IMG/VR virus record: IMGVR_UViG_3300030508_000022
Coordinates: 1-64,000 of that record
From: an uncultured virus (IMG/VR IMGVR_UViG_3300030508_000022)
Taxonomy: Duplodnaviria; Heunggongvirae; Uroviricota; Caudoviricetes
Reading direction: 5' to 3' (one strand)
Length of the DNA stretch: 64,000 nucleotides
Shown here: positions 1 to 64,000 of the stretch, piece by piece
Numbering within the stretch: position 1 is the first letter of the stretch
How the letters are laid out: each line of letters starts with the position of its first letter
The notes under the pieces: generated by a model
The model's input: the letters and a program-made list of their open reading frames with translations, nothing else
The model's database searches: none
Told to the model about the DNA's origin: nothing
Translations under genes and position numbers: made by a program

Positions 1-245
1 TTATAAGCGGTATAATCTTTTTGAACCCCAATTGTGCAGCAACATCTGGGGATGGAGTTGGAGTGGTTAATGAGTTCTACACATCAAGTAATGTGTATGC
101 TCAGTCCGGTCCGATTTCTGTGTCTCTTGGTAGTACTACTTTCCTTGGGTATCTAGAGGGTATGAATATATCTGCAGAAATGAATGAATTCAATTTTGCT
201 AATTTCACCCTGGAGATGTCTATAATCAATGGAGGGAAATCTTAA
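1..245 (+). CDS. 3' part of hypothetical virion-operon protein (starts before window)
   Basis: Frame of ORF 21..245 is open back to the window edge; overlaps next gene start. Confidence 0.6.
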   Translation, partial: ISGIIFLNPNCAATSGDGVGVVNEFYTSSNVYAQSGPISVSLGSTTFLGYLEGMNISAEMNEFNFANFTLEMSIINGGKS

Positions 246-1020
246 TATGGTAGAAGAAATTAGAACATACTTGCTGAACTCGAATAAATTCTCGAGCGTT
301 TGCTACTTTCCTTCTGAGTACGAAGAAAAGATACTTCAGCCCCCATTCTCCCTATTTAGAGATGCACTCCTGGGGTCTTCTGCGTACGATACTCCAGCTA
401 TTCAGGCTTGGAGAGCTAATGTGCTGATCTCAGGAATCTATAGGGATCCCGTACTCTCTAGTATTGCCAATTCGTTATTTGACACTAGATTAGTGCAAGG
501 AAAGTTGTTGATACCAACCACGCTTGACCCATCACTTTTTATTAATGTGGTACACCCCAACATGTTCATTTCTACTAGTGACCTGTGGTCTGCCTTTGAT
601 GGCATTAATGAGAAGAAAATTGTAATCACAAAGTCTGCTGGATCAGACCCAGTGACATCTGTTGTGGCCACTGTAGCATCTGCTGGCAGGTATGATTCTA
701 ACACAATAAATTTTACATTCTCTGGTGATATATCAGACCTAAGGAAGGTTCCTAATACTCCCATAAGTATAGCTTTCACAAACTGTTCTAGTATCCCAGA
801 CTCATTTGCCCAGACAACGCTCGACCTTAAGTACCCAAACTACATTGATATTGATGGTATTGTAAATAGTGTGGATCAGGTCCCAGGGAAAGAGGGATTA
901 ATTACAGGAAATAGTGTTGCGTCAGCAGCCCTAAGAGATTTTTACTATACAACTACAAGGCCTCACCAAAGCCTTCTTTGCTTGCTAATGGGATACGCCT
1001 GCAGCCTTAAGAATTCATGA
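229..1020 (+). CDS. Hypothetical structural protein
   Basis: 263-aa ORF, tightly coupled (ATGA overlap) in tail/baseplate operon. Confidence 0.6.
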   Translation: MEGNLNMVEEIRTYLLNSNKFSSVCYFPSEYEEKILQPPFSLFRDALLGSSAYDTPAIQAWRANVLISGIYRDPVLSSIANSLFDTRLVQGKLLIPTTLDPSLFINVVHPNMFISTSDLWSAFDGINEKKIVITKSAGSDPVTSVVATVASAGRYDSNTINFTFSGDISDLRKVPNTPISIAFTNCSSIPDSFAQTTLDLKYPNYIDIDGIVNSVDQVPGKEGLITGNSVASAALRDFYYTTTRPHQSLLCLLMGYACSLKNS

Positions 1021-2375
1021 CATTCCTTGGTACTGCCAATAGTGTAAACAAGCCAGTAGTAAAACTAAATGGCATATCAGTAACCTCAGTTAATTCCCAC
1101 GCTGAGGTTGGAGGGATTCCTACGTGTCAGGTTGGAGTTAGGCCAGAGGATCTTACTGACTTTATTGGTACAGATATACAAGCAACTCTAACCGTTGACG
1201 GTGTTAATATTTTCTTTGGTTATGTTGTTGGAGTGGGTTATTCCAATATGAATGGAGGATTGGTCCCATCAGTATCTTTGATTCACGTAGCTAGGGATCT
1301 TGATGAAATAACAAGCTCTCTGCCTGGTGTGAGTCCGGGGAGTACTGCTGATGTTACCTCCCTGTTGTATACTACAGATTCTTCTGCAGTTGCATCTGCG
1401 TCTAGCGGGTTGTCTAAGTTTTTTGTAAGCGACTGGACCCAACCATTCTCTAGTATCATTTGTACCGGATTGGGTAATGTAATTAGCAAGAGCTCTGCTC
1501 AGTCTGTTAGTGGATATGCACCGGTGGTGTCTGGAACAGACAAGCAGACTGCCATTAATATACTCAACCAGATTAGTGGGTGGAGCAATACGGGAGTATT
1601 TGTTTTTGGGTCGAACGCCGGAATAGCTTCGGGAGCTTCTAGATACATAGATGGGTGTTTACAAAGGGCTGGTACTAGCAGTTCTTTGTGGGATGTTTTA
1701 TCTGGCATTATTGCAGCGTTTGATTGTGCACTTGTCTGCAAACCAGGTGGCAATGTGTGTATAATGCCCAATTTTGTTGGAGTTGCAGCTCAGGAAAATC
1801 AAATACCAACTAGTTTTATCCAGAAGGTAGATAGGAGTGCCCTGACCACTAGGTCGCCCAAAGATTGTATTGTTGTCGCTCCAACAGCTATTGGAACCAC
1901 AACCTCCAACTATACAAATCAGTTTTCTCCTATAAAGCTCGGGAGCTACTCATCTACGCTTCCAGGGTCAAAGGGGTCTATGTTGCTTGCAGCCCCTGGG
2001 TGGATGAGTATGCTGAATGGATCTGACTTTCCAGACAGTACCACATCCCCTATTACTGCGTATGCACAGACACATGTTCTTTCATATTCAAATAGGCAAA
2101 AAACCTTCAACATTGTTACTCCTGTTGCTCCTGGAGCCTTTCCTGGAGTTTGCGCTACATTCTCTCCGTTCTCAGGAGCTAAATCATTCGATGGCGGTCC
2201 TATGAGTGCTTTTGGCGCAACTATTGATGGATACTGCAAAAGTGTGGATCACGTATTGTCAGGAGGGACATTTTCAACTATATTTAGGTTCGAGTGTGCG
2301 CTAGAGCAGGGGGTATACGAAAAACAAAAGAGCCACCCCTTTTTTCCTAAGGCAACAATGGACAAGTGGGACTAA
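1017..2375 (+). CDS. Putative baseplate hub/tail-tip protein
   Basis: 452 aa, beta-rich; 'TVDGVNIFFGYV' and C-terminal 'GYCKSVDHVLSGGTFSTIFRF' resemble hub (gp27/Mu gp44-like) proteins; context. Confidence 0.5.
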   Translation: MTFLGTANSVNKPVVKLNGISVTSVNSHAEVGGIPTCQVGVRPEDLTDFIGTDIQATLTVDGVNIFFGYVVGVGYSNMNGGLVPSVSLIHVARDLDEITSSLPGVSPGSTADVTSLLYTTDSSAVASASSGLSKFFVSDWTQPFSSIICTGLGNVISKSSAQSVSGYAPVVSGTDKQTAINILNQISGWSNTGVFVFGSNAGIASGASRYIDGCLQRAGTSSSLWDVLSGIIAAFDCALVCKPGGNVCIMPNFVGVAAQENQIPTSFIQKVDRSALTTRSPKDCIVVAPTAIGTTTSNYTNQFSPIKLGSYSSTLPGSKGSMLLAAPGWMSMLNGSDFPDSTTSPITAYAQTHVLSYSNRQKTFNIVTPVAPGAFPGVCATFSPFSGAKSFDGGPMSAFGATIDGYCKSVDHVLSGGTFSTIFRFECALEQGVYEKQKSHPFFPKATMDKWD

Positions 2376-2376
2376 C

Positions 2377-3087
2377 ATGACGCAAGAACCAGAAGATCTT
2401 TGGAAGGATTGGAAAAAAAGACCAACTCCTGAAAACCTAAGTAGAGCTGTAAATAGCTTTGGTGGGATGATTGCGTCTTCAGCAAATAACAATAAGACGG
2501 TAAACAAGGCCCTACTGACCAGCAAGGCTAGGCTACTCACATCTGAGGCGATTAAAACTTACGACCCTAGTCAGGGTACAAAGCTTTCTACCCATGTCTA
2601 CAATCACCTACGCCCACTAAACAGAGAGGCAAAGGATATGACAGAGGTGGCCCCAATGTCTAGGTACTACGGGGAAGAGAGCGGAAAGATGGTCAATATG
2701 ATCAGAGGGTTTACAGAGGAAAATGGCAGAGAGCCCGATGATGTTGAGATTAGGGATGCTCTTGGCATTTCTGGACGCCGGCTAGAGAAGCTGAATAAAA
2801 TCGTCAAGTACGAGGTCCCAGAGAGTCAGGTAGTTGGAGACGTTGACGAGGGAGAGGATCCAGAAAGCTCCAGACTAAACCTCTGGACAGAGTATGTCTA
2901 CAATGACCTAGATCATCATGGCAGGAAAATACTTGATATGAAGCTAGGTCGCAATGGGCACCCAGCTATGTCCAACGATGAAATTTCAAAGAAGCTCAAT
3001 CTTAGCCCAGTTGAGGTTTCCAACAGGGCGTCAAAGATTGCACAGTCAATTTTGGATGGAGTGAACTCTAGGGACAAAACGATATGA
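2377..3087 (+). CDS. Phage sigma-70-family RNA polymerase sigma factor
   Basis: Region 2 'EAIKTYDPSQGTKLSTHVYNHL', region 3 'ENGREPDDVEIRDALGIS', region 4 HTH 'MSNDEISKKLNLSPVEVS'. Confidence 0.85.
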   Translation: MTQEPEDLWKDWKKRPTPENLSRAVNSFGGMIASSANNNKTVNKALLTSKARLLTSEAIKTYDPSQGTKLSTHVYNHLRPLNREAKDMTEVAPMSRYYGEESGKMVNMIRGFTEENGREPDDVEIRDALGISGRRLEKLNKIVKYEVPESQVVGDVDEGEDPESSRLNLWTEYVYNDLDHHGRKILDMKLGRNGHPAMSNDEISKKLNLSPVEVSNRASKIAQSILDGVNSRDKTI

Positions 3088-3476
3088 TCGCTACAGATAC
3101 ATATACAAAAACTTTTTCTGAGGCAGAGCTGTATCAAGCTACTACCCTGGCATCGTTGTTTAAAACAAAGCTATTTTTGGATTGGTTTAATGGCATTAAG
3201 GATTTTATGACACAGGTTGACCGGACAGACACGCTCCAGCAACTCCAGGGACTAAAAGCGTCAGATGTTCAAATTGAAGATTGGTCACCACTAAAACTTG
3301 AGGGCATGCACAGTCTTGCTCTGGAAAAGGCGATGAGGATAAGGTATAGTGGGTATGACACTGGTGGTCTAAGTAATGTCAAAGACATCTACGCTGCTGC
3401 TGCTCAAGAGGCAACTGATCTATCTACAGCTATTGCCACATTCGAAGATTCATCCCTGAACTGGACCACCCAATAA
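3084..3476 (+). CDS. Hypothetical protein
   Basis: 130-aa ORF overlapping neighbours at both ends. Confidence 0.6.
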   Translation: MIATDTYTKTFSEAELYQATTLASLFKTKLFLDWFNGIKDFMTQVDRTDTLQQLQGLKASDVQIEDWSPLKLEGMHSLALEKAMRIRYSGYDTGGLSNVKDIYAAAAQEATDLSTAIATFEDSSLNWTTQ

Positions 3477-3934
3477 TGCCAACAACAGTAAATTATTCTG
3501 GGAGAAACGTAGATATAGCCTTATTTGATAATAATGCTTCCGGGAATCCAGTAAGCCTTGGAATCCGTCCTACCGCACTTGCCGTAACTGGGAAGCTAAA
3601 GGCATCTCAGAACTATATAAAAGCTATGCTGAGCACTAGTGGGGAGAGACTAGAAGACCCATCTTATGGGTCTTCTCTTATAGCAAATTTAATGTCTAAG
3701 AACATTAGCTTTCCTATTCAGATCCAACAGGCTTTCTCTAGCCAAAGTGCTCTTACCCTTAGGTGGATAAAATCTCAGTACACTAGCACGACCCCCCTTG
3801 ATGAGCAGATTAATACTGTTACGTTATTGAATTATTCCATTCAAGCCACTAGTATTTCTCTTAGCCTTCAGTTATCTACACAAGCTGGTGAAACAGCTGT
3901 ATTTTACCTACCTGTTGCTTGGGGTACACCATAA
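3476..3934 (+). CDS. Baseplate wedge protein, gp25/GPW-like
   Basis: 'LSTSGERLEDPSYGSSL' matches gp25 L-x-T-x-x-GER-x3-P-x-YG pattern; precedes J-like gene. Confidence 0.75.
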   Translation: MPTTVNYSGRNVDIALFDNNASGNPVSLGIRPTALAVTGKLKASQNYIKAMLSTSGERLEDPSYGSSLIANLMSKNISFPIQIQQAFSSQSALTLRWIKSQYTSTTPLDEQINTVTLLNYSIQATSISLSLQLSTQAGETAVFYLPVAWGTP

Positions 3935-3937
3935 TTT

Positions 3938-5623
3938 ATGTCCACATCCATTGAGAATTTTAATATAGTCCCAGGAGTCAATATTGACCCCTCGCTATTT
4001 TCTGCGTCTGACATCCAGGCTGCTCAAGCAATTGTCCGCCAGTACCTTAGCGATACATACCAGGATCTAGACTTCTCTGCACTCTCTAGTTTGAACGACC
4101 TAAATGTTAGGCCACAAGCTCAGATATTCTTAGTGATTCAGTCACTAATTAATCAGTTCAACGCTACCAATACCCTATCTAAGGTTATTCAATCCCCATC
4201 TACCGCCAGCAGTGCAATTGTGGACGCCCTACTGTCCAACTTCTCTGTGTCTAGGGTTGCCGGAACATCTGCCAATGGGTTCATTAAAGTATCTATCCTT
4301 GGTAGCCCGTCTAGTCTATCTATCCAATCAAGCTATACATTCTCTACAGTGGATGGAGTTGTATTTAGCCCAACAATTAATTACATAGCTACTGCAACGC
4401 CAGACCTGTCAAATCCTAGTCAGATCCAGTTGTATCCAGACCAATCCGGTACCCAAAGCTTTGCTATTGTACCAGCTACAGCAGTCTCCACTGGAGCAAT
4501 CTACAACATTCCACAGTACACCCCACTATCCAGTGCTCAGGTGTACAACTTTGTGTCGGCATCGGCATTCTCAGCTTTTTCTGGCGGTAGTGATGCAGAG
4601 ACTGACGCTCAAGTAGTTTCCAGGTTGATACCAGCACTTTCAGTTAGGAACCTGGCATCTCCATTGTCTATAGAGCAGACGCTTAGAGATAACTTCCCCT
4701 ACATTCTACAGATCAATGTTCAAGGAATAACTGGAGACCTAATGACCAGGAACTCCCACAACATCTTTGGTGTAAAGTCTGGGAGTTTTTGTGATGTGTA
4801 TGTAAAAACAGCAGTTTCTATCTCTGAGGTCCCAATAGAGAAAACTGCCACCAAGATTATATCTGGAGACGCAAGCACAGCTGATTTTCAGGACTATGTA
4901 GGAAAGTATGTTGTACAAGTGAGTGTTGGGGATATTCCAGGGATGTACGATGTTTCTAGAGTAACACCACAGGCTGCCAACCTACTTAGTACTTACACAA
5001 TCCTTAAGAAGGTGCGTGGGGTTAATGCTACCATCCCATCTGGTCAGACCCTACACTCTATTACCACTGTCGCTGAGGGATTCTATTCTTCTTACGGATA
5101 TGAGTATGTGGTGTTTGATCCTGTGGTAGACCCAAATCCAGGTGGAAACTATATCCCAGTTACTGTGTATGGGATTACAACTCCTGGAATTGGAGACATA
5201 CAGGGGTTTGTAAATTCAAATTCAAACCAGGTGGCCCTAGTGGACACATTAATTAAAGCGTATGTCCCATGCATTATTTCTACTTCTGAAATAAAGGTTA
5301 GAGTCAAAGCTGGAGCCACTACTGCACTCAACCTGCAGTCTGATGTGATCAATTACATAAACTCTATAAACCCATCCACGGATCAACTTCGCGTTGATGG
5401 CATTATCGCAACAATTTATAAAGATCCAGCAGTCTTATCTGTAGACACACCAATCCTTATTACTGGGACTATTCTGGCTCCAGACCAAAACGCTACAGAG
5501 GTTGTTGTGAGTACTCAATCTATCCTTGGTATTCCAACAGACGTTACTCTTGGTTATGGTCCAGAAAATATCGCTATGTTTACCCAGAGCTCTGGAGTCC
5601 CACTCACAATAATCGAAGTATAA
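3938..5623 (+). CDS. Baseplate J-like wedge protein
   Basis: 'AVSTGAIYNI', 'AFSGGSDAETDAQVVSRL' typical of baseplate J/gp6; follows gp25. Confidence 0.8.
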   Translation: MSTSIENFNIVPGVNIDPSLFSASDIQAAQAIVRQYLSDTYQDLDFSALSSLNDLNVRPQAQIFLVIQSLINQFNATNTLSKVIQSPSTASSAIVDALLSNFSVSRVAGTSANGFIKVSILGSPSSLSIQSSYTFSTVDGVVFSPTINYIATATPDLSNPSQIQLYPDQSGTQSFAIVPATAVSTGAIYNIPQYTPLSSAQVYNFVSASAFSAFSGGSDAETDAQVVSRLIPALSVRNLASPLSIEQTLRDNFPYILQINVQGITGDLMTRNSHNIFGVKSGSFCDVYVKTAVSISEVPIEKTATKIISGDASTADFQDYVGKYVVQVSVGDIPGMYDVSRVTPQAANLLSTYTILKKVRGVNATIPSGQTLHSITTVAEGFYSSYGYEYVVFDPVVDPNPGGNYIPVTVYGITTPGIGDIQGFVNSNSNQVALVDTLIKAYVPCIISTSEIKVRVKAGATTALNLQSDVINYINSINPSTDQLRVDGIIATIYKDPAVLSVDTPILITGTILAPDQNATEVVVSTQSILGIPTDVTLGYGPENIAMFTQSSGVPLTIIEV

Positions 5624-5625
5624 TT

Positions 5626-7377
5626 TTGAACAACGACCTCACATACGGACGCAACTTTGCGGACTTCTTGGGTTCATTCTGGTCATCTATTTTTGATGGT
5701 GGTGCACTAGGAGACGCAATTGGATATTCTTGTAGCGAAATGCTTCTTCAGAGCTATATGGACGTGATGGAGATTATCAACTCCTCCTCTATATACTCTA
5801 TCCCTACTTTCTCCAGGAAGAATGTCCTTCCTGTAATCATCAATGAGAGCGATATGCTGCAGTACGCTCAGGTGCCTTCATATGGAGATGGTGGGTTTTA
5901 TGGACAACAGCCAGATGGAGGAAAGTACAGAAGTGGTTCTTTCTTGAAGTACGGTACCCCAGCTAAGCTTAGTGACTCCTATTTTTATCCACTCCCCCAA
6001 AGCGTTGTTTCGCTCGGATCGTTTGCGGTAAATAGGTTGTTCCAACCATCCGTAACCCTGGCTAATGGCGCAGACTTTATTTTGTCAGCCGACGATGGCG
6101 GCATTGTATTTAAGAGCAATCCGTTCAGCAACCCGCTCATCCCTGTTGCTGATGTATTAAATACTACAACCGGAGAGATGGACAAGCAGATCGTCATTTG
6201 GTTCTGCGATGTGGATGAGGATACATTCCGACTTCATGACCAGTATGGGTTTATCTTCACGAATCTACAGGAGTCTTCTGAGCAGTACAAAATAATCATT
6301 CAGAGTGTGTTTGAGTTGGTGTCTAAGGGACCTAGCATTTCTGCTCTTGATTCCTTTCTATCTGCGGTTAGTGGTAGTCCATTAATCAGGGAGGTGTCAG
6401 AGACCGTTGAGGTAATCCAGGACACTCCTGAGGGGTATTTGATCATTACTGACAAGAGTGTGTACTCTTTGCTAGATAAGACCATGTTGCGCAACAACAT
6501 CGTGGTCGGTGCAGTACTTCCTGCATCCACACCACTTTCCACTGTTGTTGAGGTAGTTGATACCACAATGTATGACTGGTGGGAGGAATTCCCTTCGTTG
6601 CCCCTCAAGCCAGGGTACACCACAAATACCAATCAGTTTTTGTCGTTCCCCAACATAAGTGTCCCAGCGGTGTATGGTCAGAACAATTCTCCAGCACAGC
6701 CTTTGTCCCAGTCAGTGGCGTTTACACTAATTGGCGATCCAATGGCTATTAAGGATTTTTGGGCGTCTGTTAATGAGAAAGCCGGACAGACTGGGAACAA
6801 TTATGGATTTGAGTTGTTCAGTAAGTATAGCGATAGTACAAATCCAGAAACTGACTTCACAAACCAAGTAGATTTCTTTTTGAACCCGGCTCAGGTACTA
6901 GCCGAGGACCTTTGTACTTATTCCATTCTTCCTATTAAAATAAATATAAATTATATACAAAATCTAGATATATTTTTTAAGACTATTAATCCACTCAAAC
7001 TTAGTACTCCTGTTCATGTTATTTTGATGCTATTCCTAGAAATAAATTTAATAGATCAATACCAGCTAGCTGCTTCATCTAACCAAACTCAAACTGACTC
7101 TGTTAATCTAAATGACTTAATTGAAGTGAATTTCAATGATTTCCCGTCAGGGGAGCAGGCATTGTGGTCTGCTCCACCTGATACCACTGGTATACTAGAG
7201 GCTATATCTATTGACGCCAGCTCTTCCAGTAAAGGAGGGAGGTCTTATGGATCTAACAATTTTTATGATTATGACCTTGACTACAGGGGCTTCTTAATAG
7301 AACAATTCGATCTTTCCAATACATCAAATTTAGTGCAGACTTTAGAGATTAAACAAATACCAAAATGTGCAACCTAG
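5626..7377 (+). CDS. Putative baseplate wedge protein
   Basis: 583 aa (TTG start) immediately after baseplate J; context. Confidence 0.55.
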   Translation: MNNDLTYGRNFADFLGSFWSSIFDGGALGDAIGYSCSEMLLQSYMDVMEIINSSSIYSIPTFSRKNVLPVIINESDMLQYAQVPSYGDGGFYGQQPDGGKYRSGSFLKYGTPAKLSDSYFYPLPQSVVSLGSFAVNRLFQPSVTLANGADFILSADDGGIVFKSNPFSNPLIPVADVLNTTTGEMDKQIVIWFCDVDEDTFRLHDQYGFIFTNLQESSEQYKIIIQSVFELVSKGPSISALDSFLSAVSGSPLIREVSETVEVIQDTPEGYLIITDKSVYSLLDKTMLRNNIVVGAVLPASTPLSTVVEVVDTTMYDWWEEFPSLPLKPGYTTNTNQFLSFPNISVPAVYGQNNSPAQPLSQSVAFTLIGDPMAIKDFWASVNEKAGQTGNNYGFELFSKYSDSTNPETDFTNQVDFFLNPAQVLAEDLCTYSILPIKININYIQNLDIFFKTINPLKLSTPVHVILMLFLEINLIDQYQLAASSNQTQTDSVNLNDLIEVNFNDFPSGEQALWSAPPDTTGILEAISIDASSSSKGGRSYGSNNFYDYDLDYRGFLIEQFDLSNTSNLVQTLEIKQIPKCAT

Positions 7378-8003
7378 ACCTTACAGACATTTACCAACCC
7401 TCTTGTAAGGGATTGGTTACGATGGGGTACCGAAGCAAGTCTACTAACGTTTTCACTCCGGTTCTTCATAAACAAAACCTAGTTATGTATGGGGCGGCAG
7501 ACGCTATGGCTCGCCTTGTCTCTGGAGATATGCGATATGTTGTGTCGCATATGTACTACCACTACATAAACACAAGCTCTTCAATTCCAAGCATTTCTGC
7601 AATTACAGATAGGAGCCAGGGATCTAGCTTCTTTCAGTCAATGAACTCTAGCGACCATTCTGTTATCCAGGATTGGCTTCGTATACCTATTTTTACTGCA
7701 GCTAAACTTAGCGCGTATGGGGCAACCCCAACTCTGGCTGAAAATTACACAAGCAACATGTCTACTTTTGTGGCGACTAGTGCTTCTAGTGCAACTCAGG
7801 CTGGAGAGTCATCTGAAAATTATTACTTTGCAGACAGCGGAGCTAATGGACCTAGCAACATTATCGGTGTTGCCCTGGTTTGTGCTCCAGTTAATTCTGA
7901 TAATAGCCAGGACGTGGTGTTTAGCCGCCTAGCTCTCTCCTCTCCAATTGTCGTACAGGCGAATAGCTATATCGACTGCTTCTGGGGGCTAGCTTTCCAA
8001 TAG
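7365..8003 (+). CDS. Putative baseplate/tail protein
   Basis: 'NLVMYGAADAMARLVSG' N-terminus and 'VFSRLAL...IDCFWGLAF' C-terminus resemble phage baseplate/fibre attachment proteins. Confidence 0.5.
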   Translation: MCNLDLTDIYQPSCKGLVTMGYRSKSTNVFTPVLHKQNLVMYGAADAMARLVSGDMRYVVSHMYYHYINTSSSIPSISAITDRSQGSSFFQSMNSSDHSVIQDWLRIPIFTAAKLSAYGATPTLAENYTSNMSTFVATSASSATQAGESSENYYFADSGANGPSNIIGVALVCAPVNSDNSQDVVFSRLALSSPIVVQANSYIDCFWGLAFQ

Positions 8004-8004
8004 C

Positions 8005-10284
8005 ATGAATTGGGACCCAATCGTACAACCCCCTTCGGACGGGGAACTCGTAAATCAATCTGTTACTGGCAGATCTATCGCTACTTTGCAGCGTAGGACC
8101 GACTTCCTGTACCAGAGGCTCAACGACTTTAGTGCTCAAAACGGGAAGTTGGTTATTCAAAATGTTGTTTTGGATAATGCAGTTCAAGTGGGAGATTGGG
8201 TTTATTTTGACTCCTCTTCTCAGTCCTACAAACAGGCTATTGCTGAAGGGGTTTACAATACAACCCTAAAGCAGTATACAGCAACTCCTAGGACTTATGT
8301 CGTTGGAGTGTGCGTGAGTGCATCTAGCAACCTTGGATCCATTCTGATGAGTGGGTATATTCAATCTCTTTCTGTTCTTGGATTTAATACATCCTATATG
8401 CTTGAGGGAGGCCAGACATATACCCCTGGTAGATACTATCTATCCTCAAAGACTCCTGGGAAGATGACTTCGGTGGCAAATGCCCCCATTGTCCAATTGG
8501 GATTCCTCAGCGGAGATTCTGCTTTTGTGTCTCCACTCCAGAAAGATATATTTGAGTCTCACATCCACTACAATTTCCCTCTGCACGCGAAGCCAGCATC
8601 CAGCCAGAATACGGATGGGTCTGGTGGCGTTACTATCAGTGGTAATAGGTATGTAGATTACTTCTACTCACCAGCGTCCAACACTCCTCCAAACATCTTG
8701 GTTGCGATAAAGGGCAATGGGACTACACCGTCTGTTGGATATGGAGCAGAATTTAGAGTTGAGATATATAGAGACTCTGGTGGACTAATGGGGGTTGATG
8801 TCTGGGGTGGCTCGTCCCTAGATCAATCAAAACCTGATCACACTGGCGGATCAGGAAGTGGAGCTTCTATTACATCTGTTACTGGGAATGCTTGGCCAAC
8901 CTACGGGTCTTGGTATGCTGTCCCCAATACAGGATTGTCTGTTGCTTTCTTCAGGCAGGATGCAACGTATTCCACAAATACATTGGCATCTGATATTACG
9001 GACAGTGTCCAAGGGATTGCCATTAACACAGACCGATTTAAGTTTTTCCTCCCATCAGATTTGACTGGATGGGCTAACCTAAATCCATTCGACAACCAGG
9101 TTGTCTCTGGACCAGTATTTAGATACGTAAGGGAGGGGGATGTACCACTCAATTCCGTGTGGCCTCCAACCCCTACCAGTTCTGTTGAGATCTCCAACAA
9201 TGGAGTGTCACTTTCTGCCGGTCAGGATTTTTATTGCCTTCCTCAGGATCTACTGTGGATCCCAGCAGCTATTGATACAGTAAATCTTAGGCTATATGCT
9301 CCATGGCCATACGACTACAATGCTCGCAGTGCAGAAGATCCGAATTCTCCATATTTTAAGGCTCTTGAGGTATTCTTTTCCAGTGCCAACATTAGCACTG
9401 CAAAACCACTTGTTGTTTCTCTTCAGAGCAATAGCAATGCCATTTCAGTTACGGATTGCCTAACAGGAAATCCTGCAACATCTGGCAATCTTGCACTAGG
9501 TCTAACACTAGACTTAAACACACTTGCTGGACCGGACAGTAATTCGTGCATAGCAGGAACCGACCCAACATCTCAGAAATTCCTTACATCCGCTTTGGTC
9601 AGTCGACTGACCGCTGGAGCTGGCATAAAGATCGTTGGTAGCACCACCAACATAAATGGGCAGCAAACCGGTGCTCTAACCCTGTCTACAGATGGAGTAC
9701 AGACATCAGGGGAGGTATCTATTGTGTCTTTGAAGAATGCCAAGGAGAGTCTTTATAATGGTATTACTCCGTGTGTGCTTTTCTTGCCACCATCTACAAC
9801 AAAGTGTCAGATCGTCTCTAAAGTCAACATTCCTGTGAACGGGATTGTTGGGAACATTTCTTTAACAATTGCATCGTCAATCTTTGGGTCAACCTCAGTT
9901 GGTAGTGCTCCAGTAATTGCTACATTCAAGTCTACTCATTACGTTCTTAGGAATGGAGTAAATCTAAGCAGCTTTATTGAGTCCTCTGCCTTTGCAGTCC
10001 AGTACTGGTCTGTCAGTCTTGCTAATTACACTGCGTATTCGGTCCTTATCCCAAGCTATCCAAGTGTGTCTTCTATTGTTACCTCTTCATCTCCACCAGC
10101 GAGTGGAGTTGTTCTGACAAGTGGGACTGTTAGTAATGGTGGGTCAAATCCACAAGGGCTGCTTCCAGGGGATTCAATCTTGACAGTAATCGAGAGAGTT
10201 GCTTCTATTATTGATGGTCAAGCTGACTCATACACAGGGAATATCGGATTCACCAGTGTCAACTGGCAGCTAACTACATCATAA
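8005..10284 (+). CDS. Putative tail fibre/baseplate protein
   Basis: 759 aa; N-terminal 'DGELVNQSVTGRSIATLQRRTDFL' fibre-like start; 'TPGRYYLSSKTPGKMT' motif. Confidence 0.55.
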   Translation: MNWDPIVQPPSDGELVNQSVTGRSIATLQRRTDFLYQRLNDFSAQNGKLVIQNVVLDNAVQVGDWVYFDSSSQSYKQAIAEGVYNTTLKQYTATPRTYVVGVCVSASSNLGSILMSGYIQSLSVLGFNTSYMLEGGQTYTPGRYYLSSKTPGKMTSVANAPIVQLGFLSGDSAFVSPLQKDIFESHIHYNFPLHAKPASSQNTDGSGGVTISGNRYVDYFYSPASNTPPNILVAIKGNGTTPSVGYGAEFRVEIYRDSGGLMGVDVWGGSSLDQSKPDHTGGSGSGASITSVTGNAWPTYGSWYAVPNTGLSVAFFRQDATYSTNTLASDITDSVQGIAINTDRFKFFLPSDLTGWANLNPFDNQVVSGPVFRYVREGDVPLNSVWPPTPTSSVEISNNGVSLSAGQDFYCLPQDLLWIPAAIDTVNLRLYAPWPYDYNARSAEDPNSPYFKALEVFFSSANISTAKPLVVSLQSNSNAISVTDCLTGNPATSGNLALGLTLDLNTLAGPDSNSCIAGTDPTSQKFLTSALVSRLTAGAGIKIVGSTTNINGQQTGALTLSTDGVQTSGEVSIVSLKNAKESLYNGITPCVLFLPPSTTKCQIVSKVNIPVNGIVGNISLTIASSIFGSTSVGSAPVIATFKSTHYVLRNGVNLSSFIESSAFAVQYWSVSLANYTAYSVLIPSYPSVSSIVTSSSPPASGVVLTSGTVSNGGSNPQGLLPGDSILTVIERVASIIDGQADSYTGNIGFTSVNWQLTTS

Positions 10285-10293
10285 TAGATCCAA

Positions 10294-11235
10294 ATGTCAG
10301 AAAGTATTGTATTTCCAGAATGGCTAAACTCAAACTCACAAAGAAACTATCCGATTCAAGAGAATGCTAGTAGGACGGATGTTTCTGGTGCGTTTGTAAT
10401 ACCAAATAGTTTAGTAGTTGCTTTCCAGATCAACTACCCCAGGAGCTATGTGGGTGGTACGTTCTATATATCCACACTAACTGTCTCTGAGGACAATGTG
10501 TCTATCGAGATTTCGTTCCAACCTAGCGACACAACTGTATCTCCAATTCAAATTTCAACAGTAACTATTGAGGGGAGTTCTTTTACTCAGGACTCTTACT
10601 ATTCGTTTGTTGGATCTGGATCGAATGTGTCTGTACTGGGGTCTATTGGCGTTGGAGATATTTCTGAGACAATCAGTGAAGGTATTGGAGTTTTTAAATT
10701 CCTGCCAGCAAGTACACTATTTGAGGCAAACACCCAGTTTGTTTCAGTGCCGGCTCTTCAGTCGGTTGAGATCTACAACCCTAGCAACTCCCTGCTATAC
10801 ACAGCTACAGATGTTCTTAAACTAAAGGCTGGGCAGAACATTAGGCTTACCTACGAACAGTTAGATTCAGATCCGTATGGTGTAATTCGTATTGATGCTG
10901 TCAATGGAGAGAACCTGGTAGAAACTTCTACCTGTAACAACGCTTTAGCATTTGTCCCATCTCCTATTACACAGATAAATGGTGTATCTCCAGACGCCAA
11001 TGGCAGGATCTTTCTAGAGGGATCTGACTGTATCCAGATAACTACAGACCCGGCAACAAACAGTATCCAAATCATAGACACATGTTCTACATCATGTTGT
11101 GGATGCACCCAGCTCGAGATACTAACTACTGCCCTAGAGCAGCTCAGGGCTCAAGAGACCACTCTTGCAGCATTAATTTCCAGTACCCAAGGTCAGCAGA
11201 GTGAAATGCTGGCAAACCTAATCTCCAATCTGTGA
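10294..11235 (+). CDS. Cys-rich virion protein, paralogue 1
   Basis: N-term 'EWLNSNSQRNYP'; 'INGVSPDANG' and CCGC near C-terminus. Confidence 0.6.
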   Translation: MSESIVFPEWLNSNSQRNYPIQENASRTDVSGAFVIPNSLVVAFQINYPRSYVGGTFYISTLTVSEDNVSIEISFQPSDTTVSPIQISTVTIEGSSFTQDSYYSFVGSGSNVSVLGSIGVGDISETISEGIGVFKFLPASTLFEANTQFVSVPALQSVEIYNPSNSLLYTATDVLKLKAGQNIRLTYEQLDSDPYGVIRIDAVNGENLVETSTCNNALAFVPSPITQINGVSPDANGRIFLEGSDCIQITTDPATNSIQIIDTCSTSCCGCTQLEILTTALEQLRAQETTLAALISSTQGQQSEMLANLISNL

Positions 11236-12758
11236 TAGATACCCAAGGATGGCAACAAGAGAATTCAATAAGGGTTTTTCCATTTTCTGAAACTGTTTTA
11301 GAAAATCAGTCAAACCCAGCGATCCCTTTTGACTTTATTGTAGATCTTAAGTTTACACCAGGCAGGTGGCACAATCACGATGTCTACCTGTCACTAATTC
11401 GATACTTTCAAACTGCTGACCAGTATGAACTTACACTGAGTTATATCTCAGATTCTACAGTAGCAATCGTTGTCACTGTAGATAGGCTATTAAATTCTGT
11501 AAGTAGGGTGGGTCATCCGATCTCCGTAAAGTCCTCTACTCAATACTCCTGCCTAACCTTTACTCCAGGAGCGAAGTGGGATCCAGATTCAAGTTTGGCT
11601 CTATGGATAATGAGCGCTGGATCGCTCGTGTCTGGAGCTTACACATTAAGTTTTTTGTCAAGCCAGTCTGCCATTGACGATAGTGTGGTTAATCCTGGAC
11701 CTCACACAATAAGGAGAATTTTTATTGAGCCTGTTGCTACCAACTCGCCGACCTCTCAGGTTCCCCCAATCCCTCCTGAGTCTACGTGGGGTAGGGAGGT
11801 GACCCAGAAAATAATCGGAGGAGATAACATAAGTATTACCCAAGACCTTGCCGACCCATCTATGATTATCCTGGATTCTATTCCAGGAGCAGGAGATGGT
11901 GGAACCCCTGGTGTCTCTGGAGAGCTGTTGTGGATAAATGATGTCTCTGGTTCTGGTCCTACTTCCAATGTAACGCTCTCTACTTCTGATTGCTTGCACC
12001 ACATCGAGCAACCTCCCGTTGATGGGGGTGGTGTTGTAGCAAACACTATTCAGATCTTAAGCAGCTGCCTACCATGCTGCTCTTGTGAAGAATATAGAGC
12101 CGTCAGTGCTGCTATTTCTAGGCGGTCTCAAAAGCTAAAAGATCTGTGCACAATTCTATCTAACATGATCCAAGCTAATACAGCCCTATACAACGAGGCT
12201 GTAGATACAATCAATAATGCTAGAGCTCCCATAGTCCAAGTCAGAAACTTGAGGGTATATCCAAACTACTTCAAGGTGAGCCTCCAGAATGTTTGTGTAC
12301 TGCCTGCATACATCCACTTTTCTATCAATATTACTGGGAATGATCCCACTGTACTACCATCACAATTCTCTATTGTTGATGGCGATAGTATTTTGTATGT
12401 TGGAGTGCCACCCACACTTCCTCCACTTGTGGGTACTAGCAAGGACTATGCAGGATCATTCTCCAATCAAGTCCCCACAGTGGCTGGTGTTACTGATTAC
12501 TGCACTCAATCACCAGTTGCTCCAGGTAGTTTTGTAGATTTGATATTTGTAGACAACACTGAATTATCCCGAGACATTAGAACGATTGGTATTACTGTCG
12601 ACGCTTATTCAAATGGTATATATGGGGCAAACAAGAATTATGGGTGCAAATTAGATCACTACACTGCTAAGGTGGTTGATGGTCAACCAATCACTCTAAA
12701 TTCGTGCGGGAAACCAAACACAATCCCACAATGGGATATTAAACAGCTAGTGCCATGA
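11232..12758 (+). CDS. Cys-rich virion protein, paralogue 2
   Basis: N-term 'GWQQENSIRVFP'; internal 'CLPCCSC' followed by helical segment. Confidence 0.6.
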   Translation: MIDTQGWQQENSIRVFPFSETVLENQSNPAIPFDFIVDLKFTPGRWHNHDVYLSLIRYFQTADQYELTLSYISDSTVAIVVTVDRLLNSVSRVGHPISVKSSTQYSCLTFTPGAKWDPDSSLALWIMSAGSLVSGAYTLSFLSSQSAIDDSVVNPGPHTIRRIFIEPVATNSPTSQVPPIPPESTWGREVTQKIIGGDNISITQDLADPSMIILDSIPGAGDGGTPGVSGELLWINDVSGSGPTSNVTLSTSDCLHHIEQPPVDGGGVVANTIQILSSCLPCCSCEEYRAVSAAISRRSQKLKDLCTILSNMIQANTALYNEAVDTINNARAPIVQVRNLRVYPNYFKVSLQNVCVLPAYIHFSINITGNDPTVLPSQFSIVDGDSILYVGVPPTLPPLVGTSKDYAGSFSNQVPTVAGVTDYCTQSPVAPGSFVDLIFVDNTELSRDIRTIGITVDAYSNGIYGANKNYGCKLDHYTAKVVDGQPITLNSCGKPNTIPQWDIKQLVP

Positions 12759-13588
12759 TCGGAACAAAAGAAGATTGGTTCAACTTAAATTCGCTGAGGT
12801 CTTTCCCGCTGGAATACGGAGACACTCCAGTGTCTGACACTGGGTTTGTGCTTGTTCCATCAATCATTGTGGATTGCATGGTGGTTGCACAATCCAACGA
12901 CTTCCAACCAGTGCTTTCTTCGATTCATTTTTCTAAAACTCTAATTACTGCTTCGTTTTACGACAGCTTTTCTGGGCAAGATTCTTTTATAGCTCAGGTA
13001 CCTATATCCAGTGACTATTCAGTGGCAAATATTATAAGCGTTGGCAACTTTGATGTTTCTGGGTGGGTTGCCTTTGGGGAGGTTTCTACACTATCTCATT
13101 GGTCTGGATCTGGATTGCACAAGCTGAGTAAAACATCCAACTATCTCTCCTCACACTGCTTTATGGCAGCGGGTCCAGAGGTTGTTTCCTCTGTGTCAGG
13201 TGGTGGGGGAAAGTTTACTGGAAATGTATTGATATCAGCATCAGGGGAGCTACTTACTAGCGTAAGCTCGGAGGTAGTCAATGGGGTTATTGAATACAGT
13301 ATTGTATTTTATCTATCTTCCACTGGAGACATTTCTACTCTCTGCACCCCTGCCTCAAATCTGTGCGACTGCTTGTTGCCTCCAATTGCAAAAATAAATA
13401 CCGTTTCTCCAGACTCCTCTGGTAATATAAATATAGTTGTAGACCCATCATTTGGGTTGCAGATAACCAATGTGTCCGATGGCATATTATTGTCTTTGCC
13501 ACAAACAGCACAGACAGCGTGTAATAAGACTCAAACATTGCCATTCCCAGATGGAAGACTCCCAAGTGAGTCATACCTTACATCATAA
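12755..13588 (+). CDS. Virion protein, paralogue 3
   Basis: N-term 'DWFNLNSLRSFP'; 'INTVSPDSSGNI'. Confidence 0.6.
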   Translation: MIGTKEDWFNLNSLRSFPLEYGDTPVSDTGFVLVPSIIVDCMVVAQSNDFQPVLSSIHFSKTLITASFYDSFSGQDSFIAQVPISSDYSVANIISVGNFDVSGWVAFGEVSTLSHWSGSGLHKLSKTSNYLSSHCFMAAGPEVVSSVSGGGGKFTGNVLISASGELLTSVSSEVVNGVIEYSIVFYLSSTGDISTLCTPASNLCDCLLPPIAKINTVSPDSSGNINIVVDPSFGLQITNVSDGILLSLPQTAQTACNKTQTLPFPDGRLPSESYLTS

Positions 13589-14298
13589 TGGAAACAGATA
13601 TTTATACAGAGTGGAGAAATCAACATGAGAGTCAGGAGTTCCCATTTATTGGTTCTTCTGGGTATTTCCCCAACAATCTTTTTGTTGATATATCTATTGC
13701 GTCTTATGGTTCCCAATCCATCTGGCTATCATCTTTGTCTCAGAGTGGCAGTGTAATTAATGGGATTTTAAAGTCAGACAGTGGCGAGGTATTTTCATTT
13801 AGCCAGACATCGTTTAATTCATGTAACGCAGCTGCTCCAATTACATCTTCAAGGGGCAAGCAGGTTGGTACAATTGTCTTTGGAGAATCTGCTCCATCTA
13901 TGGTTCCTTTTATTACTAGCTCCTCCTCTTCGATCAAAGATGGCACAATTCTAGTAGATCCACTATGTATTTTTGTCTTTAGCCCCAAACAGGTATCTTC
14001 TATACAAATCGGTAGAGATGTCTACAGTGGAGTTATCAAGCTTGTTGAGGGAGAGGGGGTCACTATTACTGGTACTGGCAGTAATGTTGTAGTAAATAGT
14101 ATTGGGGGGGACAATAGCTCAGACTGTTGCTTAAAAACGTTCCAACCGCTAAAGTCTATTAACTCCATTACAACAAAGAATGGAAATCTTTTCATCAGGG
14201 CACAGGATGTTGGACAACCAGCTTCTTCTACTGATGTGCAGCAAATTATAAGAATAAATCCGATTCCAAATGGAATCCAAATATCTCTATCAAATTGA
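13588..14298 (+). CDS. Virion protein, paralogue 4
   Basis: N-term 'EWRNQHESQEFP'; 'INSITTKNGNL'. Confidence 0.6.
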   Translation: METDIYTEWRNQHESQEFPFIGSSGYFPNNLFVDISIASYGSQSIWLSSLSQSGSVINGILKSDSGEVFSFSQTSFNSCNAAAPITSSRGKQVGTIVFGESAPSMVPFITSSSSSIKDGTILVDPLCIFVFSPKQVSSIQIGRDVYSGVIKLVEGEGVTITGTGSNVVVNSIGGDNSSDCCLKTFQPLKSINSITTKNGNLFIRAQDVGQPASSTDVQQIIRINPIPNGIQISLSN

Positions 14299-15119
14299 CA
14301 GGACTATTCCCTACATTCTTAGATGAAAATGCCAACAGGGCATTTCCTTTTGTAGAGAACACTATCTCAAGTAGTGTTCCAGATTCCTGTTTTCTAGATT
14401 TTAGGGGGTGGAGTAGACTCGGAATAAATACGCTACCAAATTTCTACATGATCTATGACCAGACATCTGGGCACCCAGTTCCCACTGGATACGAATCATT
14501 TGTACAGACTGGTATGGTTCATTTGTTTTTTGAGCTCATCTCTGGCAATACTCTTATATCAAGGACTGTTTGCTTTTATGTCCCAGCCGCAAATAGTACC
14601 TGGCCATATCTATCCAAGAGTACGCTACTTGCCAGTTCTGGAGCTAAGTCACTTGAGGTAAAAATAGTTGTTGATTCTCCAATTTTGTCAGTGCTCATCC
14701 CTGAAAATAATGGATCCGCTACGGTAGGACCTATGTTTGTGGAGCCGGCCCAATTGATGAATGTGGGTGGTATTGTTATTGATAGCCTTAGTGTCATTCA
14801 CTCCCAGGTCGGAAACCCAGAAAGATTTATAACCGGAGATGTAGTGTTCCTTCCTGGCATAAACAATGAAGTTACTCAGTCCGGTAGCGGAGTTGTTCTT
14901 ACTACTCAACAGGGGTATGGTCTTGGACAACAAGTCTACTATGGTACAGACAATGGGGTATGTGACGGAAATGTTTCCCTTATTAATGGAGCCTCACCAG
15001 ACAACAACGATGTATTTAGTATTGTAGCTGGACCTGGAGTTATTATAAAAGATAGCCCATCTACAAATAGCATAATGATTTCACTAGACCCCGCCAACAA
15101 TTCTGCGCAATGCCCTTAA
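14295..15119 (+). CDS. Virion protein, paralogue 5
   Basis: N-term '[11 protein letters not shown]'; '[10 protein letters not shown]'. Confidence 0.6.
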
Positions 15120-15123
15120 TAAT

Positions 15124-15555
15124 ATGGAACAGGATTGCGATTTTATTCCACCAACGGTTCTTGGGTGCACTGGTCCATCTACTAGCGTAGAACCACTGTG
15201 CCCAAAGATTAATACAGCTCCACCACCACTTTCTGTATCACTGGAAGGAGTACAAGGATGCACTGGCCCTACTGGGCCTGCAGGTACTATTGCTGTAAGT
15301 ACTGGGCCGGCAGGACCTCCTGGACCAGCGGGTGGTATCGGTCCACAGGGTCCGGCGGGGCCAGTTGGACCTCAAGGTGGCGATGGAGTTGTTGTTGGAG
15401 CTACTGGGGCGATGGGGTCGGTTGGACCAGTTGGAGCTACTGGGGCGAGGGGGGCAACAGGATTTGGTCCTGGCGTGGGGCCACAAGGTTCTGATGGAGG
15501 TGGAGGGATTTCCACTGGCTGTTCTCCGTGTTCTATTTGCCTATTCATGCAATGA
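15124..15555 (+). CDS. Collagen-like (Gly-X-Y) protein 1
   Basis: GPx triplet runs flanked by Cys-rich termini. Confidence 0.85.
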
Positions 15556-15965
15556 CCCAAGACTGTTTATTTAATGACCCCATAATTTTAGATTGCCCAA
15601 CAATTTCTGTTGGTGTGGATCCACTGTGTCCAAAGATACAACCAATTCCACCAACTTCTGTATCTAATCAAGGTATAGATGGACCAGTAGGTTGTACAGG
15701 TCCAGCAGGGTTAATCTCTCCCCTATCTGTAGGATTACCAGGCCCCCTTGGTCCAGCTGGTCCAGTTGGCCCTGTCGGCCCAGCCGGTCCTGCAGGCCCC
15801 GCTGGCCCTGTTGGTCCTACTGGTCCCGTGGGTCCCGTAGGCCCTGTTGGTCCCACTGGAGTTGTGGGAGGAGTTGGGCCAACGCCATCAGCTGGTGCAG
15901 CTGGATCTCCTGGTGGAACTGGTGGATCTATGTGCAGTAGTTGTGTAAAATGTACCTGGGCTTAA
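15552..15965 (+). CDS. Collagen-like protein 2
   Basis: Start set at MTQDC (ATGA overlap, matches paralogue N-termini); GPx repeats. Confidence 0.85.
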
Positions 15966-15966
15966 T

Positions 15967-16398
15967 ATGGAATCTGACTGCTTATTTAATGCACCGGTAA
16001 TTCAGGGGTGCGAAGTCCCATCTGGACCCATAGATTCACTATGCCCTAAAATACCTAAAACTGTAGTTTCTGTAGCACTAGATGGTGCGCCAGGCCCTAT
16101 TGGCTGTACAGGCCCTACGGGGCCGTATAGTGAGGCAGTTGCTGGTCCTGTTGGTCCTGTTGGTCCTGTTGGTCCTGCTGGACCTGCTGGACCTGCTGGA
16201 CCACAGGGTGGTGCCGGTCCTCCTGGGAATCCTACTCCCGCTGGTAGTATTGGACCTACTGGACCACAAGGGGCTACTGGTCCTATAGGTCCCACTGGGA
16301 TACCAGACTTTAGTACTCCCGTAGCTACTGGCCCCGTTGGTCAGGTTGGATGTGCTGGCGGGACAGATGGTGTTTGCTATCAGGCTATTTTTCAGTAA
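15967..16398 (+). CDS. Collagen-like protein 3
   Basis: GPx repeats, same N-terminal Cys motif. Confidence 0.85.
16141..16203 (+). repeat. 9-bp tandem repeats (ggtcctgtt / ggacctgct) encoding GPV/GPA
   Basis: Directly visible tandem units. Confidence 0.85.
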
Positions 16399-16408
16399 AA
16401 TAAGCTTA

Positions 16409-17134
16409 ATGAATACGGTTTTGCTACTAAAGAGAGAGACAAGCTCTAGTTATAAGAGCTCTAGTACCCCAATCTCTGGATTCGTTGGTTATGGTATGAA
16501 AGTATATGTAGATACTGCATACAATATAGTTCCAGAAATATTCGTAATGCAAAGGGATGTAAACAGCTCATACACTGATGGAGTATGCGACACGCTGTAT
16601 TCAGTTGCTTCTGTAGACGAGCTAGAGTCTATCCCCCCAAATGCTCCAGACCCTGATGGATCAAACTTCTTCCGTGTATCCTCACTAGAGATGGTTTTTA
16701 AGTCTCCACAAGATTTAGACAATGCATGGAGTGTGATATCTCAGGACGTTCTGTCACTAGCTACAGCAAACGACCTTTTGATCAACACATCCCCAGATGT
16801 TGTTGCTATGTATCCAGCTGATGCCTTCCCAAGATACTACGGGAATACCACCGCTACTCCATCTGGATCTGACCTTACAGCACTACAATCAGACACATCA
16901 TTCTCTACATCACTCACTGTATCGGAAACCTCTAGTGGGTCTAACTACTACTCATTCTGTTATCCAGCCACAATAGGTACGTCATCCTTGTCTGTGAATG
17001 GCACTTCTACAGCCACTAATTTTTCCACTGTAACTCTTACCAACAAGTACGGGGCCCCAGTACTGTACAATGTATACACAACAACTGCCGCACTAGCATC
17101 TGGAAGTAATTCTATTGTATTCGTTGGTGCCTAA
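16409..17134 (+). CDS. Hypothetical structural protein
   Basis: ATG 16409 after previous stop; S/T-rich beta-type C-terminal domain. Confidence 0.6.
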   Translation: MNTVLLLKRETSSSYKSSSTPISGFVGYGMKVYVDTAYNIVPEIFVMQRDVNSSYTDGVCDTLYSVASVDELESIPPNAPDPDGSNFFRVSSLEMVFKSPQDLDNAWSVISQDVLSLATANDLLINTSPDVVAMYPADAFPRYYGNTTATPSGSDLTALQSDTSFSTSLTVSETSSGSNYYSFCYPATIGTSSLSVNGTSTATNFSTVTLTNKYGAPVLYNVYTTTAALASGSNSIVFVGA

Positions 17135-17138
17135 CATC

Positions 17139-17444
17139 ATGATAATCACTAAGAAGAAGGCTCTAAATATTGTATCTACTGCTGCCGTAATAAAAGACAT
17201 TCCAGCCTTACACCCTATATTTGAAGCAGCTAAAGCTAAGATAACCGAGGCTGGTAGAAAAGAGCGGTGTACCACTTGCCAAGCAAACAATATTCTTTCT
17301 GATATATCTGACAAAGCCCTATCTGCTATAATAAATCTCTCTGAAGATGATCTGCAGAAACTAAAGAAAACCCTTTCCATAAACGAACCAATTTATGCAT
17401 ACACATCTACCCAAACCGGAGTTAATCTAAAAAAACTAGGATGA
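17139..17444 (+). CDS. Hypothetical protein with CxxC
   Basis: ATG 17139; 'RCTTCQ'. Confidence 0.55.
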   Translation: MIITKKKALNIVSTAAVIKDIPALHPIFEAAKAKITEAGRKERCTTCQANNILSDISDKALSAIINLSEDDLQKLKKTLSINEPIYAYTSTQTGVNLKKLG

Positions 17445-18997
17445 AAAAAATACTAACTACACTACTGTTCTTGGCCTTGTGCGCTACTGGATTCTCTCAG
17501 TCTAGTGCCCTTAATGTATCATCTACCTTAGCTGGAAATGCTGGGTACCAACCACTAATTGCAAGAGGTGTTACCAATGGATATGCACCGCTAAATAGCA
17601 ACGCACTGGTTCCGGGCACAAACCTATTCCCTGGTTTTGTGAGTGCAACTAATGGATCTTTTTGGGTAAAATCTGGATCTGGCCTAGCTGTTGTCCAGGG
17701 ACTTACATTTACATCTAATACAATCTCTATGTCTCACGTAAATGTTGGATTAATTGAGAATGATGCACTAACCCTATATGGTATCAGTTTAGATTCTGGA
17801 TTTAATCAGCCGATAGTTATTAGAGGTGGTCAGAGCACTATTTATTTTGCGACAGCACAAACAGTCGGTGCGGCAAACACTGGATATACTGGGTTCAGTT
17901 GGTCAATTAGTGGACCTGGAAACTTTTATTTGGGGTCTGGAACTATAACCGGAAACCTATCTCTCCCTTCTGCTAGTGCTTCAAACGGGCTTTCTATAAA
18001 CTTCAGTAATAGTGTGTTCTCATCTACAAATGACTTTGTTTTTACAAATGCAAATGTGATTGTGTCAAACCTAGGGACTAATGGGTTTTTTAACACAAAC
18101 TCAGCTGTAGTTTCCACCTATAGGAGTTATGCACTAAACTCAACGAGTGCCGACAATCTGTATGCGAGGGTGTATACAAACAATACGTGGCCACTTCTTC
18201 AGACATTCTCTGGAGGCATTGCATTGCCCTCGGCTCTGACTTTATCTAACGGTGGTACCGGTGGAACCAACCAAGTAACGGCTCAGTCATCCCTAGGACT
18301 ATCTATTGGAACAAATGTAGAAGCATATAGCTCGTCTTTAAATCAGATCGGCACTCTTGGTGTACCTACATCAAACTCTGTGCTTGTAGGCGGATCTACG
18401 AACTGGGTGCTACAAACCGCATCTCAATTTGTTGGCTCTCTTGGGTTGTCTATTGGTACAAACGTTCAGGCATTCAGCTCCAACCTAACAAGTGTTTCTG
18501 CTGTGGTCCCAACAAACAACTATGTACTCATTGGAGGTGTTTCTACAAATTGGACTAATGCATCACCAGCGTCTTTGGTTACGACCCTGGGGTTGAGTAT
18601 CGGAACAAATGTTCAAGCCTTTAATGCAAATCTTCAATCGATCTCTTCGATAGGGACCCCATCAGCAAATCAGTTCCTGGCTAGTATATCAAGCAGCTGG
18701 ACGGCTGTCTCTGGAAGTACTGCTAGGGCTGCAATGGGAGTTTCGATTGGTACTAATGTACAAGCCTATAGTTCTAATTTGCAAGCTATAGCTAGTGGAA
18801 CGCCAGTGCCACTTTCCCTTGGTGGAACTGGAGGAACAAATGCATCTAACTCTTTGGTGAACCTTGGTATTGGTAATGGGATAACAACCAATATTACTTT
18901 GATCTCTATTAGTACAACCAACACCGCAGCGTTTGTCACCAATACCATCGGGATCTCTAACGGCATAATCACCAACTGGACTCAAGTAGGACTGTAA
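17441..18997 (+). CDS. Fibre-like protein with N-terminal signal peptide and four SIGTNV(Q/E)A repeats
   Basis: MKKILTTLLFLALCATGFS signal-like start; repeats LGLSIGTNVQAF; GGTGGTN motifs. Confidence 0.65.
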   Translation: MKKILTTLLFLALCATGFSQSSALNVSSTLAGNAGYQPLIARGVTNGYAPLNSNALVPGTNLFPGFVSATNGSFWVKSGSGLAVVQGLTFTSNTISMSHVNVGLIENDALTLYGISLDSGFNQPIVIRGGQSTIYFATAQTVGAANTGYTGFSWSISGPGNFYLGSGTITGNLSLPSASASNGLSINFSNSVFSSTNDFVFTNANVIVSNLGTNGFFNTNSAVVSTYRSYALNSTSADNLYARVYTNNTWPLLQTFSGGIALPSALTLSNGGTGGTNQVTAQSSLGLSIGTNVEAYSSSLNQIGTLGVPTSNSVLVGGSTNWVLQTASQFVGSLGLSIGTNVQAFSSNLTSVSAVVPTNNYVLIGGVSTNWTNASPASLVTTLGLSIGTNVQAFNANLQSISSIGTPSANQFLASISSSWTAVSGSTARAAMGVSIGTNVQAYSSNLQAIASGTPVPLSLGGTGGTNASNSLVNLGIGNGITTNITLISISTTNTAAFVTNTIGISNGIITNWTQVGL

Positions 18998-18998
18998 T

Positions 18999-19772
18999 AT
19001 GGAAATCTTTGAAGGCAACCTAGCTAATCCAAGCTCAATCATAATCCCAGGAGTACAAGCTCCAATAGGGGGCTCAGATCCCTTGTCCTACGGAATTGGT
19101 GAGTCGTTCCAGGTTTATGTACAATTCAAGCCTGGTACAAAACGACTATTGTTCACCATTAGTACAAGGTCATTCGGATCTAATTCGGTTGTGTTCCAGC
19201 AGATTGTATTTCCACAGAATGGTCAGGGTGGGATAGCAGAGTTCTCTGTTGGCGCTGATACGACATCAAGACTTTCTCCTGGTGTGTATTACTGGGACGT
19301 ATTCCAACTTAGAGATGATGGAAGTAAGGATGTGTGGTCTGCCTACAACACCGGTACGGTGAATATTGTCGAGTACCCATCCTCCTCTACTATCCAACTT
19401 CAGACTACTCCTACGACAAACACCATTGATGCATACCCATCTCAGACTAACACCCTGAATATGTACATCATCAATGGGTCTACATTCAGCAAGATAATCA
19501 CCTGGAATTCTGCAGGCGAGCCAGTCAATCTTACTGGGTATACTGCAGAGATGCTGATCAAGAATAGCTTAAGTAGCGACTCAGCGATCTTCACCCTTTC
19601 TACCAGCAATGAAAGAATTGCTCTTGGTGGCGAGGCCGGCACGATTGCTCTAAATATTTCTTCTGAAGATACATCCACTATTACAGTGGGAACATATGTA
19701 TATACCTTAACGCTGACAAGTGGTAGCACGGTTAAGAGACTTCTAGAGGGTACGATGTCTGTTACAAATTAG
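18999..19772 (+). CDS. BppU-N-like Ig-fold baseplate/fibre adaptor (two domains)
   Basis: 'GSTFSKIITW..GEPVNLTGYTAEM...YVYTLTL...RLLEG' pattern. Confidence 0.6.
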   Translation: MEIFEGNLANPSSIIIPGVQAPIGGSDPLSYGIGESFQVYVQFKPGTKRLLFTISTRSFGSNSVVFQQIVFPQNGQGGIAEFSVGADTTSRLSPGVYYWDVFQLRDDGSKDVWSAYNTGTVNIVEYPSSSTIQLQTTPTTNTIDAYPSQTNTLNMYIINGSTFSKIITWNSAGEPVNLTGYTAEMLIKNSLSSDSAIFTLSTSNERIALGGEAGTIALNISSEDTSTITVGTYVYTLTLTSGSTVKRLLEGTMSVTN

Positions 19773-19775
19773 TAG

Positions 19776-19819
19776 AGGGGGGGGTATAAAAGTACTCCTG
19801 TTTTGCCATAATATATTGG
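19776..19819 (+). promoter_or_regulatory. Conserved 44-bp intergenic motif copy 1 (candidate phage promoter)
   Basis: A-G8-TATAAAAG-N4-CCTGTT-N-T-N-CCATAATA-Y-ATTGG, repeated with identical spacing at 53895. Confidence 0.6.
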
Positions 19820-20390
19820 AGTTAGTAATTACATATTACCTCCAGAGATATCCCAATTTCAACTTTTAGGGTTCTAGCAGGAATGCAAGTTCTGCTACCT
19901 AAAAGTTGACACCCTAGCCAGCCCCATCTCACAGGGGTGAGGCCGACACCTAAGACCCAGAGCGAAGACTGGCGAGAGTAATGTCGTTTAGAGCTTGCAA
20001 ATCTATATAGGGTGGGGAACAATTTGTGGGGGCAACGAAGAAGGAGAAAACGACTCTATGTTTTTAGCATAAAACCTACTTCAATGCCCCCACTCCAAAT
20101 TTAGAGAATCTCAAGCACAAAGAGTGCGTATATCCCGGTGTGCTTATACGTAAGTTCGTGCGTGAGGTTGGCAGGCGCTAAAGTGGGACGTAACCGACTT
20201 TACCGCGCTATGTGAAGGATACCAAATTCTAGAATGAGGGTATATATCATAGAGGGAGCTTCTCCTGTTGTATCATTATGTTTATGAACTCAGTGAATAG
20301 GTTGGTTAGGAATGCTTCCATAAGGAAGTATCGCAAAAGCCAATACTATTCGGTTTACAATCCCAGGTAATTCTGGGATAGTAGTAGAAG
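19817..20390 (+). ncRNA. Cluster of structured non-coding elements upstream of tmRNA
   Basis: No credible ORF; stems 19859-70/19898-909, 19910-16/20008-14, 20026-34/20085-93 followed by TCCA. Confidence 0.5.
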
Positions 20391-20395
20391 ATTTA

Positions 20396-20829
20396 GGGGG
20401 CGCAAGGATTCGACATTGAAATCTGAGACACAACCCACACGTAGAGGATATCAGTTGGCCTCTTTAATCATCTGGTAAAAAGACTAAATGCAGCTACTAT
20501 TCGTAATGCAGCTACGTCGATCCGATCAGCAATGGTCAATGCAGCCGAGGTTCTCTTCAGCAATGAAGATTCCTACGAGCTCGCAGCTGCCTAATAAGCA
20601 GGATCGCTCATAGCGTCACGGTTCAGGGACGCCCGATGCCCAGAACTTCAAAAGGGCACCTCAATTGCTTAATGAGGGTTCAGCCAAGCATGCATCAATT
20701 GCGTTAAGTTGAAAACCTGGGCCCTGTAGTTGTTCATCGCTACAGCCCTTGATTAGATGAACGAAGCGTGTATAAAGGTTAGTTGAAGATTACAGTGGAC
20801 ACGACTATCGTATGTCGTCGCCTCCACCA
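20396..20829 (+). ncRNA. ssrA: tmRNA
   Basis: 5' GGGGGCG-CAAGGATTCGAC, 3' CGCCTCC-ACCA with G3.U pair; tag ORF 20490-20594 ending YELAAA-stop-stop. Confidence 0.95.
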
Positions 20830-20849
20830 TTTATCTCCATCAAGTTCTG

Positions 20850-20878
20850 TTGACTGCTTCTCCATAATGTGATTTAAT
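20850..20878 (+). promoter_or_regulatory. Sigma-70-type promoter
   Basis: TTGACT-N17-TTTAAT, 9 nt before ATG 20888. Confidence 0.6.
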
Positions 20879-20887
20879 AATTGAGAC

Positions 20888-21529
20888 ATGAAAAACTCAA
20901 TTAAAATAATTTGCCATTACTGTGATGAACCAGCCTACAAACCCAAGGGAGAAATAAGTAGGCAAATTAGAAAGGGGGCAGACAAGTTCTTCTGCTCCCT
21001 TTCTTGTTCTGCAAGCTATAGGAACTCAATAAGACCAAATAGGGTAGTAGAAATACATGCAGTGTGTCCACATTGCAAAAAGGAGTTTGATACAGTTTCT
21101 GGTAAGAATAGAAAAACTTTTTGTACCCCAAGCTGTGCATCAAGGGGGAGTATAACTGAAAATAGATTAGAGGGTAACGCCAGGGGTGGTAGGGCTACGT
21201 GTGGAACAAACCTTATTTCGGTTGAAGAAACTCTAAAAAAGAGAGAGGCATGGAAATATGTACGCCTGAAAGATTTTCTTGAATTTCAAAAAGAAGCGTA
21301 TGAGTTTGAGTACAGGATCCCTACCCTTGACTTTGTCCACGACCTTGCTCTAATAAACAGAAAAATAGTTGTAGAGTTTGATGGAGACGAGCACGAAAGC
21401 ATGAAAGCAGAGGACTCTTACAGAGATGGTATTTTGCGTAGCTCTGGGTGGTCAGTATTTAGGATACCAACCAAAAGCAATGCAGTTATTCCACCAGAAG
21501 TTCTTTACCCAATTTTAAAACAAAATTAA
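20888..21529 (+). CDS. Free-standing endonuclease (Zn-ribbon repeats + DUF559/Vsr-like PD-(D/E)xK domain), probable homing endonuclease
   Basis: 'FCSLSC', 'CPHC..FCTPSC'; 'DLAL...IVVEFDGDEH...RDGILRSSGWSVFRI'. Confidence 0.8.
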   Translation: MKNSIKIICHYCDEPAYKPKGEISRQIRKGADKFFCSLSCSASYRNSIRPNRVVEIHAVCPHCKKEFDTVSGKNRKTFCTPSCASRGSITENRLEGNARGGRATCGTNLISVEETLKKREAWKYVRLKDFLEFQKEAYEFEYRIPTLDFVHDLALINRKIVVEFDGDEHESMKAEDSYRDGILRSSGWSVFRIPTKSNAVIPPEVLYPILKQN

Positions 21530-21800
21530 GGGAGTCGAGACCCAAACCGACTTGAGCTTTCCCAGCTCTTGTAGGTTAACCTCCAGTCCCTTGTCCAATA
21601 CCATGGACTGGGACTGGACAATTTCTGCAGAAAGAAAGCTCATTGGCACTTCCCTGGTGGGCTGCCGATCAAGAGGGGTACAAGTCCCAACACCAGGCCA
21701 ATTTATCTCGAAAGAGATAAAGCTACGGTCATTGAGGGGTCTACAACTGATAAGGCCGAGTCCCTCGTCTTTGAAGGTAGATAGCGACCTGAGCCGTAGT
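21530..21800 (+). ncRNA. Structured non-coding elements
   Basis: Stems gagctttc/gaaagctc, tccagtccc/gggactgga, cctggtg/caccagg+CCA, tttatctc-GAAA-gagataaa, gctacgg/ccgtagt. Confidence 0.45.
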
Positions 21801-21807
21801 ATGATTT

Positions 21808-21880
21808 TCTGGGATCGTCTAATGATAAGACACCTTGTGTAAGCAGGGAAATCCGAGGTTCAATTCCTTCGTCCCAGCCA
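21808..21880 (+). tRNA. tRNA-like RNA / pseudo-tRNA (anticodon undefined)
   Basis: CTGGGA/TCCCAG acceptor, GTCT/AGAC D-stem, GGTTCAATTCC T-loop; anticodon loop only 6 nt (TGTAAG). Confidence 0.65.
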
Positions 21881-21889
21881 ATTTCCCTG

Positions 21890-22300
21890 GGGAGGGAAAA
21901 CACCTCTGCGGTTTAGAAATACACTGTGAAAAAACTGTAGTAAATTAAAACACAAAAGTTTTTGTTTACTGGTGAACGGTTTTGTTGTGCTCTAAATCGC
22001 AGAACCTTTTTGCTTTGATTTATTCAAAGCGAAACCCTGGTCAGGGTCTTGTTGGGTATAACAAGATACAACCAAAATCCCACTCCCCCTTGCCTCGGGG
22101 GGTGGGATCCACTTTCTGTAAAAAGTAATACCTACCCCTTAGGGGAAAAACAAAAAGCTCACAAAACCAACCATACCCCACGCGAGTGGGTCGCCCGAAT
22201 CAGAATCCATACAAGCGGATTTTGATTCAATCAAAAGCGACCTGCTGCGTTGGGGATGGATTCCTGTACACCAGAACTGTGTGCTTTTTGTTAGATGCTG
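21890..22300. other. Hairpin-dense non-coding region
   Basis: At least 7 inverted repeats, e.g. 21905-17/21991-22003, 22077-89/22097-108, 22197-208/22217-28. Confidence 0.5.
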
Positions 22301-22304
22301 GAGA

Positions 22305-23006
22305 TTAGGAACCGTACACAGGGTCGCCCTTGTATTTACTCGAAACCGATTTTATCTCGTCTGATAGGGCTTCTGTTATATCGTGGATGTCCCCTTTGGA
22401 CAGCCAAGGTAAAGCATTGATTTGCTTAAAGAGCGTTAGGGCTTGGTCCCGAATATACTCCTGCAATAGACCCATCTGGTAGCTTGTCTGAGCATCCTGC
22501 TTTGCGTGCTCAGATTCTCCATCCACATATTTCTCTGGAAGTTTGGCAAAGTGCAATTGGATAGGCGCTGACTCAAATCCCTCCTGATCCAGGATAGTAC
22601 CAACGAGTGCTGCAATGTCAGGAGAAAAGTGTTCATCTCCTTTTTCCTCATTAAGGCTGACCTCTATGATCCCCCAGACAAATTCCGCTACCGTCATCTC
22701 TGCGATGTCGTTGGGGTCGTTCTCTCCATTGAGGGTAGAACAAATAGCGTTGAAAGCTACCCAATCGTTGTGGAAGCTATCGCTAGTAATCGCGGCAATG
22801 ATAGCATGAAGGCGATCCAAGTTCTCTTCATCAATATCGACATCAAGCTTGTCCTTGAACTCCATTGCGAGAGTCTCGGGTTCCCAGGTGTAGATATCTG
22901 TTCCGAAGAAGTGTAGGGCGATAGCATGGGATACGGTAGCCATCGTGCCAGCGCGAGCCATAATAGCCCCGCAGACCTCTTGGTCTTTAGACTTGTGGAG
23001 TAACAT
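22305..23006 (-). CDS. Hypothetical protein
   Basis: 233-aa ORF coupled to upstream gene. Confidence 0.7.
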   Translation of the reverse strand: MLLHKSKDQEVCGAIMARAGTMATVSHAIALHFFGTDIYTWEPETLAMEFKDKLDVDIDEENLDRLHAIIAAITSDSFHNDWVAFNAICSTLNGENDPNDIAEMTVAEFVWGIIEVSLNEEKGDEHFSPDIAALVGTILDQEGFESAPIQLHFAKLPEKYVDGESEHAKQDAQTSYQMGLLQEYIRDQALTLFKQINALPWLSKGDIHDITEALSDEIKSVSSKYKGDPVYGS

Positions 23007-24019
23007 TACAGGTAGGACGAAAGACGAGTACGCTCATCTTCGCTTAGGCTAGCCAGCTTTGATGGATTGTATTCATCTGTCCCAACCCCAACAAGTTTGG
23101 CGGACTCTTCAGAAAGGGCAAGCTTGAGCACGCCCTGTGGAATTTCGGAAAGCTCTTCATAAGAATAAGAGTCTCCACCAAGATCTACTACTGATGCAAG
23201 CTTTTCTGCTTCTGCACGAGGAGTATTAAAGACGCTAGCAAATGGGTCCTGGATGGACTTCCCGTAGTGGCGAGCCAGAGAGTGCTTCTTGTCAAAGATC
23301 TCCAGAAGCTGTGCCACCTTGAACATACCATTGATATCCTTGTCGTCAGATTCAATTAGGTCGTCTGCGATCTTGCAGAGAGCAACCTTTTCGCTGTTGT
23401 CGTGAATTCTAACGGCACGAGCTTTGATCTCCTGAGCGACCTTCTCTGTGTTAGGGATATTCAGTCCTGCGACCTGTAGGATGCGCTCTGGGATCTCAAT
23501 GTCGTAAGAAGCCATCTTGTCGGCGATCTGCTTTGCACAGGAAACTTTCTGACTAAAATCAAATGTTCCAAATAGGTCATTCACAAAGTACTTAGCAAAC
23601 TTCTTCAGAGACTCCCCGCTACATCCATCAAATACACGAGTGATGTTGTCTACTCCAGTAACGGTAATTGCCCAATCCTGATAGACAACCGCAGCGGTCT
23701 TTGAGTTCTCTTCAGAGAGATCAGCAGCCAGCTCCTCTACCTCTTTTGAGATATTGAAAAGCTGAGCTGCTTTGACGATCCTCTCTTCTACACTAGCACT
23801 CTTTTCGTTTGCCCCATAGTAGTAGGCAGCGCTAACATAAACGTTGCCGGCATCGGTAAGTGGAAGTGATCGGGAATCAGAGTCTGCAAAGGCGGAGTCT
23901 GGAAGAGACTGAAGGTATTCAGAATCGAGCGTCTCAGCTTCCTTAGCGAAAGAAGGAACTTCCCTATTCTGGAAAATCTTAATAAAATTGTGGCCAAAGT
24001 CAGTGTAGAAGTCTTTCAT
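23006..24019 (-). CDS. Hypothetical protein rich in K-x-A motifs (possible virion/head-processed protein)
   Basis: Likely start MKDFYTD at 24019 downstream of TTGCAA-N17-TAAATT; 13 KxA motifs. Confidence 0.7.
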   Translation of the reverse strand: MKDFYTDFGHNFIKIFQNREVPSFAKEAETLDSEYLQSLPDSAFADSDSRSLPLTDAGNVYVSAAYYYGANEKSASVEERIVKAAQLFNISKEVEELAADLSEENSKTAAVVYQDWAITVTGVDNITRVFDGCSGESLKKFAKYFVNDLFGTFDFSQKVSCAKQIADKMASYDIEIPERILQVAGLNIPNTEKVAQEIKARAVRIHDNSEKVALCKIADDLIESDDKDINGMFKVAQLLEIFDKKHSLARHYGKSIQDPFASVFNTPRAEAEKLASVVDLGGDSYSYEELSEIPQGVLKLALSEESAKLVGVGTDEYNPSKLASLSEDERTRLSSYL

Positions 24020-24085
24020 GATGATTACCATAAATTTATCCAAACTCACCAACTATTGCAAGTTTCTTCCTAAAATATAACAATT

Positions 24086-24874
24086 ATGACTCACATACCT
24101 AAGTCACTTATCCCAATGCCACCGCCACCGTGCAAGATAGTTCAGAAAAAAAATCCTGTACCCGATGATGTAAGGAGGAGGCGAGATAATTATAATCTAA
24201 GGGCTAGAATTCAGAGGCATAACGACCTCTTAAATACATTCATATCTCCAGGGGCCATAGCAGTTGCTAGGTTAGGGTTGGTTCCTAAGCACCTAGATGC
24301 CCCCTTCACACGGGCAGAGATCAAGAAATATATCACTGAGTGTAATACTATATTCTATCACTCCACGTGGGCGAAACCCAACAGCTATAAAGATGTAATG
24401 AATGGGCCAATTTTTGACCTGGATTTACCCCGACTAAAGATGCCCATAAGCCCAGACCTAGAGAGACCCGCTACAGACGGACTAATAAAACTTGAGAATA
24501 AGTATGTTATGTCAATCAAAGATCTTCAAAGATGGTTCTATCAGGGATTTAAGCGGTATATGTTTAAAGTGATTCATGAGAATACTCTATACTCATGCGG
24601 AGGTGAGTGGGCTTTAATGTATGAATCAGAGATACTTGCCTCTTTCCCAGAATTGCTCATTTATCCAGGGAGAAAAAGAATTTGGTATCTAGTCCAGATA
24701 ACTAGAGATACTGACTTATCAATAATCGAAGTTAGTATATACAGTCCAGACTATTACCCCATACTAAGTATAGGTACGACTCTGGGTGAGGGTAGCGTAA
24801 TTCCAGAAGAGTATAGGGCTTGGTGGAACCAAGCTGTCTTACCACTACCACCAGATAGAATAGTAGTTGATTAA
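24086..24874 (+). CDS. Hypothetical protein
   Basis: 262-aa ORF. Confidence 0.65.
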   Translation: MTHIPKSLIPMPPPPCKIVQKKNPVPDDVRRRRDNYNLRARIQRHNDLLNTFISPGAIAVARLGLVPKHLDAPFTRAEIKKYITECNTIFYHSTWAKPNSYKDVMNGPIFDLDLPRLKMPISPDLERPATDGLIKLENKYVMSIKDLQRWFYQGFKRYMFKVIHENTLYSCGGEWALMYESEILASFPELLIYPGRKRIWYLVQITRDTDLSIIEVSIYSPDYYPILSIGTTLGEGSVIPEEYRAWWNQAVLPLPPDRIVVD

Positions 24875-24921
24875 GTAAGTCAAATAATTCACGAATAAAT
24901 ACACCAAACAAACAAAATATT

Positions 24922-26133
24922 ATGTTAGGAGACGAAGAGTATCCATTGGCAGACATTGTCGATGAGATGAAGTACCCTTTTTGCCCAAAGTGCAAATCAA
25001 AGGTAGTAGCAGTCAGTAGTCAGCACTCGGTGTGCCTTGGGAATTGCAAATGGATCGGACCATCATCTAGCATCCTAAGGGGGAATGTCATTCTTAAGTC
25101 ACTGATTGCTCAGGAAGGATTTATCAATCTTTCGTATGGATCACCCAATGGACTAAAGAAGATTGCACAGGATATAGCGAAGAACAAGAATTTCCCTGGG
25201 GGAGATGATGAGATAGATGGTAGAGATGTTGGAGCAGCGAGGTGCTTTATCCCCAAGTTTGACGAATTTGGGGAAGAAAGTGACATCGAAGACTTCATGG
25301 AGTCTACTACCAAAAAGAGTTTTAGACTTGGTATGTTCAACCACATGGAAAAAATTGCAGCTATGACTGCGTGCGCAATGCGCAGTAGCCTTACCCACAA
25401 ACTACTCCGGTTTGCTACATCCAGGGTTGTTGATCAAAACTCAATGGTAAGCAATAGGGAATCGTATCTGCTTGGTGATGACAAAACTCCCAATCCAGAT
25501 CTGTTCCGCAAGAAAGCTGCTATAGAGGTAGACAACAGGAAGTCTGATGAATTTATGACAGTTGTAGATATTTATTCTAGCTCTTATGGTAGACCGGACA
25601 CATCTTTGCATGCAAAGTACACCAAAGAGGGAAGTATTCTACAGAATGAATATCCATCAATGAGTATCTCTAAGCACGCGATGACTTGGCAACCACTCTA
25701 TTGGCCAGCTATGAATCTCGAGTCAGATGACCTAATTCGACTAGCTGCGGTTCTTCAGGGTGGAGACGAGAACATCACCTATATTGTGACAGAGAGTATG
25801 GATACTGGAGAGTTCCATGCTGGAGTATACAAGAGAGAGGTCTATAGCCCAGGAGCTCATTTTATAAAATCCAAAGCAACTACTGTGGAGGATGCGATAA
25901 ATAGAATCAGAACCTCATTTGAGAAAGCTATTGTAGCTGCAGACAGGTCTGGACATATCTTAGATTTTTCCTGGCTTCAAGATTGGCAACAGGATATCCC
26001 ATCAGATACAGCGTTCTTTGATATATTGACTGCCCCATTTTGGGATGAGTCAATAGCTTCAGAGATGTTGCACCTGATCGGTCTTTCTAAGAATCAAGTA
26101 TTAAAAGAAATGTACGAAGAAACACAACAATAG
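24922..26133 (+). CDS. Hypothetical protein with N-terminal Zn ribbon
   Basis: 403 aa; CPKC...CLGNC. Confidence 0.7.
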   Translation: MLGDEEYPLADIVDEMKYPFCPKCKSKVVAVSSQHSVCLGNCKWIGPSSSILRGNVILKSLIAQEGFINLSYGSPNGLKKIAQDIAKNKNFPGGDDEIDGRDVGAARCFIPKFDEFGEESDIEDFMESTTKKSFRLGMFNHMEKIAAMTACAMRSSLTHKLLRFATSRVVDQNSMVSNRESYLLGDDKTPNPDLFRKKAAIEVDNRKSDEFMTVVDIYSSSYGRPDTSLHAKYTKEGSILQNEYPSMSISKHAMTWQPLYWPAMNLESDDLIRLAAVLQGGDENITYIVTESMDTGEFHAGVYKREVYSPGAHFIKSKATTVEDAINRIRTSFEKAIVAADRSGHILDFSWLQDWQQDIPSDTAFFDILTAPFWDESIASEMLHLIGLSKNQVLKEMYEETQQ

Positions 26134-26140
26134 GGGTCCA

Positions 26141-29100
26141 TCAATAATTCCCGAATCTACCGACTTCCATTCCGATGTCGTTGATGTAGGAAGCATTGAT
26201 AGATAGGTTCGTAGCCATACCAGCCATTGACGGCAAATCTGTAATACCTAGGGCTGCCATGAAGATGGCATATCCAAGGGCGTGCAGAAAGTCGTCTGGC
26301 TTGTCCTGATAGCGGCTGTAGCGTCGAATAGTGGCTCCATGAGAGTTTGTTGCGTCCTCAGTGAAGGTAGCGAGCAAATCTCTGGAATACTGCTCGAACC
26401 AGCCTCCCTTAGGAAACCGAATCCGCTGAGCCTTGATAAGAGTGAACACGATGTAAATCAGTGTTGTTCTATCTACGGTAAAGCAATTGTTGGTATTGGG
26501 CATGAAGAACTTCTTGGTGGTCCCATAGGCAATAGAACCTGTGGGCACCCCCATGTAGGCTCCAAGGTTGGGGTTCTGTACGGATCCAACGAATCCAGCA
26601 TCAGCTCCTACAATTTCAATTCTACTTCCGGTTACGCTTTTGAGGTAATCTCCGATAACATAGTGACGCTGCTCATCCGGCAATCCTGTGGGCCTAATAG
26701 CCCCTAGAACGTCGAAGCAGCCGTCTCTGTACCCGACGGCTACACCAACAGTAAAGCTGACCACCTCAGCACCGCCCCAGTCAACGCCCCCAGCTACCCT
26801 GTGGTAGATCTGAGCGTTTGGTGGTTCGTGTTGGTCTATGTCTAAGATACTAGCCTCTTTAATGTCCTTCTGAGTGATTGGAACACCGCCCTGTGAGGTG
26901 GGTATTCCTAAGCACTCTTGGAGAAATCTAGATTGTGAATATGCGCTAGACCCATGAAGTTTATTATAAATAGTTTCGATGTATCTATCGTGTGGAAATA
27001 TACGGTCTGGAACAATAATTTGGGGGACATGATACCCCTCTGAGTCACGGTGGATTGGGTCGTATTCGTACGACCTAATCCACTTTCCTCTGGTCACATC
27101 TATTACCTTGCCACATTTTATGCAGCAAATCCCTTTGATCTGAATCATTTCCAAAACTCTTCCAGCTTCGGTAGGTACATTTTCGTGCCCACACCCACAT
27201 TTCATTATCCACTCGTTTTGAGTCGAGTTTTCAAAAAGCTTGGTAAGTGTGTTGTCAACGCCACGAGCGGTTCCGAAATAGCTTTCGTATCGATAATCAG
27301 ATGTTCCTAATGTTTCTCTAATCTGAGGAATGAAGTCTGCATTAAGATCCTGACAGTTGTGTACGCCTATCCCGTTAGCAAAGAATGTGTGGTTCTTCTC
27401 TGTCTCTATATCATATACATCATCTACCCCAAGGTAGGCAATCCCGACGATGTCTGAGAAGTCCTCAGTGCTTCCTTTTTCTTGAGTTTGTTTTCTCTCC
27501 TTTTTTGTATCTGTTTTGCATGGCGCACTGGATCCTGTCTCAGCCTCATTCCGGTTTCCCTTCCCCTTTTTCTTGAAGCCTCTAAGTTCTCCCAGTATCT
27601 CTCTTTGCGTTTTGTGTTCATGGCGTCTCGATTCCTTTCCACCCATCTTGTCTTTACTCCCTTCTTGGCGATAGCACTGCACTTCTCGCCACAATACGGT
27701 TGGATCCCATTCCCCACGAATGGTTGCCCACAGAGCCTGCATGGCTTCTCCAGGTTTACTTCCTGATAGGCCCACTTGTACTCCATCTCTGGGAATGAGT
27801 ATATCCTGGTGTTTTCTAAGAGCACCTTGGTCCCAACCACATCCACTGTGATTATGTAATACGTCTTGTTCCTGCTTTTCTTCTTTATTTTTATGGCTTT
27901 GCAGCTCACTCCATTTTCTTTTAACCAGCTCACCAATAGACTGGATTCCTCTTTTGAGAATGATTGGGTATTGAACACAAAACTTCTCCCTGTATTGGAT
28001 AGGCTCCCATCGTCCATCATCCACCACGCAATCGCTTCCCAGGTCAAGTGTTTGACCCATTCTTGAGTTACCTTCTTCTTTGGCAAGCCCTTGTCTGAAG
28101 TACCCGTGTAGCAGATCTGGTGTATAGAGTCTAGGCATGGAGCACTTAGGGATCCAAAAACGCAGCTTTTCTCCCCCCAGCCCCTGTTCTCTACAATCTT
28201 GGGCTTTGTCCTCACTAGGTCCCCCAACACTTCCGCTTTGCGGTTGCAGTATCGTTCCTGACACTGGCCGTGTGTTACGTAATACTTGGGGTGGGATCTT
28301 GGAGTGGTACCACCCACTTTTGTCAGACAGGAATCTCCCAATAGTGTCCCAAAGACCATTTGCTCTTGACTGTGATTTAATGGCCTTAGCTTTGCTTGCT
28401 CTTGGGCATCTGTTAGCTTCATGCCACGGTAGTATTTCTGCAAGGTATATCCATCCCCTGTCGGACATGATTCGCTCGTTCCCTGTGCAGTCGAGGTGGT
28501 CCCCGTTGGATAAAATGATTCGCCAGACGTGTCGTTTGCCTTTGTGCTTAATTGATTTAATTGTGTCATATTCTAATTTTAACGTTGATTCGTTAAATCC
28601 AACAATACGATCCCCTGGTTTTTTGTCAACTAGAGTGTCAAGATTGATCCCGTCAAATAGGGCTGTAGAGCCCAAATTGCATTCATCCAGGTAAACTTCA
28701 TCGGTCGTCACCCCCAATGAATTAGATACGTTATTGAAGCAAGAAATGCCCACAAATCTGCTCCCACTTACATAACTCTTTTCGTTGACATTAGCTGTAC
28801 AGGTGTTATTCACAACCGGCCATGGCAATAGCTTGCCCTGGGTCATTGGAGCCATAAACATTGAGTGTAGACGCTGAGTATAAATGCTTAGTGGGGCAAC
28901 ATACATTACTCTAAAATATGACCTCCACCAGCAGTTCATTAATATAGATGCACTGATGCTCGTAGATTTTCCTAATTGACGAGCGCACATGTAAACATGC
29001 TTTCTAACCTTTCTGGTTTTGCTAAAAATCCCAGCAAACATCGGACGACGGTGTAAAATATTTAAAGGTTTCCCTTGGAAACTTATACTTGCGGGTACTA

Positions 29101-29185
29101 GGTCGACCAAGTCGATCTTGTTTGATAGTTGGCCATACAGGCGCTCCAGTTCCTTATCGCTTACTGGGATGATTTGTTTGTCCAT
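26141..29185 (-). CDS. terL: Terminase large subunit, intein-containing
   Basis: Walker A 'ARQLGKS', Walker B 'VYLDE', motif III 'YFGTAR', nuclease 'GGVDWGG' and 'PDDFLHALGY'. Confidence 0.92.
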   Translation of the reverse strand: MDKQIIPVSDKELERLYGQLSNKIDLVDLVPASISFQGKPLNILHRRPMFAGIFSKTRKVRKHVYMCARQLGKSTSISASILMNCWWRSYFRVMYVAPLSIYTQRLHSMFMAPMTQGKLLPWPVVNNTCTANVNEKSYVSGSRFVGISCFNNVSNSLGVTTDEVYLDECNLGSTALFDGINLDTLVDKKPGDRIVGFNESTLKLEYDTIKSIKHKGKRHVWRIILSNGDHLDCTGNERIMSDRGWIYLAEILPWHEANRCPRASKAKAIKSQSRANGLWDTIGRFLSDKSGWYHSKIPPQVLRNTRPVSGTILQPQSGSVGGPSEDKAQDCREQGLGGEKLRFWIPKCSMPRLYTPDLLHGYFRQGLAKEEGNSRMGQTLDLGSDCVVDDGRWEPIQYREKFCVQYPIILKRGIQSIGELVKRKWSELQSHKNKEEKQEQDVLHNHSGCGWDQGALRKHQDILIPRDGVQVGLSGSKPGEAMQALWATIRGEWDPTVLWREVQCYRQEGSKDKMGGKESRRHEHKTQREILGELRGFKKKGKGNRNEAETGSSAPCKTDTKKERKQTQEKGSTEDFSDIVGIAYLGVDDVYDIETEKNHTFFANGIGVHNCQDLNADFIPQIRETLGTSDYRYESYFGTARGVDNTLTKLFENSTQNEWIMKCGCGHENVPTEAGRVLEMIQIKGICCIKCGKVIDVTRGKWIRSYEYDPIHRDSEGYHVPQIIVPDRIFPHDRYIETIYNKLHGSSAYSQSRFLQECLGIPTSQGGVPITQKDIKEASILDIDQHEPPNAQIYHRVAGGVDWGGAEVVSFTVGVAVGYRDGCFDVLGAIRPTGLPDEQRHYVIGDYLKSVTGSRIEIVGADAGFVGSVQNPNLGAYMGVPTGSIAYGTTKKFFMPNTNNCFTVDRTTLIYIVFTLIKAQRIRFPKGGWFEQYSRDLLATFTEDATNSHGATIRRYSRYQDKPDDFLHALGYAIFMAALGITDLPSMAGMATNLSINASYINDIGMEVGRFGNY
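27356..28681 (-). mobile_element. Intein (442 aa) inserted directly after Walker B
   Basis: Begins C169 'CNLGSTALFDG', block B 'LDCTGNERI', ends 'VYDIETEKNHTFFANGIGVHN' followed by +1 Cys. Confidence 0.92.
27424..28422 (-). CDS. LAGLIDADG homing endonuclease encoded in +1 frame inside the intein
   Basis: 'MVFGTLLGDSCL' and 'IAWWMMDDGSL' motifs, 'FNTQSFSKEE', C-terminal CxxC...CxxxC; probable start MKLTD at 28422. Confidence 0.88.
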   Translation of the reverse strand: MKLTDAQEQAKLRPLNHSQEQMVFGTLLGDSCLTKVGGTTPRSHPKYYVTHGQCQERYCNRKAEVLGDLVRTKPKIVENRGWGEKSCVFGSLSAPCLDSIHQICYTGTSDKGLPKKKVTQEWVKHLTWEAIAWWMMDDGSLSNTGRSFVFNTQSFSKEESSLLVSWLKENGVSCKAIKIKKKSRNKTYYIITVDVVGTKVLLENTRIYSFPEMEYKWAYQEVNLEKPCRLCGQPFVGNGIQPYCGEKCSAIAKKGVKTRWVERNRDAMNTKRKERYWENLEASRKRGRETGMRLRQDPVRHAKQIQKRRENKLKKKEALRTSQTSSGLPTLG

Positions 29186-29484
29186 AAATAATAGAAACCA
29201 CTTGTAATAGTGGTGGCAGTTAAAATAAATAAGCTAAAAGGGGTGTTCAGTAAAGAAATTATTGAACACTTTATAAATATATGTATAGTCAAGCATTACA
29301 ATTCTTGTTTGCGCACATCGAAAGATTTGGTGAAAAAATAGTTCTTGCATCCTGCTCCAAAAGAATGGATAAGGTATTACGAGCACCAACCTTTGAAGAG
29401 CTATATGAGAATCCACAACGATATAAAGGTCGCTTCCTTGTATAAAGGAGCACCAACAATTGGTAATGTTACAAATAATTAAAG

Positions 29485-29883
29485 ATGAAAAACAATAAGC
29501 CCCTAACAGCTTACAGCAATAGTAAGCAATTCCTTTGCTGCGTAACTGGAGAAGTTATCCATCCCGAGCGGGTGGAGTATCTCCTTGGGGAGGGAGTATT
29601 AGAATACAACCTAACAAGTATCAATGGTGCCAACGCGACCTATAGGCCAAAAAAGATTATCGTTGTCGACGACGAAGGAACTGAGTTCTTTTGTGACAAG
29701 ATTGACGAAACTAGGGCCTGGTCAGAGGAGCGTTTTGGAGCAGATGCAGATGAAGATTCGATCCCAGAGGAGACTGAAAGAAAAGTCCCCAAAAAGATCG
29801 AAGAGGCTTCCCCTGCTCTGATTCATGAAAGTCTCGACGTTGTTATCAAAAAAGAGGATACTGAAGAGGATGATTTCTCGTAG
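29485..29883 (+). CDS. Hypothetical protein with degenerate DksA/TraR-like finger
   Basis: 'CCVTGEVIHPERVEYL' resembles CxxCGExIPxxRLEAL; acidic tail. Confidence 0.55.
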   Translation: MKNNKPLTAYSNSKQFLCCVTGEVIHPERVEYLLGEGVLEYNLTSINGANATYRPKKIIVVDDEGTEFFCDKIDETRAWSEERFGADADEDSIPEETERKVPKKIEEASPALIHESLDVVIKKEDTEEDDFS

Positions 29884-29993
29884 TCCAAATTTGTTTTTAT
29901 CCAAGGGCGGTGAACCTTCGTTTGCGAAGTTTCAGCCATCTAAATCCTTGATCTTTGATAAGTTGCCCACAATCAAACAAATCACACAAACAC

Positions 29994-30164
29994 ATGAACG
30001 GTCTAACGAATCTGATTCTATCAGTGACGGTCCTAGTGCTGACGGCAGCACTGTGCAAGAAACAACTTGTTGAGCTTGCAGAAGAACTAAGTGAAGTAAG
30101 CGCAGACACAGAGGTGGGTTCCGCCTCTACTATTACATTCCCATCGAAAGCTAAGGCTTCCTGA
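29994..30164 (+). CDS. Small membrane protein
   Basis: ATG after A/C-rich leader; hydrophobic N-terminus. Confidence 0.5.
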   Translation: MNGLTNLILSVTVLVLTAALCKKQLVELAEELSEVSADTEVGSASTITFPSKAKAS

Positions 30165-30292
30165 TGGCTGAGTGGACCTTCTTATTAACAGGGTCGGCTA
30201 TTTCCTTTGTAGTGGTGTGCATTCTTCGCAAGAAGGAAAAGACATCTTTCACGAAGAGCCAGCCTCGACCACAACCCATATTGCTTAACTAA
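30164..30292 (+). CDS. Small 42-aa membrane peptide
   Basis: MAEWTFLLTGSAISFVVVCILRKK; TGATG overlap with upstream gene, fills gap exactly. Confidence 0.5.
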   Translation: MAEWTFLLTGSAISFVVVCILRKKEKTSFTKSQPRPQPILLN

Positions 30293-30293
30293 A

Positions 30294-30551
30294 ATGTCAC
30301 ACTACAAAGAGAGAGTGGATGTCGGGTTTGTGGGAGGATACATTTTCTTCTACATCATAACTTGCAAGCTTTTGTTCGGTAAGATTCTTTGCCCATTCCT
30401 GTTTGCCGTATGGTTGACAGCTGGTTGGAGTATCTCTCGGTACATTGCAGATAAGTTTATTGTAGGGGCAGAAGACGTAAAGTTTTGGTCAGCTCTGGGG
30501 ATTTTCCTTGGAGTTCTTGGACTGGTGTCTCTAGCCTGGAACATAAAATAA
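30294..30551 (+). CDS. Small membrane protein
   Basis: Several hydrophobic segments. Confidence 0.6.
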   Translation: MSHYKERVDVGFVGGYIFFYIITCKLLFGKILCPFLFAVWLTAGWSISRYIADKFIVGAEDVKFWSALGIFLGVLGLVSLAWNIK

Positions 30552-30555
30552 AACC

Positions 30556-30891
30556 ATGTTTCCCGTACTAACATTATTCATTGCTCTTATTATCTTTGGT
30601 GACAAAGGAGTAAGTGCTATATTATATGTTGTGCAGGAAGCAGAAATCACAGCCCGAATGAGAGGTTATATCGAAGCACGTTACTCAGGTACTCCATTGG
30701 AGTACTTGATGAACTGCCGGTATTGCCTTTCATTCTGGGCTGCTTTTCTGGTTGCCTCCGCATTTTCCGCTTTCTCTTTGCTACTGGATATTTCTGTTCC
30801 AATCACTGCAGTTCTGTGTATATTGCTGACTCTAGTCATCTATGGCACACAACTCGAAAAACTAAAAAAGGAAGACAGCAGTGGACATTAA
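30556..30891 (+). CDS. DUF1360-like membrane protein
   Basis: 'LMNCRYCLSFWAA' CxxC-x2-FW motif between TM helices. Confidence 0.6.
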   Translation: MFPVLTLFIALIIFGDKGVSAILYVVQEAEITARMRGYIEARYSGTPLEYLMNCRYCLSFWAAFLVASAFSAFSLLLDISVPITAVLCILLTLVIYGTQLEKLKKEDSSGH

Positions 30892-31327
30892 AGATCTAAT
30901 AGACTGCCAGTTCGTTTCCGATATCTCCCAGTTGGGGGCGACTGTTGAATTCAAGACAATCTTGTATTCTCCTGTGTCTATGCAGATGGAGCATGTAACC
31001 ATTTCGTGCCCAATGTCTGGGAACTACATCCTAACGGATGCGGCAAAAATAATTGAGGGTGATGTAGGTGTTCCAGAGGAGAGGCACAAGGATTTACTCG
31101 TCCAAGTGTTCTCTTCCCTGGAGCAGTCTACAGGGGTCAGTAAGTTGATCGACAAAAAACAAATATTACCAGATTCTTTTGATTCACGGATGCAGGAATT
31201 GGCGCTGAAGTTCCTAGGGGATCTCAGCGAAGAGGAACTAAAAAAAGACTCAGAAGAGCTAAAGTTCTCATTCCTACACCTTTGTTCAAAAAACTTCCAA
31301 GACTCATATGTCCGATACACCAGTTGA
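30881..31327 (+). CDS. Hypothetical protein
   Basis: 148-aa ORF, overlapping neighbours. Confidence 0.6.
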   Translation: MDIKDLIDCQFVSDISQLGATVEFKTILYSPVSMQMEHVTISCPMSGNYILTDAAKIIEGDVGVPEERHKDLLVQVFSSLEQSTGVSKLIDKKQILPDSFDSRMQELALKFLGDLSEEELKKDSEELKFSFLHLCSKNFQDSYVRYTS

Positions 31328-31697
31328 TAATCAAGAAAACGTAGCACAACAGCCACCAGCCCCAGGGGTTATAAGCGACCAGGAGGTTGCAGGAGTGCAG
31401 GCAATGATAGCCTCGAGGCTAGCAGCGAGCATCTCTCCAATGATTGCCAGGGAGCTTATGACAGGCAAGATATCATTTGCTGCCCTCACTGTGGTGGTAG
31501 ATGATAAATACAGTGGTACATTCCCATTCTATCAGATCGCTCCACAAACAGCCTCTGAGCAGGATAAGTTTGGAATCAAACTAAGCAACATCAAGTCAAC
31601 AATGTTGGCTGCTGTAGAGTTTGCCAAAGTGCTAGGGTTTTTCAAAAATAAAGTAGCAAGATCCTTTGATGAAGGATATCTCGATCCACCCAAATAA
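31308..31697 (+). CDS. Hypothetical protein
   Basis: 129-aa ORF. Confidence 0.6.
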   Translation: MSDTPVDNQENVAQQPPAPGVISDQEVAGVQAMIASRLAASISPMIARELMTGKISFAALTVVVDDKYSGTFPFYQIAPQTASEQDKFGIKLSNIKSTMLAAVEFAKVLGFFKNKVARSFDEGYLDPPK

Positions 31698-31700
31698 CAA

Positions 31701-33437
31701 ATGTCATCCTCAATTCTAAGAGATTATGTTCTTTCCAGAATACCGATAGTTTGGGTGTATAGCATTGAGGAAGATAGGCTCTTGCAACAAGAGGCCAACT
31801 TCCTGCTAGACAAGGGTACAACCAATAGGGTGTACATTTACGATGCTAGCAACACCATTTATGACTTTCAGAAACGTGGGGGTAAGCCTCAGGTAATGGA
31901 GGTTGGTGGCCCTACCGAGGCTATCAGTGAATTTATCAAGCCCTCGAGATTCAAGTTTGAGGACTTTGTTGTAGATAAACAATGTACGTGGGATTTAAAT
32001 GACAATGGGTTTCCATCTAAATCTATCATGGTACTTCTTGACGCCGCTTTCCATATGGTGGATTCAAACAACGTCAAGCACACCAACGCAAGGCTGACTC
32101 GCGCAATTAAGTCAGCTGCTCAGGAGTTGATTAAGCAACAAAAGAGTTTGGTGTTTGTGAATCACCACACAGATATTCCTATCGAATTAGAAAACATCGT
32201 CACTTATGTTGAGCACAAGCTCCCAGATGTGAAGATGATGAAATCCATCGTCAGGAGCAGCCAGGGTGCTTTGATCTCAGAGTCTATCCCAAAGATTACT
32301 CTTACAGATGAAGAGCAGGGGGTGATTGCTCAACAGCTCACTGGACTGACTAAGTGGCAGGCAGAGAATGTCCTGTCTTTGGCAAACAGAGAGAATGCAA
32401 TCGACATAACCTATGGCACTGGAGATAAGCCGCCTAGAACCTTTAAGGGGGAAGTACTCCGAAGAGAGAAGGCTAGGCTCATCCAGAAGTCAGGAGTTCT
32501 GAAGATCATAGAAGTTAATCAGGGGCTAAGCTCTGTTGGTGGCATGGAGAATCTGAAGGCGTGGGCAAAGGATAGGGAGTTGATATTTAGTCAGGGGGCC
32601 AGGGATGACGGAATTGATCTTCCAAGGGGCATATGGGTTGTAGGCCCATCTGGAGTTGGTAAGACTCATGTAGCACAAGCGCTAGCTAAAGAATGGGATA
32701 GAACTATCCTTAGGTTAGATGTGGCTGCTTGTATGGGTAGCTTGCTTGGGGAATCCGAGGGAAAATTGTTGCGTGCCCTAGGTGATGCTGAAGCACAAGC
32801 ACCATGTATTCTCTTTATTGACGAGGCTGAGAAGCTGATGGCAGGCGCTAGTGGAGTAGTTAGCGATGGGGGTACATTTCAGAGAATGTATGGCACATGG
32901 CTTACTTGGAATCAATCTAGGAAAGCAGATGTATTTGTTGTTTGCACAACTAATAGCGTACAAGATGTCCCAGCTCCCGCACTTAGAAAAGGTAGGGTAG
33001 ATGAAATATTCTACGTAGGTCTACCAGGCCTAAAGCAGAGAGTGGACATCTTCAACATCCACCTAAACAAAAGAGGGTGGAATCCAGAGGAGTATGGAAT
33101 TGATCTTGGCTTACTAGCCATGAAGACTCCACACCGAACTGGATCAGAGATTGAGCAAATTGTAAACGAGGGGCTAATTAGAAAAGGAAAGGCGATTGGG
33201 TTTGGAAAATCCAACCCCATCAAAACAGATTATTTCCTTGATGCAATTGGCGATGTAAAGATCATGGCAGAGCTAAACCCAGATGAGGCTTCTGGATTGT
33301 TCAAGTGGGCTAAATCAAGGGGGGTTATGATGGCAAATGCAGACGATGATTTGACGCCACCCAAAAAATCTTTCTTGAGTAAGACAGGAAAGCCTGATCC
33401 AATGGAACCCATCAAAATTAACGAAGAGGAGTTATAA
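31701..33437 (+). CDS. Ycf46-like AAA+ ATPase
   Basis: 'VGGMENLKAW', Walker A GPSGVGKT, Walker B ILFIDEAEK, 'LRKGRVDEIFYVGLP', N-term 'IPIVWVYSIEEDR'. Confidence 0.9.
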   Translation: MSSSILRDYVLSRIPIVWVYSIEEDRLLQQEANFLLDKGTTNRVYIYDASNTIYDFQKRGGKPQVMEVGGPTEAISEFIKPSRFKFEDFVVDKQCTWDLNDNGFPSKSIMVLLDAAFHMVDSNNVKHTNARLTRAIKSAAQELIKQQKSLVFVNHHTDIPIELENIVTYVEHKLPDVKMMKSIVRSSQGALISESIPKITLTDEEQGVIAQQLTGLTKWQAENVLSLANRENAIDITYGTGDKPPRTFKGEVLRREKARLIQKSGVLKIIEVNQGLSSVGGMENLKAWAKDRELIFSQGARDDGIDLPRGIWVVGPSGVGKTHVAQALAKEWDRTILRLDVAACMGSLLGESEGKLLRALGDAEAQAPCILFIDEAEKLMAGASGVVSDGGTFQRMYGTWLTWNQSRKADVFVVCTTNSVQDVPAPALRKGRVDEIFYVGLPGLKQRVDIFNIHLNKRGWNPEEYGIDLGLLAMKTPHRTGSEIEQIVNEGLIRKGKAIGFGKSNPIKTDYFLDAIGDVKIMAELNPDEASGLFKWAKSRGVMMANADDDLTPPKKSFLSKTGKPDPMEPIKINEEEL

Positions 33438-33444
33438 CAAAAAT

Positions 33445-33834
33445 ATGTCACATATGAGAGCAATGGCCCTGCCTGAAATCAGGGACCTAGATACACTTCA
33501 AAAAGCCTGCAAACGGCTTGGTGGAGTTTTGGATACAGAAGCCAAGCAAGCTAAGTTCTATGCAGGGCAACAAAAGGGGTGCGATGCTGTGATTAAGTTC
33601 TCAGATAGCACATACGAGATAGCAGTAATCAAAAACGAAAATGGAGTGTATGAGATCGAGGCAGATCTGTATGACTCAAGGCTTCGCGCCATCGTTGGCA
33701 AAGACTGCTCTCTACTTAGTCAAGCATTCCAGATTGAGCAACACCGCAAAATCGCCAGGAATCAGGGGTATGAAGTTATCGAAAGGACAAACCCCAAGAA
33801 TGGTAACATCAAGCTGACAATTGAACGCCGATGA
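33445..33834 (+). CDS. DUF1257 (Ycf35-like) protein
   Basis: 'MSH...EIRDLDTLQKACKRLG...NGNIKLTI'; follows Ycf46 ATPase. Confidence 0.75.
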   Translation: MSHMRAMALPEIRDLDTLQKACKRLGGVLDTEAKQAKFYAGQQKGCDAVIKFSDSTYEIAVIKNENGVYEIEADLYDSRLRAIVGKDCSLLSQAFQIEQHRKIARNQGYEVIERTNPKNGNIKLTIERR

Positions 33835-34028
33835 GTGTAGAAACTATCGAAATCGAAATAACCCCAGAGGGGGTAGCTAGTATTGAAGCATTTGGGTTTA
33901 CTGGAGATGGCTGCAAAGCTGCCACCAAGGCACACGAAGCTATCTACAAGGAAGAAATTAGCAGTAAGGATAAACCCGAGCTGCACATGGGGACAAAAGT
34001 CTCCACTAAATCAAATGTCTCAAGATAA
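33831..34028 (+). CDS. DUF2997 protein
   Basis: 'IEIEITPEGVASIEAFGFTGDGCKAAT...KPE'. Confidence 0.8.
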   Translation: MSVETIEIEITPEGVASIEAFGFTGDGCKAATKAHEAIYKEEISSKDKPELHMGTKVSTKSNVSR

Positions 34029-34287
34029 AGAGATATCAATGATATTCGCCACTGATGGAACTGTTAAGTCAGTCTATCATGACGAATTGAGTATTTTTGA
34101 TCAAGGCCGCGTCAACAACTGTCGTGTGACAGATGTTGAATTCGATAACGAATCCCAAGAGTGGGTTGCGACCTTGATTAAGACGGGGCAAGTAATTGCC
34201 AAAGGTAAGAGCAGAAACGAAGTCCTAGCCCAGGAAGTATCTATTGTAGATGCCCTCCTGTTTGATGGACAAGACATACACCCATAA
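34015..34287 (+). CDS. Conserved hypothetical partner of the DUF2997 cluster
   Basis: ATG 34015; 'DGTVKSVY...RVTDVEFD...W...R.EVLAQE'. Confidence 0.6.
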   Translation: MSQDKEISMIFATDGTVKSVYHDELSIFDQGRVNNCRVTDVEFDNESQEWVATLIKTGQVIAKGKSRNEVLAQEVSIVDALLFDGQDIHP

Positions 34288-34302
34288 ACACAAACAAACA
34301 AA

Positions 34303-34578
34303 ATGGAAAAAACACCAGAACCACGGTCCGAACAAGAAGTCCTCTGTGATATCGTTAGCCTCCTTGAGTCTAACAAGATCACTCAAAACGCAGATATTGC
34401 GTATATCTGCAGTCGCCTACTCAATCCCGACAAGATTCGTGGAGTGAAGCGCTCTGTCACGATGAAGCGCCAGAAGCAGTACCAGGCTTTCCAGGTCATG
34501 CTGGCTGGTATGGGCAAGCGTGCATCCAAGACGGTTTCTTCTTCTCCTAAGAAGAAAGCGGCCAAAGCATCTCGCTAA
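34303..34578 (+). CDS. Hypothetical basic protein
   Basis: 91 aa, Lys-rich tail, A/C-rich leader. Confidence 0.6.
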   Translation: MEKTPEPRSEQEVLCDIVSLLESNKITQNADIAYICSRLLNPDKIRGVKRSVTMKRQKQYQAFQVMLAGMGKRASKTVSSSPKKKAAKASR

Positions 34579-34592
34579 ATCCAAAGCTGAGG

Positions 34593-34623
34593 GCGGGGCA
34601 TCCATAGGGGTGCCCCGCTTTTT
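34593..34623 (+). terminator. Rho-independent terminator
   Basis: gcggggcatcc/gggtgccccgc stem + T tract. Confidence 0.8.
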
Positions 34624-34628
34624 GCGTC

Positions 34629-35750
34629 ATGATTAAAATAGCACACATTTCAGATTTACATATCGGTAGTCACCAGTGGGGTAATGTCGGTAGACAAAAA
34701 CACCACGGCAAGAATTTACACAAGCTCGCAGATGAGCTTAAGGATTACGACATCGTGATGATAACTGGAGATGTGTTTGACTCTCCAGAGCCTAGCCCAC
34801 TAGATGTGATCCAGTGGATATACTTCTGCCGAGACCTAAAGGGGTTTGGAGCAGAACTGATAGTTAATGTGGGGAATCACGATATGGTTGTCGGATCTGA
34901 GTATCAGTGGGTAGAGACTGGACTACTTGAGGAGCGTGATATTCACAAGGAGAAATCTGGTGATCTGCACGACACCATATTGGGGATTAAAATACTAAAT
35001 CTTAGTTATATACACAAAAAACAAATTAAAGATGTAATTAATAATATACCGGATGGAATGGACATTATTATGATGCATCAGTCAGCCGCTGGATTCTTAC
35101 CATCAATTGCTAGGCCGCAGCTAGACGAAGAAGATCTCGCAGAGCTTTCAAAGAAGTGCAAATACTTGGCATTAGGCGATCTTCACATTCACAAGATCAT
35201 GAAGCTATCTAATGGGTGTACTGCCGCATATCCTGGTACAAACTTCTTCTTGAAGTTGGGTGAGGAATGCAACGACTTCAAGTTCTTGGAGATCCAGTTC
35301 GACGAAACAAAAAAGAAGGTTTCAAAGATCAAATCCATTCCATATTCTCCAGATCAAGCCTCCTATGTAATAAACCTATTTGAATCAAGTAGCGTACTAG
35401 GTATTGTTGCTAAAGATCCATTTGCTTTTTACATTGTCAGATATACTCCCGCTCAAGAGGATGAAGCTAGGGGGCTAGTTTCTGAAGTCAACAAACACTT
35501 CCCAGGAGCTATCATTCACCTACATAGAGATAAGCCTCCAAAGGTGGCAGACTCCCTAGAGAGCGACAGTGAGGTTACGGAAGATACAGACTTCATATCT
35601 CTTGTAGAAAAAGAGAATAGCCTGGAACAGAGGGATGTAGATCTCGTTAGTGAGATATGGAACAACCCCTCTACAGATAATATAGCTGCAATCCTTGAAA
35701 AGGACTTAACCGAAACGATTCATGAAGCTCAGACACTACACAGCAAATAG
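34629..35750 (+). CDS. SbcD/Mre11 (gp47-like) nuclease
   Basis: 'HISDLHIG', 'TGDVFD', 'GNHD', 'ALGDLH', 'YPGT'. Confidence 0.92.
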   Translation: MIKIAHISDLHIGSHQWGNVGRQKHHGKNLHKLADELKDYDIVMITGDVFDSPEPSPLDVIQWIYFCRDLKGFGAELIVNVGNHDMVVGSEYQWVETGLLEERDIHKEKSGDLHDTILGIKILNLSYIHKKQIKDVINNIPDGMDIIMMHQSAAGFLPSIARPQLDEEDLAELSKKCKYLALGDLHIHKIMKLSNGCTAAYPGTNFFLKLGEECNDFKFLEIQFDETKKKVSKIKSIPYSPDQASYVINLFESSSVLGIVAKDPFAFYIVRYTPAQEDEARGLVSEVNKHFPGAIIHLHRDKPPKVADSLESDSEVTEDTDFISLVEKENSLEQRDVDLVSEIWNNPSTDNIAAILEKDLTETIHEAQTLHSK

Positions 35751-36006
35751 TCACGCACTAGATCTTCTAAATGGAGTAATGGTGTTATTCTCATATGAGA
35801 CTCCAGTGGCGCTAAAGAGTGGTGACACTATCTACCGCTCCTCAACTAAGTACAGCCCTACAACAGGCAAACACATAACTGTGTGGAGACGTAGATTTGG
35901 TTATAACACGCCATTCCTAGAAGTATCTCCAGAAAGATTAGAGAGACTCATAGAAGAGAGGGCTAGGATGTTTTGTCTATACGACAACAGCGATGAAAAT
36001 AACTAG
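35722..36006 (+). CDS. Hypothetical phage protein
   Basis: 'LFSYETPVA...YSPTTGKHI' motif; sits between SbcD and SbcC. Confidence 0.65.
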   Translation: MKLRHYTANSHALDLLNGVMVLFSYETPVALKSGDTIYRSSTKYSPTTGKHITVWRRRFGYNTPFLEVSPERLERLIEERARMFCLYDNSDENN

Positions 36007-37780
36007 AGTAGAACTAAAAAACGTCACTCAGCATAGAGATGTCAATATCGATATCCATGATAACGTCGTTGGCATTATTGGTCAGAATGGATCAGGCAAA
36101 AGTAATTTTGCCTCTTCCATATCTATTGCTGTAACTGGGGAGTTTGGAAAAAAGAAGAAGGACCTGATTACTTATGGAGAGAAAACTGGCTCAATAGAGG
36201 TAAGTGGTATTATCAAAGATGTGCCATTTGTAATTAACAGGAATCTACACAACAACGAAGCATCGTTGGAGTATGGATCGGACACTATCAACGGATCAGA
36301 CGCTGTTACGGATAAGATGTTGGAACTACTGGGGTGCGACAAGTCATTCCTTCCCAATATGGTATTTGTTACTCAGCAGGATATTTTGGGGCTCTTATTT
36401 GGCAGGGCCGCTGAGAGGAATAAGATGCTCCAGAAGTTCTTTGGGTTAGAGAAGGCTGCAAAGATTGAGCAGCTAATTGGACGTTGGAAGTCAAACATCC
36501 CATACCCTGCAATAATTGACGAAAGCCAAGCTAGGGCTGCTATTGAGAGTGTCTCTAAGATGAAGAAAAATCTCGAGGCAGAGCTAGGTGAAAGGAGGGA
36601 TAAAATCTCGTCTCTTCGTGAATTTCTTGACTCTGCAAATGAGGATAAGATTCTTTCCAACAAGAAGAGGGCATTGCGCAAAGAGTCAATTGAAGCAAAG
36701 ATAGAGGAGAAGATCGCTTACAAAGAGTCTCTGTCTAATAGCTTAAAATCACTTACTATTCCCAAGGTAACTAACCTAGACATAGAAAATATCAAAGAAA
36801 GGTTGGCTAGTGCAGTCAAGGAGTCTGGAGGGATCAAGGAGATGATCAAGATTCTTGATGCAGCCAGTTGCTCTCACGACAAAAGTGGCGATTGCTCTAT
36901 ATGTGGGAACAAGTTGACAGAAGATATTGTAGAATCAATGGGTAGAAGGCTTGAGGAATCTCGTAAGGCATCATCCAAGATAGATAGAACCATCTTTGCT
37001 ATATCAAAAGAGTTAGAAGATGCTTCTAGCGAGTTGTCATCGTATGAGACCAAGAGGGATCAATATACTGCCAACATAGATAGCGCCAATACAGCTATTG
37101 AGGTTTTGAAAAAAGAGCTAGAAGATAATCAATGGCCAAAGCACTCATCTGAAGCGTACGAAGGTGGGCTGATGAATATACGAGATGCTCGCACAGAGAT
37201 GAGCAATGCAGAGGAACAGGCAAGTATAATAATCTCCTCCATTGGTGGATTAGTTGATCAGATTGCTCAGCACGAAAAAGACCTAGAGTCTGCCAAGACT
37301 GTGGGACTCAAGTATTCTGGGACTAAGATTCATGAGTCTAGGATTTCTAGGGTTAGAGATGTATTTAGGCATGATGGCATTAGTGGCCTTTATGTAAATT
37401 CCAAGATGAACCAAATGTGTTCATCTATTAACCAATACCTACAAAGCTTCGGAGCGCAATACCGAGTCAGTGTAGACAAAGATAATGATTTTGTGTGTGA
37501 CTTTGGATCCAAGAAGGTTCCAGCGTCAGACCTGTCTTGTGGACAAAAGGTAACACTATCTTTGGCATTTAGGTTTGCTGCTTGCGAGATCTTCTCGACA
37601 GGAGTGGACTTGATAGTCTTAGATGAACCAACCACATGGCTTGACAGAAACACCATTGCAAATTTTAAAGAAATCATCGAAAGTATTTCAGAACTCTCTG
37701 ATAGCCAGAACCTACAAATCCTGACTGTTACTCACGAGAGATCTCTGATCCCATACTTTAGACAAACAATCGAATTCTGA
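35993..37780 (+). CDS. SbcC/Rad50 (gp46-like) ATPase
   Basis: GQNGSGKS, coiled coil with CSICG hook, LSCGQ signature, LVLDEPT-type Walker B, VTH. Confidence 0.93.
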   Translation: MKITRVELKNVTQHRDVNIDIHDNVVGIIGQNGSGKSNFASSISIAVTGEFGKKKKDLITYGEKTGSIEVSGIIKDVPFVINRNLHNNEASLEYGSDTINGSDAVTDKMLELLGCDKSFLPNMVFVTQQDILGLLFGRAAERNKMLQKFFGLEKAAKIEQLIGRWKSNIPYPAIIDESQARAAIESVSKMKKNLEAELGERRDKISSLREFLDSANEDKILSNKKRALRKESIEAKIEEKIAYKESLSNSLKSLTIPKVTNLDIENIKERLASAVKESGGIKEMIKILDAASCSHDKSGDCSICGNKLTEDIVESMGRRLEESRKASSKIDRTIFAISKELEDASSELSSYETKRDQYTANIDSANTAIEVLKKELEDNQWPKHSSEAYEGGLMNIRDARTEMSNAEEQASIIISSIGGLVDQIAQHEKDLESAKTVGLKYSGTKIHESRISRVRDVFRHDGISGLYVNSKMNQMCSSINQYLQSFGAQYRVSVDKDNDFVCDFGSKKVPASDLSCGQKVTLSLAFRFAACEIFSTGVDLIVLDEPTTWLDRNTIANFKEIIESISELSDSQNLQILTVTHERSLIPYFRQTIEF

Positions 37781-37922
37781 TGGAAACAGAAAATGATGAT
37801 AATGAAGAAGATAATCGGTGCCCTATTTGCGATAATATATATCCACACAACCACAACGAGCAGACGTGGAAGGAGTTTGATGACTTTTGGAGCAAATTAG
37901 GGAGCGAAAATAAAAAATAACC

Positions 37923-38594
37923 ATGATACAAGTAATCGTAGACATCGAAACAGAACCTCTCTCAAGAGAGGAGATAGAGGCAGTAATGCCTGAGATCAAG
38001 GCAGCAGGGAACCTCAAGGACCCAGTAAAGATTGCTGCTGATATTGAAGATAAGAAGGCTAAGTTCTATGACCAAGCAGCCCTAAATCCACTCACAGCAA
38101 AAGTGTGTGCAGTGGGTGTCTGGGAAGTAGGCAAGGCGTCTCCAGTACTACATCACTCAAAGGACGAGAAAGACCTGATAACGGTATTCTCTAATCTGTG
38201 TGTTGGCAATGTCAGCGGTGTTCCAGAGATTGAGATAATTACATTCAATGGTATCTCATTCGATATTCCATTCTTGTGTAGGAGAGCCCTGAAGTATGGC
38301 AAGAACCTATTCCCATGGTTCTTCGGCATTGATGGTTCTCTTTCCAGGAATGCGCCATTGATTGACTTGGCTGCTATTTGGGACTGCCGTAGAAAAGATT
38401 ACGTCAGTCTGAATGAGCTGTCTATCCACCTAGGGAATGGAACCAAGACAAAGAGCAAGGAATTGTTCTGGCAGACACTCAAGCGAGATGTGAAAGAGGC
38501 TGAGGCTTATCTCACACACGATCTGAGTCTGACCTACGAAAATGCAAAATCCATGGGACTTATCAATGACCCACCTGAACGCACTGGAACCTAA
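37923..38594 (+). CDS. DEDD 3'-5' exonuclease (PolB-exo-like)
   Basis: ExoI 'VDIETE', ExoII 'TFNGISFDIPFL', ExoIII 'YLTHD'. Confidence 0.88.
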   Translation: MIQVIVDIETEPLSREEIEAVMPEIKAAGNLKDPVKIAADIEDKKAKFYDQAALNPLTAKVCAVGVWEVGKASPVLHHSKDEKDLITVFSNLCVGNVSGVPEIEIITFNGISFDIPFLCRRALKYGKNLFPWFFGIDGSLSRNAPLIDLAAIWDCRRKDYVSLNELSIHLGNGTKTKSKELFWQTLKRDVKEAEAYLTHDLSLTYENAKSMGLINDPPERTGT

Positions 38595-38657
38595 GACAGC
38601 ATTCAAGTTGTTCAGAAAAAAGGCTAATGGAGATATCACGTCTCTGTCAAATTGAGT

Positions 38658-38686
38658 TGATCAGGCCGCAGATACAGGGTAGTGTC
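38658..38686 (+). promoter_or_regulatory. Sigma-70-type promoter candidate
   Basis: TTGATC-N17-TAGTGT upstream of glycosyltransferase. Confidence 0.4.
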
Positions 38687-38760
38687 TGGTACCTTGCCAA
38701 CTGAATAAAAGTAATTGGACCGGTAAATACACAAAAACACAAGAAGATCGTAAAAACAAA

Positions 38761-39774
38761 ATGAAAGTATTATTTATACTAAAACTAAGACATGACTATG
38801 ACAGTTCTTATGGAGCCAAGGGGTTCTCTAGTGGATTGCAAAACTCAGCGACATTCGTGTCGGACATGCTAAGCAACAATTGCGTAGACTCAAAGATCGA
38901 GATTGTCGTGGACGGGAATTCCATCGATAGGGTTGTTACACAGCACAAGCCGAACATCGCTATCATTGAAGCACTGTGGGTAACTCCAGAGAAATTGAAG
39001 GAGCTTACTAAGCTGCACCCCAACATCACCTGGGTGATTCGGAATCACTCTGAGATTCCATTCCTAGCGAACGAAGGTATTGCTACGGACTGGGTCTATC
39101 AGTATGCACAGATCCCTGGGGTGTTTGTTTCGTCAAATACCGTTCGGTCATGCGAGAACATTTCTGTGTTCACAAAACAGAGAACTGTCTACCTGCCGAA
39201 CTACTACATCCACAAGAAAGTGGATAAGTTTGAACTTCCTACAGTACATAATGATGTAATTAACATTGGGTGCTTTGGAGCCATCCGGCCACTAAAGAAC
39301 CAGATGATGCAGGCAGTGGCTGCTATTGACTACGCGGAACGGAGTGGCGAGGTTCTGCACTTCCATATAAATTCCACGAGATTGGAGCAATGGGGTGCGC
39401 AGGTATACAAAAATCTAAAGAACCTATTTGCCAACAATGGATACCACGAACTAATCGAACACGAGTGGAAAGATCACAATACGTTTTGCTCTCTCATAAA
39501 GAGCATGGACGTTGTACTTGCAGCTAGCTATACAGAAACATTCTGTATCGTTGCAGCGGATGCTGTGTCTCAGGGCGTTCCTGTTGTATCTAGTGAAGAC
39601 ATCTTTTGGCTAAATAGCCTAAAGTGCAACCCAAACGACAGGAAGTCCATTGTCAGAGCTATAATCAAGTCACAGGGTATTTTAAAGCCCCTCTACTTGA
39701 TGAAGCAGAGGAATTCTCTAGAGAAGTATCTTGGTGATTCTTGGCAGCAGTGGATAGAGCAAGTACGCGATTGA
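38761..39774 (+). CDS. Glycosyltransferase (GT-B, GT4-like)
   Basis: 'FGAIRPLKN', 'SYTETFCIVAADAVSQGVPVVSS'. Confidence 0.85.
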   Translation: MKVLFILKLRHDYDSSYGAKGFSSGLQNSATFVSDMLSNNCVDSKIEIVVDGNSIDRVVTQHKPNIAIIEALWVTPEKLKELTKLHPNITWVIRNHSEIPFLANEGIATDWVYQYAQIPGVFVSSNTVRSCENISVFTKQRTVYLPNYYIHKKVDKFELPTVHNDVINIGCFGAIRPLKNQMMQAVAAIDYAERSGEVLHFHINSTRLEQWGAQVYKNLKNLFANNGYHELIEHEWKDHNTFCSLIKSMDVVLAASYTETFCIVAADAVSQGVPVVSSEDIFWLNSLKCNPNDRKSIVRAIIKSQGILKPLYLMKQRNSLEKYLGDSWQQWIEQVRD

Positions 39775-39806
39775 CATCCTCCCCGGCCTTTAGGCCGGGG
39801 ATTCCC
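39771..39806 (+). mobile_element. Solitary IS200/IS605-type end (remnant)
   Basis: TTGAC-ATCCTCCCCGGCCT-TT-AGGCCGGGGATTCCC hairpin resembling IS605/TnpB termini. Confidence 0.55.
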
Positions 39807-39813
39807 ACTAAAT

Positions 39814-41271
39814 ATGCAGAGCACAATGAAAGTAACAATCACCAGATCTGGAGGGTACTTACGAATAGATCCGATCATTCCAGATCTTCTCGCAAAACTA
39901 TCTTTCTCTTACACAGTGAGGGATAAAATTAAGAAAAAGTTTTTTGATCAAAAGACTGGAAAGATGCGAGAGGTGTTTGTAGATGGTCCTATTGGTTCTG
40001 TTAAGAAGAACCTGTACAAAATAACAAAAGATGGGAATGGGGTAATTACGTACGATGGTCTATTGACCCTAGTAAAGAAAACCCTATTCAAGTTAAAATA
40101 TGAGATTGATATCCTTGAACCGAATGGTGCTATTTACGAAGAACCAGAAATAACCGAAAGGGTATTTGAAGGTCTCTATCCAGATCAAAAAACTGCGGTA
40201 GAGGCTGTCCTGAGTCACGATGGTGGGTGCTTAGTAAATGCAGCAACCAATACTGGTAAGACAAGGATAATCGCGGCACTCTGTAGGGCTTTTAGCAAAC
40301 ACAGGGGATTGGTTGTAACCAACCGCCAATCTGTAGCTACAAAGCTTTATAAAGATCTGCAGGATCTTGCTCCCGAGTGCGATCCAGGCGTCTACCTTTC
40401 ATCAAAAAAGGCGAAGGGTAGAACTATGGTAATAACATCAAAATCTCTACAAAAGTTTGATCCAAGTAATATTAGTTATATTCTGTTCGATGAGGCGCAT
40501 TCAGCATCAAGTCCGGTTACGTCAGAGCAATTGTTAAGATTCAAAACATCCAAAAAGTGTGGGTTCTCTGGAACCCTATCTGGTGGATTCAAGGGGCTTT
40601 CAAAATACCTTGAGTCTGTTTTTGGACCAACCGTGTTTACCTTAACAGATCAGGAGCTAGAGGAAATGGAAAGGGCTACTCCACTACATGTCTACACTAT
40701 AAAAGTAGACAAAGGGGTCCAGTTCTCAAAGACAACCCAGAATCTCACAATGGAGAAAAATGGGGTTTGGTACAACCGTCACAGGAACAAGCTACTTAGC
40801 GAGTGCGTGAATCTAGTCCCCAAAGACCAACAACTAGTAATCTATGTAAGAACTCTAGCGCACTTAGAGGAATTGATGTCCGACTATCTGAAAGACAGTG
40901 GATTTGAGATATACCACGGTAGCATATCTACAAAAGAGAAGATTAGGGTTATGGGTGGATTCAACTCTGGAGATATGAAGAGAATCATCTCTACTGACTG
41001 CCTGGCAGAGGGTGTAGATCCCAAGGCGCTGTTTGTGACTATAAATGCCAACTGGACTCAGTCTGATGTTTCGGTCCTTCAAAAAGCTGGAAGAAATAGA
41101 AGGTTGACAGAGGGTAAGGGGTATGGAGTAGTAATAGATTTCAACGACATGTGGTGTGAGAGAATGCAAAGAAAATCAAAAACTCGCATAGACCTATACA
41201 AATCAAGAGGATACAAATTATTTGAAGATGTCTCACCAGACCAAATACAATTTTTACAAGATGCAACCTGA
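39814..41271 (+). CDS. Superfamily 2 helicase (UvsW-like)
   Basis: 'AATNTGKT', DEAH, 'SGT', 'EGVD', 'QKAGR'. Confidence 0.9.
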   Translation: MQSTMKVTITRSGGYLRIDPIIPDLLAKLSFSYTVRDKIKKKFFDQKTGKMREVFVDGPIGSVKKNLYKITKDGNGVITYDGLLTLVKKTLFKLKYEIDILEPNGAIYEEPEITERVFEGLYPDQKTAVEAVLSHDGGCLVNAATNTGKTRIIAALCRAFSKHRGLVVTNRQSVATKLYKDLQDLAPECDPGVYLSSKKAKGRTMVITSKSLQKFDPSNISYILFDEAHSASSPVTSEQLLRFKTSKKCGFSGTLSGGFKGLSKYLESVFGPTVFTLTDQELEEMERATPLHVYTIKVDKGVQFSKTTQNLTMEKNGVWYNRHRNKLLSECVNLVPKDQQLVIYVRTLAHLEELMSDYLKDSGFEIYHGSISTKEKIRVMGGFNSGDMKRIISTDCLAEGVDPKALFVTINANWTQSDVSVLQKAGRNRRLTEGKGYGVVIDFNDMWCERMQRKSKTRIDLYKSRGYKLFEDVSPDQIQFLQDAT

Positions 41272-41917
41272 AGAAGTAGATGCCAGTTCGCTAGCTAGAA
41301 AATGCCAGCGAGTCTACGAGTGCTTTAGGGGGCGATCAGCCCCTGGGTACAAGTGCGGCAAAAAGTTTGATAGTGAATGGTTCAAGTTGGCCAATACACT
41401 TATTAGACTAAAAGCAGATCCAGTAACCTACCTAGAATCACTTTTTGAGTGCTGGGGTGGTGCTCCATTTGTAAATCAACTGTGCTCCCCGAGAGCACAG
41501 AGCATTTACAACAATTATCTCAACAAAGGGAAAACCATTGGCGAGCTGGAGTTTACAAACCAAATAAGATACCTCAATGACGCCATAGCTTTCTATACAA
41601 AAACTCATGGAGAAGTCGACAATATTCTTGGTCTAGACTTCGTTCCGGTGAAGGCATATATTCGTATATTGCTATGCAGCGAGGACGTTTTACCAGAGTT
41701 TTTAGAAAGATATGGGGCAACTGCATACGCGGAGGTCAAGGCCAACCCATCAATTGACAAATATATAAAGGATACCTATGTCTCAAGATACAACAGATTA
41801 TTTCCACAAAGACTTTCAGAGGTCGATGATAGCGCACACGATACGCTGCCCGAGCCTTCTAAGGTACCTGCACGAAGGCAGATTTACCCACAACGACGTA
41901 GAGCTACCGATTCATAG
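41261..41917 (+). CDS. Hypothetical replication-operon protein
   Basis: ATG 41261; between helicases, overlaps DnaB-like gene by 140 nt. Confidence 0.6.
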   Translation: MQPEEVDASSLARKCQRVYECFRGRSAPGYKCGKKFDSEWFKLANTLIRLKADPVTYLESLFECWGGAPFVNQLCSPRAQSIYNNYLNKGKTIGELEFTNQIRYLNDAIAFYTKTHGEVDNILGLDFVPVKAYIRILLCSEDVLPEFLERYGATAYAEVKANPSIDKYIKDTYVSRYNRLFPQRLSEVDDSAHDTLPEPSKVPARRQIYPQRRRATDS

Positions 41918-43169
41918 TGGAATCTTAATTGCAGCCAAAAAGATACTGAATGTTCAGGGGGTAGTACCCACCGAATGTATCCCAGTAGAACTCCTGGCAA
42001 TGCATCTCAAGGAGATGATTGAATCAGGAGATATTTTGGCTACAGAAAGAAAACCACTAATAAGAGAGGTTGAGGCAATCTATGACATGAAACTCCACGA
42101 GGAGTACTTCCTTAAAATTCTTCCTGCATTTCTGTCTGAGATAAAAATTTCAAGATTGATCAGTGGATATAAGAAGGGTACGCCACAGGAGTTTGCCAGT
42201 AAGATATCTAAGGCGCTTGAGGAATCAAAACCAAGTAGTTCAAAATCTGTATCCATAAAGCCTCTTATTGATTGCCAGATGTCCGATGTTCCGGTTGAGT
42301 ATGTCCCATGCGGGATTAACGCAATTGACTCTAGGATGAATGGCGGTCTTGGTAAGGGGGAGTTTGGAGTAGTTTGCGGTGTTTCTGGTTTAGGCAAAAC
42401 AACCGTAGGGATTAACTTTTGTTGGGGAGCTTGCCTCTCTCACAAGAAGACACTACTAATCACCCTAGAGCTGCCACAGAAGAAGATCTCAGAAAGGTTG
42501 TATTCCAGAATGACCCAGGTTGATTACAACAGGATCAGGTATGGTGATGATGGTGACATGGATAAAGTTAGGGATGAGGTTCATCAGATTAGGGATACAT
42601 TTCCCCTAGAGGTTAGAGCAAACTTTGATATCTGGGATTATTCAGAGGAAGCTTGCTCCCTCAAGATGATAGAAAATCGATTGGCTGGACTGTCCCCTGA
42701 GGAGATGCCAGACATGATCTTCCTTGATTGGCTAGACGCCCTCGAAACAGACCCATCAGATAGAAGCAATGGGTATGTATCCAGAGAGCTGCGACACCAG
42801 CTTCAGAACTACTCTAAGGGATGCTCTGACATCGCAAAGAGATTTAACGTGGCATTTTGGACAGCAACCCAGGCAAATGCCAAGGGGGATGGACAGAGAG
42901 AAGTCCGTATGTCAAACGCAGCAGAGGGCTTTAGTAAGTCATGGCGATGCTCAGTCTTTCTTGGAATCGGCGCAACTGACCAAGACAGAGAGGGCGGGAG
43001 AATGACAGTTAAGGCAGGCAAGATGCGAGACGGACAGATATTTGAATCACAAATTCTCGCAAGGCTAGACAAACAGACCTTTGAGGATATCCCACCAGAC
43101 CTGCTCAATGCAGTTCCAAGTGCGGCAAATTTTACTCCAGTAAATAGACGAACACAGAACACACGATAG
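41778..43169 (+). CDS. dnaB: Replicative DnaB-like helicase
   Basis: GVSGLGKT, 'ITLEL', 'FLDWLD', 'WTATQAN', 'KMRDG'. Confidence 0.88.
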   Translation: MSQDTTDYFHKDFQRSMIAHTIRCPSLLRYLHEGRFTHNDVELPIHSGILIAAKKILNVQGVVPTECIPVELLAMHLKEMIESGDILATERKPLIREVEAIYDMKLHEEYFLKILPAFLSEIKISRLISGYKKGTPQEFASKISKALEESKPSSSKSVSIKPLIDCQMSDVPVEYVPCGINAIDSRMNGGLGKGEFGVVCGVSGLGKTTVGINFCWGACLSHKKTLLITLELPQKKISERLYSRMTQVDYNRIRYGDDGDMDKVRDEVHQIRDTFPLEVRANFDIWDYSEEACSLKMIENRLAGLSPEEMPDMIFLDWLDALETDPSDRSNGYVSRELRHQLQNYSKGCSDIAKRFNVAFWTATQANAKGDGQREVRMSNAAEGFSKSWRCSVFLGIGATDQDREGGRMTVKAGKMRDGQIFESQILARLDKQTFEDIPPDLLNAVPSAANFTPVNRRTQNTR

Positions 43170-43170
43170 T

Positions 43171-43509
43171 ATGGAATACACAGAACAACGACCAATACAG
43201 CAATGGCCAATTGGAAAAGTTGGAGACTCGGCGGACCTAGGAGAAATAGTAGGTCTTGAGTTATACTCCTCAGAGATGGACATAACCTATCAAGAGGACG
43301 ACGACAGAGAGGCAATTGTCATTGCGACATTTGTCTCACCAGATGATGAAATAAATGTTTATAAACTCCCCTTTGACCCGGTGCTGTTCTCTCAGCTTTC
43401 TGAGATCTTCAGGAACTATGCGTTGAAGCACATAAACAACCTAGGAACCCCTGCCCAGGAATATAGGGCAACAAAAACCAAATACGGATACGAATTCGAT
43501 CTCACATGA
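43171..43509 (+). CDS. Hypothetical protein
   Basis: 112-aa ORF in operon. Confidence 0.6.
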   Translation: MEYTEQRPIQQWPIGKVGDSADLGEIVGLELYSSEMDITYQEDDDREAIVIATFVSPDDEINVYKLPFDPVLFSQLSEIFRNYALKHINNLGTPAQEYRATKTKYGYEFDLT

Positions 43510-44558
43510 GTCTATCCTTTGAAGAAGTAGAACGAGTCTTTCCTGAAGCTCAGCAGACTTTTTCCAGGGATCATACAGAATTCACCGTACACTGTCCACG
43601 CTTCCACAAGAAGGGTGGACGGTATAAGATGTCCATCAACGCTGACACTGGCGCATACATCTGTCACGACTGCGGACACGCCGGCAATGCCTACAAAGAC
43701 TTCTTCGACGAGGGTCGTCAATTCTTTATAGGAATGAAGGTTCGTAGACCCAAAGACTCTGAGACATCGTGTCAGGTATATCGATCAAACAGAACAATCT
43801 GGAAAGACGATATTCCTGTCCCTGGTGAGATGGTAAAGATGAGTAGTCTTGAGGACAATCATCCCGCTGTAGAGTATCTAACCCAAAGAGGCATCTCTAT
43901 GGAAGATGCTGACCGATTCAAGTTGTCATACTGTACTGATGGTACATATAGGTTCAGTGACAATATGGGAACTACCTCTGGGAGAATTATATTCCCCGTA
44001 GTCATGGCTGGTACCCTTATGGGGTGGCAGGCACGACAGGTGGAAAAGGTAAATGATCGCGGGGATAGGATGATCTGGAAGGGAGATGCCTTCGGTTGGG
44101 ACATAATGGAAAAGATCCCGCTTGAGGGTGGTGGGTTTCATTGGTCAGATCACCATGTCCCAAAGTATTATACTTGCCCTGGAATGCAGCGAGCAAGATC
44201 CCTATTTAACTTTGATAAAGCCGTCAAAAATGAAGGATATGTCGTTGTTACTGAAGGGCCAATTGATGCTCTAAAGGTAGGGTGCTGCTCTGTCGCCACC
44301 TTTGGAAAGAAACTAACACGAGATCAAATTAGGATAATTTGCACCAACTGGACTAAGATCATTATGATTTTGGACCAGGATGTAAATACCCAAGACGAAT
44401 GGTTCAAGAGACTTGAAGATTCGTTCAAGGGGGTATATCTTTTAACTATGAAGCTTGAAGGATTCAAGGATCCAGGTGAAGCACCTAGGTCGGAAATCTG
44501 GAAGCAGATTGAAGCAAAATATGGAAACCCAAATGACTACCGCCCAAAAGTACCCTGA
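43506..44558 (+). CDS. dnaG: DNA primase (Zn finger + TOPRIM)
   Basis: CPRFH...CHDC, 'YLTQRGI', 'RIIFP', 'VTEGPIDAL', 'LDQD', 'KDPGE'. Confidence 0.9.
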   Translation: MSLSFEEVERVFPEAQQTFSRDHTEFTVHCPRFHKKGGRYKMSINADTGAYICHDCGHAGNAYKDFFDEGRQFFIGMKVRRPKDSETSCQVYRSNRTIWKDDIPVPGEMVKMSSLEDNHPAVEYLTQRGISMEDADRFKLSYCTDGTYRFSDNMGTTSGRIIFPVVMAGTLMGWQARQVEKVNDRGDRMIWKGDAFGWDIMEKIPLEGGGFHWSDHHVPKYYTCPGMQRARSLFNFDKAVKNEGYVVVTEGPIDALKVGCCSVATFGKKLTRDQIRIICTNWTKIIMILDQDVNTQDEWFKRLEDSFKGVYLLTMKLEGFKDPGEAPRSEIWKQIEAKYGNPNDYRPKVP

Positions 44559-44787
44559 TGACTTTGAAGATATAATCTATCAATCAATGCTCTCTATGGA
44601 AAGCGACAATGGTGTTGTTCACCTTCCTGACGTGATCAAACTCGTCAGTAAGAGAGTGAAGGCCAAGATCAATCCAGAAAGCGTATTCATCTTTATGAAG
44701 CGCATGTGCGAAGAGGGTATGGTAGAGAAAGTTTCCCACAATCACTACAAAGCGATTGAGTTCGATCCGAACTTCTCGTTCAGTTAA
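44533..44787 (+). CDS. Small winged-helix-like protein
   Basis: 'VFIFMKRMCEEGMVEKVSHNHYK' wHTH-like end. Confidence 0.5.
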   Translation: MTTAQKYPDDFEDIIYQSMLSMESDNGVVHLPDVIKLVSKRVKAKINPESVFIFMKRMCEEGMVEKVSHNHYKAIEFDPNFSFS

Positions 44788-44880
44788 TAGTACTGCGCCT
44801 ACCCATTGGTAGGCTATCGTAGATCGCCACAGCCCCGCGCAAGGGGCTCGTTGCGTCTGCACACAAACACACACAGAAGT

Positions 44881-45738
44881 ATGAGCGCACCAACTAAATT
44901 AAGTATATTGCCACTCCACACTCATACAGCGTATAGCCTTATGGATGGAGTGTCAAAAATAGACGAATACATAAAGTACTGCCAGGAGAATGGGATTGAG
45001 GCTTGTAGTTGCACTGACCACGGGTATGTCCTTGGGCTATATGACCTCATAACCAAGACCTCAAAAACAGATATTAAAGGGATACCAGGTGCAGAAATAT
45101 ACCTTCTTCCCCACAAAGAATACAACGTAGCACCAGGCAAAAAGGCATTCAAATATTTTCATCTAACCCTATGGGCGATGAACCAAACTGGGTATAAGAA
45201 CCTACTTGCTTTATCAAATGCTTCATGGGGCCCAGGTAGGGTTGTAAACATATTTGGAAACTTGAAGCCCAGGGTTGCTTGGGAAGACCTAGAGGAGTTC
45301 AATGAGGGAATCATCTGCGGCAGTGGATGTATTGAGGGGCCTATTGTAAAGCCGTATCTTCGTGGAGAGAATGACATGGCCGCTTATGGCCTAGAAAGGC
45401 TCATGGAGATATTCGGATCGGACAATAGGCTATTTATGGAGGTAATGCCCCACAACGTCGATAGAGACTGGGAGACAAAGGGAGTTATACAAGTAGAGGG
45501 AGAAAATGGATTTATGTATACCTTCAAGGAAACAGATATGCTAGAAACAGACATCGGTACGATTTCTGCTCTAGAGGCTTGCACCAGGAAAGTTACTGAG
45601 GTATTTTCATCCCTCAACGACAGACCACAAGAGTTCCCTCTCTCCAATCGAATAATTGACTCTCCAATGAGCATAAGCGAAGAAGAGTTATACGAACTCA
45701 CTGGTCCAACAAGGATAATTGAAACGCATGAGAGTTAA
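44881..45738 (+). CDS. dnaE: DNA polymerase III alpha, N-terminal PHP fragment
   Basis: 'LHTHTAYSLMDG', 'TDHG', 'HLTLWAMNQTGYKNL', 'KPRV', 'MEVMPH'. Confidence 0.88.
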   Translation: MSAPTKLSILPLHTHTAYSLMDGVSKIDEYIKYCQENGIEACSCTDHGYVLGLYDLITKTSKTDIKGIPGAEIYLLPHKEYNVAPGKKAFKYFHLTLWAMNQTGYKNLLALSNASWGPGRVVNIFGNLKPRVAWEDLEEFNEGIICGSGCIEGPIVKPYLRGENDMAAYGLERLMEIFGSDNRLFMEVMPHNVDRDWETKGVIQVEGENGFMYTFKETDMLETDIGTISALEACTRKVTEVFSSLNDRPQEFPLSNRIIDSPMSISEEELYELTGPTRIIETHES

Positions 45739-48511
45739 CAAAAGCAGCTGGAGAAAAGTAGAGAGAGGTATGTTCGTGCGAATGGAATGCTCTCCACAAG
45801 CACAGCATGGCGACTTACAGAAAGCGGGCAATGAGCTCATCATGAAGATCGCTAAGAAAGAAGGTCTTCCTCTTCTGCTTACTTTGGATGCTCACTTTGT
45901 GAATAAGGACCAGAAGGTTGTTCAAGATCTCCTACTGCAAAACGGTAGGGGGGAGGACGGCGGTCTCAAGTTCTTCACAAAGTACTACCAATTAAACACA
46001 GAGGAAGCTTGGGATAAGTGGAAGAGTCTGCATGGCAATACATCAGCTCAATTTGTAGAGGGGGTAGAGAACAACCATGCATTGGCAGCAATGTGTGAGC
46101 GTGTACAGCTCAAGAAGGAATACCATCTTCCAGAGGTAGAGATGTCCAGAGAGGTTATCGAACTGGACTGCGATCTGGATACCAAGTACAAGCACCACCT
46201 ATTTGATCTGATCACTAGATATGGTCGTCTACCAGATGATCCTGTCTACAAGGCTAGAATCAAGCAGGAGGTAAAGCTGATCGCAGAGAATGGTAAGGTA
46301 AACCTTCTCCCATACTTCTTTGCACTACACGATTTTTGCGAGACAGCTAGGTCTATTGGGATTGAGATTGGTGCTGGTCGAGGTTCTGCTGGAGGTTCGC
46401 TTCTGGCATATCTCTTGATGATCACCCATGTTGATCCCATTCACTATGGATTGTCCTTTGACCGATTCCTCTCTATGGGACGAATCAACAGAGGAAAGCT
46501 GCCAGATATCGATGTGGACTTCAGTGACCCAGGTAGGCTTGTTGAGTGTCTTAAGGCAAAGCATGGTGACAAGTTCATCAGGGTTTGTACTACTGGCACC
46601 AACAAGGTCAAGAGCGCAATCAAAGACGTATCTAGGGTTCTGTTGAATACAAAGGAAGATGAGGCGATGAAGCTTCGTGTGGACAATCTATGCAAGACGA
46701 TTCCAGATATCCCACAGGGGTTTAATGATCTCTTGGGTTGGCTAACTGGGTGGACAGATGACGATGGTATAGTCCACATGGGGGAGATAGAAAACAACAA
46801 GGAGCTTGGAGAGTTCTTTGATGAATTTCAGGCTGTGAGGAATCTTGTGTTTCAGGTTCTTGGTATCCCTAAATCACTTGGAAGACATGCTAGCGCATAT
46901 TGCTTGTCTGACGTGCCGATTGTGGAGATTGTCCCTGTCTGTACTATCAACAACGAAGACTGTACTCAGTTTACAATGGAAGCTGTTGAGGCTATGGGGC
47001 TTATCAAGTTCGATCTTCTAGGACTCAATACCCTAAAGGATATTGGCAACTGTGTTAAGCTCATCAAGAAGCGTCACAAGATCTCAGTGGATATTTACAA
47101 AATCCCAGAAGACCCTTTGATCTTTGATGAGATCTGCCAAGGCAGAACCGAAACTGTCTTCCAGTTCAAAGGCCCAATTCCAACACAAACCTGCATGCAG
47201 GTTCAGCCTAGGAGCGTTCTAGATCTAGCAGCCATCACCGCAGCATGTCGTCCTGGTACGATGTATGCAGAGATGATTGATGAGGAAACCAACGAGAAGA
47301 CTACTCTCATTGATCTTTGGATTAAAAGGCGTCAGGGCATAAAAGCTGTTACGTTCTTACACCCAGACCTTGAAGATATCCTGTCGTCCACTCATGGTAT
47401 CGTTTTGTTCCAAGAGCAAATTGCTGCCATGTTCCAAAAGTCTTGTGGCTACACAGGAGAGCAGGCTGACGAGATTCGAGAGATCATCGGCAAGAAGAAG
47501 GCTGACAAGATGAATGAGATTCTACCAGATATCCGCAGAAGGCTTGCAGATAGAGGGTGGAATGCAGAGCAGACATCAGCCTTCGTTAGTCTTTGTATAG
47601 CTAGTAGCTCGTACTCTTTCAACCTTAGTCATAGTGTGGCGTATTCCTATATGGCATACATCTGTGCTTGGCTCAAGGGTCACTATCCTCTTGAGTGGTG
47701 GACTGCTATCCTGCAGAACTCTACTCATGAAGATCTAGAAGAGAATGCAAAATTCTTCCACGAGAGAGTTAAGCACCCAGACATTAATGTTAGTGATGTC
47801 GACTTCTATATTATCGATGAGAAATACGAGAAGATTGTATATCCACTAACAATGATTAAGGGGATTAAGAATGCTGCTGTCGAACTAAAACAGAATGCTC
47901 CATACAAGTCCCTAAATGATTTGTTTATGAGGTCTGATCGTAGAATCGTCAGCAAGAGAGTTATATCTGCATTGATCTGGTCTGGTGCTCTGGATGAAAT
48001 GCCAGAGGCCGCTGGAGATAGTGTAACAGATAAGAGAAATAATTTGATGACGGAATACCTAAAGCTTAGGTTTTCTGTCAGCAAGAAAAAAGAGGATAAT
48101 GTCCCTCACGTCCCTCTAAGTAGGGGACAGGTAGAGATGCTTGAAAGCAAGAGTCTTTGCATCGGCAACCCTGACATAGTTGAGTTCTTCCGGTCACAAG
48201 GAAGGACTCGTTGTGTCGACATTGCTACGGCTTCATTGCTTCCAGCCGATGAGCGCGTCTGCTGTGCAGGCGTAGTTGTAGGCTTCAACAAGATAAAGAC
48301 GAAGAAGGGTGATGACATGTGCTTCATTGACATGGGAAATAAGGAACACAAAATGAGTGTTACTATCTTTCCCAAGTTGTATGCAGGCATGGCAGATAAG
48401 GTGAAAGAGGAAGCGGTAGTATTTGTATATGGGAAGATTAATGTATATGGAGGCAGGAAGTCTATCCTTGCAGATGGTATTGAGTTCTACGACATCGACG
48501 AAATAAACTAA
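45728..48511 (+). CDS. dnaE: DNA polymerase III alpha, C-terminal part (rest of PHP, catalytic core, OB fold)
   Basis: 'DAHF', 'GRGSAGGSL', 'PDIDVDF', 'RHASA', 'KFDLLGL', 'FNLSHSVAY', 'TKKGDDM'. Confidence 0.93.
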   Translation: MRVNKSSWRKVERGMFVRMECSPQAQHGDLQKAGNELIMKIAKKEGLPLLLTLDAHFVNKDQKVVQDLLLQNGRGEDGGLKFFTKYYQLNTEEAWDKWKSLHGNTSAQFVEGVENNHALAAMCERVQLKKEYHLPEVEMSREVIELDCDLDTKYKHHLFDLITRYGRLPDDPVYKARIKQEVKLIAENGKVNLLPYFFALHDFCETARSIGIEIGAGRGSAGGSLLAYLLMITHVDPIHYGLSFDRFLSMGRINRGKLPDIDVDFSDPGRLVECLKAKHGDKFIRVCTTGTNKVKSAIKDVSRVLLNTKEDEAMKLRVDNLCKTIPDIPQGFNDLLGWLTGWTDDDGIVHMGEIENNKELGEFFDEFQAVRNLVFQVLGIPKSLGRHASAYCLSDVPIVEIVPVCTINNEDCTQFTMEAVEAMGLIKFDLLGLNTLKDIGNCVKLIKKRHKISVDIYKIPEDPLIFDEICQGRTETVFQFKGPIPTQTCMQVQPRSVLDLAAITAACRPGTMYAEMIDEETNEKTTLIDLWIKRRQGIKAVTFLHPDLEDILSSTHGIVLFQEQIAAMFQKSCGYTGEQADEIREIIGKKKADKMNEILPDIRRRLADRGWNAEQTSAFVSLCIASSSYSFNLSHSVAYSYMAYICAWLKGHYPLEWWTAILQNSTHEDLEENAKFFHERVKHPDINVSDVDFYIIDEKYEKIVYPLTMIKGIKNAAVELKQNAPYKSLNDLFMRSDRRIVSKRVISALIWSGALDEMPEAAGDSVTDKRNNLMTEYLKLRFSVSKKKEDNVPHVPLSRGQVEMLESKSLCIGNPDIVEFFRSQGRTRCVDIATASLLPADERVCCAGVVVGFNKIKTKKGDDMCFIDMGNKEHKMSVTIFPKLYAGMADKVKEEAVVFVYGKINVYGGRKSILADGIEFYDIDEIN

Positions 48512-48543
48512 TAAAAACAAAACTAAATAAACTAAAATAACAT

Positions 48544-49758
48544 ATGGCCAGAGGAATTAATGATTTCCAAAATGATCGGAACTATACGTCCAAGCATTTT
48601 GTATATCGCGAAGGTGTTAGAGTGAAGTTCGCAAATGCGAACAAGGATATCGTTGCCTGCATCTTGCCGGCAATTGGTGACAAAGAGGATAAGGCAAGTT
48701 TCTTGCCCTATCGTGACGAAGAGAACCCAGATGCATACACCAACTGGGCAGTGGGAGTTTACTTCCATCCATTCGTTGGAAAGGAATCAAATATTATTAG
48801 CGCCAAGACGTTTGACCCAGACGCATACGATCCAATTCAGGAGCTAATCAAAACAGCCAAGGCCGATCCGAAGTATGCCCTCATCGCAGGGTATGGTTCT
48901 GATGGCAAGAAGATCCCCAATGCATACAAGAACGAACATGTTCGTCTTGGATCCATGTGGAGCGGCTATGTTGTTAATTCAATTATTTTGTACGACAAGG
49001 ATAACCCATCCGACAAGCCCGTAATCCTACAGATCCCTATTGGTGCTTTCACTAGCAGAGACTCTGAGTCGAAGGGCTGGGGTCTTCTATCTGAACTTGG
49101 GCGTAAGAACCGCAAGGCAGAGAAGGGATCTGCAGATGAGTATTACTGGGGTGATATCACTGATCCAAGGAAGCTAGTTCCTTGCTCTCTGAAGATCTGC
49201 CCAGGACCTACTGGCGGTATCTCCATCTACAACATGGTTCCGCTCGATGACGAAGATCCTATCAAGACGACAAGCTCTGTTCTCAAGGCTCGATACGACC
49301 TTGATAGCATCTTCAATGAAATCACTGAGGGTGAAATTATCAGCAAGCTGATCTATTACTTCAGTGACACACCCAAGCTGCTCGAAAGGGCATTCTCGCG
49401 AAGGGTGCCAGGCATTGAGGCAATGATCAAGAAGGCAACAGGAGTCAGTGTCACCTCAACCTCATACGATGACGATGAGGAAGAAGACGAGATCCCTGAT
49501 GCAGAATTCAGACGCCCAGCAGCAAAGGCAGGTCCCTCTAAAAGGAATAGCCTTGATGATGAGGAAGAGGAGTCTGCTGATGAGCCAGTACGTGAGTCGG
49601 CTCGGAGCTTTGAGCCAGAGGAAGATGAACTTCCAGCTCCAGCTTCCAAGAGAGCAACATCTCTCGACGACGATGATGAACTAGAGGATGTAGTGGTTGA
49701 GTCCGTTCCACAACGAAAGAAAGCAACGAAGAGCAGCGTAGCTGAACTCTTTGATTAA
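48544..49758 (+). CDS. Putative single-stranded DNA-binding protein
   Basis: Between polymerase and RecA; 'GDITDP' and long acidic C-terminal tail ending in LFD. Confidence 0.55.
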   Translation: MARGINDFQNDRNYTSKHFVYREGVRVKFANANKDIVACILPAIGDKEDKASFLPYRDEENPDAYTNWAVGVYFHPFVGKESNIISAKTFDPDAYDPIQELIKTAKADPKYALIAGYGSDGKKIPNAYKNEHVRLGSMWSGYVVNSIILYDKDNPSDKPVILQIPIGAFTSRDSESKGWGLLSELGRKNRKAEKGSADEYYWGDITDPRKLVPCSLKICPGPTGGISIYNMVPLDDEDPIKTTSSVLKARYDLDSIFNEITEGEIISKLIYYFSDTPKLLERAFSRRVPGIEAMIKKATGVSVTSTSYDDDEEEDEIPDAEFRRPAAKAGPSKRNSLDDEEEESADEPVRESARSFEPEEDELPAPASKRATSLDDDDELEDVVVESVPQRKKATKSSVAELFD

Positions 49759-49766
49759 TAAAGTGG

Positions 49767-49786
49767 GAGGGGGCTTCGGCCCCCTC
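49767..49786 (+). other. Stable C(UUCG)G hairpin between SSB-like and recA
   Basis: gagggggc-ttcg-gccccctc, no U-tract. Confidence 0.6.
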
Positions 49787-49809
49787 TCCAAACCAAACAA
49801 AATAAATTT

Positions 49810-51012
49810 ATGGCAAGAACAAAGAAAGAGAAATCGACGGAAGTTAGTAAATACTCAAGCGTTGTTGAGCAATATTTTGCGGAGAGTGCCGCTGGAGTTA
49901 AAGAAAAATATGGATCTGATATGGTGTCTTCAGCGACTGAGGAAGATGGAAATTTACAATATATTTATGTCCCAGACTTGGGATTTCAGTGGGCTCTAGG
50001 CAGAAAGGGGTTCGCACTTGGAAGGGTGATGCAAATATTAGCTGCCGAGGGGTCTGGGAAGACTTCATTGGGATTGTGGATAGCAGACCTCTGTATGAGA
50101 GCTGGAGGGTTGAGCTGCTTAATAGAGACCGAGCAAGCGGGTTCAACAAAACACATGAGGGCATATCTATCTAAGCCAGAAGAGTTTAGAGTCTTCCATC
50201 CGACCAGTATTGAAGGTGCTATGAGAATGACCCTTGATCAATTAAACTTATTTCTTAAATTAGACCCCGAAGGGGAAATCCCAAAGTGCATCGTAATTGA
50301 TTCAATAGCAGGCAGTTCTGATGAGAGGTTAGAAGAGGATGAGGAAAATTTTGTTCAACAAAAAGTAGGTGGGGTCTCCAAGCAGCTCAAAGATTGGTTG
50401 AATCTTTGTAAAAACAAAATAAAAGAAACCAATACCCTTCTCGTTCTTGTAAATCAGGGTAGGGAAGCTATTGCAACTGGTTTTGCAGCAAGAGTTCCCG
50501 TTGCCGAGATAGACAAACTGATTGGAAGTGGCGGGAAGGCAATTCCTTTTGTAAGTACATACAATCTGATACTTAAAAGACAAAGTGCCTTAAAGGACTC
50601 TTCAGGAGAAGAAAAGGATGGATTCAAAACCAAACTAACGCTTAAAAAGAACAAAATTGGAGTACCATTTAGAGAGATTAATTATAATATTAGATGGAAC
50701 AAGTCTTTTGATTTTGTAGAGGCAACAACCTCCATGCTCGCTTCTGGGGAAATTGGTGGCTTCCAACAAGTCAAAGGTCCTAAGTTTTTTTCTGATGAAA
50801 TGGGGATTCCTAAGGAAAGAGCATTAACTGCGCAAGAGTTTTATGACTTCGCCCACGACCCAAGCAGAATAGAAGTATTCCAGCAGGAACTAGATATTGT
50901 ATTAGATGACAAAATATTGACATATGAGCATCTAAAGAAAGAGGAGGATCAATTAAACACTGAATCTGGGATTATTCCATCGGTGGTTCTACCGGAGTCT
51001 CCTGTGGAATAA
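49810..51012 (+). CDS. recA: RecA/UvsX-like recombinase
   Basis: 'GRVMQILAAEGSGKTSL', 'VIDSIA', 'VNQGRE', 'GGKAIPF', 'KKNKIGVPF'. Confidence 0.9.
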   Translation: MARTKKEKSTEVSKYSSVVEQYFAESAAGVKEKYGSDMVSSATEEDGNLQYIYVPDLGFQWALGRKGFALGRVMQILAAEGSGKTSLGLWIADLCMRAGGLSCLIETEQAGSTKHMRAYLSKPEEFRVFHPTSIEGAMRMTLDQLNLFLKLDPEGEIPKCIVIDSIAGSSDERLEEDEENFVQQKVGGVSKQLKDWLNLCKNKIKETNTLLVLVNQGREAIATGFAARVPVAEIDKLIGSGGKAIPFVSTYNLILKRQSALKDSSGEEKDGFKTKLTLKKNKIGVPFREINYNIRWNKSFDFVEATTSMLASGEIGGFQQVKGPKFFSDEMGIPKERALTAQEFYDFAHDPSRIEVFQQELDIVLDDKILTYEHLKKEEDQLNTESGIIPSVVLPESPVE

Positions 51013-51793
51013 TTGCTTTTCCACTAATACTCATCACCCTGTCCTCTTTTGACTTCGATGCATTATCTCTGGCCCACAATGGCCTAAGATTACTGAGAGC
51101 CCACAGTTCTTTGAATTGTGGGTGATCGGTTGAATCGAAGTCGAAAGAGCAGCAGGGCTTTTTGTGGTCTATGTGCCAACCATCGGTATAGCTACCATTT
51201 GGGCGACCATAGTTTTCCCATGTCATTCCGTCTTGGAACTGACTCTCAATGTGTTTAATTAAGTCCTCAACTGTATATCCCAGTTTTGCCAATATAGCTT
51301 TTGTTGGCTCATTACATTTTTTGCCATGAAGAATGCTTACCATCCTTCTACTAAGATTTCTTGTTAAACGATATGGAAGGCTTTCCGCTCTTGTTTTTCT
51401 CAATCGCGCAGCCTGTTTTCCTGGATTTCTTAATCGGTAGTCTTTTACTCTGGCGGCAATCTTTTCTTTATTGTTTATGTAATACTCTTGATGCCTCTTT
51501 TTATCAGCTTCTCTATTTTTCCAGTAATCAGTTTTTGCCTTCTCTTTGATTTTTTCTATATTGGCTTCTCTCCATTTTTGGTGCCTTAACCTCTCCTTCT
51601 CTTCATTTAAGTCCCTATATGCTTTTCCATTTTCAGACACTTTCCTTTTAGTCTCTTCGTTATTGTTATATTTCCCCCTAGCAATCTCATTAATGCACAC
51701 AGCACACCTAGAGGTAAATTTCCCTGGTCTATCTGATCTTGGCATAAACTCTATTTCATCTTTTTTAATCAAACATCTGGTACACTTTTTCAT
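50972..51793 (-). CDS. HNH homing endonuclease
   Basis: Start MKKCTRC; 'HIESQFQDGMTWENYG...WHIDHKKP...NLRPLWARDNASK'. Confidence 0.9.
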   Translation of the reverse strand: MKKCTRCLIKKDEIEFMPRSDRPGKFTSRCAVCINEIARGKYNNNEETKRKVSENGKAYRDLNEEKERLRHQKWREANIEKIKEKAKTDYWKNREADKKRHQEYYINNKEKIAARVKDYRLRNPGKQAARLRKTRAESLPYRLTRNLSRRMVSILHGKKCNEPTKAILAKLGYTVEDLIKHIESQFQDGMTWENYGRPNGSYTDGWHIDHKKPCCSFDFDSTDHPQFKELWALSNLRPLWARDNASKSKEDRVMSISGKAIIPQETPVEPPME

Positions 51794-51855
51794 ATACAGA
51801 GTGTATGCTAGTTTACCCAAAACTTCAATACCCAAATAACAAAACATAATAAATT

Positions 51856-52407
51856 ATGACCGACCCACGTAAAGCCTATCTCTCTATGACAGAAGAGGGG
51901 AAGGAGATTAATACAAGAGGCAACCTCAAGTTTGCCCTAGCACTGTCAACGCAGCTCAAGACGAAGATTCCGCAGGCTGCAATTAGGTCAGCTGAGGATC
52001 CGTTCTTGGAATTCAACATCCAGACCAAAGAGGTTCGACACTTAAATAGGGTCGAAGCCTTTGGTGGAGATTTAGTAATAGATACAGCACCCACTGAGCT
52101 GTTCTTTGTAGAGGGGGTTAGCGATATTATGCGCCCCAGTAAAAAGTCACAATTCAATAACTTCGAGAAGCTTGTGACAAATAGGATATGCGAAGTTAGT
52201 TGTAAATATGAGGGGATTAGGGGGGCTAATGCCCCCACCCTCCTGTTAGCTACAAACGCCTCAGCCACAGTGCTATGGGTTTTTGGATCAAATGACCAAA
52301 ACGAGATGGACGAATTGGGTGCTAGGTATATAGCTATACCTGGAGAAGAAAGTAACTTTTTTGCTTGTCCCGTGAGTATCTTAGCAGATAAGCTCTTGAA
52401 ACTATGA
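51856..52407 (+). CDS. Hypothetical protein
   Basis: 183-aa ORF. Confidence 0.6.
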   Translation: MTDPRKAYLSMTEEGKEINTRGNLKFALALSTQLKTKIPQAAIRSAEDPFLEFNIQTKEVRHLNRVEAFGGDLVIDTAPTELFFVEGVSDIMRPSKKSQFNNFEKLVTNRICEVSCKYEGIRGANAPTLLLATNASATVLWVFGSNDQNEMDELGARYIAIPGEESNFFACPVSILADKLLKL

Positions 52408-52905
52408 GCAAAGTCCCATATGCTTGCGCCTGTGATATTCCGCAATTAGAATGCCGTCTCCGTCGTGCTTAAGAGGTAGATATGGAAACAGCTCTTTGCC
52501 CACTCTTAGACTTTCTACCTTGAGTTGATCCCCTTTCGTTCCAGGCGGCAATAGAGAATGTTGCCAAATTTTTGAATCAATAAATGAATACTCTATTTTG
52601 CATTCCTCTAGAGCTATCTGGACACACTCCACAGACCTCATAGCACTCATTGAGGCTGTGAACCTCCGGCTATTAACCATGGGACGCTCTAATATTGCTA
52701 CCACCTCTTCTCCAGGGAAGAGAGCTTTTATCTTATTAAATATTTCAACTAATTTTGGATAATCTATTCTACTAATATTCTTTTTCTCTTTGGTGTAAGA
52801 TCTTTCTTTTTTGATTGGAAGCTTAAATAAAAGTCCGCGCCCGTCTGGAGTTACCGCCCCTATTCCATTATTTGTGACACCATTGTCTATCCCACATAAA
52901 ATCAT
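52402..52905 (-). CDS. RuvC-like Holliday junction resolvase
   Basis: 'ILCGIDNG', 'ILERP', 'SKIWQ', 'DGILIAEY'. Confidence 0.82.
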   Translation of the reverse strand: MILCGIDNGVTNNGIGAVTPDGRGLLFKLPIKKERSYTKEKKNISRIDYPKLVEIFNKIKALFPGEEVVAILERPMVNSRRFTASMSAMRSVECVQIALEECKIEYSFIDSKIWQHSLLPPGTKGDQLKVESLRVGKELFPYLPLKHDGDGILIAEYHRRKHMGLCS

Positions 52906-52911
52906 GATCTA

Positions 52912-52940
52912 AAAATATATAACAAAATCAACATAGTCAA
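52912..52940 (-). promoter_or_regulatory. Sigma-70-type promoter, leaderless transcript candidate
   Basis: TTGACT-N17-TATTTT, 6 nt before ATG 52905. Confidence 0.5.
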
Positions 52941-53011
52941 CTATTATTAGGCGAAAAACAACTTGTCAATCATAGTCATAGGGTCTAGCTTAATGAAAGC
53001 CTTCTAACACT

Positions 53012-53353
53012 ATGAAACAGTCTATTTCCATCGAACCGATACGCTCTGGCCCACCCCCGTTCCTGTACACAATGGACGAGAATGAAAACGAGTATATCAT
53101 CTGTACTGGAAAATTCCCGATGATCCTAAAGATTAAGGACTTCGAGTATGAGTATATAGATGATGAAGAAGGAGACGAAGAAGAGCCACCAAGGGATCCA
53201 GAGAGTCTAACTGGAGATTTTCAGGTAGAGGCGATGAAGTTTAGTAACACTGGACTTAAGCCCCTATCGTACGAAAAAAACACAAAGGTAGTAAAAGAAA
53301 TCATCAAGAGGGCTATAGACTTTTACCTTGCTCTCGAAGGTGATACACAATAA
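53012..53353 (+). CDS. Hypothetical acidic protein
   Basis: 113-aa ORF after TTGTCA-N17-TAGCTT. Confidence 0.6.
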   Translation: MKQSISIEPIRSGPPPFLYTMDENENEYIICTGKFPMILKIKDFEYEYIDDEEGDEEEPPRDPESLTGDFQVEAMKFSNTGLKPLSYEKNTKVVKEIIKRAIDFYLALEGDTQ

Positions 53354-53362
53354 ATAAACAAT

Positions 53363-53830
53363 ATGGCAAAAGACAAAACAACCCAAGTTGAAGTAGAAAC
53401 TCCAACACCTACACCAATAGAACCAGTAGCACCAGAGGCTACTGCTACACCAGAGCCCACCCCTACGGTAGAGCCTGTAGTAGAGCCCACACCATCAGTA
53501 ACAGTATTTGATGTTGTTGGGACAGATAATTCCGAACCCAACCCATACAACGAAATACTAGAAAAGCTTGTTCCAGCATTAGCTGGCACATCTAAGCATC
53601 TTGTTGCAACATTCGCTAATGTTACTCCAACTACTGGGTATATTCTGGTAAGGACCTCAAACGGTATTTATACCTTTGCTCGAATCGTTGCATCCAATAA
53701 TGGAGGCTTTGAGTCAGAGTTCTTGTATAATGTACCTGCCGCTGAGCACGCTCTACTAACCAAGATCTTTGAAGAGATTGGTGTCAAGCCGTCTGGACAT
53801 TCATTCATGAGTCAGTCTGGCATTCTGTAA
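53363..53830 (+). CDS. Hypothetical protein with P/T/E-rich N-terminus
   Basis: 155-aa ORF followed by terminator. Confidence 0.65.
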   Translation: MAKDKTTQVEVETPTPTPIEPVAPEATATPEPTPTVEPVVEPTPSVTVFDVVGTDNSEPNPYNEILEKLVPALAGTSKHLVATFANVTPTTGYILVRTSNGIYTFARIVASNNGGFESEFLYNVPAAEHALLTKIFEEIGVKPSGHSFMSQSGIL

Positions 53831-53856
53831 TTTCATTGTTACCACATAATGGAGAG

Positions 53857-53887
53857 AGGGCCCCTGCGCAAGGGGCCCTTTTCTTTT
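53857..53887 (+). terminator. Rho-independent terminator
   Basis: agggcccct-gcgca-aggggccct + T-rich tail. Confidence 0.8.
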
Positions 53888-53894
53888 GGGTAGG

Positions 53895-53938
53895 AGGGGG
53901 GGGTATAAAAGGTGCCCTGTTCTTCCATAATACATTGG
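53895..53938 (+). promoter_or_regulatory. Conserved 44-bp intergenic motif copy 2 (candidate phage promoter)
   Basis: Same G8-TATAAAAG...CCTGTT...CCATAATA.ATTGG as 19776; directly after a terminator. Confidence 0.6.
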
Positions 53939-54007
53939 TAAAAGAATTATCACTTACATTACGTAAGGAGATAGCAAGTTAAAAACAAACCAAAAAGGAA
54001 ATCTCAT

Positions 54008-55264
54008 ATGTTTCACCGGGTCTGTCGGAGCATAGTCAGCTTAAAAACACTTTGCCCTATCAACGGGGCATTTCCTATGGAGGGCGATCCATTTATGCTA
54101 CCTGAAGAAGGCGGTGTAATTGTGTATGGGATGTGGAACGAAAAGACGTTCCAAGGGAAAATCGGAGTTTATGAGATCGTCAATGGCATTCCATGCCTTG
54201 CGGCCTCAGTTCCTGTATCAGGAACAAATGGGGCATATTGCCCAAGAAGGGAATTCCAACCAGCCGTCAATTGGATGGTGGGAATCCTCGAACGATCATC
54301 TACGAATGACCTCCCTACGGGAAGTTATTACATTCCGGTGGAAGAACTGGAAAAGAGGATCGAGCTCCCCAAGTTCTGGAAAGAACGTGGGAACAAGCAA
54401 CAAAAGACTTTCGGACCCGAAGTGACTCGGCGTCGCGAGCTATTTGCTACTCTACCACACAGAAAATGTGTGGAGATCTCAAAGCTCCTACTGCCAGCAC
54501 GAGAGGGATCCACCACCAAGCTGGAGATTCTCCAGATTGATGAAGACGGAGCCCCAGGTGCGCTCAGCAACTTCCCCGTCAAGGCGAAGAAGTTCACACA
54601 CCTCATGACCATTAGACTCGAGAAGTCATTGATGTTCATGAACACGGAATTGATGACTACCTGGCACCGCTACATCAAGCGTGCACAAGAAGTCAATATC
54701 ACCCACGACCCCGACTCAGCTCGAATGGCCATACAGGATATGGCCATTGGGTTGCAAGAGTTGCTAACGGCACACTGCTACAGAAACTGGATCACACCAG
54801 GGTCTGTGGACTTCAAGAATGAGTATTGCGAGCGGATGAACAATATCTGCACGAAAATAGTCAGCTACTTCCCTGAACTAGTGAAGCCAGTTGATACATT
54901 CAACCTGAAGTTGTGCGCTGTGGACCCAACCCAGATCCCCCTCCTGATCGGCATCCAAGGTTCCCCTGTGGGAGTCGGCAGAGCAGATCTCGTGGATGGA
55001 TTCAAGTTCCCTCGTACATGGCGCAACACGCCATTCGAGGCAAAGTCAAAGGACGAAAAAGCTCCGTTCTTCCGCAAGCCAGTTCAAAAAGAAGCCCAGG
55101 TCATTTACTCGTCAGAGTTTGCACCTGAGCCAGTCCAAGTCGAACAACCTAAGGTTGAGGTCGACCCATCTATTACATCACCAGTTGAGACTCCCGTAAA
55201 GGAGCACGCGACAACCGGTGGTATCAGTCTTAAGTCATTCTGGGAAATACCTTCCCTGGAATGA
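54008..55264 (+). CDS. Hypothetical protein
   Basis: 418-aa ORF. Confidence 0.7.
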   Translation: MFHRVCRSIVSLKTLCPINGAFPMEGDPFMLPEEGGVIVYGMWNEKTFQGKIGVYEIVNGIPCLAASVPVSGTNGAYCPRREFQPAVNWMVGILERSSTNDLPTGSYYIPVEELEKRIELPKFWKERGNKQQKTFGPEVTRRRELFATLPHRKCVEISKLLLPAREGSTTKLEILQIDEDGAPGALSNFPVKAKKFTHLMTIRLEKSLMFMNTELMTTWHRYIKRAQEVNITHDPDSARMAIQDMAIGLQELLTAHCYRNWITPGSVDFKNEYCERMNNICTKIVSYFPELVKPVDTFNLKLCAVDPTQIPLLIGIQGSPVGVGRADLVDGFKFPRTWRNTPFEAKSKDEKAPFFRKPVQKEAQVIYSSEFAPEPVQVEQPKVEVDPSITSPVETPVKEHATTGGISLKSFWEIPSLE

Positions 55265-55310
55265 TACCGCGCAAGAAGGTAATCAAACACAACAACAAAA
55301 ACAAAATACA

Positions 55311-55715
55311 ATGAACATCATTGCAAAGATCGGCGGCCTCTTTATCAAAAAAGCCGCACCCACCGCTGGCCAAAAGGCCGGTGTCATCGCCAAAGCTGCC
55401 ATTAGTGCAGTAAGGCCATACGCAGTAGACGGCCTCAAGGTCGCTGCTGGAGTCGCCGCCCTCTATGGCGGTGCCAGACTCGGCATTTCCCTCGTGGACA
55501 ATGCGGAGAAGGTTGCGCACAAGGGGGCGAGTGCCGGCAAGAGGGCGATGGAGACCGCAGGGGCTGCTGCCTCCATGGTCAAACACAAGGCCGCAGGCGC
55601 AGTCGGGTTGGCAACAGGCATTGTCCTGAAAGCCACTGGGGTCTTCAAGGGCCCCAAGAAAGACTCGGATGAAATTGTTCCTGAGGGCCTAGTGCCCCAG
55701 GAAGAACTCATCTAG
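55311..55715 (+). CDS. Ala/Gly/Lys-rich hypothetical protein, possibly membrane-associated
   Basis: ATG after A/C-rich leader. Confidence 0.6.
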   Translation: MNIIAKIGGLFIKKAAPTAGQKAGVIAKAAISAVRPYAVDGLKVAAGVAALYGGARLGISLVDNAEKVAHKGASAGKRAMETAGAAASMVKHKAAGAVGLATGIVLKATGVFKGPKKDSDEIVPEGLVPQEELI

Positions 55716-55730
55716 TTCAAATACGGATTT

Positions 55731-55758
55731 AGGGTGGTGCTAGCAATAGCACCACCCT
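55731..55758 (+). terminator. Strong hairpin (GCAA loop), probable terminator/stabiliser
   Basis: agggtggtgcta-gcaa-tagcaccaccct. Confidence 0.55.
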
Positions 55759-55869
55759 TGCCCGTCATCTTTTGAAAAGATACGATTAACGTTTCTGGCA
55801 GTAGCCAGTGTTAAATTATATTAGGTTACCACATATATTTAACACTGACTACTGCTTGAAATAACATAC

Positions 55870-56568
55870 ATGAGTAAAGACAAATTTATTTTAACTACTG
55901 ACTATAAGTGCCACATGTTCTCTGCGGTATTCTCCCTTGAAGGACAAGAAAGTATCTTCAACTCAATGGACAAAGCCGACTTGCTCCACTCCTATATGGT
56001 CTCCAGGATCATGATTGAGTTTGATAAGTACGAGCAGGAAGGGATTTTCAATGATACAGAATTTTTAAAAGGCGCTGTCGTTCGAGTTAAAGATGTTCTG
56101 GACTCTGTGAAGAAGAGAGTGTCTGAATCGTACGAAAAGCGACTTGCTATTACTCTTTCCACAATCGAGGAAAGATACCCATTTGAAACAAAATGTGTAA
56201 ACGAACTCATTAAAGACCCAACAGGTGTTGTGTGCTCTAGTTTCTTCGTTCCACAAATCATTATGGGGATGATTAATCATCACGAAAATAGCGAGAACAA
56301 GAAACTCCCACACCTGATCTCAATCAACCTTAATCAGTTCGTGGACGCTATTGGATCTTCCAATGAATCTGCAATAACTGATGCTGTCAATCTCTGGAGG
56401 GAGAAAGACCTAGAGAACCAACTTCAGAATAGTAAAGGGATTGAAAACCTTCGACACCTAATCAAACAAACAGTCCAGGTTAGCCTTGTTGCTAATGGTG
56501 ACTTTCAAAAATTTGTACAATCTCAAAATGCTGAAACAAATGCCACCAAAAAAGAAAAGGAGGGGTAG
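55870..56568 (+). CDS. Hypothetical protein
   Basis: 232-aa ORF. Confidence 0.65.
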   Translation: MSKDKFILTTDYKCHMFSAVFSLEGQESIFNSMDKADLLHSYMVSRIMIEFDKYEQEGIFNDTEFLKGAVVRVKDVLDSVKKRVSESYEKRLAITLSTIEERYPFETKCVNELIKDPTGVVCSSFFVPQIIMGMINHHENSENKKLPHLISINLNQFVDAIGSSNESAITDAVNLWREKDLENQLQNSKGIENLRHLIKQTVQVSLVANGDFQKFVQSQNAETNATKKEKEG

Positions 56569-57196
56569 ACCCCCCAAAGTAAAGGAATCGCAACTGCCAG
56601 TTGTGCCCAAGAAACGGGGTCGTCCATTTAAAAATCCTCCTCAATCACTTCCGACTGAGAAGAAAAAACGTGGCAGACCTTTTAAGAATCAGCCTACTCC
56701 AACTGCTACCAAACCAAAGGTGAGGGCAAAGAGGGTTGAGAAAGTTACCCCAGAAAAACCAATCAAGAAAAAGGAAGTAGTGGTTGATACAGGGTTTGGA
56801 TCTGTAGAAGGAAAGATGTTCCTATCCCACCGAGACTCCAAGATACCTAAATTCCAATCCTGGTACAAACAGTACCTGGATGTAGATCCACAGAATAATG
56901 GAACAGACATTAATGGTCTTTCTGAAGTAATCTCTAAGCTGCAGGATGTAGTTAACGACTACTTCATTGAGAACAGTATAGACCTGTCCATTAGGATTCC
57001 GGTTATGAGATTGATGCTGGGAGAGAAGATTACAAAAATATTCTTTATGCCAGAAGCTGCTGGAGTGACTGTTGAGATCTATTACAAGGTGAGTTCAGTT
57101 CCATCTGGTGCTAGTCCTTCTACAAAGACAACCTTGGTTTGTAATCAATTCAATTCTGCAGTGAGGTCAGTATTCCCACTGGGAGTTTCTGGATAG
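56540..57196 (+). CDS. AT-hook DNA-binding protein
   Basis: Three motifs: KRRGRPPK, KKRGRPFK, KKRGRPFK. Confidence 0.7.
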   Translation: MPPKKKRRGRPPKVKESQLPVVPKKRGRPFKNPPQSLPTEKKKRGRPFKNQPTPTATKPKVRAKRVEKVTPEKPIKKKEVVVDTGFGSVEGKMFLSHRDSKIPKFQSWYKQYLDVDPQNNGTDINGLSEVISKLQDVVNDYFIENSIDLSIRIPVMRLMLGEKITKIFFMPEAAGVTVEIYYKVSSVPSGASPSTKTTLVCNQFNSAVRSVFPLGVSG

Positions 57197-57229
57197 AAAT
57201 TTATTTTACCCTGAAACTTAAGATTCTTG

Positions 57230-57259
57230 TTGACCTGCCTTAAATCCAGTGGTTAAAAT
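57230..57259 (+). promoter_or_regulatory. Sigma-70-type promoter candidate
   Basis: TTGACC-N18-TAAAAT upstream of rod-like RNA. Confidence 0.45.
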
Positions 57260-57280
57260 CGAATCCGTCAGGATGAGTTC

Positions 57281-57384
57281 GGGAAAAGTCCGCTTCGCGT
57301 TAGCGAAGTGACTTATCGTGAGGAATCCGAAGGTTTCCGAGGGATCAGTCACTTCGGTAGCGAAAGCAGATCTTTTCCCCACCA
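57281..57384 (+). ncRNA. Rod-like small RNA ending in ACCA
   Basis: gggaaaag/cttttccc, cgaagtgact/agtcacttcg stems; 3' ACCA. Confidence 0.55.
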
Positions 57385-57428
57385 TAAATACTTAAACAAC
57401 ATGACAAAAAGCTCCCTGAAAGGGAGCC

Positions 57429-58208
57429 ATGTCTTCATCCAAAAAGTTCGTGACAGAAAAAAACAAAAAGACAGATGAGTCTCAGTTTCCAGTCATAAAG
57501 TCAGAGGAGGATTCAGAGCTTCCTGAGAAAGAAGATCTCTTTGATAACTCCCCTAGGCCAGTCTTAACCTCCCTGATTGTTTCAGGAAAAGAGATCTCTG
57601 TCCCTTCCTCCTGTCAGTTCGATACAAAAGCGTTCTGGCATCCCAACCTGCCATTCGTCAACTCCTACAGAAACGAAGGGATCCTTCCAGTTAAGGAAAC
57701 TAAGGAGTGGCTCTACAACAACTTCCTAGAAACCCTCACAGACCAAGAGGGTACCCAGAAGGTTATGGCAATGGAGAACGACGAACTTCTAGGAGTTGTC
57801 GCTACTCTATCCAAAGATCAATTTGAGAGACTGGCAATATACTGCTCGCAGAGGTTGTCTGAGGGCGCATACAAAGCTGAATGGAATGTAGAGATGTGGA
57901 ACATTGGGTTCTCTCTCTTCTCAGAGCTTGGAATGGTACGGCTAGGGGTAGTTCCCCTTCCAGATGCCAAGAGGCTTTGGGTTGGAAGAGATTCAGTTGC
58001 TGGATCCAGGCAAATTCAATTCAGGGCTGCTAGAGGAAATTTCCTCCACGTTGGCCTAGACTTTGTAAGAACCTTTATTGGTCAAGATGCCCACAAGAAG
58101 AGTTGGTCTCTCCAGCACAGAGGTGGACTCTGGAGGATAGTGTCAGGTAAACCCCGATCTCCTTCGTATATCTACATTGAGGAGTTCGACAACGATTTAT
58201 TTCAATGA
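57429..58208 (+). CDS. Hypothetical protein
   Basis: 259-aa ORF. Confidence 0.65.
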   Translation: MSSSKKFVTEKNKKTDESQFPVIKSEEDSELPEKEDLFDNSPRPVLTSLIVSGKEISVPSSCQFDTKAFWHPNLPFVNSYRNEGILPVKETKEWLYNNFLETLTDQEGTQKVMAMENDELLGVVATLSKDQFERLAIYCSQRLSEGAYKAEWNVEMWNIGFSLFSELGMVRLGVVPLPDAKRLWVGRDSVAGSRQIQFRAARGNFLHVGLDFVRTFIGQDAHKKSWSLQHRGGLWRIVSGKPRSPSYIYIEEFDNDLFQ

Positions 58209-58474
58209 GTCTTCGATATGAACAGGATTCAGCAATAGCTGCTACTGAGAAGTTTTTGAAGAGCTTCTTTACTGGGAGGAAAAGAACACTCAAGGAATTG
58301 AGAGAGGAGGCGACCAAGTGCCTCAGACACTTCCCAGGAATTGACAAGGATGGCAAGCCCATCTTTAGTCAGGACAACATCAAGTGTCAGACTAGAGATG
58401 AGGACCAAGCATTTTTTAATCCCCCAAAAATCTGTCCTCCAGTGGAGTACAGGCGTGGGGATAAGCGATACTAG
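58205..58474 (+). CDS. Small hypothetical phage protein
   Basis: 'LREEATKCLRHFP' motif; ATGA overlap. Confidence 0.6.
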   Translation: MSLRYEQDSAIAATEKFLKSFFTGRKRTLKELREEATKCLRHFPGIDKDGKPIFSQDNIKCQTRDEDQAFFNPPKICPPVEYRRGDKRY

Positions 58475-58475
58475 T

Positions 58476-58618
58476 CAGCAGGTCAGTAACAACGTCTGGT
58501 AGCACATTTGACATAGAGTGCTAGGAGTAACGTCCCTAGCTCCCTCCACGATTGTCATTTAAAAGCGCCTACGGGATCGAGAGCCCAAAGAGCGGAGGGA
58601 CTAAGTGAAAATCTGCTG
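58476..58618 (+). ncRNA. Structured non-coding element
   Basis: Closing stem cagcaggt/atctgctg, inner tagcac/gtgcta, gctagg/cctagc, tccctcc/ggaggga. Confidence 0.45.
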
Positions 58619-58719
58619 TATACTTACAGAAGCACCTCTACCCGACAATCCAAAGCGCAATCCTTATACTCGATGACTTGAAAAGGGAGTGCATTCCCGT
58701 TCTGACTATTTTGATTTTA

Positions 58720-58793
58720 TGCGTGATCTTTCAATTGGCAGGAACCTGGCCAAATGGGGCTCGGGAATGTGGGTTCGAGTCCCGCTCACGCTC
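58720..58793 (+). tRNA. tRNA-like RNA with aberrant anticodon arm
   Basis: GCGTGA/TCACGC acceptor, D-loop AATTGGCA, canonical GTGGG-TTCGAGT-CCCGC T-arm; elongated bulged anticodon stem. Confidence 0.65.
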
Positions 58794-58796
58794 GTA

Positions 58797-59134
58797 TTTT
58801 CTGGACAAGGAGGTGGGCTTAGAAGCAGCCATCCATAGAGAGTTGACCGTAGTCGGGGGTCTAGGATACCTATGAGTCTACATCAAATACACCGATAAAA
58901 AGGAGATAAATGTAGTATACGTTAGGGAATATATCTGAAGACTTATCTTATTCATTAAATAAAGGCATATGTTACCTAGGGCACTCTCCCTAGGTGATTT
59001 GAATAGGGTATGCTGCGAGGTTGCTACCTCCTCTTGTAATGAAATCTAGTTATAACCTATTGATTACAAGTAGGTATATGAGTGTTATACTACGAGACCA
59101 GTCATTTGGCGTAAAAGCACGATTGTCCAGAAAA
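58797..59134 (+). ncRNA. ncRNA mimicking 23S rRNA uL11-binding domain (H43/H44) with large insert
   Basis: GGAGGTGGGCTTAGAAGCAGCCATCC (58809-34) and GCGTAAAAGC (59109-18) enclosed by perfect 12-bp stem. Confidence 0.7.
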
Positions 59135-59149
59135 CATTTTTGTAGAACT

Positions 59150-59352
59150 TCTTGGGTAGTGAAAAATACCGCTTGTTGGTTGAGTTTGGCCTGGCAAACT
59201 GTCATGACCCTATCAGCTTTGGTATGATTGGCTTTCAGACAAGCCACGCCTTGAAGGCAGAAAACAAGCAGGATAGTGTTGGCCAAGCTTCTTGCATTGC
59301 GCATCGCTGATACCGACGCTTACCCTGTTGCGCCTATTCTCACTACTCAAGA
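59150..59352 (+). ncRNA. Structured non-coding element
   Basis: 14-bp closing stem tcttgggtagtgaa/ttcactactcaaga; inner gcttgtt/aacaagc. Confidence 0.5.
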
Positions 59353-59541
59353 TCCTTTTTTGGAAGATGTGTTTCGGTTAGTATCGGTATTGCCGAATTA
59401 AATGTTGAAAACCCGTCTGTGGCCGCGAGGAGCAATCCTTTCCCGCCCAAAAAAAGTAACAATGTAGAATTATGTGAAGTCCAAACTCACAAAAATTCTA
59501 CTACAGATAATATCAGCAGCCCCTCAAAAAGGAATTAGTAT

Positions 59542-60288
59542 ATGTCGTACTTAGTACTCGACCCACAAAACAGCATTGAGGACAAATTCAAAGTCATCTC
59601 AGCAGTATCAGCAAGCAGACAGCATGGAGTTCAGTTCCGCCCAAGATCCTCTCAGGATAATACTTGGTTCGACTTCCCATGCACAGAAGTAACAGACGAA
59701 CATGTTCGTCAGAACTTCTTTAGAATCCCGATTTCGGGACAGGAGCAGACCTATCAAATCGAGCCGGTTCGCCGTGTGGTGTATCCAGCACTCGCTGACA
59801 TCGAACCGAAAGACACTTGGCTAAACCCAGGTCGCCTCTCTCCCGAGCAGATCAATACTGCAGCGGGATATCGTTTATTGACAAAGAATGAACAGATTGC
59901 AATCGAGCTAGGTAAGGTCTCACAATGCTTCATTGGCGATCTTGAATTTTACGACTCCGGTGTTTGGAGAACGCGTCACCTAGGCAGTGCCCTTGCTGGC
60001 AAGAACGGTTTAACCACTTACCGCACCAAGCGTAAGTACAAGAACCCACTGAGTTCAAAAACTGATGATTGGTTCACTCCAACAATGACTTGGATTCGAC
60101 TCAAGCGAGACAAGTCTACTGCGTGGCTTGTAACAGAAATTGTCCTTGATTTAACTTCAGGCCGTCCCGAGGGGTTGTTATTTAATAATGTTAGACACGA
60201 TGTACTAAGTCTCATCCGTTCGGACAAATATGAGGTTAGTGCTGGTGACGACTATTGGCAGCCATTATCGGTCTTCAAAAACATTTAG
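59542..60288 (+). CDS. Hypothetical protein
   Basis: 248-aa ORF within RNA island. Confidence 0.65.
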   Translation: MSYLVLDPQNSIEDKFKVISAVSASRQHGVQFRPRSSQDNTWFDFPCTEVTDEHVRQNFFRIPISGQEQTYQIEPVRRVVYPALADIEPKDTWLNPGRLSPEQINTAAGYRLLTKNEQIAIELGKVSQCFIGDLEFYDSGVWRTRHLGSALAGKNGLTTYRTKRKYKNPLSSKTDDWFTPTMTWIRLKRDKSTAWLVTEIVLDLTSGRPEGLLFNNVRHDVLSLIRSDKYEVSAGDDYWQPLSVFKNI

Positions 60289-60293
60289 TTGAT

Positions 60294-60511
60294 TTTGGTA
60301 GGCGGTGTGAAATCGTAGAACATAAAGGTTAGTTTCAAAGATAATCCTAGGGCCCCAAATTTAGGACTTTGAATCAGGTATTTAGCAAGGCACTGATAAA
60401 GCTTAGACCTTAAAATACTCTACAAGGAAATACTGGAGTACCAGTCCGGTTAGAAATGAGAGTATACCGAAACGCAGATAATCGTGGGAAGTAACGTCCC
60501 ACCCTACCAAA
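60294..60511 (+). ncRNA. tRNA-shell-like structured RNA with long insert
   Basis: tttggtagg/cctaccaaa closing stem, D-arm-like tgt-gaaatcgtaga-aca, 3' hairpin gtggga-agtaacg-tcccac. Confidence 0.45.
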
Positions 60512-60517
60512 TTGCCT

Positions 60518-60661
60518 TTTTGTAGTGCCGCAAGGCTGTGGTGAAACCATCCACAAATAGTAAGTGACCGAGTCCCTTTGCGAGCTGCAGGTTTCTTCAG
60601 GACAGAGGCAGGGGCCGGATCATCCTGTTACCATTCAGTGCACAAAACTATTACTACAAAA
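60518..60661 (+). ncRNA. Structured non-coding element
   Basis: ttttgtagt/actacaaaa closing stem, GCAA tetraloop hairpin, tgtgg/ccaca, aatagt/actatt. Confidence 0.45.
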
Positions 60662-60716
60662 TAAGCGGCAAAGGCCGCTCAGATATTGCCCATGTTAGTT
60701 TAGTAGAAAGTTCAGT

Positions 60717-61184
60717 ATGGCAAAGAAGATTAGTGTAGAGGAGTTAGATACAGTCTTGACTGCTTCAGTCCAGGACGGAGCAGAGAAAGAAAGAATTTTA
60801 GCAGAGGTTCGTAATTATATTGCGAATCTTGCAAATGATCAGGACGAGGCAGAGCCTGCTGTAGAGACCAGGGATGTAACAATCCTTTTTGGCTCTCAGG
60901 AGACCATTGACGTGATTGATACCGACGCGATTGTAGCGTTCACTGTCAAAATTGAAGCCACCTCAGATCATAACCAGATAATTCCTCATTTGCTAGCGAA
61001 GGCCAGTATTTTTAATCAGAACACAAGGCGTAGAAACTCTCGTATCCAGAATCTGGGCGAGACTTTCAACACCCTCAGTCCTAAAAGGCACTTGGATGAG
61101 TTTCCTAAAAAGATCCTCACCAAGCAAGCGTCCCTGGTCATCAAGACCACGAACCATCCTATACAGAGTGTTGTTGTGCGTTGA
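60717..61184 (+). CDS. Hypothetical protein
   Basis: 155-aa ORF. Confidence 0.65.
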   Translation: MAKKISVEELDTVLTASVQDGAEKERILAEVRNYIANLANDQDEAEPAVETRDVTILFGSQETIDVIDTDAIVAFTVKIEATSDHNQIIPHLLAKASIFNQNTRRRNSRIQNLGETFNTLSPKRHLDEFPKKILTKQASLVIKTTNHPIQSVVVR

Positions 61185-61329
61185 CTACGGAGATGCGCTA
61201 CAGCCGGTGTAACCTTTTACGGGGTTATGCCGGCTAAGCGCCTTTCTATAGAAAGCGCCTAGTTGTGGTTCTTGATTAAAAACTAACGCTGGCTCCTGGC
61301 GTCCAGGTAGCAAACATAATATACACATT

Positions 61330-61575
61330 ATGGCAAACGGTAACATTCGTATCACTGTCTCCTTCGGAGGCAACCAGCTCCCAATCAATGGTCTCCCTGT
61401 GGGGTCCACTCTGAGCTGCATTCGTGCCAACCGCAACGTTTCTGCAGCCCTCGGCTACAGCAACGAGAACGTGGAGTTCGTCCTCAACGGCTCCCGCGCA
61501 AGCGACAATACTGTCATCTCTGACGGCGATGTCGTTAACGTTCAGCACAAGGCACACGAGAAGGCTTCCGCCTAG
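61330..61575 (+). CDS. Ubiquitin-like (beta-grasp, ThiS/MoaD-type) protein
   Basis: 'IRITVSFG...GSTLSCI...FVLNGSRASDNTVISDGDVVNV'; upstream of E2- and E1-like genes. Confidence 0.8.
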   Translation: MANGNIRITVSFGGNQLPINGLPVGSTLSCIRANRNVSAALGYSNENVEFVLNGSRASDNTVISDGDVVNVQHKAHEKASA

Positions 61576-61592
61576 TCTCGTAGGCTAATTTT

Positions 61593-61650
61593 ATCCCCCA
61601 ATCTCGTTGCGCCGAGATTGGGGGATATCTTAGACATTTATTTTTTTTAT
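61593..61650 (+). terminator. Hairpin + T-rich tract after Ubl gene
   Basis: atcccccaatctcg/cgagattgggggat stem then tttatttttttt. Confidence 0.55.
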
Positions 61651-61673
61651 ATCCCACAAGTTCTTCAAAACAC

Positions 61674-62483
61674 ATGAAACCTCTTATTATCCTTAACGAA
61701 GACGGTGTCGCATACCGTATGGAGCCATTCGCTCTACAAAATGTTAGTGAGATCATCGAACGAGTCTCAAATCAGTCGTTCTCAACCATCAAAAAGCATA
61801 CGACTTTTGAGGTTGCAGAATCAGTTGGATCATCAGGCGTACAGTACAAAAGGGTGCCATTCCACCTGTCCATTACGAAGAAGAACGAAGCTGTCTACTG
61901 GGGATATATTCCTGGGATTGTCTTTGATACCTCCTTCCAGATTGTGGAACACAGTGGAACCCCTCGATTGATCGCTGATTTTACTCGCTCAGCAACTGAC
62001 GCATTCCAGGATAGGATTTACTGCTCATCGGAATCTCTCAGTACTTCGGATTGCAAGGTTCGGTTCTTGGTTGCTATCTCTCTTACTCCAGGGGGGTCAG
62101 GCAATTACGAAATCAATGCATATTTCTGCTTCCAACTTTTTGATGTGAAAGCGGGGTTAATTATGGGCAACTTCTTGCCGTGTATCCCAAACGTCTTCGC
62201 TGACGCCAGGGTTTGCATGGGTAGTGCCTTTGATAAGTACACCAATCCTGTCAAAACCTCGGATGAAGAAATCCAGCGTACCCTCAAGTCATTCTTTGAG
62301 AGCCGCATGAATTCGGATCTGATCACTCAAGGTGCAAATCGCATCGAGTTGGCAGACCAGCTAATTGGGTGGAACAGAGAAAAGAAGCAGGTTGCTCCCA
62401 TCAAGTCCGCCAAAACAATCCTCACCGTCAAAGTTGGAAACTACTATCTTGATGGCCTTCCATACGCCACAGTTGGTTGGTAA
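61674..62483 (+). CDS. Prokaryotic E2-like (Prok-E2 family D/PRTRC-B-like) conjugating enzyme
   Basis: 'LPCIPNVFADARVCMG' matches E2 PN-x5-6-C active site; 'FFESRMNSDL'. Confidence 0.75.
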   Translation: MKPLIILNEDGVAYRMEPFALQNVSEIIERVSNQSFSTIKKHTTFEVAESVGSSGVQYKRVPFHLSITKKNEAVYWGYIPGIVFDTSFQIVEHSGTPRLIADFTRSATDAFQDRIYCSSESLSTSDCKVRFLVAISLTPGGSGNYEINAYFCFQLFDVKAGLIMGNFLPCIPNVFADARVCMGSAFDKYTNPVKTSDEEIQRTLKSFFESRMNSDLITQGANRIELADQLIGWNREKKQVAPIKSAKTILTVKVGNYYLDGLPYATVGW

Positions 62484-62492
62484 TACACATAC

Positions 62493-63599
62493 ATGAAATC
62501 CTTATTCCAAGAAATGTTGGAGTTGCCTGGATTGCCTGTCAGTTCCGAAACTATTTTCGGAGCTACTCGTCGGTCCAGGATGTTGTCTCTTCTTGACGAC
62601 TTTAGTTATCTCAAAAAAAATGGAGGGGAGCTGAAAATATTCCCACTTACTGCAGAACAAAAAGCGGATAGGCGGGACCGAAGTTTTATATCTAAGGAGC
62701 TATCCGAGTCCTTTGAGATTGGTCAATTCCAGTGCCAAATATTCGATGCAGTTGTTAAAAAGCTGGAAGCAGAGGTTTCCAGAGGAGAAGATTCTCCTTG
62801 GGCTTTGCGATTCATTGCAGAGATGCCTCGACAGCAGGAGCCACAACAGGCTCCTGTACCACAAGCCCTACCAGAGGTTCGAGTGGAGGAACAACCCCTT
62901 ACGGGAGTTTTCCCAGCTGATGCATTCAATACTCCAGTGGCGCAGCAGGCTACTCCAGCAGTTGTTCCAGTTGTTGCCCCAGCTGCCTATCAGCCTACAA
63001 CTCCACGTCAACAAGTTCCCATTGCACCAATTATTGGTGGAATTGGGGCTGAAGTAAATTGGGCGGATATAGCTGAGCCAACACCTGCACCTAATCGTGG
63101 TGCTCCTCAGGTTACAGATGGATTCGTCGATATGGATCCAGCTGACTTTGAGAATCTTCCTACGGCAGCTCCTACTACCCCTCCTCCCGCTCCCACGGCA
63201 GCAGAGGCAGCAGAGGCGGGAGAAGTTCCTCGCGCTACCATGGCCAATGAAACTCCAGCTGTTGGCGAAGGTGCGATTACAGGATTTGGTGAAATTCGTA
63301 CACCTGAGGCTGTGGATCAGATTGTTACACCACCAGCTGTTGGTACTACGGTGGTTCAGGTTACTGATGGTGCAGGTGCCGCTGGATTGTGGCATACACC
63401 AGCTGTTGGTAATCAATTCTTTGGAGTTAATCAGGGAGATGACCACATAGTGTTTACCCCTACTGATCACAACCTGTTCATTACTGCTGATAACAATCTG
63501 GCAGTGGGTGATACTCCAGCTCCAGTAGCTGATGTTCCAGATGTGCAGCAGGCAGTTCGGAATACAGTTCGTAGGCGCGTACGCGCAATAAACGAATAG
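62493..63599 (+). CDS. Hypothetical protein, small N-domain plus long P/A/T/Q-rich disordered region
   Basis: 368-aa ORF between E2 and E1. Confidence 0.65.
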   Translation: MKSLFQEMLELPGLPVSSETIFGATRRSRMLSLLDDFSYLKKNGGELKIFPLTAEQKADRRDRSFISKELSESFEIGQFQCQIFDAVVKKLEAEVSRGEDSPWALRFIAEMPRQQEPQQAPVPQALPEVRVEEQPLTGVFPADAFNTPVAQQATPAVVPVVAPAAYQPTTPRQQVPIAPIIGGIGAEVNWADIAEPTPAPNRGAPQVTDGFVDMDPADFENLPTAAPTTPPPAPTAAEAAEAGEVPRATMANETPAVGEGAITGFGEIRTPEAVDQIVTPPAVGTTVVQVTDGAGAAGLWHTPAVGNQFFGVNQGDDHIVFTPTDHNLFITADNNLAVGDTPAPVADVPDVQQAVRNTVRRRVRAINE

Positions 63600-63620
63600 T
63601 ATACGCACTAACTGAAAGTT

Positions 63621-63657
63621 AAATGGGTCAGTGCCGAAAAGTCGGCACTGACCATTT
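63621..63657 (+). other. Strong intergenic hairpin
   Basis: ggtcagtgccga-aaag-tcggcactgacc. Confidence 0.65.
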
Positions 63658-63699
63658 CTTAGATAAACAAAAATCAACCAAAAAACAATTAATCAAAAT

Positions 63700-64000
63700 A
63701 TGAAACAGAACTACTACGTCATCGGATGTGGAGGGGTATGCAGCTATTTCTTGCCAGCATTCCTCAAGACCCTCAATTACTCCAAGGAGTTTAAGGGGTC
63801 AACAGTAACCCTAGTTGATGGCGATACAATCGAGGACAGGAATTATGAGCGTCAGCTCTTCGCCAGCGGATTGACGGGAATGAACAAGGCAGAGGCCTTG
63901 ATGTCGGTTCTTGGTGAAAGTCACCCCAACATCAATCTCAAGACACATTCCGAATATGTGACTGGATCATTCCCCATTAAGGATGGTTCTGTTGTCATTG
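63700..64000 (+). CDS. ThiF/E1-like adenylating enzyme (5' part, runs off window)
   Basis: Own translation: MKQNYYVIGCGGVCSYFL...TLVDGDTIEDRNYERQLF...GMNKAEAL (GxGG, D-x-D, N-x-x-RQ, K motifs). Confidence 0.9.
   Translation, partial: MKQNYYVIGCGGVCSYFLPAFLKTLNYSKEFKGSTVTLVDGDTIEDRNYERQLFASGLTGMNKAEALMSVLGESHPNINLKTHSEYVTGSFPIKDGSVVI

Follow-up and report, generated by a model that had tools for sequence, protein, structure and literature searches.

The terminase large-subunit gene (terL) in the window, by which we mean the whole 64,000-nucleotide stretch analyzed, very probably carries at its Walker B site a contiguous intein, with Cys1, terminal His-Asn and Cys+1, that is overlapped in the +1 frame by the gene for a homing endonuclease. 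On this reading of the sequence and the structure models, ribosomes translating terL would traverse about 300 disordered linker residues, and the two Hint halves would fold around the linker loop and splice the intein out to restore TerL. The nuclease would be translated from its own internal start and may cut intein-less terL near the Walker B codons during co-infection, with repair then copying the intein together with the required Cys+1 codon. The host-frame features are as follows.

26141 to 29185, minus strand: terL precursor, 1014 codons (1014 aa), terminase large subunit split by the intein
28682 to 29185, minus strand: N-extein, aa 1-168, matched by phrog_2 and collinear with the intein-free locus L003
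27356 to 28681, minus strand: intein, 442 aa (C169-N610), with Cys1, terminal His-Asn and Cys+1, lying between YLDE and CQD
28382 to 28681, minus strand: N-terminal Hint region, approximately intein aa 1-100, pLDDT 69-94 per 10-residue block
28475 to 28489, minus strand: block B, CTGNE, with Thr kept and the usual His replaced by Glu69 (CTGNH in 7cfv, 4o1r and 1mi8)
27470 to 28366, minus strand: host-frame linker, intein aa 106-404, a disordered and stop-free passenger translation of the nuclease gene
27356 to 27469, minus strand: C-terminal Hint region, with block F (VYD424IE) and the terminal His-Asn
26141 to 27355, minus strand: C-extein, 404 aa, starting with CQD

The host gene is matched by phrog_675 (terminase large subunit) at an E value of 9.4e-29, and terminase families of the PHROGs database match both flanks of the insert, phrog_2 doing so at aa 55-178. 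The N-extein contains RQLGKS, which we take to be a Walker A-like motif, and ends in YLDE, presumably Walker B. The C-extein is 76% identical to that of L003, where the junction reads DE/VQD (the slash marks the insertion point). There is one copy of terL in the 73-kb G000, itself part of a longer phage genome. An antisense ORF at 28137-28694 (185 aa) has no Pfam match.

As originally predicted, the terL/intein frame is stop-free, with 1014 codons and no internal stop. Pfam Intein_splicing matches this frame with 41.7 bits, TIGR01443 matches at the C-terminal end, and the PDB sequence that matches the intein best is that of the Spl DnaX mini-intein (7cfv, E 2.3e-13). In the AF2 model of the host-frame intein, confidence is confined to the Hint ends, residues 106-404 having a pLDDT below 50; the modelled ends adopt a Hint fold (Z 20.2, rmsd 1.7, 125 residues aligned to 4o1r, the Npu DnaB intein), and Hint-type folds fill the top 32 rows of the structure comparison. 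The middle of the intein had been described as motif-less, in agreement with its low model confidence and with the Pfam scan, which finds no nuclease family in the terL host frame and LAGLIDADG_2 in the +1 frame only.

Class 1 inteins have Cys or Ser at position 1, a terminal His-Asn, Cys, Ser or Thr at +1, a Hint fold, Thr and His in block B, and Asp in block F. The terL intein has C1, H441-N442 and C+1, and over 21 rows its block F D424 (a Cys in class 3) is invariant and its block B T66 nearly so. The class 1 block-B histidine is absent, its place being taken by Glu69, so that the claim of intact splicing motifs at both ends holds for Cys1, His-Asn, Cys+1 and the Hint ends and fails at this one residue. 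The histidine is missing from every one of the 14 intein-bearing relatives of the TerL search in which block B was parsed, mini-inteins included; seven of them have Glu, and all keep full exteins. One further intein-bearing row was left unparsed for block B. Among the homologous loci with a nested nuclease described below, 22 of 31 distinct +1 loci, read by eye, have His in block B and nine do not, whereas all 86 of the +2 loci that were parsed have it. PMC6333167 calls the block-B histidine the most conserved intein residue, essential in many inteins, and describes a small natural group of His-less inteins that carries a bulky residue at -1; in the terL intein the -1 residue is Glu. Because the histidine is missing, splicing would need a compensating mechanism. 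Judged from its other residues, the terL intein is class 1-like, in an atypical His-less form.

The nuclease frame contains the following features.

27424 to 28569, minus strand: +1-frame homing endonuclease ORF in its longest form, 381 aa (332 aa from the ATG at 28422)
28333 to 28350, minus strand: LAGLIDADG motif 1, GTLLGD, containing Asp30 of the 332-aa form and aligning to motif 1 of I-SceI
28006 to 28026, minus strand: LAGLIDADG motif 2, WWMMDDG, containing Asp137 and Asp138 and aligning to YWFMDDG of I-SceI
27679 to 27741, minus strand: four-Cys zinc-finger-like motif, C228xxC231...C244xxxC248, followed by basic helices (YacG-like, E 0.0019)

The +1 frame is open from 28572 down to the TAG at 27426-27424, and its ORF matches LAGLIDADG_2 in Pfam with an E value of 1.5e-24. 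Across 41 aligned homologues, G25, G29 and D30 of motif 1 and W134, D137, D138 and G139 of motif 2 are invariant; the catalytic lysines, placed by alignment to I-SceI and I-WcaI, are K216, invariant, and K116, present in at least 90% of the 41 rows. All four finger cysteines are invariant in 8/8 rows (the nuclease and its seven best homologues). The AF2 model of the 332-aa form has a mean pLDDT of 93.7, and a Foldseek search with it returned I-WcaI (6x1j; E 6.2e-15, rmsd 3.0) and I-SceI (E 3.5e-14), enzymes encoded in introns of fungal mitochondria. The terL nuclease shares with them both motifs, the positions of the catalytic Asp and Lys residues and the fold, and differs in an added extension of about 115 residues comprising the zinc finger and the basic region. 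Alignment and model together indicate a monomeric I-SceI-type enzyme plus a zinc finger and a basic tail. The nuclease had been placed at 28422-27424 with its own ATG and TAG; frame, motifs, finger and TAG stand, and the start at 28422 is doubtful. Neither the exact 332-aa nor the exact 381-aa nuclease occurs in a 15-billion-protein collection in which the host protein is present.

With the nuclease in the +1 frame, a host-frame stop requires a nuclease codon with T in third position, followed by a codon starting with AA, AG or GA. Codons at risk end in T in 0 of 74 cases, against 45 of 164 comparable codons elsewhere. When codons are drawn by genome usage for a fixed nuclease protein, the host frame should contain 23.3 ± 3.8 stops (never fewer than 12 in 5000 draws), whereas it contains none, and none of 20,000 shuffles of the nuclease gene's own codons gave zero host-frame stops. 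With the host protein held fixed, 9.3 ± 2.4 nuclease-frame stops are expected (minimum 1 in 5000 draws), and again there is none. The statement that a single sequencing indel could not explain the pattern is borne out by these counts and by the recurrence of the layout, among the loci listed below, in 34 other distinct phage and metagenome loci. The codon statistics indicate that the double coding is real and maintained by selection, and that selection acts against stops in the host frame.

A profile built from the nuclease and its seven best homologues gave 147, 455 and 242 confirmed hits in three collections, of which the best 80 each were taken, making 239 loci. In 141 of these 239 listed loci the nuclease domain is overlapped throughout by a second open frame on the same strand: the nuclease is nested in the +1 frame in 46 (25 viral and 21 metagenome, duplicates and two copies of the terL locus included) and in the +2 frame in 95 (15 metagenome loci and 80 of the genome collection, almost all of these last being cyanobacterial). 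The nested class is defined by its open frame, and the non-nested rows serve as the control for the stop counts. The 35 distinct +1-nested domains among the listed loci, that of terL included, have no host-frame stop where 583 are expected; in all 77 distinct non-nested homologues among the listed loci, each of the shifted frames on the same strand is interrupted by 3 or more stops. Pfam was run on 30 host proteins. Apart from four SF2 helicases, the +1 hosts are terminases, identified by Pfam in 6 cases and by eye in the others, and the +2 hosts scanned (7 of 95) are four DnaX proteins and three helicases. Most inteins are inserted directly after the DE or EE of Walker B, those of L012 and L016 lying four residues earlier. 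Other states of the element occur as well: an in-frame intein at the same Walker B site (L045), mini-inteins at that site (L313, P0103 and P0115), a deleted nuclease there (L059), and, again at that site, split inteins of dnaX-like genes whose two Hint halves flank a free nuclease (L027, L035, L117, L123, L131 and L138). The nearest nucleases in annotated phage genomes are distant (25-30% identity, 8 records), and DNA scans for close relatives of the locus returned only the window's own sequence. Trees group the window locus with +1 elements of phages and keep it out of the dnaX group, with weak deep nodes; a single clade of 28 +1 rows has a p-AU of 0.061, in a tree where long branches meet, a value that neither rejects nor establishes one origin of the +1 state.

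The frames differ in how they evolve. In a frame-by-frame comparison of homologues of the kind proposed earlier, dN/dS could be estimated for the nuclease frame in 12 of 19 pairs (6 being saturated and 1 identical), with values of 0.09-0.36, and for the host frame in 17 of the 19, with values of 1.19-2.34, a pattern that in the relatives clearly indicates purifying selection on the nuclease frame only, with the host frame relaxed. For the window locus, where dS is saturated in 3 of 4 pairs, frame-specific selection is suggested by an identity to four relatives of 37-40% in the nuclease frame against 17-20% in the host frame. From the dN/dS pattern and this identity gap, the linker would be a passenger that needs only to stay open.

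To consider how the nuclease may be made, we turn to 15 relatives whose nuclease frame is interrupted by a stop at most 30 codons upstream of motif 1. An ATG lies in the gap in 14 of the 15, where 5.3 are expected (P ~2e-6, relatedness ignored), and in 5 of the 15 a sigma-70-like site scoring 10-11/12 lies just upstream of the start, four of these at p ≤ 0.025 by synonymous resampling. The gap ATGs and the promoter-like sites point to a cassette with its own start, and internal initiation is favored over frameshifting. The original prediction of a separately translated nuclease with a passenger host linker gains support from these ATGs, from the codon statistics, from the frame-specific selection and from both structure models.

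In the window the +1 frame is open for 49 codons 5' of the ATG at 28422, reaching an ATG at 28569. We regard the latter as the leading candidate, as apt to be right as wrong, the ATG at 28422 as a possible start of clearly lower probability, and a TTG at 28443 as a doubtful third. Scored with a profile of the phage's starts, the ATG at 28569 exceeds 97% of internal ATGs and that at 28422 exceeds 87%. Starts in this phage are A/T-rich and have a Shine-Dalgarno sequence in 8 of 52 cases, against 21% of random sites; the phage barely uses this signal, which is therefore uninformative for the nuclease start. Strong Shine-Dalgarno sites precede the nuclease in 19 of 29 relatives, an uncontrolled count that may partly reflect the Gly-Trp codons of block B. 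In P0159/P0100, the nearest relative with an intein (C-extein 85% identical; protein sequence only), the Tyr-Asp able to spell the 28569 ATG is retained and Glu replaces the His that spells the 28422 ATG. An ATG near the 28422 position in 13 of 31 loci favors 28422. Two candidate control elements lie around 28569.

28602 to 28629, minus strand: candidate internal sigma-70-like promoter, 10/12, the best site in the region, 33 bases before 28569
28566 to 28610, minus strand: candidate start-pairing hairpin, z -1.66

The region has 9 sigma-70-like sites against 6.8 ± 2.4 expected, and the score of the candidate promoter is reached by 5% of synonymous resamples. The mean predicted pairing at the 28569 ATG is 0.81 in the long terL message, compared with 0.10-0.15 in a transcript from the candidate promoter. 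These promoter and hairpin signals were spotted post hoc and are each weak (p 0.03-0.08 under resampling). A start-hiding hairpin is seen in two or three of the 15 relatives: pairing reaches p ≤ 0.005 in L013, L029 and L094 and does not in the other 12. The nuclease is possibly transcribed from its own internal promoter. Its separate translation could uncouple homing from terminase expression.

The distribution of the intein among terminases bears on its mobility. In a TerL tree of 72 rows, nested inteins stand beside empty alleles several times, the neighbor of the window being the empty L003 at 76%; 44 of 60 proteins from the TerL search are empty at the site and 16 carry an intein, and those at least 60% identical comprise 11 empty proteins, 3 with a full intein (the window's own included) and 1 with a mini-intein. 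This patchiness within TerL, and that of the nested element over terminases and SF2 helicases, may be read as mobility; the TerL pattern fits repeated gain, and repeated loss can also produce it. Cys is found at +1 in 1 of 50 empty alleles of a first set (Val 34, Ile 14, Leu 1, leaving aside three rows that were either occupied or unaligned) and in 1 of 44 from the TerL search (Val 26, Ile 11, Thr 5, Tyr 1), compared with 16 of 16 intein-bearing proteins from the same search. The proposed target, YLDE/CQD, is consequently not the usual one: it is rare, and natural empty alleles mostly have V, I or T after DE, the DE/TQD junction occurring in P0101, P0102 and P0106. With the +1 Cys rare in empty alleles and universal beside the intein, homing probably carries the Cys codon along into the recipient. 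An intein in the Walker B motif of TerL is also described in PMC5050341, which argues that its splicing is necessary for TerL function.

The same evidence can be set against other explanations. The nuclease might be intact yet unexpressed or non-homing here, with selection left on the stop-free host frame alone; the decayed forms at the site (the deleted nuclease of L059 and the minis L313, P0103 and P0115) and the want of a candidate start that combines a clear signal with conservation speak for this. We consider it unlikely, as the nuclease ORF is untruncated and retains every catalytic residue, and the nine or so stops expected by chance in its frame are all missing. A programmed +1 frameshift from the terL message, giving a nuclease fused to the N-extein and the N-terminal Hint region, is likewise quite improbable. 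The +1 frame upstream of motif 1 is indeed open for 57-86 codons in the window locus and several near relatives, and L010, L012, L092 and L116 have no ATG within 35 codons of motif 1, but L010, L012, L015 and L092 carry ATGs farther upstream within the open stretch, and relatives with an upstream stop nearly always (14/15) have an ATG in the short gap, preceded in 5/15 by the 10-11/12 sigma-70-like site.

That the His-less intein is splicing-dead, and the gene dead or rescued in some other way, we find very unlikely. The replacement by Glu of what PMC6333167 calls the most conserved intein residue favors such an outcome; against it stand the single terL copy in G000, a 1-kb frame held open, the 14 of 14 parsed relatives that are equally His-less with full exteins, and the natural His-less inteins with a bulky -1 residue, a position occupied here by Glu. 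An assembly artefact, in which two compensating indels shifted an ordinary in-frame nuclease, can be given next to no credence. The identical DNA records L009 and L088 are possibly not independent of the window, but after paired indels the shifted frame should still hold about 23 stops and none is present, for which reason we reject this account; moreover, the exact 966-aa intein-spanning protein is found on 10 contigs (JGI/IMG, Logan and ENA), and the layout recurs in the 34 other distinct loci. Equally slight is the probability of a group I intron with an I-SceI-like nuclease, excised from the RNA. The nearest solved nucleases, I-WcaI and I-SceI, are intron-encoded, but an in-frame Hint fold caps both ends of the insert, an open host frame would be unnecessary for an intron, and Rfam gives no match at E ≤ 1 within 26000-29500, a search that a divergent core could escape. 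We return to the reading of a splicing intein with an overlapping, separately translated nuclease.

The core of this layout has already been described. The dnaX intein of cyanobacteria has a LAGLIDADG nuclease in the +2 frame of the same strand, a disordered host linker and purifying selection on the nuclease frame (10.64898/2026.09.14.751524); the preprint terms the layout rare, reports that the ancestor of the nuclease was not found and credits the out-of-frame dnaX nuclease to Gorbalenya 1998. The terL element resembles it in its same-strand, overlapping-frame LAGLIDADG gene, open and disordered host linker, I-WcaI-like fold, selection on the nuclease frame and type of insertion site (DE/C after Walker B), and the profile of the nuclease and its seven homologues retrieves cyanobacterial loci. 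The terL element varies the frame (+1 as opposed to +2), the host gene (phage TerL as opposed to dnaX), the nuclease tail, with its C-terminal zinc finger and basic region, and the block-B residue, which is His in every parsed +2 locus.

Other systems share single aspects of the arrangement. Unlike in a canonical full intein, the nuclease between the Hint halves is out of frame. The non-canonical inteins of actinobacteriophages, many of them in TerL, carry antisense LAGLIDADG, antisense VSR-like or frame-3 endonuclease VII-like genes, and their proposed origin is the invasion of an intein by a free-standing nuclease (10.1101/2025.01.02.630785); they too are phage inteins with a nuclease outside the host frame, whereas a sense-strand +1 LAGLIDADG gene is absent from the sections of that paper covered. 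A literature search, outside subscription journals and bioRxiv supplements, found no sense-strand +1 LAGLIDADG nuclease in a terminase intein. The ShiLan insertion in a phage methylase hides an out-of-frame HNH gene (PMC11855218); it is similar in its stop-free host frame and an other-frame nuclease with its own start and stop, and unlike the terL intein in its HNH nuclease and lack of a splicing domain. In fractured genes, as reported by Dassa 2009 (PMC2677866), a free-standing endonuclease lies between the two parts of a split intein; homologues of the terL nuclease also lie between split Hint halves, whereas the terL host frame is continuous, with no stop, and its intein unsplit. For I-TevI and Aeh1 mobE, PMC2988022 describes a start that is masked by a hairpin in long messages and made accessible in transcripts from an internal promoter, with T4 late promoters and Shine-Dalgarno sites mapped in T4-type homing genes. 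The weak candidate promoter and hairpin at 28629-28566 resemble this control, and differ in that the terL promoter is a prediction, of sigma-70 type, and that the phage makes little use of Shine-Dalgarno sequences.

Whether the locus belongs to something larger is a matter on which we are tentative. In a joint reading that we think possible and would not call probable, an undescribed and widespread lineage of Walker B inteins would be moving among phage terminases, SF2 helicases and clamp loaders; it would display all the stages of nuclease capture (free between split halves, nested in +1, nested in +2, in frame, and mini) and might be the phage reservoir that supplied the dnaX nuclease. Its terL branch would splice without the block-B histidine while homing overwrites Val, Ile or Thr with the Cys codon, and about 60 bases would serve at once as Hint strand, internal promoter, start-hiding hairpin and nuclease start.

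The terL intein offers a clean natural kilobase of overlap in which, as it appears, selection preserves protein function in one frame and solely openness in the other. The dozens of phage loci indicate that the layout is common at Walker B sites, in contrast to the "rare" of the dnaX preprint (10.64898/2026.09.14.751524). Related nucleases in split, nested and in-frame states make the order "splicing first, nuclease captured later" testable, and the His-less clade is relevant to splicing chemistry. Nucleases that lie out of frame are, moreover, easily missed by annotation.

Related inteins were also observed in SF2 helicases, where they are inserted at DE|CH or DE|CQ. Among the DNA loci of relatives (handles beginning with L), the nuclease of the helicase inteins lies in the +1 frame relative to the host frame in L015, L044, L103 and L118, in the +2 frame in L127, L134 and L159, and within the host frame in L045. 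Because the Hint of L015, whose host gene is RecQ-like, groups as a pair with the window's Hint in the Hint tree, this pairing suggests that the intein has switched host genes, moving from one Walker B motif to another.

The insertion site of the window's intein also holds a decay series, comprising L059:3616-4401, L313 and two proteins from the TerL search, P0103 and P0115. Part of the nuclease is deleted in L059:3616-4401, yet the host frame stays open, and the other three members are mini-inteins at this site, with a remnant of the linker start retained in P0103.

The TerL of the window's family is an intein hot spot. Two loci (L012:833-4219 and L016:3244-6579) carry +1-nested TerL inteins 4 residues upstream of the usual site, and several related terminases (L005, L006, L281, L295, L309, P0108 and P0114) have other inserts, with intein-like ends, located at the Walker A motif or close to Walker B. 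At L091:1735-3675 and L089:64-1651 the C-terminal part of the terminase adjoins a close nuclease homologue without a continuous host frame; no Hint match was found at the former, and the Hint C end is present in broken frames at the latter. These two loci are possibly different arrangements or errors.

Split inteins were observed at the Walker B site of dnaX-like genes in seven viral or metagenome contigs (L027, L035, L117, L122, L123, L131 and L138), with the halves separated by a free LAGLIDADG_2 gene whose product has N-terminal Cys-Gly-Cys-Gly repeats.

Near-consensus sigma-70 promoter-like sites (10-11/12 match) lie upstream of the nuclease start in L025, L026, L029, L031 and L103, within host-frame coding and directly 5' of the nested nuclease. 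In L029 a hairpin of -18.1 kcal/mol covers the ribosome site and ATG of the nested nuclease.

Several other genes were noted in the window:
20888-21529, plus strand, HNH-like nuclease gene (phrog_1271)
28137-28694, plus strand, antisense ORF of 185 codons covering the N-terminal Hint and the nuclease start
34629-51012, plus strand, replication block (SbcD-like, helicase, DnaB-like helicase, primase, DNA polymerase, UvsX-like recombinase)
50972-51847, minus strand, endonuclease VII-like nuclease gene (phrog_1035)

The antisense ORF gave no Pfam match, and the replication block could supply repair for homing. A Shine-Dalgarno signal is scarce in the window (8 of 52 gene starts versus 21% of random sites), and the 52 starts are A/T-rich, a combination that hints at the phage's host group.

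What the first reader, a model, noticed from the sequence alone, without database searches (positions are those of the whole stretch)
58476..60661. Second ncRNA island: chain of self-enclosed structured RNAs
Seen: about 1.5 kb of non-coding DNA made of back-to-back units, each closed by its own 8-14-bp terminal stem (58476-58618, 58797-59134, 59150-59352, 60294-60511, 60518-60661). They are separated by short A/T linkers and interleaved with a tRNA-like unit and one ORF. Inference: a polycistronic ncRNA precursor processed like a tRNA array. I could not assign these units to any family by eye.
Basis: partly seen in the sequence, partly recalled or inferred. Interest (0 to 1): 0.7.

Follow-up and report, generated by a model that had tools for sequence, protein, structure and literature searches.

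The report
Phage RNA array copying ribosome centre
A large peat phage carries a row of folded non-coding units whose sequences stand out in peat RNA samples, and the ends of the largest unit copy the piece of 23S ribosomal RNA that binds protein uL11, so it likely acts as an off-ribosome decoy of that site; the other units match no family searched.

Summary
All five closing stems (8-13 bp) are at the stated coordinates, there is a sixth unit (59356-59454), and the chain beats shuffles (0/150 and 3/150).

Unit 58797-59134 is a split copy of the 23S rRNA GTPase-associated centre (H43/H44, the uL11 site). It carries a 261-nt insert and sits just behind a tRNA-like unit with a defective anticodon arm. 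About 230 IMG/VR stretches share its H43 motif. Aligned members show compensatory pairing, usually lie among same-strand tRNAs, and match no other part of 23S rRNA. Neither Rfam nor ten paper searches describe the family. This scan found it before on other DNA (15 notes).

One peat metatranscriptome has four units at 184-1063x against 2-19x for flanking ORFs; a DNA run is flat at 3-6x. These are contigs only, so RNA ends and a single precursor are inferred. This copy keeps the uL11-contact bases but has a remodelled four-way junction, unique among 86 cores.

The other units have no homologue or family in my searches, so their folds are untested. Best reading: a tRNA-array-like transcript cut into stable RNAs, one of which binds host uL11 as a decoy. 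Binding and purpose are untested.

The parts
58205..58474 (+). 89-aa ORF whose stop codon abuts unit U1
   Evidence: no Pfam hit; an RNA-run contig spans 58303-58610 across ORF and U1 (X19)
58476..58618 (+). U1: self-closed RNA unit, 143 nt, no family
   Evidence: 8-bp closing stem; z -0.78; lies in a 407x contig in RNA run X16, which is joined to a first-island sequence; contigs of two studies stop at 58610 where the DNA run goes on
58720..58793 (+). tRNA-like unit: canonical T arm and acceptor stem, weak D arm, anticodon arm with a C-C mismatch, no CCA; inferred processing handle for U2
   Evidence: ARAGORN finds it only at a relaxed threshold; no Rfam tRNA hit; ends 3 nt before U2
58797..59134 (+). 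U2: split copy of the 23S rRNA GTPase-associated centre (whole unit, 338 nt), closed by a perfect 12-bp helix in place of H42
   Evidence: RNA-run contigs at 7-1063x in five runs
58812..58843 (+). U2 5' half: H43 (U1060 at 58814, A1067 at 58821) and junction up to U1090 (A1088 at 58841)
   Evidence: 27 of 30 nt identical to E. coli 23S over 58804-58833; profile score 38.9, family range 34.8-41.7, next best in genome 1.6
58844..59108 (+). U2 insert (261 nt, closed by its own stem) plus the family's TTTG linker, between positions 1090 and 1091
   Evidence: insert-closing pairs form in 84, 82 and 76 of 86 members; TTTG linker in 68 of 86; no homologue of the insert itself
59109..59122 (+). U2 3' half: H44 (G1091 at 59109, A1095 at 59113) and the remodelled 1101-1104 strand
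   Evidence: profile score 27.1, family range 9.8-29.8, next best 7.1; this 1101-1104 sequence occurs in 1 of 86 cores
59150..59352 (+). U3: self-closed RNA unit, 203 nt, no family
59356..59454 (+).
   Evidence: 8-bp stem; 5.9x in X16, with two substitutions and a 1-nt deletion
59542..60288 (+). 248-aa orphan ORF, hypervariable between strains
   Evidence: no Pfam hit; only its own cluster found; 16 of 17 strain substitutions change the amino acid
60294..60511 (+). U4: self-closed RNA unit, 218 nt, with a 6-bp hairpin next to the 3' strand of the closing stem (T-arm-like position); no family
   Evidence: 9-bp stem; z -2.68; 384x contig in X16; X19 contig 60307-60500; no relative found by covariance model
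60518..60661 (+). U5: self-closed RNA unit, 144 nt, two GNRA-capped hairpins; no family
   Evidence: 9-10-bp stem; z -1.85; covered together with U4 by contigs in X15 and X17; no relative found by covariance model
60662..60681 (.). GC-rich hairpin that ends the island; terminator-like only on the minus strand

Best explanation
The island is a row of self-closed phage non-coding units, likely transcribed together with the flanking ORFs and cut into stable RNAs as in a tRNA array, and the two ends of its largest unit copy the 23S rRNA GTPase-associated centre, which likely binds host ribosomal protein uL11 away from the ribosome as a decoy. Shown: the stems; the sequence match to 23S H43/H44; a large phage family with compensatory base pairs and a variable insert at one fixed place; the absence of any other rRNA; and far higher depth of the units than of neighbouring ORFs in one RNA run. 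Inferred: one plus-strand precursor cut at the tRNA-like unit and at the closing stems (about 0.6); folding of U2 into the H43/H44 tertiary core and binding of the uL11 C-terminal domain (about 0.65). Most speculative: that drawing uL11 away from ribosomes blunts uL11-dependent surveillance of translation such as the RelA stringent response (about 0.3; the RelA-uL11 link is recalled and comes from no call). The roles of U1, U3, U4 and U5 are not explained; they are most likely further stable RNAs of the same array that act on host translation.
For: (1) 27 of 30 nt match E. coli 23S H43, score 45 against a shuffle maximum of 29; none of the other 14 stretches tested beat its shuffles. (2) An 18-nt H43 pattern finds about 230 IMG/VR stretches. 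Of 124 matches examined, 108 close with an H44 half. None of 154 fetched loci, nor the phage contig, matches 23S outside this domain, while the E. coli control does. (3) In 79 standard-length cores: 1058-1080 pairs in 78 with four Watson-Crick types (shuffle mean 32.8, max 49); 1054-1105 in 79; 1055-1104 in 79; 1057-1081 in 77; 1082-1086 in 70; U1060 and A1088 are invariant in 79. (4) In 31 members found from the 3' half, G1071, C1072, C1076 and A1077 are invariant while A1067 (26 of 31) and G1068 (25 of 31) vary. This fits selection on the fold and on the uL11 C-terminal contact more than on the loop tip; PMC2175356 (passages) places uL11 contacts at U1060-A1088 and the minor groove of the 1067 stem. 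(5) 49 of 67 loci have tRNAs within 3 kb, all 356 on the mimic's strand, and 17 of 67 have a tRNA ending within 60 nt upstream, as the tRNA-like unit does here (loci not independent). (6) RNA run X16: U1 407x, U2 1063x, U3 184x, U4 384x, ORF contigs 2-19x; DNA run X12 is flat at 3.1-5.6x. (7) Contigs of two studies stop at 58610; one is laid at 59149-59350; others bridge ORF-U1, ORF-U4-U5 and U4-U5.
Against: No binding, structure or phenotype data. This copy departs from the family at the four-way junction: one base short (7 of 86 cores), G where A1085 is invariant in 79 of 79, and G1103/A1104 where G1055-C1104-type pairing holds in 79 of 79, so its fold may be altered or weakened. All RNA evidence is from assembled contigs, which the tool says cannot rank genes or show ends, strand or a single transcript. 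The strong contrast comes from one run: in X15 U2 is 7x against ORF contigs of 4-15x, in X17 30x against 4-7x, in X18 18x against 4-9x, and in X19 U1 and U4 are 7x and 4x. The U1 depth in X16 belongs to a contig that is 62% other sequence. The column-shuffle control ignores relatedness. H43 positions 1062-1079 were fixed by the search pattern in the viral set and loosely in the genome set. U1, U3, U4 and U5 have no homologues, so no covariation. Folding energies are within the range of coding windows.
Confidence: 0.55

Rival explanations
1. The uL11-binding core is a handle or folding scaffold and the variable insert is the working part: host uL11 stabilises a phage ribonucleoprotein that docks on a ribosome, factor or phage protein.
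For: Nearly all members carry a closed insert at exactly one place, with a conserved closing stem and 4-nt linker; inserts run from 40 to 363 nt including the linker, and some short words recur among them. U2's insert is at high depth and its one strain change falls in a hairpin loop.
Against: Inserts share no universal motif (best 5-mer in 25 of 63 dissimilar inserts, and U2's insert lacks the seven words tested). Two viral loci (L013, L087) have H43 followed directly by H44 with no insert.
Confidence: 0.22
2. The RNA is bait for host defence enzymes, toxins or thiopeptide antibiotics that attack the GTPase-associated centre, sparing real ribosomes, much as phage tRNAs offset tRNA-cutting defences.
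For: Placement in tRNA arrays; high abundance in one RNA run; U2 keeps A1067 and A1095, the thiostrepton cleft bases named in PMC2175356 (passages). In phage XacN1 the copy directly follows a 2'-5' RNA ligase gene.
Against: A1067 and G1068 vary in the family and A1095 in 3 of 79, which a faithful bait would be expected to keep; no such defence system was identified here.
Confidence: 0.15
3. Only U2 is a selected RNA; the other units are separate transcripts, stable leftovers of mRNA leaders and trailers, or decayed tRNA-array remnants.
For: No homologue or family for U1, U3, U4 or U5; modest folding z-scores; U3b varies between strains and is at low depth; both tRNA-like units of this contig have broken anticodon arms.
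Against: U1, U3 and U4 lie in contigs of 184-407x in X16; the chain of closing stems beats shuffles; DNA strain X12 shows no substitution in U1-U5 or the tRNA-like unit against 17 in the ORF between them, though those 17 cluster in one segment.
Confidence: 0.2
4. U2 is a captured, decaying piece of host 23S rRNA, or an rRNA fragment interrupted by an intron-like element.
For: High identity to 23S over H43; this copy has lost several junction bases.
Against: No other 23S sequence in any locus; family-wide compensatory pairs and a family-specific U1090-A1101 pair (73 of 79); no intron model matches; no joint skipping the insert in seven RNA runs, whose contigs hold the insert itself (contigs drop rare forms).
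Confidence: 0.04

Closest known systems
GTPase-associated centre of bacterial 23S rRNA (tip of H42, H43, H44; the 58-nt uL11-binding domain, E. coli 1051-1108, numbering recalled)
   Same: H43 27 of 30 nt and H44 9 of 10 nt identical to E. coli; U1060, A1088, G1071, C1072, G1091-C1100, C1092-G1099, A1067 and A1095 all present.
   Different: Free-standing and phage-encoded; closed by its own perfect 12-bp helix; 261-nt insert between 1090 and 1091; four-way junction remodelled; no further rRNA.
Phage GAC-mimic RNAs noted earlier in this scan (e1-5998464 and others) and present in cultured phages UNO-G1W1 and XacN1
   Same: Both halves score within the family range; same insertion point, closing stem and TTTG linker; a tRNA-shaped unit directly upstream.
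   Different: One-base-short junction subtype (7 of 86) with changes at 1085, 1103 and 1104 seen in no other core; insert longer than 79 of 86; neighbours are unclassified RNAs, with no canonical tRNA on the 64-kb window.
GOLLD and ROOL RNAs
   Same: Large structured RNAs near tRNAs and in prophages (PMC5737381, passages).
   Different: No match to Rfam models at E<=10; units are 99-338 nt; that paper's main text has no mention of L11, 23S or rRNA.
Ribosomal-protein leader RNAs that imitate rRNA binding sites (recalled: L1, L10 and others)
   Same: An RNA outside the ribosome that copies an rRNA protein-binding site.
   Different: Leaders act in cis on a downstream ribosomal-protein gene. U2 has no such gene downstream, matches no Rfam leader, and its relatives sit among tRNAs.

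Membership tests
23S rRNA GTPase-associated centre | H43 hairpin sequence and pairing | tested here: met
   27/30 nt identical to E. coli; G1058-C1080 pair, a position that covaries in 78 of 79 family cores
23S rRNA GTPase-associated centre | H44 hairpin and tertiary bases U1060, A1088, G1071, C1072, G1091-C1100, C1092-G1099 | tested here: met
   all present at 58814, 58841, 58825-58826 and 59109-59118
23S rRNA GTPase-associated centre | Four-way junction (1055-1104 pair, A1103, A1085, 1082-1086, 1057-1081) | tested here: not met
   one base short, G at 1085, G/A at 1103/1104
23S rRNA GTPase-associated centre | Contiguous part of a 23S rRNA gene | tested here: not met
   261-nt insert; no other 23S match in the contig; no rRNA hit in Rfam
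23S rRNA GTPase-associated centre | Binds uL11, thiopeptides or translation GTPases | not testable with these tools
   needs a binding assay
Phage GAC-mimic RNA family (defined by this scan, not by Rfam) | H43 half and linker+H44 half in order on one strand, closed by a terminal helix | tested here: met
   scores 38.9 and 27.1 within family ranges; 10 of 10 closing pairs
Phage GAC-mimic RNA family (defined by this scan, not by Rfam) | Closed insert between 1090 and 1091 followed by a TTTG-type linker | tested here: met
Phage GAC-mimic RNA family (defined by this scan, not by Rfam) | Location among tRNA genes | tested here: inconclusive
   only a defective tRNA-like unit is adjacent; 18 of 67 relatives also have no tRNA within 3 kb
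GOLLD / ROOL / other Rfam RNAs (all units) | Match to the family covariance model | tested here: not met
   four chance-level hits at E 2-8 in 57000-62000, none in a unit
tRNA (58720-58793) | Cloverleaf with T arm and acceptor stem | tested here: met
   ARAGORN at relaxed threshold
tRNA (58720-58793) | Regular anticodon arm and score above standard thresholds | tested here: not met
   C-C mismatch in the stem; missed by default ARAGORN and by Rfam
Ribosomal-protein leader | Lies upstream of a ribosomal-protein gene | tested here: not met
   next ORF is 400 nt away and has no Pfam hit or homologue
Group I/II intron (U2 insert) | Intron core motifs and a spliced product | tested here: not met
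   no Rfam intron hit; no joint in the RNA contigs, which cannot exclude a rare form
Polycistronic tRNA-array-type precursor | One transcript cut to discrete RNAs with defined ends | tested here: inconclusive
   bridging contigs and contig ends near unit ends; no raw reads

The most novel reading that the evidence does not exclude
The phage makes a set of abundant RNAs that assemble, with host uL11, into an off-ribosome particle that captures translation GTPases or RelA. U2 supplies the ribosomal docking surface and U1, U3, U4, U5 and first-island RNAs are partners. The 407x contig joining the 3' end of a first-island unit (about 22088) to the start of U1 would then reflect physical contact or ligation of two of these RNAs.
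Probability: 0.12. Interest if true: 0.93.

Novelty: categorically new. Interest (0 to 1): 0.8.

Why it matters
Known rRNA mimics (recalled) are mRNA leaders that control ribosomal-protein synthesis in cis. A free RNA copy of a functional centre of the ribosome, spread over hundreds of phages and standing out in RNA from a natural sample, would be a new way for viruses to act on host translation. It would also give a testable handle on why phage tRNA arrays carry extra large RNAs. Cultured phages carry the family, so the question can go to the bench. This locus adds a sign of expression in nature, a junction variant that shows which parts of the fold can change, and four companion RNAs of no known family.

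Tried and rejected
Rfam: no hit in the island. In 20 family loci only tRNAs were hit.

Comparison of 15 non-coding stretches with the E. coli rRNA operon: only U2 beat its shuffles, so by-eye likenesses of U4 to 16S rRNA were dropped.

A hairpin loop shared by U1 and U4: the 33 viral matches looked like chance, with no shared context.

Homologue searches for U1, U3, U4 and U5 were all empty or chance-level: nhmmer on 122 loci; BLAST on phage records; patterns in IMG/VR; one-sequence covariance models of U5 and U4 on the window and 73 loci; earlier scan notes.

Related phage DNA: none in IMG/VR through the E2-like gene, and only an identical copy in JGI contigs. A relative at 58% protein identity lies on contigs up to 190 kb, but its DNA could not be fetched.

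A sarcin-ricin-like word in the inserts: present in 16 of 63 against 8 expected, absent from U2, so not taken further.

Promoter-like sites: 8 found against 5.8 +/- 2.4 expected. Base pairing between U1 and the joined first-island unit: no better than shuffles (155 of 200 as good).

The lack of RNA cover over the tRNA-like unit and over U5 in X16 is not used as evidence.

Rows dropped before counts: 16 of 124 matches without a closed core; duplicates (108 to 90 cores); E. coli itself, two spurious pairings (L078, L096) and one insert-free copy (L087), giving 86; 88 of 120 genome-collection matches had no H43 upstream.

Papers: ten searches, seen as listings and abstract starts, showed no description of such an RNA. 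Passages were read in PMC2175356, PMC5737381, PMC10690425 and PMC6190515; the last gave no usable uL11-RelA statement. One DOI look-up returned an unrelated paper. In PMC10690425, six supplementary files were searched without a hit and three could not be searched, so the family may be among its unnamed candidates. Subscription journals are mostly not covered.
Full report
Setting. The window is the first 64 kb of a single 73,391-base contig. It reads as part of a large phage: structural-looking genes, DNA polymerase III alpha, RecA, a tmRNA at 20396-20829, and Prok-E2-like and ThiF genes just downstream of the island. The same E2-like protein occurs on a 186,740-base contig. Runs that hold the region at high share are peat metagenomes. 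The host is unknown.

Observation. A score for side-by-side stems of 8 bp or more was reached by 0 of 150 shuffles for 58470-59460 and by 3 of 150 for 60290-60665 (regions picked after the fact). Folding energy is weaker evidence: z from -0.78 (U1) to -3.26 (U2), while 3 of 18 ORF windows scored -3.8 to -6.4. Folded as a whole, U2, U3, U4 and U5 keep their closing stems (P mostly 0.8-1.0), while U1, the tRNA-like unit and U3b do not. Rfam has nothing for any unit, even at E<=10.

What U2 is. BLAST of 58797-59134 against E. coli genomes hits 23S rRNA weakly (E 1-4). Direct alignment gives 27 of 30 identical bases, score 45 against a shuffle maximum of 29, and none of the other 14 stretches tested beats its shuffles. 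The match is helix 43 of the GTPase-associated centre. Helix 44 follows 265 nt later, and the unit's 12-bp closing stem stands where the tip of helix 42 would be. Landmarks (E. coli numbering, recalled): U1060 at 58814, A1067 at 58821, A1088 at 58841, G1091 at 59109, A1095 at 59113. The insert, 58844-59104, is closed by its own stem and followed by a TTTG linker.

The family. An 18-nt H43 pattern matches about 230 IMG/VR stretches, of which 120 were fetched. With three annotated records and the window, 124 matches were examined and 108 close with an H44 half and a terminal helix. After removing duplicates, E. coli, two spurious pairings and one insert-free copy, 86 cores remain, 79 of standard length. 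In those 79, 1058-1080 pairs in 78 (T-A 32, G-C 28, A-T 13, C-G 4; shuffle mean 32.8), 1054-1105 and 1055-1104 in 79, 1057-1081 in 77, 1082-1086 in 70, and the outer closing pairs in 68-74. The shuffle ignores relatedness, but four pair types at one position are hard to get otherwise. A search of GTDB contigs from the 3' half gave 120 matches, 32 with H43 upstream. Among 31 distinct ones, G1071, C1072, C1076 and A1077 were invariant while A1067 and G1068 varied in 5 and 6. None of 154 loci nor the phage contig matches 23S outside this domain. Of 67 loci with enough flank, 49 have tRNAs, all 356 on the same strand, and in 17 a tRNA ends within 60 nt upstream (some loci are near-duplicates). Cultured phages UNO-G1W1 and XacN1 carry unannotated copies. 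Earlier notes of this scan report the same family on at least 14 other genomes; I had reached the reading before looking and tested it here.

How this copy differs. Both halves score inside the family range and far above anything else in the contig. But U2 belongs to a subtype one base shorter in the junction (7 of 86), has G where A1085 is invariant in the standard set, and has G1103/A1104, seen in 1 of 86. By inspection the lost G-C pair could be replaced by tandem G-A pairs, with A1085 lost along with the pair it docks into in the ribosome (recalled); this is inference. The closing helix is uninterrupted, so the kink-turn that I recall as the L10 site is absent. PMC2175356 (passages) places uL11's C-terminal domain on the minor groove of the 1067 stem and the U1060-A1088 pair, and thiostrepton at A1067/A1095; all are kept.

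Expression. Six RNA runs hold part of the region, all as assembled contigs. In X16 the contigs over U1, U2, U3 and U4 have depths 407, 1063, 184 and 384, against 2-19 for ORF contigs. DNA run X12, from another study, covers the stretch evenly at 3.1-5.6, so the contrast is not repeated DNA, and the U2 contigs lie in the insert and H44 side, so it is not host rRNA. The contrast is smaller or absent elsewhere: U2 30x against 4-7x (X17), 18x against 4-9x (X18), 14x against 3.5x (X20), and 7x against 4-15x (X15). Contig ends fall near unit ends (58610 in two studies; 59149-59350; 60307-60500), and contigs bridge ORF-U1, ORF-U4-U5 and U4-U5. The tool warns that contigs cannot show ends, strand, level or a single transcript, so these are hints. 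The plus strand is inferred from the orientation of the mimic, the tRNA-like unit and the flanking ORFs.

Strain differences. X12 has no substitution in U1, the tRNA-like unit, U2, U3, U4 or U5, a 2-nt insertion in U3 and a 1-nt deletion in U3b, but 17 substitutions in the ORF, 16 of them changing an amino acid and all within 59917-60250. One change in U2's insert falls in a hairpin loop. One in U5, seen in two RNA runs, leads the predicted fold to switch to a different register and costs 3.4 kcal/mol, so it is not clear support.

Other units. The tRNA-like unit has a good T arm and acceptor stem but a broken anticodon arm and no CCA. It ends 3 nt before U2, where many relatives have a true tRNA, so it most likely survives as a cutting signal (inference). 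U1, U3, U4 and U5 had no homologue in any search, so their folds are predictions. One X16 contig joins U1's start (58466) to sequence ending at 22088, the 3' end of a self-closed unit in the first island (only the last 30 of 236 loose letters were shown). A library template switch between two abundant RNAs is the plainest cause and would mark real ends; ligation in the cell or a rearranged strain is not excluded.

Mechanism. Shown: layout, sequence identity, family, covariation, and enrichment in RNA samples. Inferred: a plus-strand precursor cut at the tRNA-like unit and closing stems; U2 folds into the H43/H44 core and binds uL11. The conservation pattern favours the uL11 C-terminal surface over the factor-contacting loop tip. 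I commit to a decoy that draws uL11 off the ribosome pool and so blunts uL11-dependent surveillance such as RelA activation (recalled link, about 0.3 for this last step). Rivals are a uL11-stabilised scaffold for the insert, bait for enzymes or drugs that attack this centre, a reading in which only U2 matters, and a decaying rRNA relic.

Novelty. Not in Rfam 15 and not found in ten paper searches (listings and abstract starts). It is not mentioned in the main text of PMC5737381 or PMC10690425 (passages); three supplementary files of the latter could not be searched. U2 works like, but is not, a ribosomal GTPase-associated centre. As a free viral copy of a ribosomal functional site it lies outside the kinds I can name. 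Interest 0.8.

Noticed in passing
window 21889-22088 joined to 58466-58610: RNA run X16 has a 381-nt contig at 407x that joins the 3' end of a self-closed first-island unit to the start of U1, 36 kb away; DNA run X12 shows the normal order. Template switch, ligation or rearranged strain.
   Followed up: partly
window 19773-22304: First non-coding island: a tmRNA whose tag frame reads 34 residues ending in ELAAA, a second tRNA-like unit with a 6-nt anticodon loop (21809-21879) and further self-closed units without Rfam match.
   Followed up: partly
window 59542-60288: Orphan ORF in which 16 of 17 strain substitutions change the amino acid, clustered in about 330 nt, while the frame stays open; may be under diversifying selection.
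   Followed up: partly
window 57230-57385: Promoter-like site (10 of 12 match) followed by another long self-closed stem-loop of about 115 nt (-53 kcal/mol) upstream of the ORFs that lead into the island; little RNA cover.
   Followed up: no
   Followed up: no
L013 about 3001-3040 and L087: Two viral copies have H43 followed directly by H44 with no insert and no other rRNA.
   Followed up: no
L052 3001-3550: Two different GAC-mimic copies in tandem within an 18-tRNA array.
   Followed up: no
L122 2328-3250 (phage XacN1): The mimic begins right after a gene annotated as 2'-5' RNA ligase.
   Followed up: no
L158-L277: 32 of 120 GTDB contig matches are family members, in bins labelled with many phyla and one archaeon; whether they are phage contigs inside bins was not checked.
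   Followed up: no

Follow-up and report, generated by a model that had tools for sequence, protein, structure and literature searches.

The locus and its gene content

The window, i.e., the whole 64,000-nucleotide stretch of DNA that we analysed, corresponds to the first 64,000 bases of a virus record of 73,391 bases (G000), and the contig continues beyond it. Contigs of up to 186,740 bases, 22 in all, carry an identical E1, so the genome of this phage is probably near 190 kb. The window encodes a terminase, DnaB, a primase, a DNA polymerase, a RecA/UvsX-like recombinase, and a tail-fibre-like protein; a tRNA scan of the window found none. The terminase large subunit (1014 aa, one open frame, positions 26141-29185 of the minus strand) carries an intein at residues 182-610 (Pfam, 1.3e-9). 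Nested in the intein DNA, on the same strand but in a different frame (27424-28569, minus strand), is a gene for a 381-aa LAGLIDADG endonuclease (1.5e-24) that starts with an ATG of its own, and neither frame has a stop codon over 1.1 kb. A putative homing endonuclease that is overprinted and separately translated within an intein looks unusual.

The end of the window holds a cassette that exceeds it, with the gene order Ubl, E2, 368-aa protein, E1, 537-aa protein, and JAB, all on the plus strand. The Ubl precursor (81 aa) is encoded at 61330..61575, the E2-like protein (269 aa) at 61674..62483, and the 368-aa protein at 62493..63599. They are followed by an E1 of the ThiF family (237 aa, 63700..64413), whose first 100 codons are inside the window, and, outside it, by the 537-aa gene (64414-66027) and a JAB/MPN peptidase (403 aa, 66035-67246). 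The original prediction had described a phage-borne Ubl conjugation module of four co-oriented reading frames, all of which lie where it placed them on the plus strand. One of them, the ThiF/E1 that it reported as missing from its track of reading frames, is confirmed as a gene cut by the window, and the JAB/MPN peptidase that it expected just past position 64000 is there. The module itself thus stands, with a full set of Ubl, E2, E1, and JAB genes and conserved catalytic residues; the surplus of Ubl over the enzymes that was part of the same claim is unsupported.

This surplus had been deduced from a hairpin and T-tract after the Ubl gene. The hairpin is real (61592..61627, plus strand; 15 bp, perfect, z -5.6) and its stem is the longest of the 6 perfect stems of at least 10 bp in the contig. 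However, the T-run begins about 9 bases past the stem instead of directly adjoining it, a terminator scan does not list this hairpin as a canonical terminator, and equally strong folds occur 5' of the Ubl gene (a long stem-loop at 61185-61329, z -5.2) and 5' of the E1 gene (63626..63653, plus strand; 12 bp, z -5.7). Hence, the hairpin leaves an excess of Ubl unsupported and says nothing firm on stoichiometry.

The position of the cassette differs between phages: 5' of a family A polymerase in a clade of 40-kb phages (one locus confirmed), 5' of RecT in a group of 50-60 kb (one locus confirmed), and after the replication block in the present phage. These neighbours point loosely to a function in the early or replication phase. 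A PHROGs search with nine proteins of the region gave nothing under E 0.001, and PADLOC gave weak Cap2 and JAB matches only. The starts at window positions 60717, 61330, 61674, 62493, and 63700, and at contig positions 66035 and 67361, have A-rich tracts on their 5' side and lack a clear Shine-Dalgarno motif, which weakly suggests a host group that does without such motifs.

Enzymes and accessory proteins

The E1 matches Pfam ThiF (1.4e-10), and its Cys170, encoded outside the window, is invariant in 36 homologues. The best NCBIfam matches of the E1 and the JAB are PRTRC models (PRTRC_ThiF at 1.1e-10 and PRTRC_A at 6.4e-5, both under the cut-off), and the E1 also matches the NCBIfam ThiF and MoeB models, again under the cut-off. 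The JAB has E68, H125, H127, S135, and D138; its HxH..D motif is kept in 32 homologues, and its profile aligns with PRTRC A (hhalign, 90.7%). In the E2, the motif PNVFADARVC is intact, as had been claimed, and both Cys181 and N213-x-D215-L216 are invariant in 25 aligned homologues. The closest type is the prokaryotic E2 family D/PRTRC-B: Pfam Prok-E2_D is matched at 0.0019, under its cut-off, and the profile aligns with PRTRC B (hhalign, 93.9%) with the cysteines in register. The His of PRTRC B lines up with Asp215, i.e., the downstream His of the family is replaced. The structural model of the E2 is weak (pLDDT 58) and its matches are low (top Z 4.8), but comparison with 48,161 chains yielded UBC/UEV folds for all of the top 12 matches. 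The cassette is related to that of PRTRC/class 6d but divergent and phage-borne, and it scores under the PRTRC cut-offs.

The 368-aa protein, described originally as largely disordered, is of low complexity from about residue 113 (54% P/A/E/T/Q), but residues 1-112 look ordered. Related cassettes have at its place a fast-changing gene, mostly of 100-190 aa, and the N-terminus of the 368-aa protein does not match the gene at this place in the 40-kb relatives. The 537-aa protein is without a family: it has no homologue among 6,966 candidates, no usable Atlas match, and no link to the gene family that occupies the same place in relatives.

A Ubl family ending in Lys-Ala

The 81-aa protein had been proposed to be a beta-grasp protein, which agrees with its predicted structure (pLDDT 83.7); in the PDB, this structure is matched best by ubiquitin, SUMO, and Ubl domains (TM 0.63-0.73). 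The Atlas clusters nearest to the protein consist of 93-100% viral sequences and lack a Pfam family. The absence of a C-terminal Gly was also correctly noticed: the protein ends in HKAHEKASA, its last Gly is G66, and the final 15 residues contain none. In four canonical PRTRC loci, the Ubl ends in Lys-Gly in 4/4 cases, two of them with tails, and this Lys-Gly is in register with the Lys-Ala of the present family (K78-A79, codons at 61561 and 61564). Since the two line up, Ala79 would occupy the site of the reactive Gly, K78-A79 is the predicted mature end of the Ubl, and Ser-Ala would be a tail.

The family was collected by several routes. E1 alignments retrieved two overlapping sets of viral loci (59 and 56) and 108 metagenome loci, of which we kept 80, and the Ubl is present in 139 of the 195 pooled loci. 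Among 50,697 records of cultured phages there was a single, partial E1-like match, and two peptide patterns matched a single locus in 185,579 prokaryote genomes. Lys78 is the sole invariant column in 75 aligned Ubls. Loci found via E1 or JAB provided 63 distinct Ubls, most of them from one clade of ~40-kb phages and hence not independent: 61 have Lys-Ala (59 stop at the Ala) and 2 have Lys-Gly.

A search with the single Ubl sequence found 2 proteins only, and a Ubl profile run over 1.84 billion representatives found 212 at E 0.001; all further counts in this paragraph concern the best 150 of these 212. The residue after the conserved Lys, in 188 domains of 149 proteins (leaving out P0055 and two partial domains), is Ala in 149, Gly in 32, Gln in 3, Thr in 2, Cys in 1, and Asn in 1, a count biased to Ala because Lys-Ala rows seeded the profile and the script tried Lys-Ala/Gly first. 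Of the 119 final domains with Ala, 54 stop there, and 36, 21, and 8 have, respectively, 1, 2-5, and more extra residues. Tandem precursors of two to four repeats account for 35 of the 149 proteins, and nearly all of their repeats close in Lys-Ala or Lys-Gly; internal repeats close in Lys-Ala in 30 out of 39 cases and resemble polyubiquitin-like precursors. Repeats closed in this way have the form that would be expected of a precursor processed by a peptidase. The tandem precursors are found among P0006-P0139 and in L196, L218, and L245, and one of them pairs an Ala-ended with a Gly-ended repeat.

Two Ubl alignments were too variable for a search of loci, and we therefore used DNA patterns. Of 45 stretches matched by a pattern that stops at the Lys, 18 are Ubl contigs, with Ala in 15, Gln in 2, and Asn in 1; E1 and JAB adjoin the Ubl in 17 of them, and the 18th contig is cut. 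A pattern blind to the whole Ubl end found 11 Ubl contigs among 16 (9 Ala, 1 Gln, and 1 Asn), none of them new. In the sequences at hand, the missing glycine is a trait of the family and not a peculiarity of one Ubl. The original prediction had guessed a cut at EKA|SA and offered an Ala-terminated or a protease-trimmed tag as two options. The guess is supported by the conservation of Lys-Ala as the end, with 0 to about 30 residues after it, and both options fit, not as alternatives but as parts of one pathway in which trimming would expose Ala79.

Several Ubls have tails after Lys-Ala (L203, L208, L212, L231, L251, and L284), e.g., TEVLA, TVELALA, TAELAHA, VRELVMA, and NELELVAA. We take these to resemble ssrA-type C-terminal degradation signals, and an untrimmed precursor carrying them may be unstable.

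Covariation between the E1 and the end of the tag

Residue 13 of the E1 (GxGG-X), a Val in the present cassette (codon at 63736), tracks the last residue of the tag in 101 distinct E1-Ubl pairs; 45 of 146 E1s were left out for lack of a Ubl in the locus or of a readable P-loop. Firm Ala tags have Val13 in 82/82 pairs. The 14 Gly tags have Ile13 (7), Thr13 (4), Val13 (2), or Asn13 (1), and the four tags with a large end (Gln in 2, Asn in 1, and Glu in 1) all have Gly13. One weakly identified Ala tag pairs with Thr13. We set aside Fisher tests of this association because of the relatedness of the rows and because the two Gly-Val pairs disappeared from view in clustering at 70%. An E1 P-loop pattern that left residue 13 free matched 55 stretches and contributed one locus with a Glu-ended tag and nine with Gly-ended tags (eight distinct E1s), and a pattern for Gly13 E1s had at least 118 stretches, with only two loci among the matches listed, both already known.

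In the E1 tree, the Ala-ended and the large-ended systems form, together with the E1 of the window, one supported clade (100/99). When the 33 E1s of this clade are compared over 444 columns, a single one, residue 13, tells the 4 large-ended systems apart from the 29 Ala-ended ones. The JAB and the E2 have no such column, and an exclusive column of any kind exists in 24 of 3,060 quartets. The best tree does not unite the four Gly13 systems in one clade, but a single origin is not rejected (AU p 0.18); these four Gln/Asn/Glu systems provide only 2 independent pairs (sign test p 0.5) and may descend from one change. Their cassettes are complete, with a short tail after the end residue: L199:6992-7537(-) with Asn, L210:6992-7213(-) and L240:6992-7213(-) with Gln, and L264:1890-2150(+) with Glu. 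Two large phage contigs (L249:10386-10586(-) and L286:1431-1631(+)) encode a weakly matched 66-aa Ubl ending in Lys-Ala. Their E1 has Thr13 and falls outside the main Ala clade, and they may represent a second origin of the Ala end.

The Cap2 proteins of CBASS show a similar tendency at the same P-loop position, in rows that are few and related: Val in 9 of 11 loci with an Ala-ended CD-NTase, with Leu in the other 2, and Leu or Ile in 3/3 loci with a Gly-ended one. We left out L428 and L432, where the end is neither Gly nor Ala, and L433 and L440, where no CD-NTase was seen. Near-identical CD-NTase tails swap both residues in the pairs L434/L435 and L438/L441. Leu also occupies this position in the NEDD8 E1 subunit, whose tag ends in Gly. 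The exceptions to the trend are Val13 with a Gly tag in 2 phage loci and Leu with an Ala end in 2 CBASS loci.

This covariation of an E1 residue with the tag end is new here. Its simplest reading would be a steric gate beside the terminal residue, and from its place in the P-loop we infer that residue 13 touches the last residue of the tag. It suggests that these kits really attach tags via non-glycine ends. It also bears on a different view of the active end, in which the JAB cuts after Lys78, Ala79 opens the pro-tail, and Lys is the residue activated. The invariance of K78 is in line with this, as is the precedent of BilC, which takes a single terminal Ala, a blocking tail, off BilA (PMC10557695) and so counts against Ala as the active end. 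However, relatives carry Gly, the canonical reactive residue, at the position of the Ala, and it is the P-loop of the E1, and no column of the JAB, that covaries with the residue following the Lys. A residue that is discarded should be invisible to the E1, and we regard an active Lys end as improbable.

Proposed pathway and alternative functions

We think it likely that the cassette encodes a reversible protein conjugation via alanine, of PRTRC/6d descent. The JAB would cut after Ala79 and remove Ser-Ala, and the E1 would adenylate the carboxylate of Ala79. Val13 would make space for the methyl group, at a position that is Ile in half of the Gly-type E1s found here. The Ubl would then move as a thioester from Cys170 of the E1 to Cys181 of the E2, which has the N-x-D-L motif in place of the family His and would join it to lysines of target proteins, and the JAB could take it off the targets again. 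Trimming has precedents in BilC (PMC10557695) and BubC (PMC11601596). As for its role, we suggest weakly, and with as many reasons to doubt it as to believe it, that the tag marks host or phage proteins in the early or replication phase, with a non-Gly end that the Gly-specific E1s and JAB peptidases of the host handle poorly. A switch to Ala may plausibly have served to escape these enzymes. The host takeover or counter-defence that the original prediction considered possible gained no support. More tentatively, and somewhat less probable than its contrary, a widespread phage lineage of beta-grasp tags may have left the glycine rule, for Ala and then for Gln/Asn/Glu. One E1 P-loop residue would act as a size gate, with Ile/Leu suited to Gly, Val to Ala, and Gly to large ends, and with tags orthogonal to the activating and de-conjugating enzymes of the host, serving the phage against it.

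Other functions are less probable. The Ubl could stay unconjugated, as a non-covalent cofactor or a decoy plugging the host E1 or JAB of Bil or CBASS defences, which would suit a Ubl without Gly, the lost His of the E2, and the variable tails. We consider this distinctly improbable: the Ubl has its own E1 and JAB beside it in all but the cut one of the pattern-found contigs, the catalytic Cys of both E1 and E2 are kept, and the E1 covaries with the tag end. There is similarly little chance that the Ubl is activated and then transferred to a non-protein acceptor (lipid, nucleotide, DNA, or a small amine); no E3 or target gene was identified, the accessory genes change fast, and such an acceptor is possible for Cap2 as well (PMC10097602), but Bil and Bub, the assayed bacterial systems with Ubl, E1, E2, and JAB, form protein conjugates (PMC10557695, PMC11601596). 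Finally, a sulfur carrier of the ThiS/MoaD type for cofactor or nucleotide thiolation is very improbable: Pfam ThiS is matched by 15 of the 75 Ubls at E 0.01 and the E1 has its ThiF and MoeB matches, but an E2 is present, the best models for E1 and JAB are those of PRTRC, and a check of 10 genes for cofactor or sulfur-transfer functions found none above the cut-off apart from the E1, with no thiazole or molybdopterin synthase, rhodanese, or desulfurase above the cut-off among the scanned neighbours.

Comparison with known systems

A terminal glycine is treated as the rule for beta-grasp modifiers.

Bil and Bub keep the Gly, and in the literature that we searched the exception with Ala is the substrate of Cap2, which is not a Ubl. 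This literature, mainly open texts from which absence from print is not established, showed no phage-borne or Ala-ended beta-grasp system, and neither did a term search of a jumbo-phage review (PMC7824862). Ubl architectures have been described (PMC11601603). The present set adds well over a hundred divergent phage-type Ala-ended Ubls, along with side branches that end in Gln/Asn/Glu and a single E1 residue that matches the ends. It permits a single-mutation test of E1 end specificity, and provides an entry point to the PRTRC/6d class and possibly orthogonal tagging pairs.

Like type II CBASS with its Cap2 and Cap3, the cassette has a JAB partner and a predicted E1 chemistry that in Cap2 conjugates through a C-terminal Gly or Ala (PMC10097602), and the same P-loop position leans to Val with Ala. 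Unlike the present cassette, where E1 and E2 are separate and the tag is a beta-grasp protein without a nucleotidyltransferase match, CBASS has a CD-NTase as tag, fuses E1 and E2, and serves host defence (PMC10097602; bioRxiv 2022.03.31.486616, which provides a Cap2 structure). BilABCD and Bub share with it a beta-grasp tag, in tandem in some cases. Theirs is trimmed by a JAB before activation and then conjugated, as we propose for the present tag, but both expose a conserved Gly, have other E1/E2 families, and are bacterial operons (PMC10557695, PMC11601596). Bub uses Tyr/Ser oxyesters (PMC11601596), unlike the lysine linkage proposed here.

The closest relatives are the PRTRC systems (NCBIfam TIGR03735-37), which correspond to the class 6d operons of Iyer, Burroughs and Aravind 2006 (PMC1779556). 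The present family differs from PRTRC in its gene order, Ubl-E2-y-E1-x-JAB, and in being almost wholly on phage-like contigs. None of the 75 Ubls matches Prok_Ub at E 0.01, and the Ubl aligns with four PRTRC C proteins at 1.2% (hhalign). The 368- and 537-aa proteins do not match the small PRTRC E and F profiles or the NCBIfam PRTRC models, with remote homology possible, and ParB is absent among the scanned neighbours. The definition of class 6d asks for a highly conserved Gly in the Ubl and for a conserved His downstream in the E2 (PMC1779556), and since the present Ubl has Ala and the E2 has Asp at these places, we do not file the cassette as a member. With a stand-alone Ubl ending in Lys-X and an optional tail, a family D E2, a ThiF-type E1, and a JAB, it is nevertheless, by its predicted components, a system that works like PRTRC/6d.
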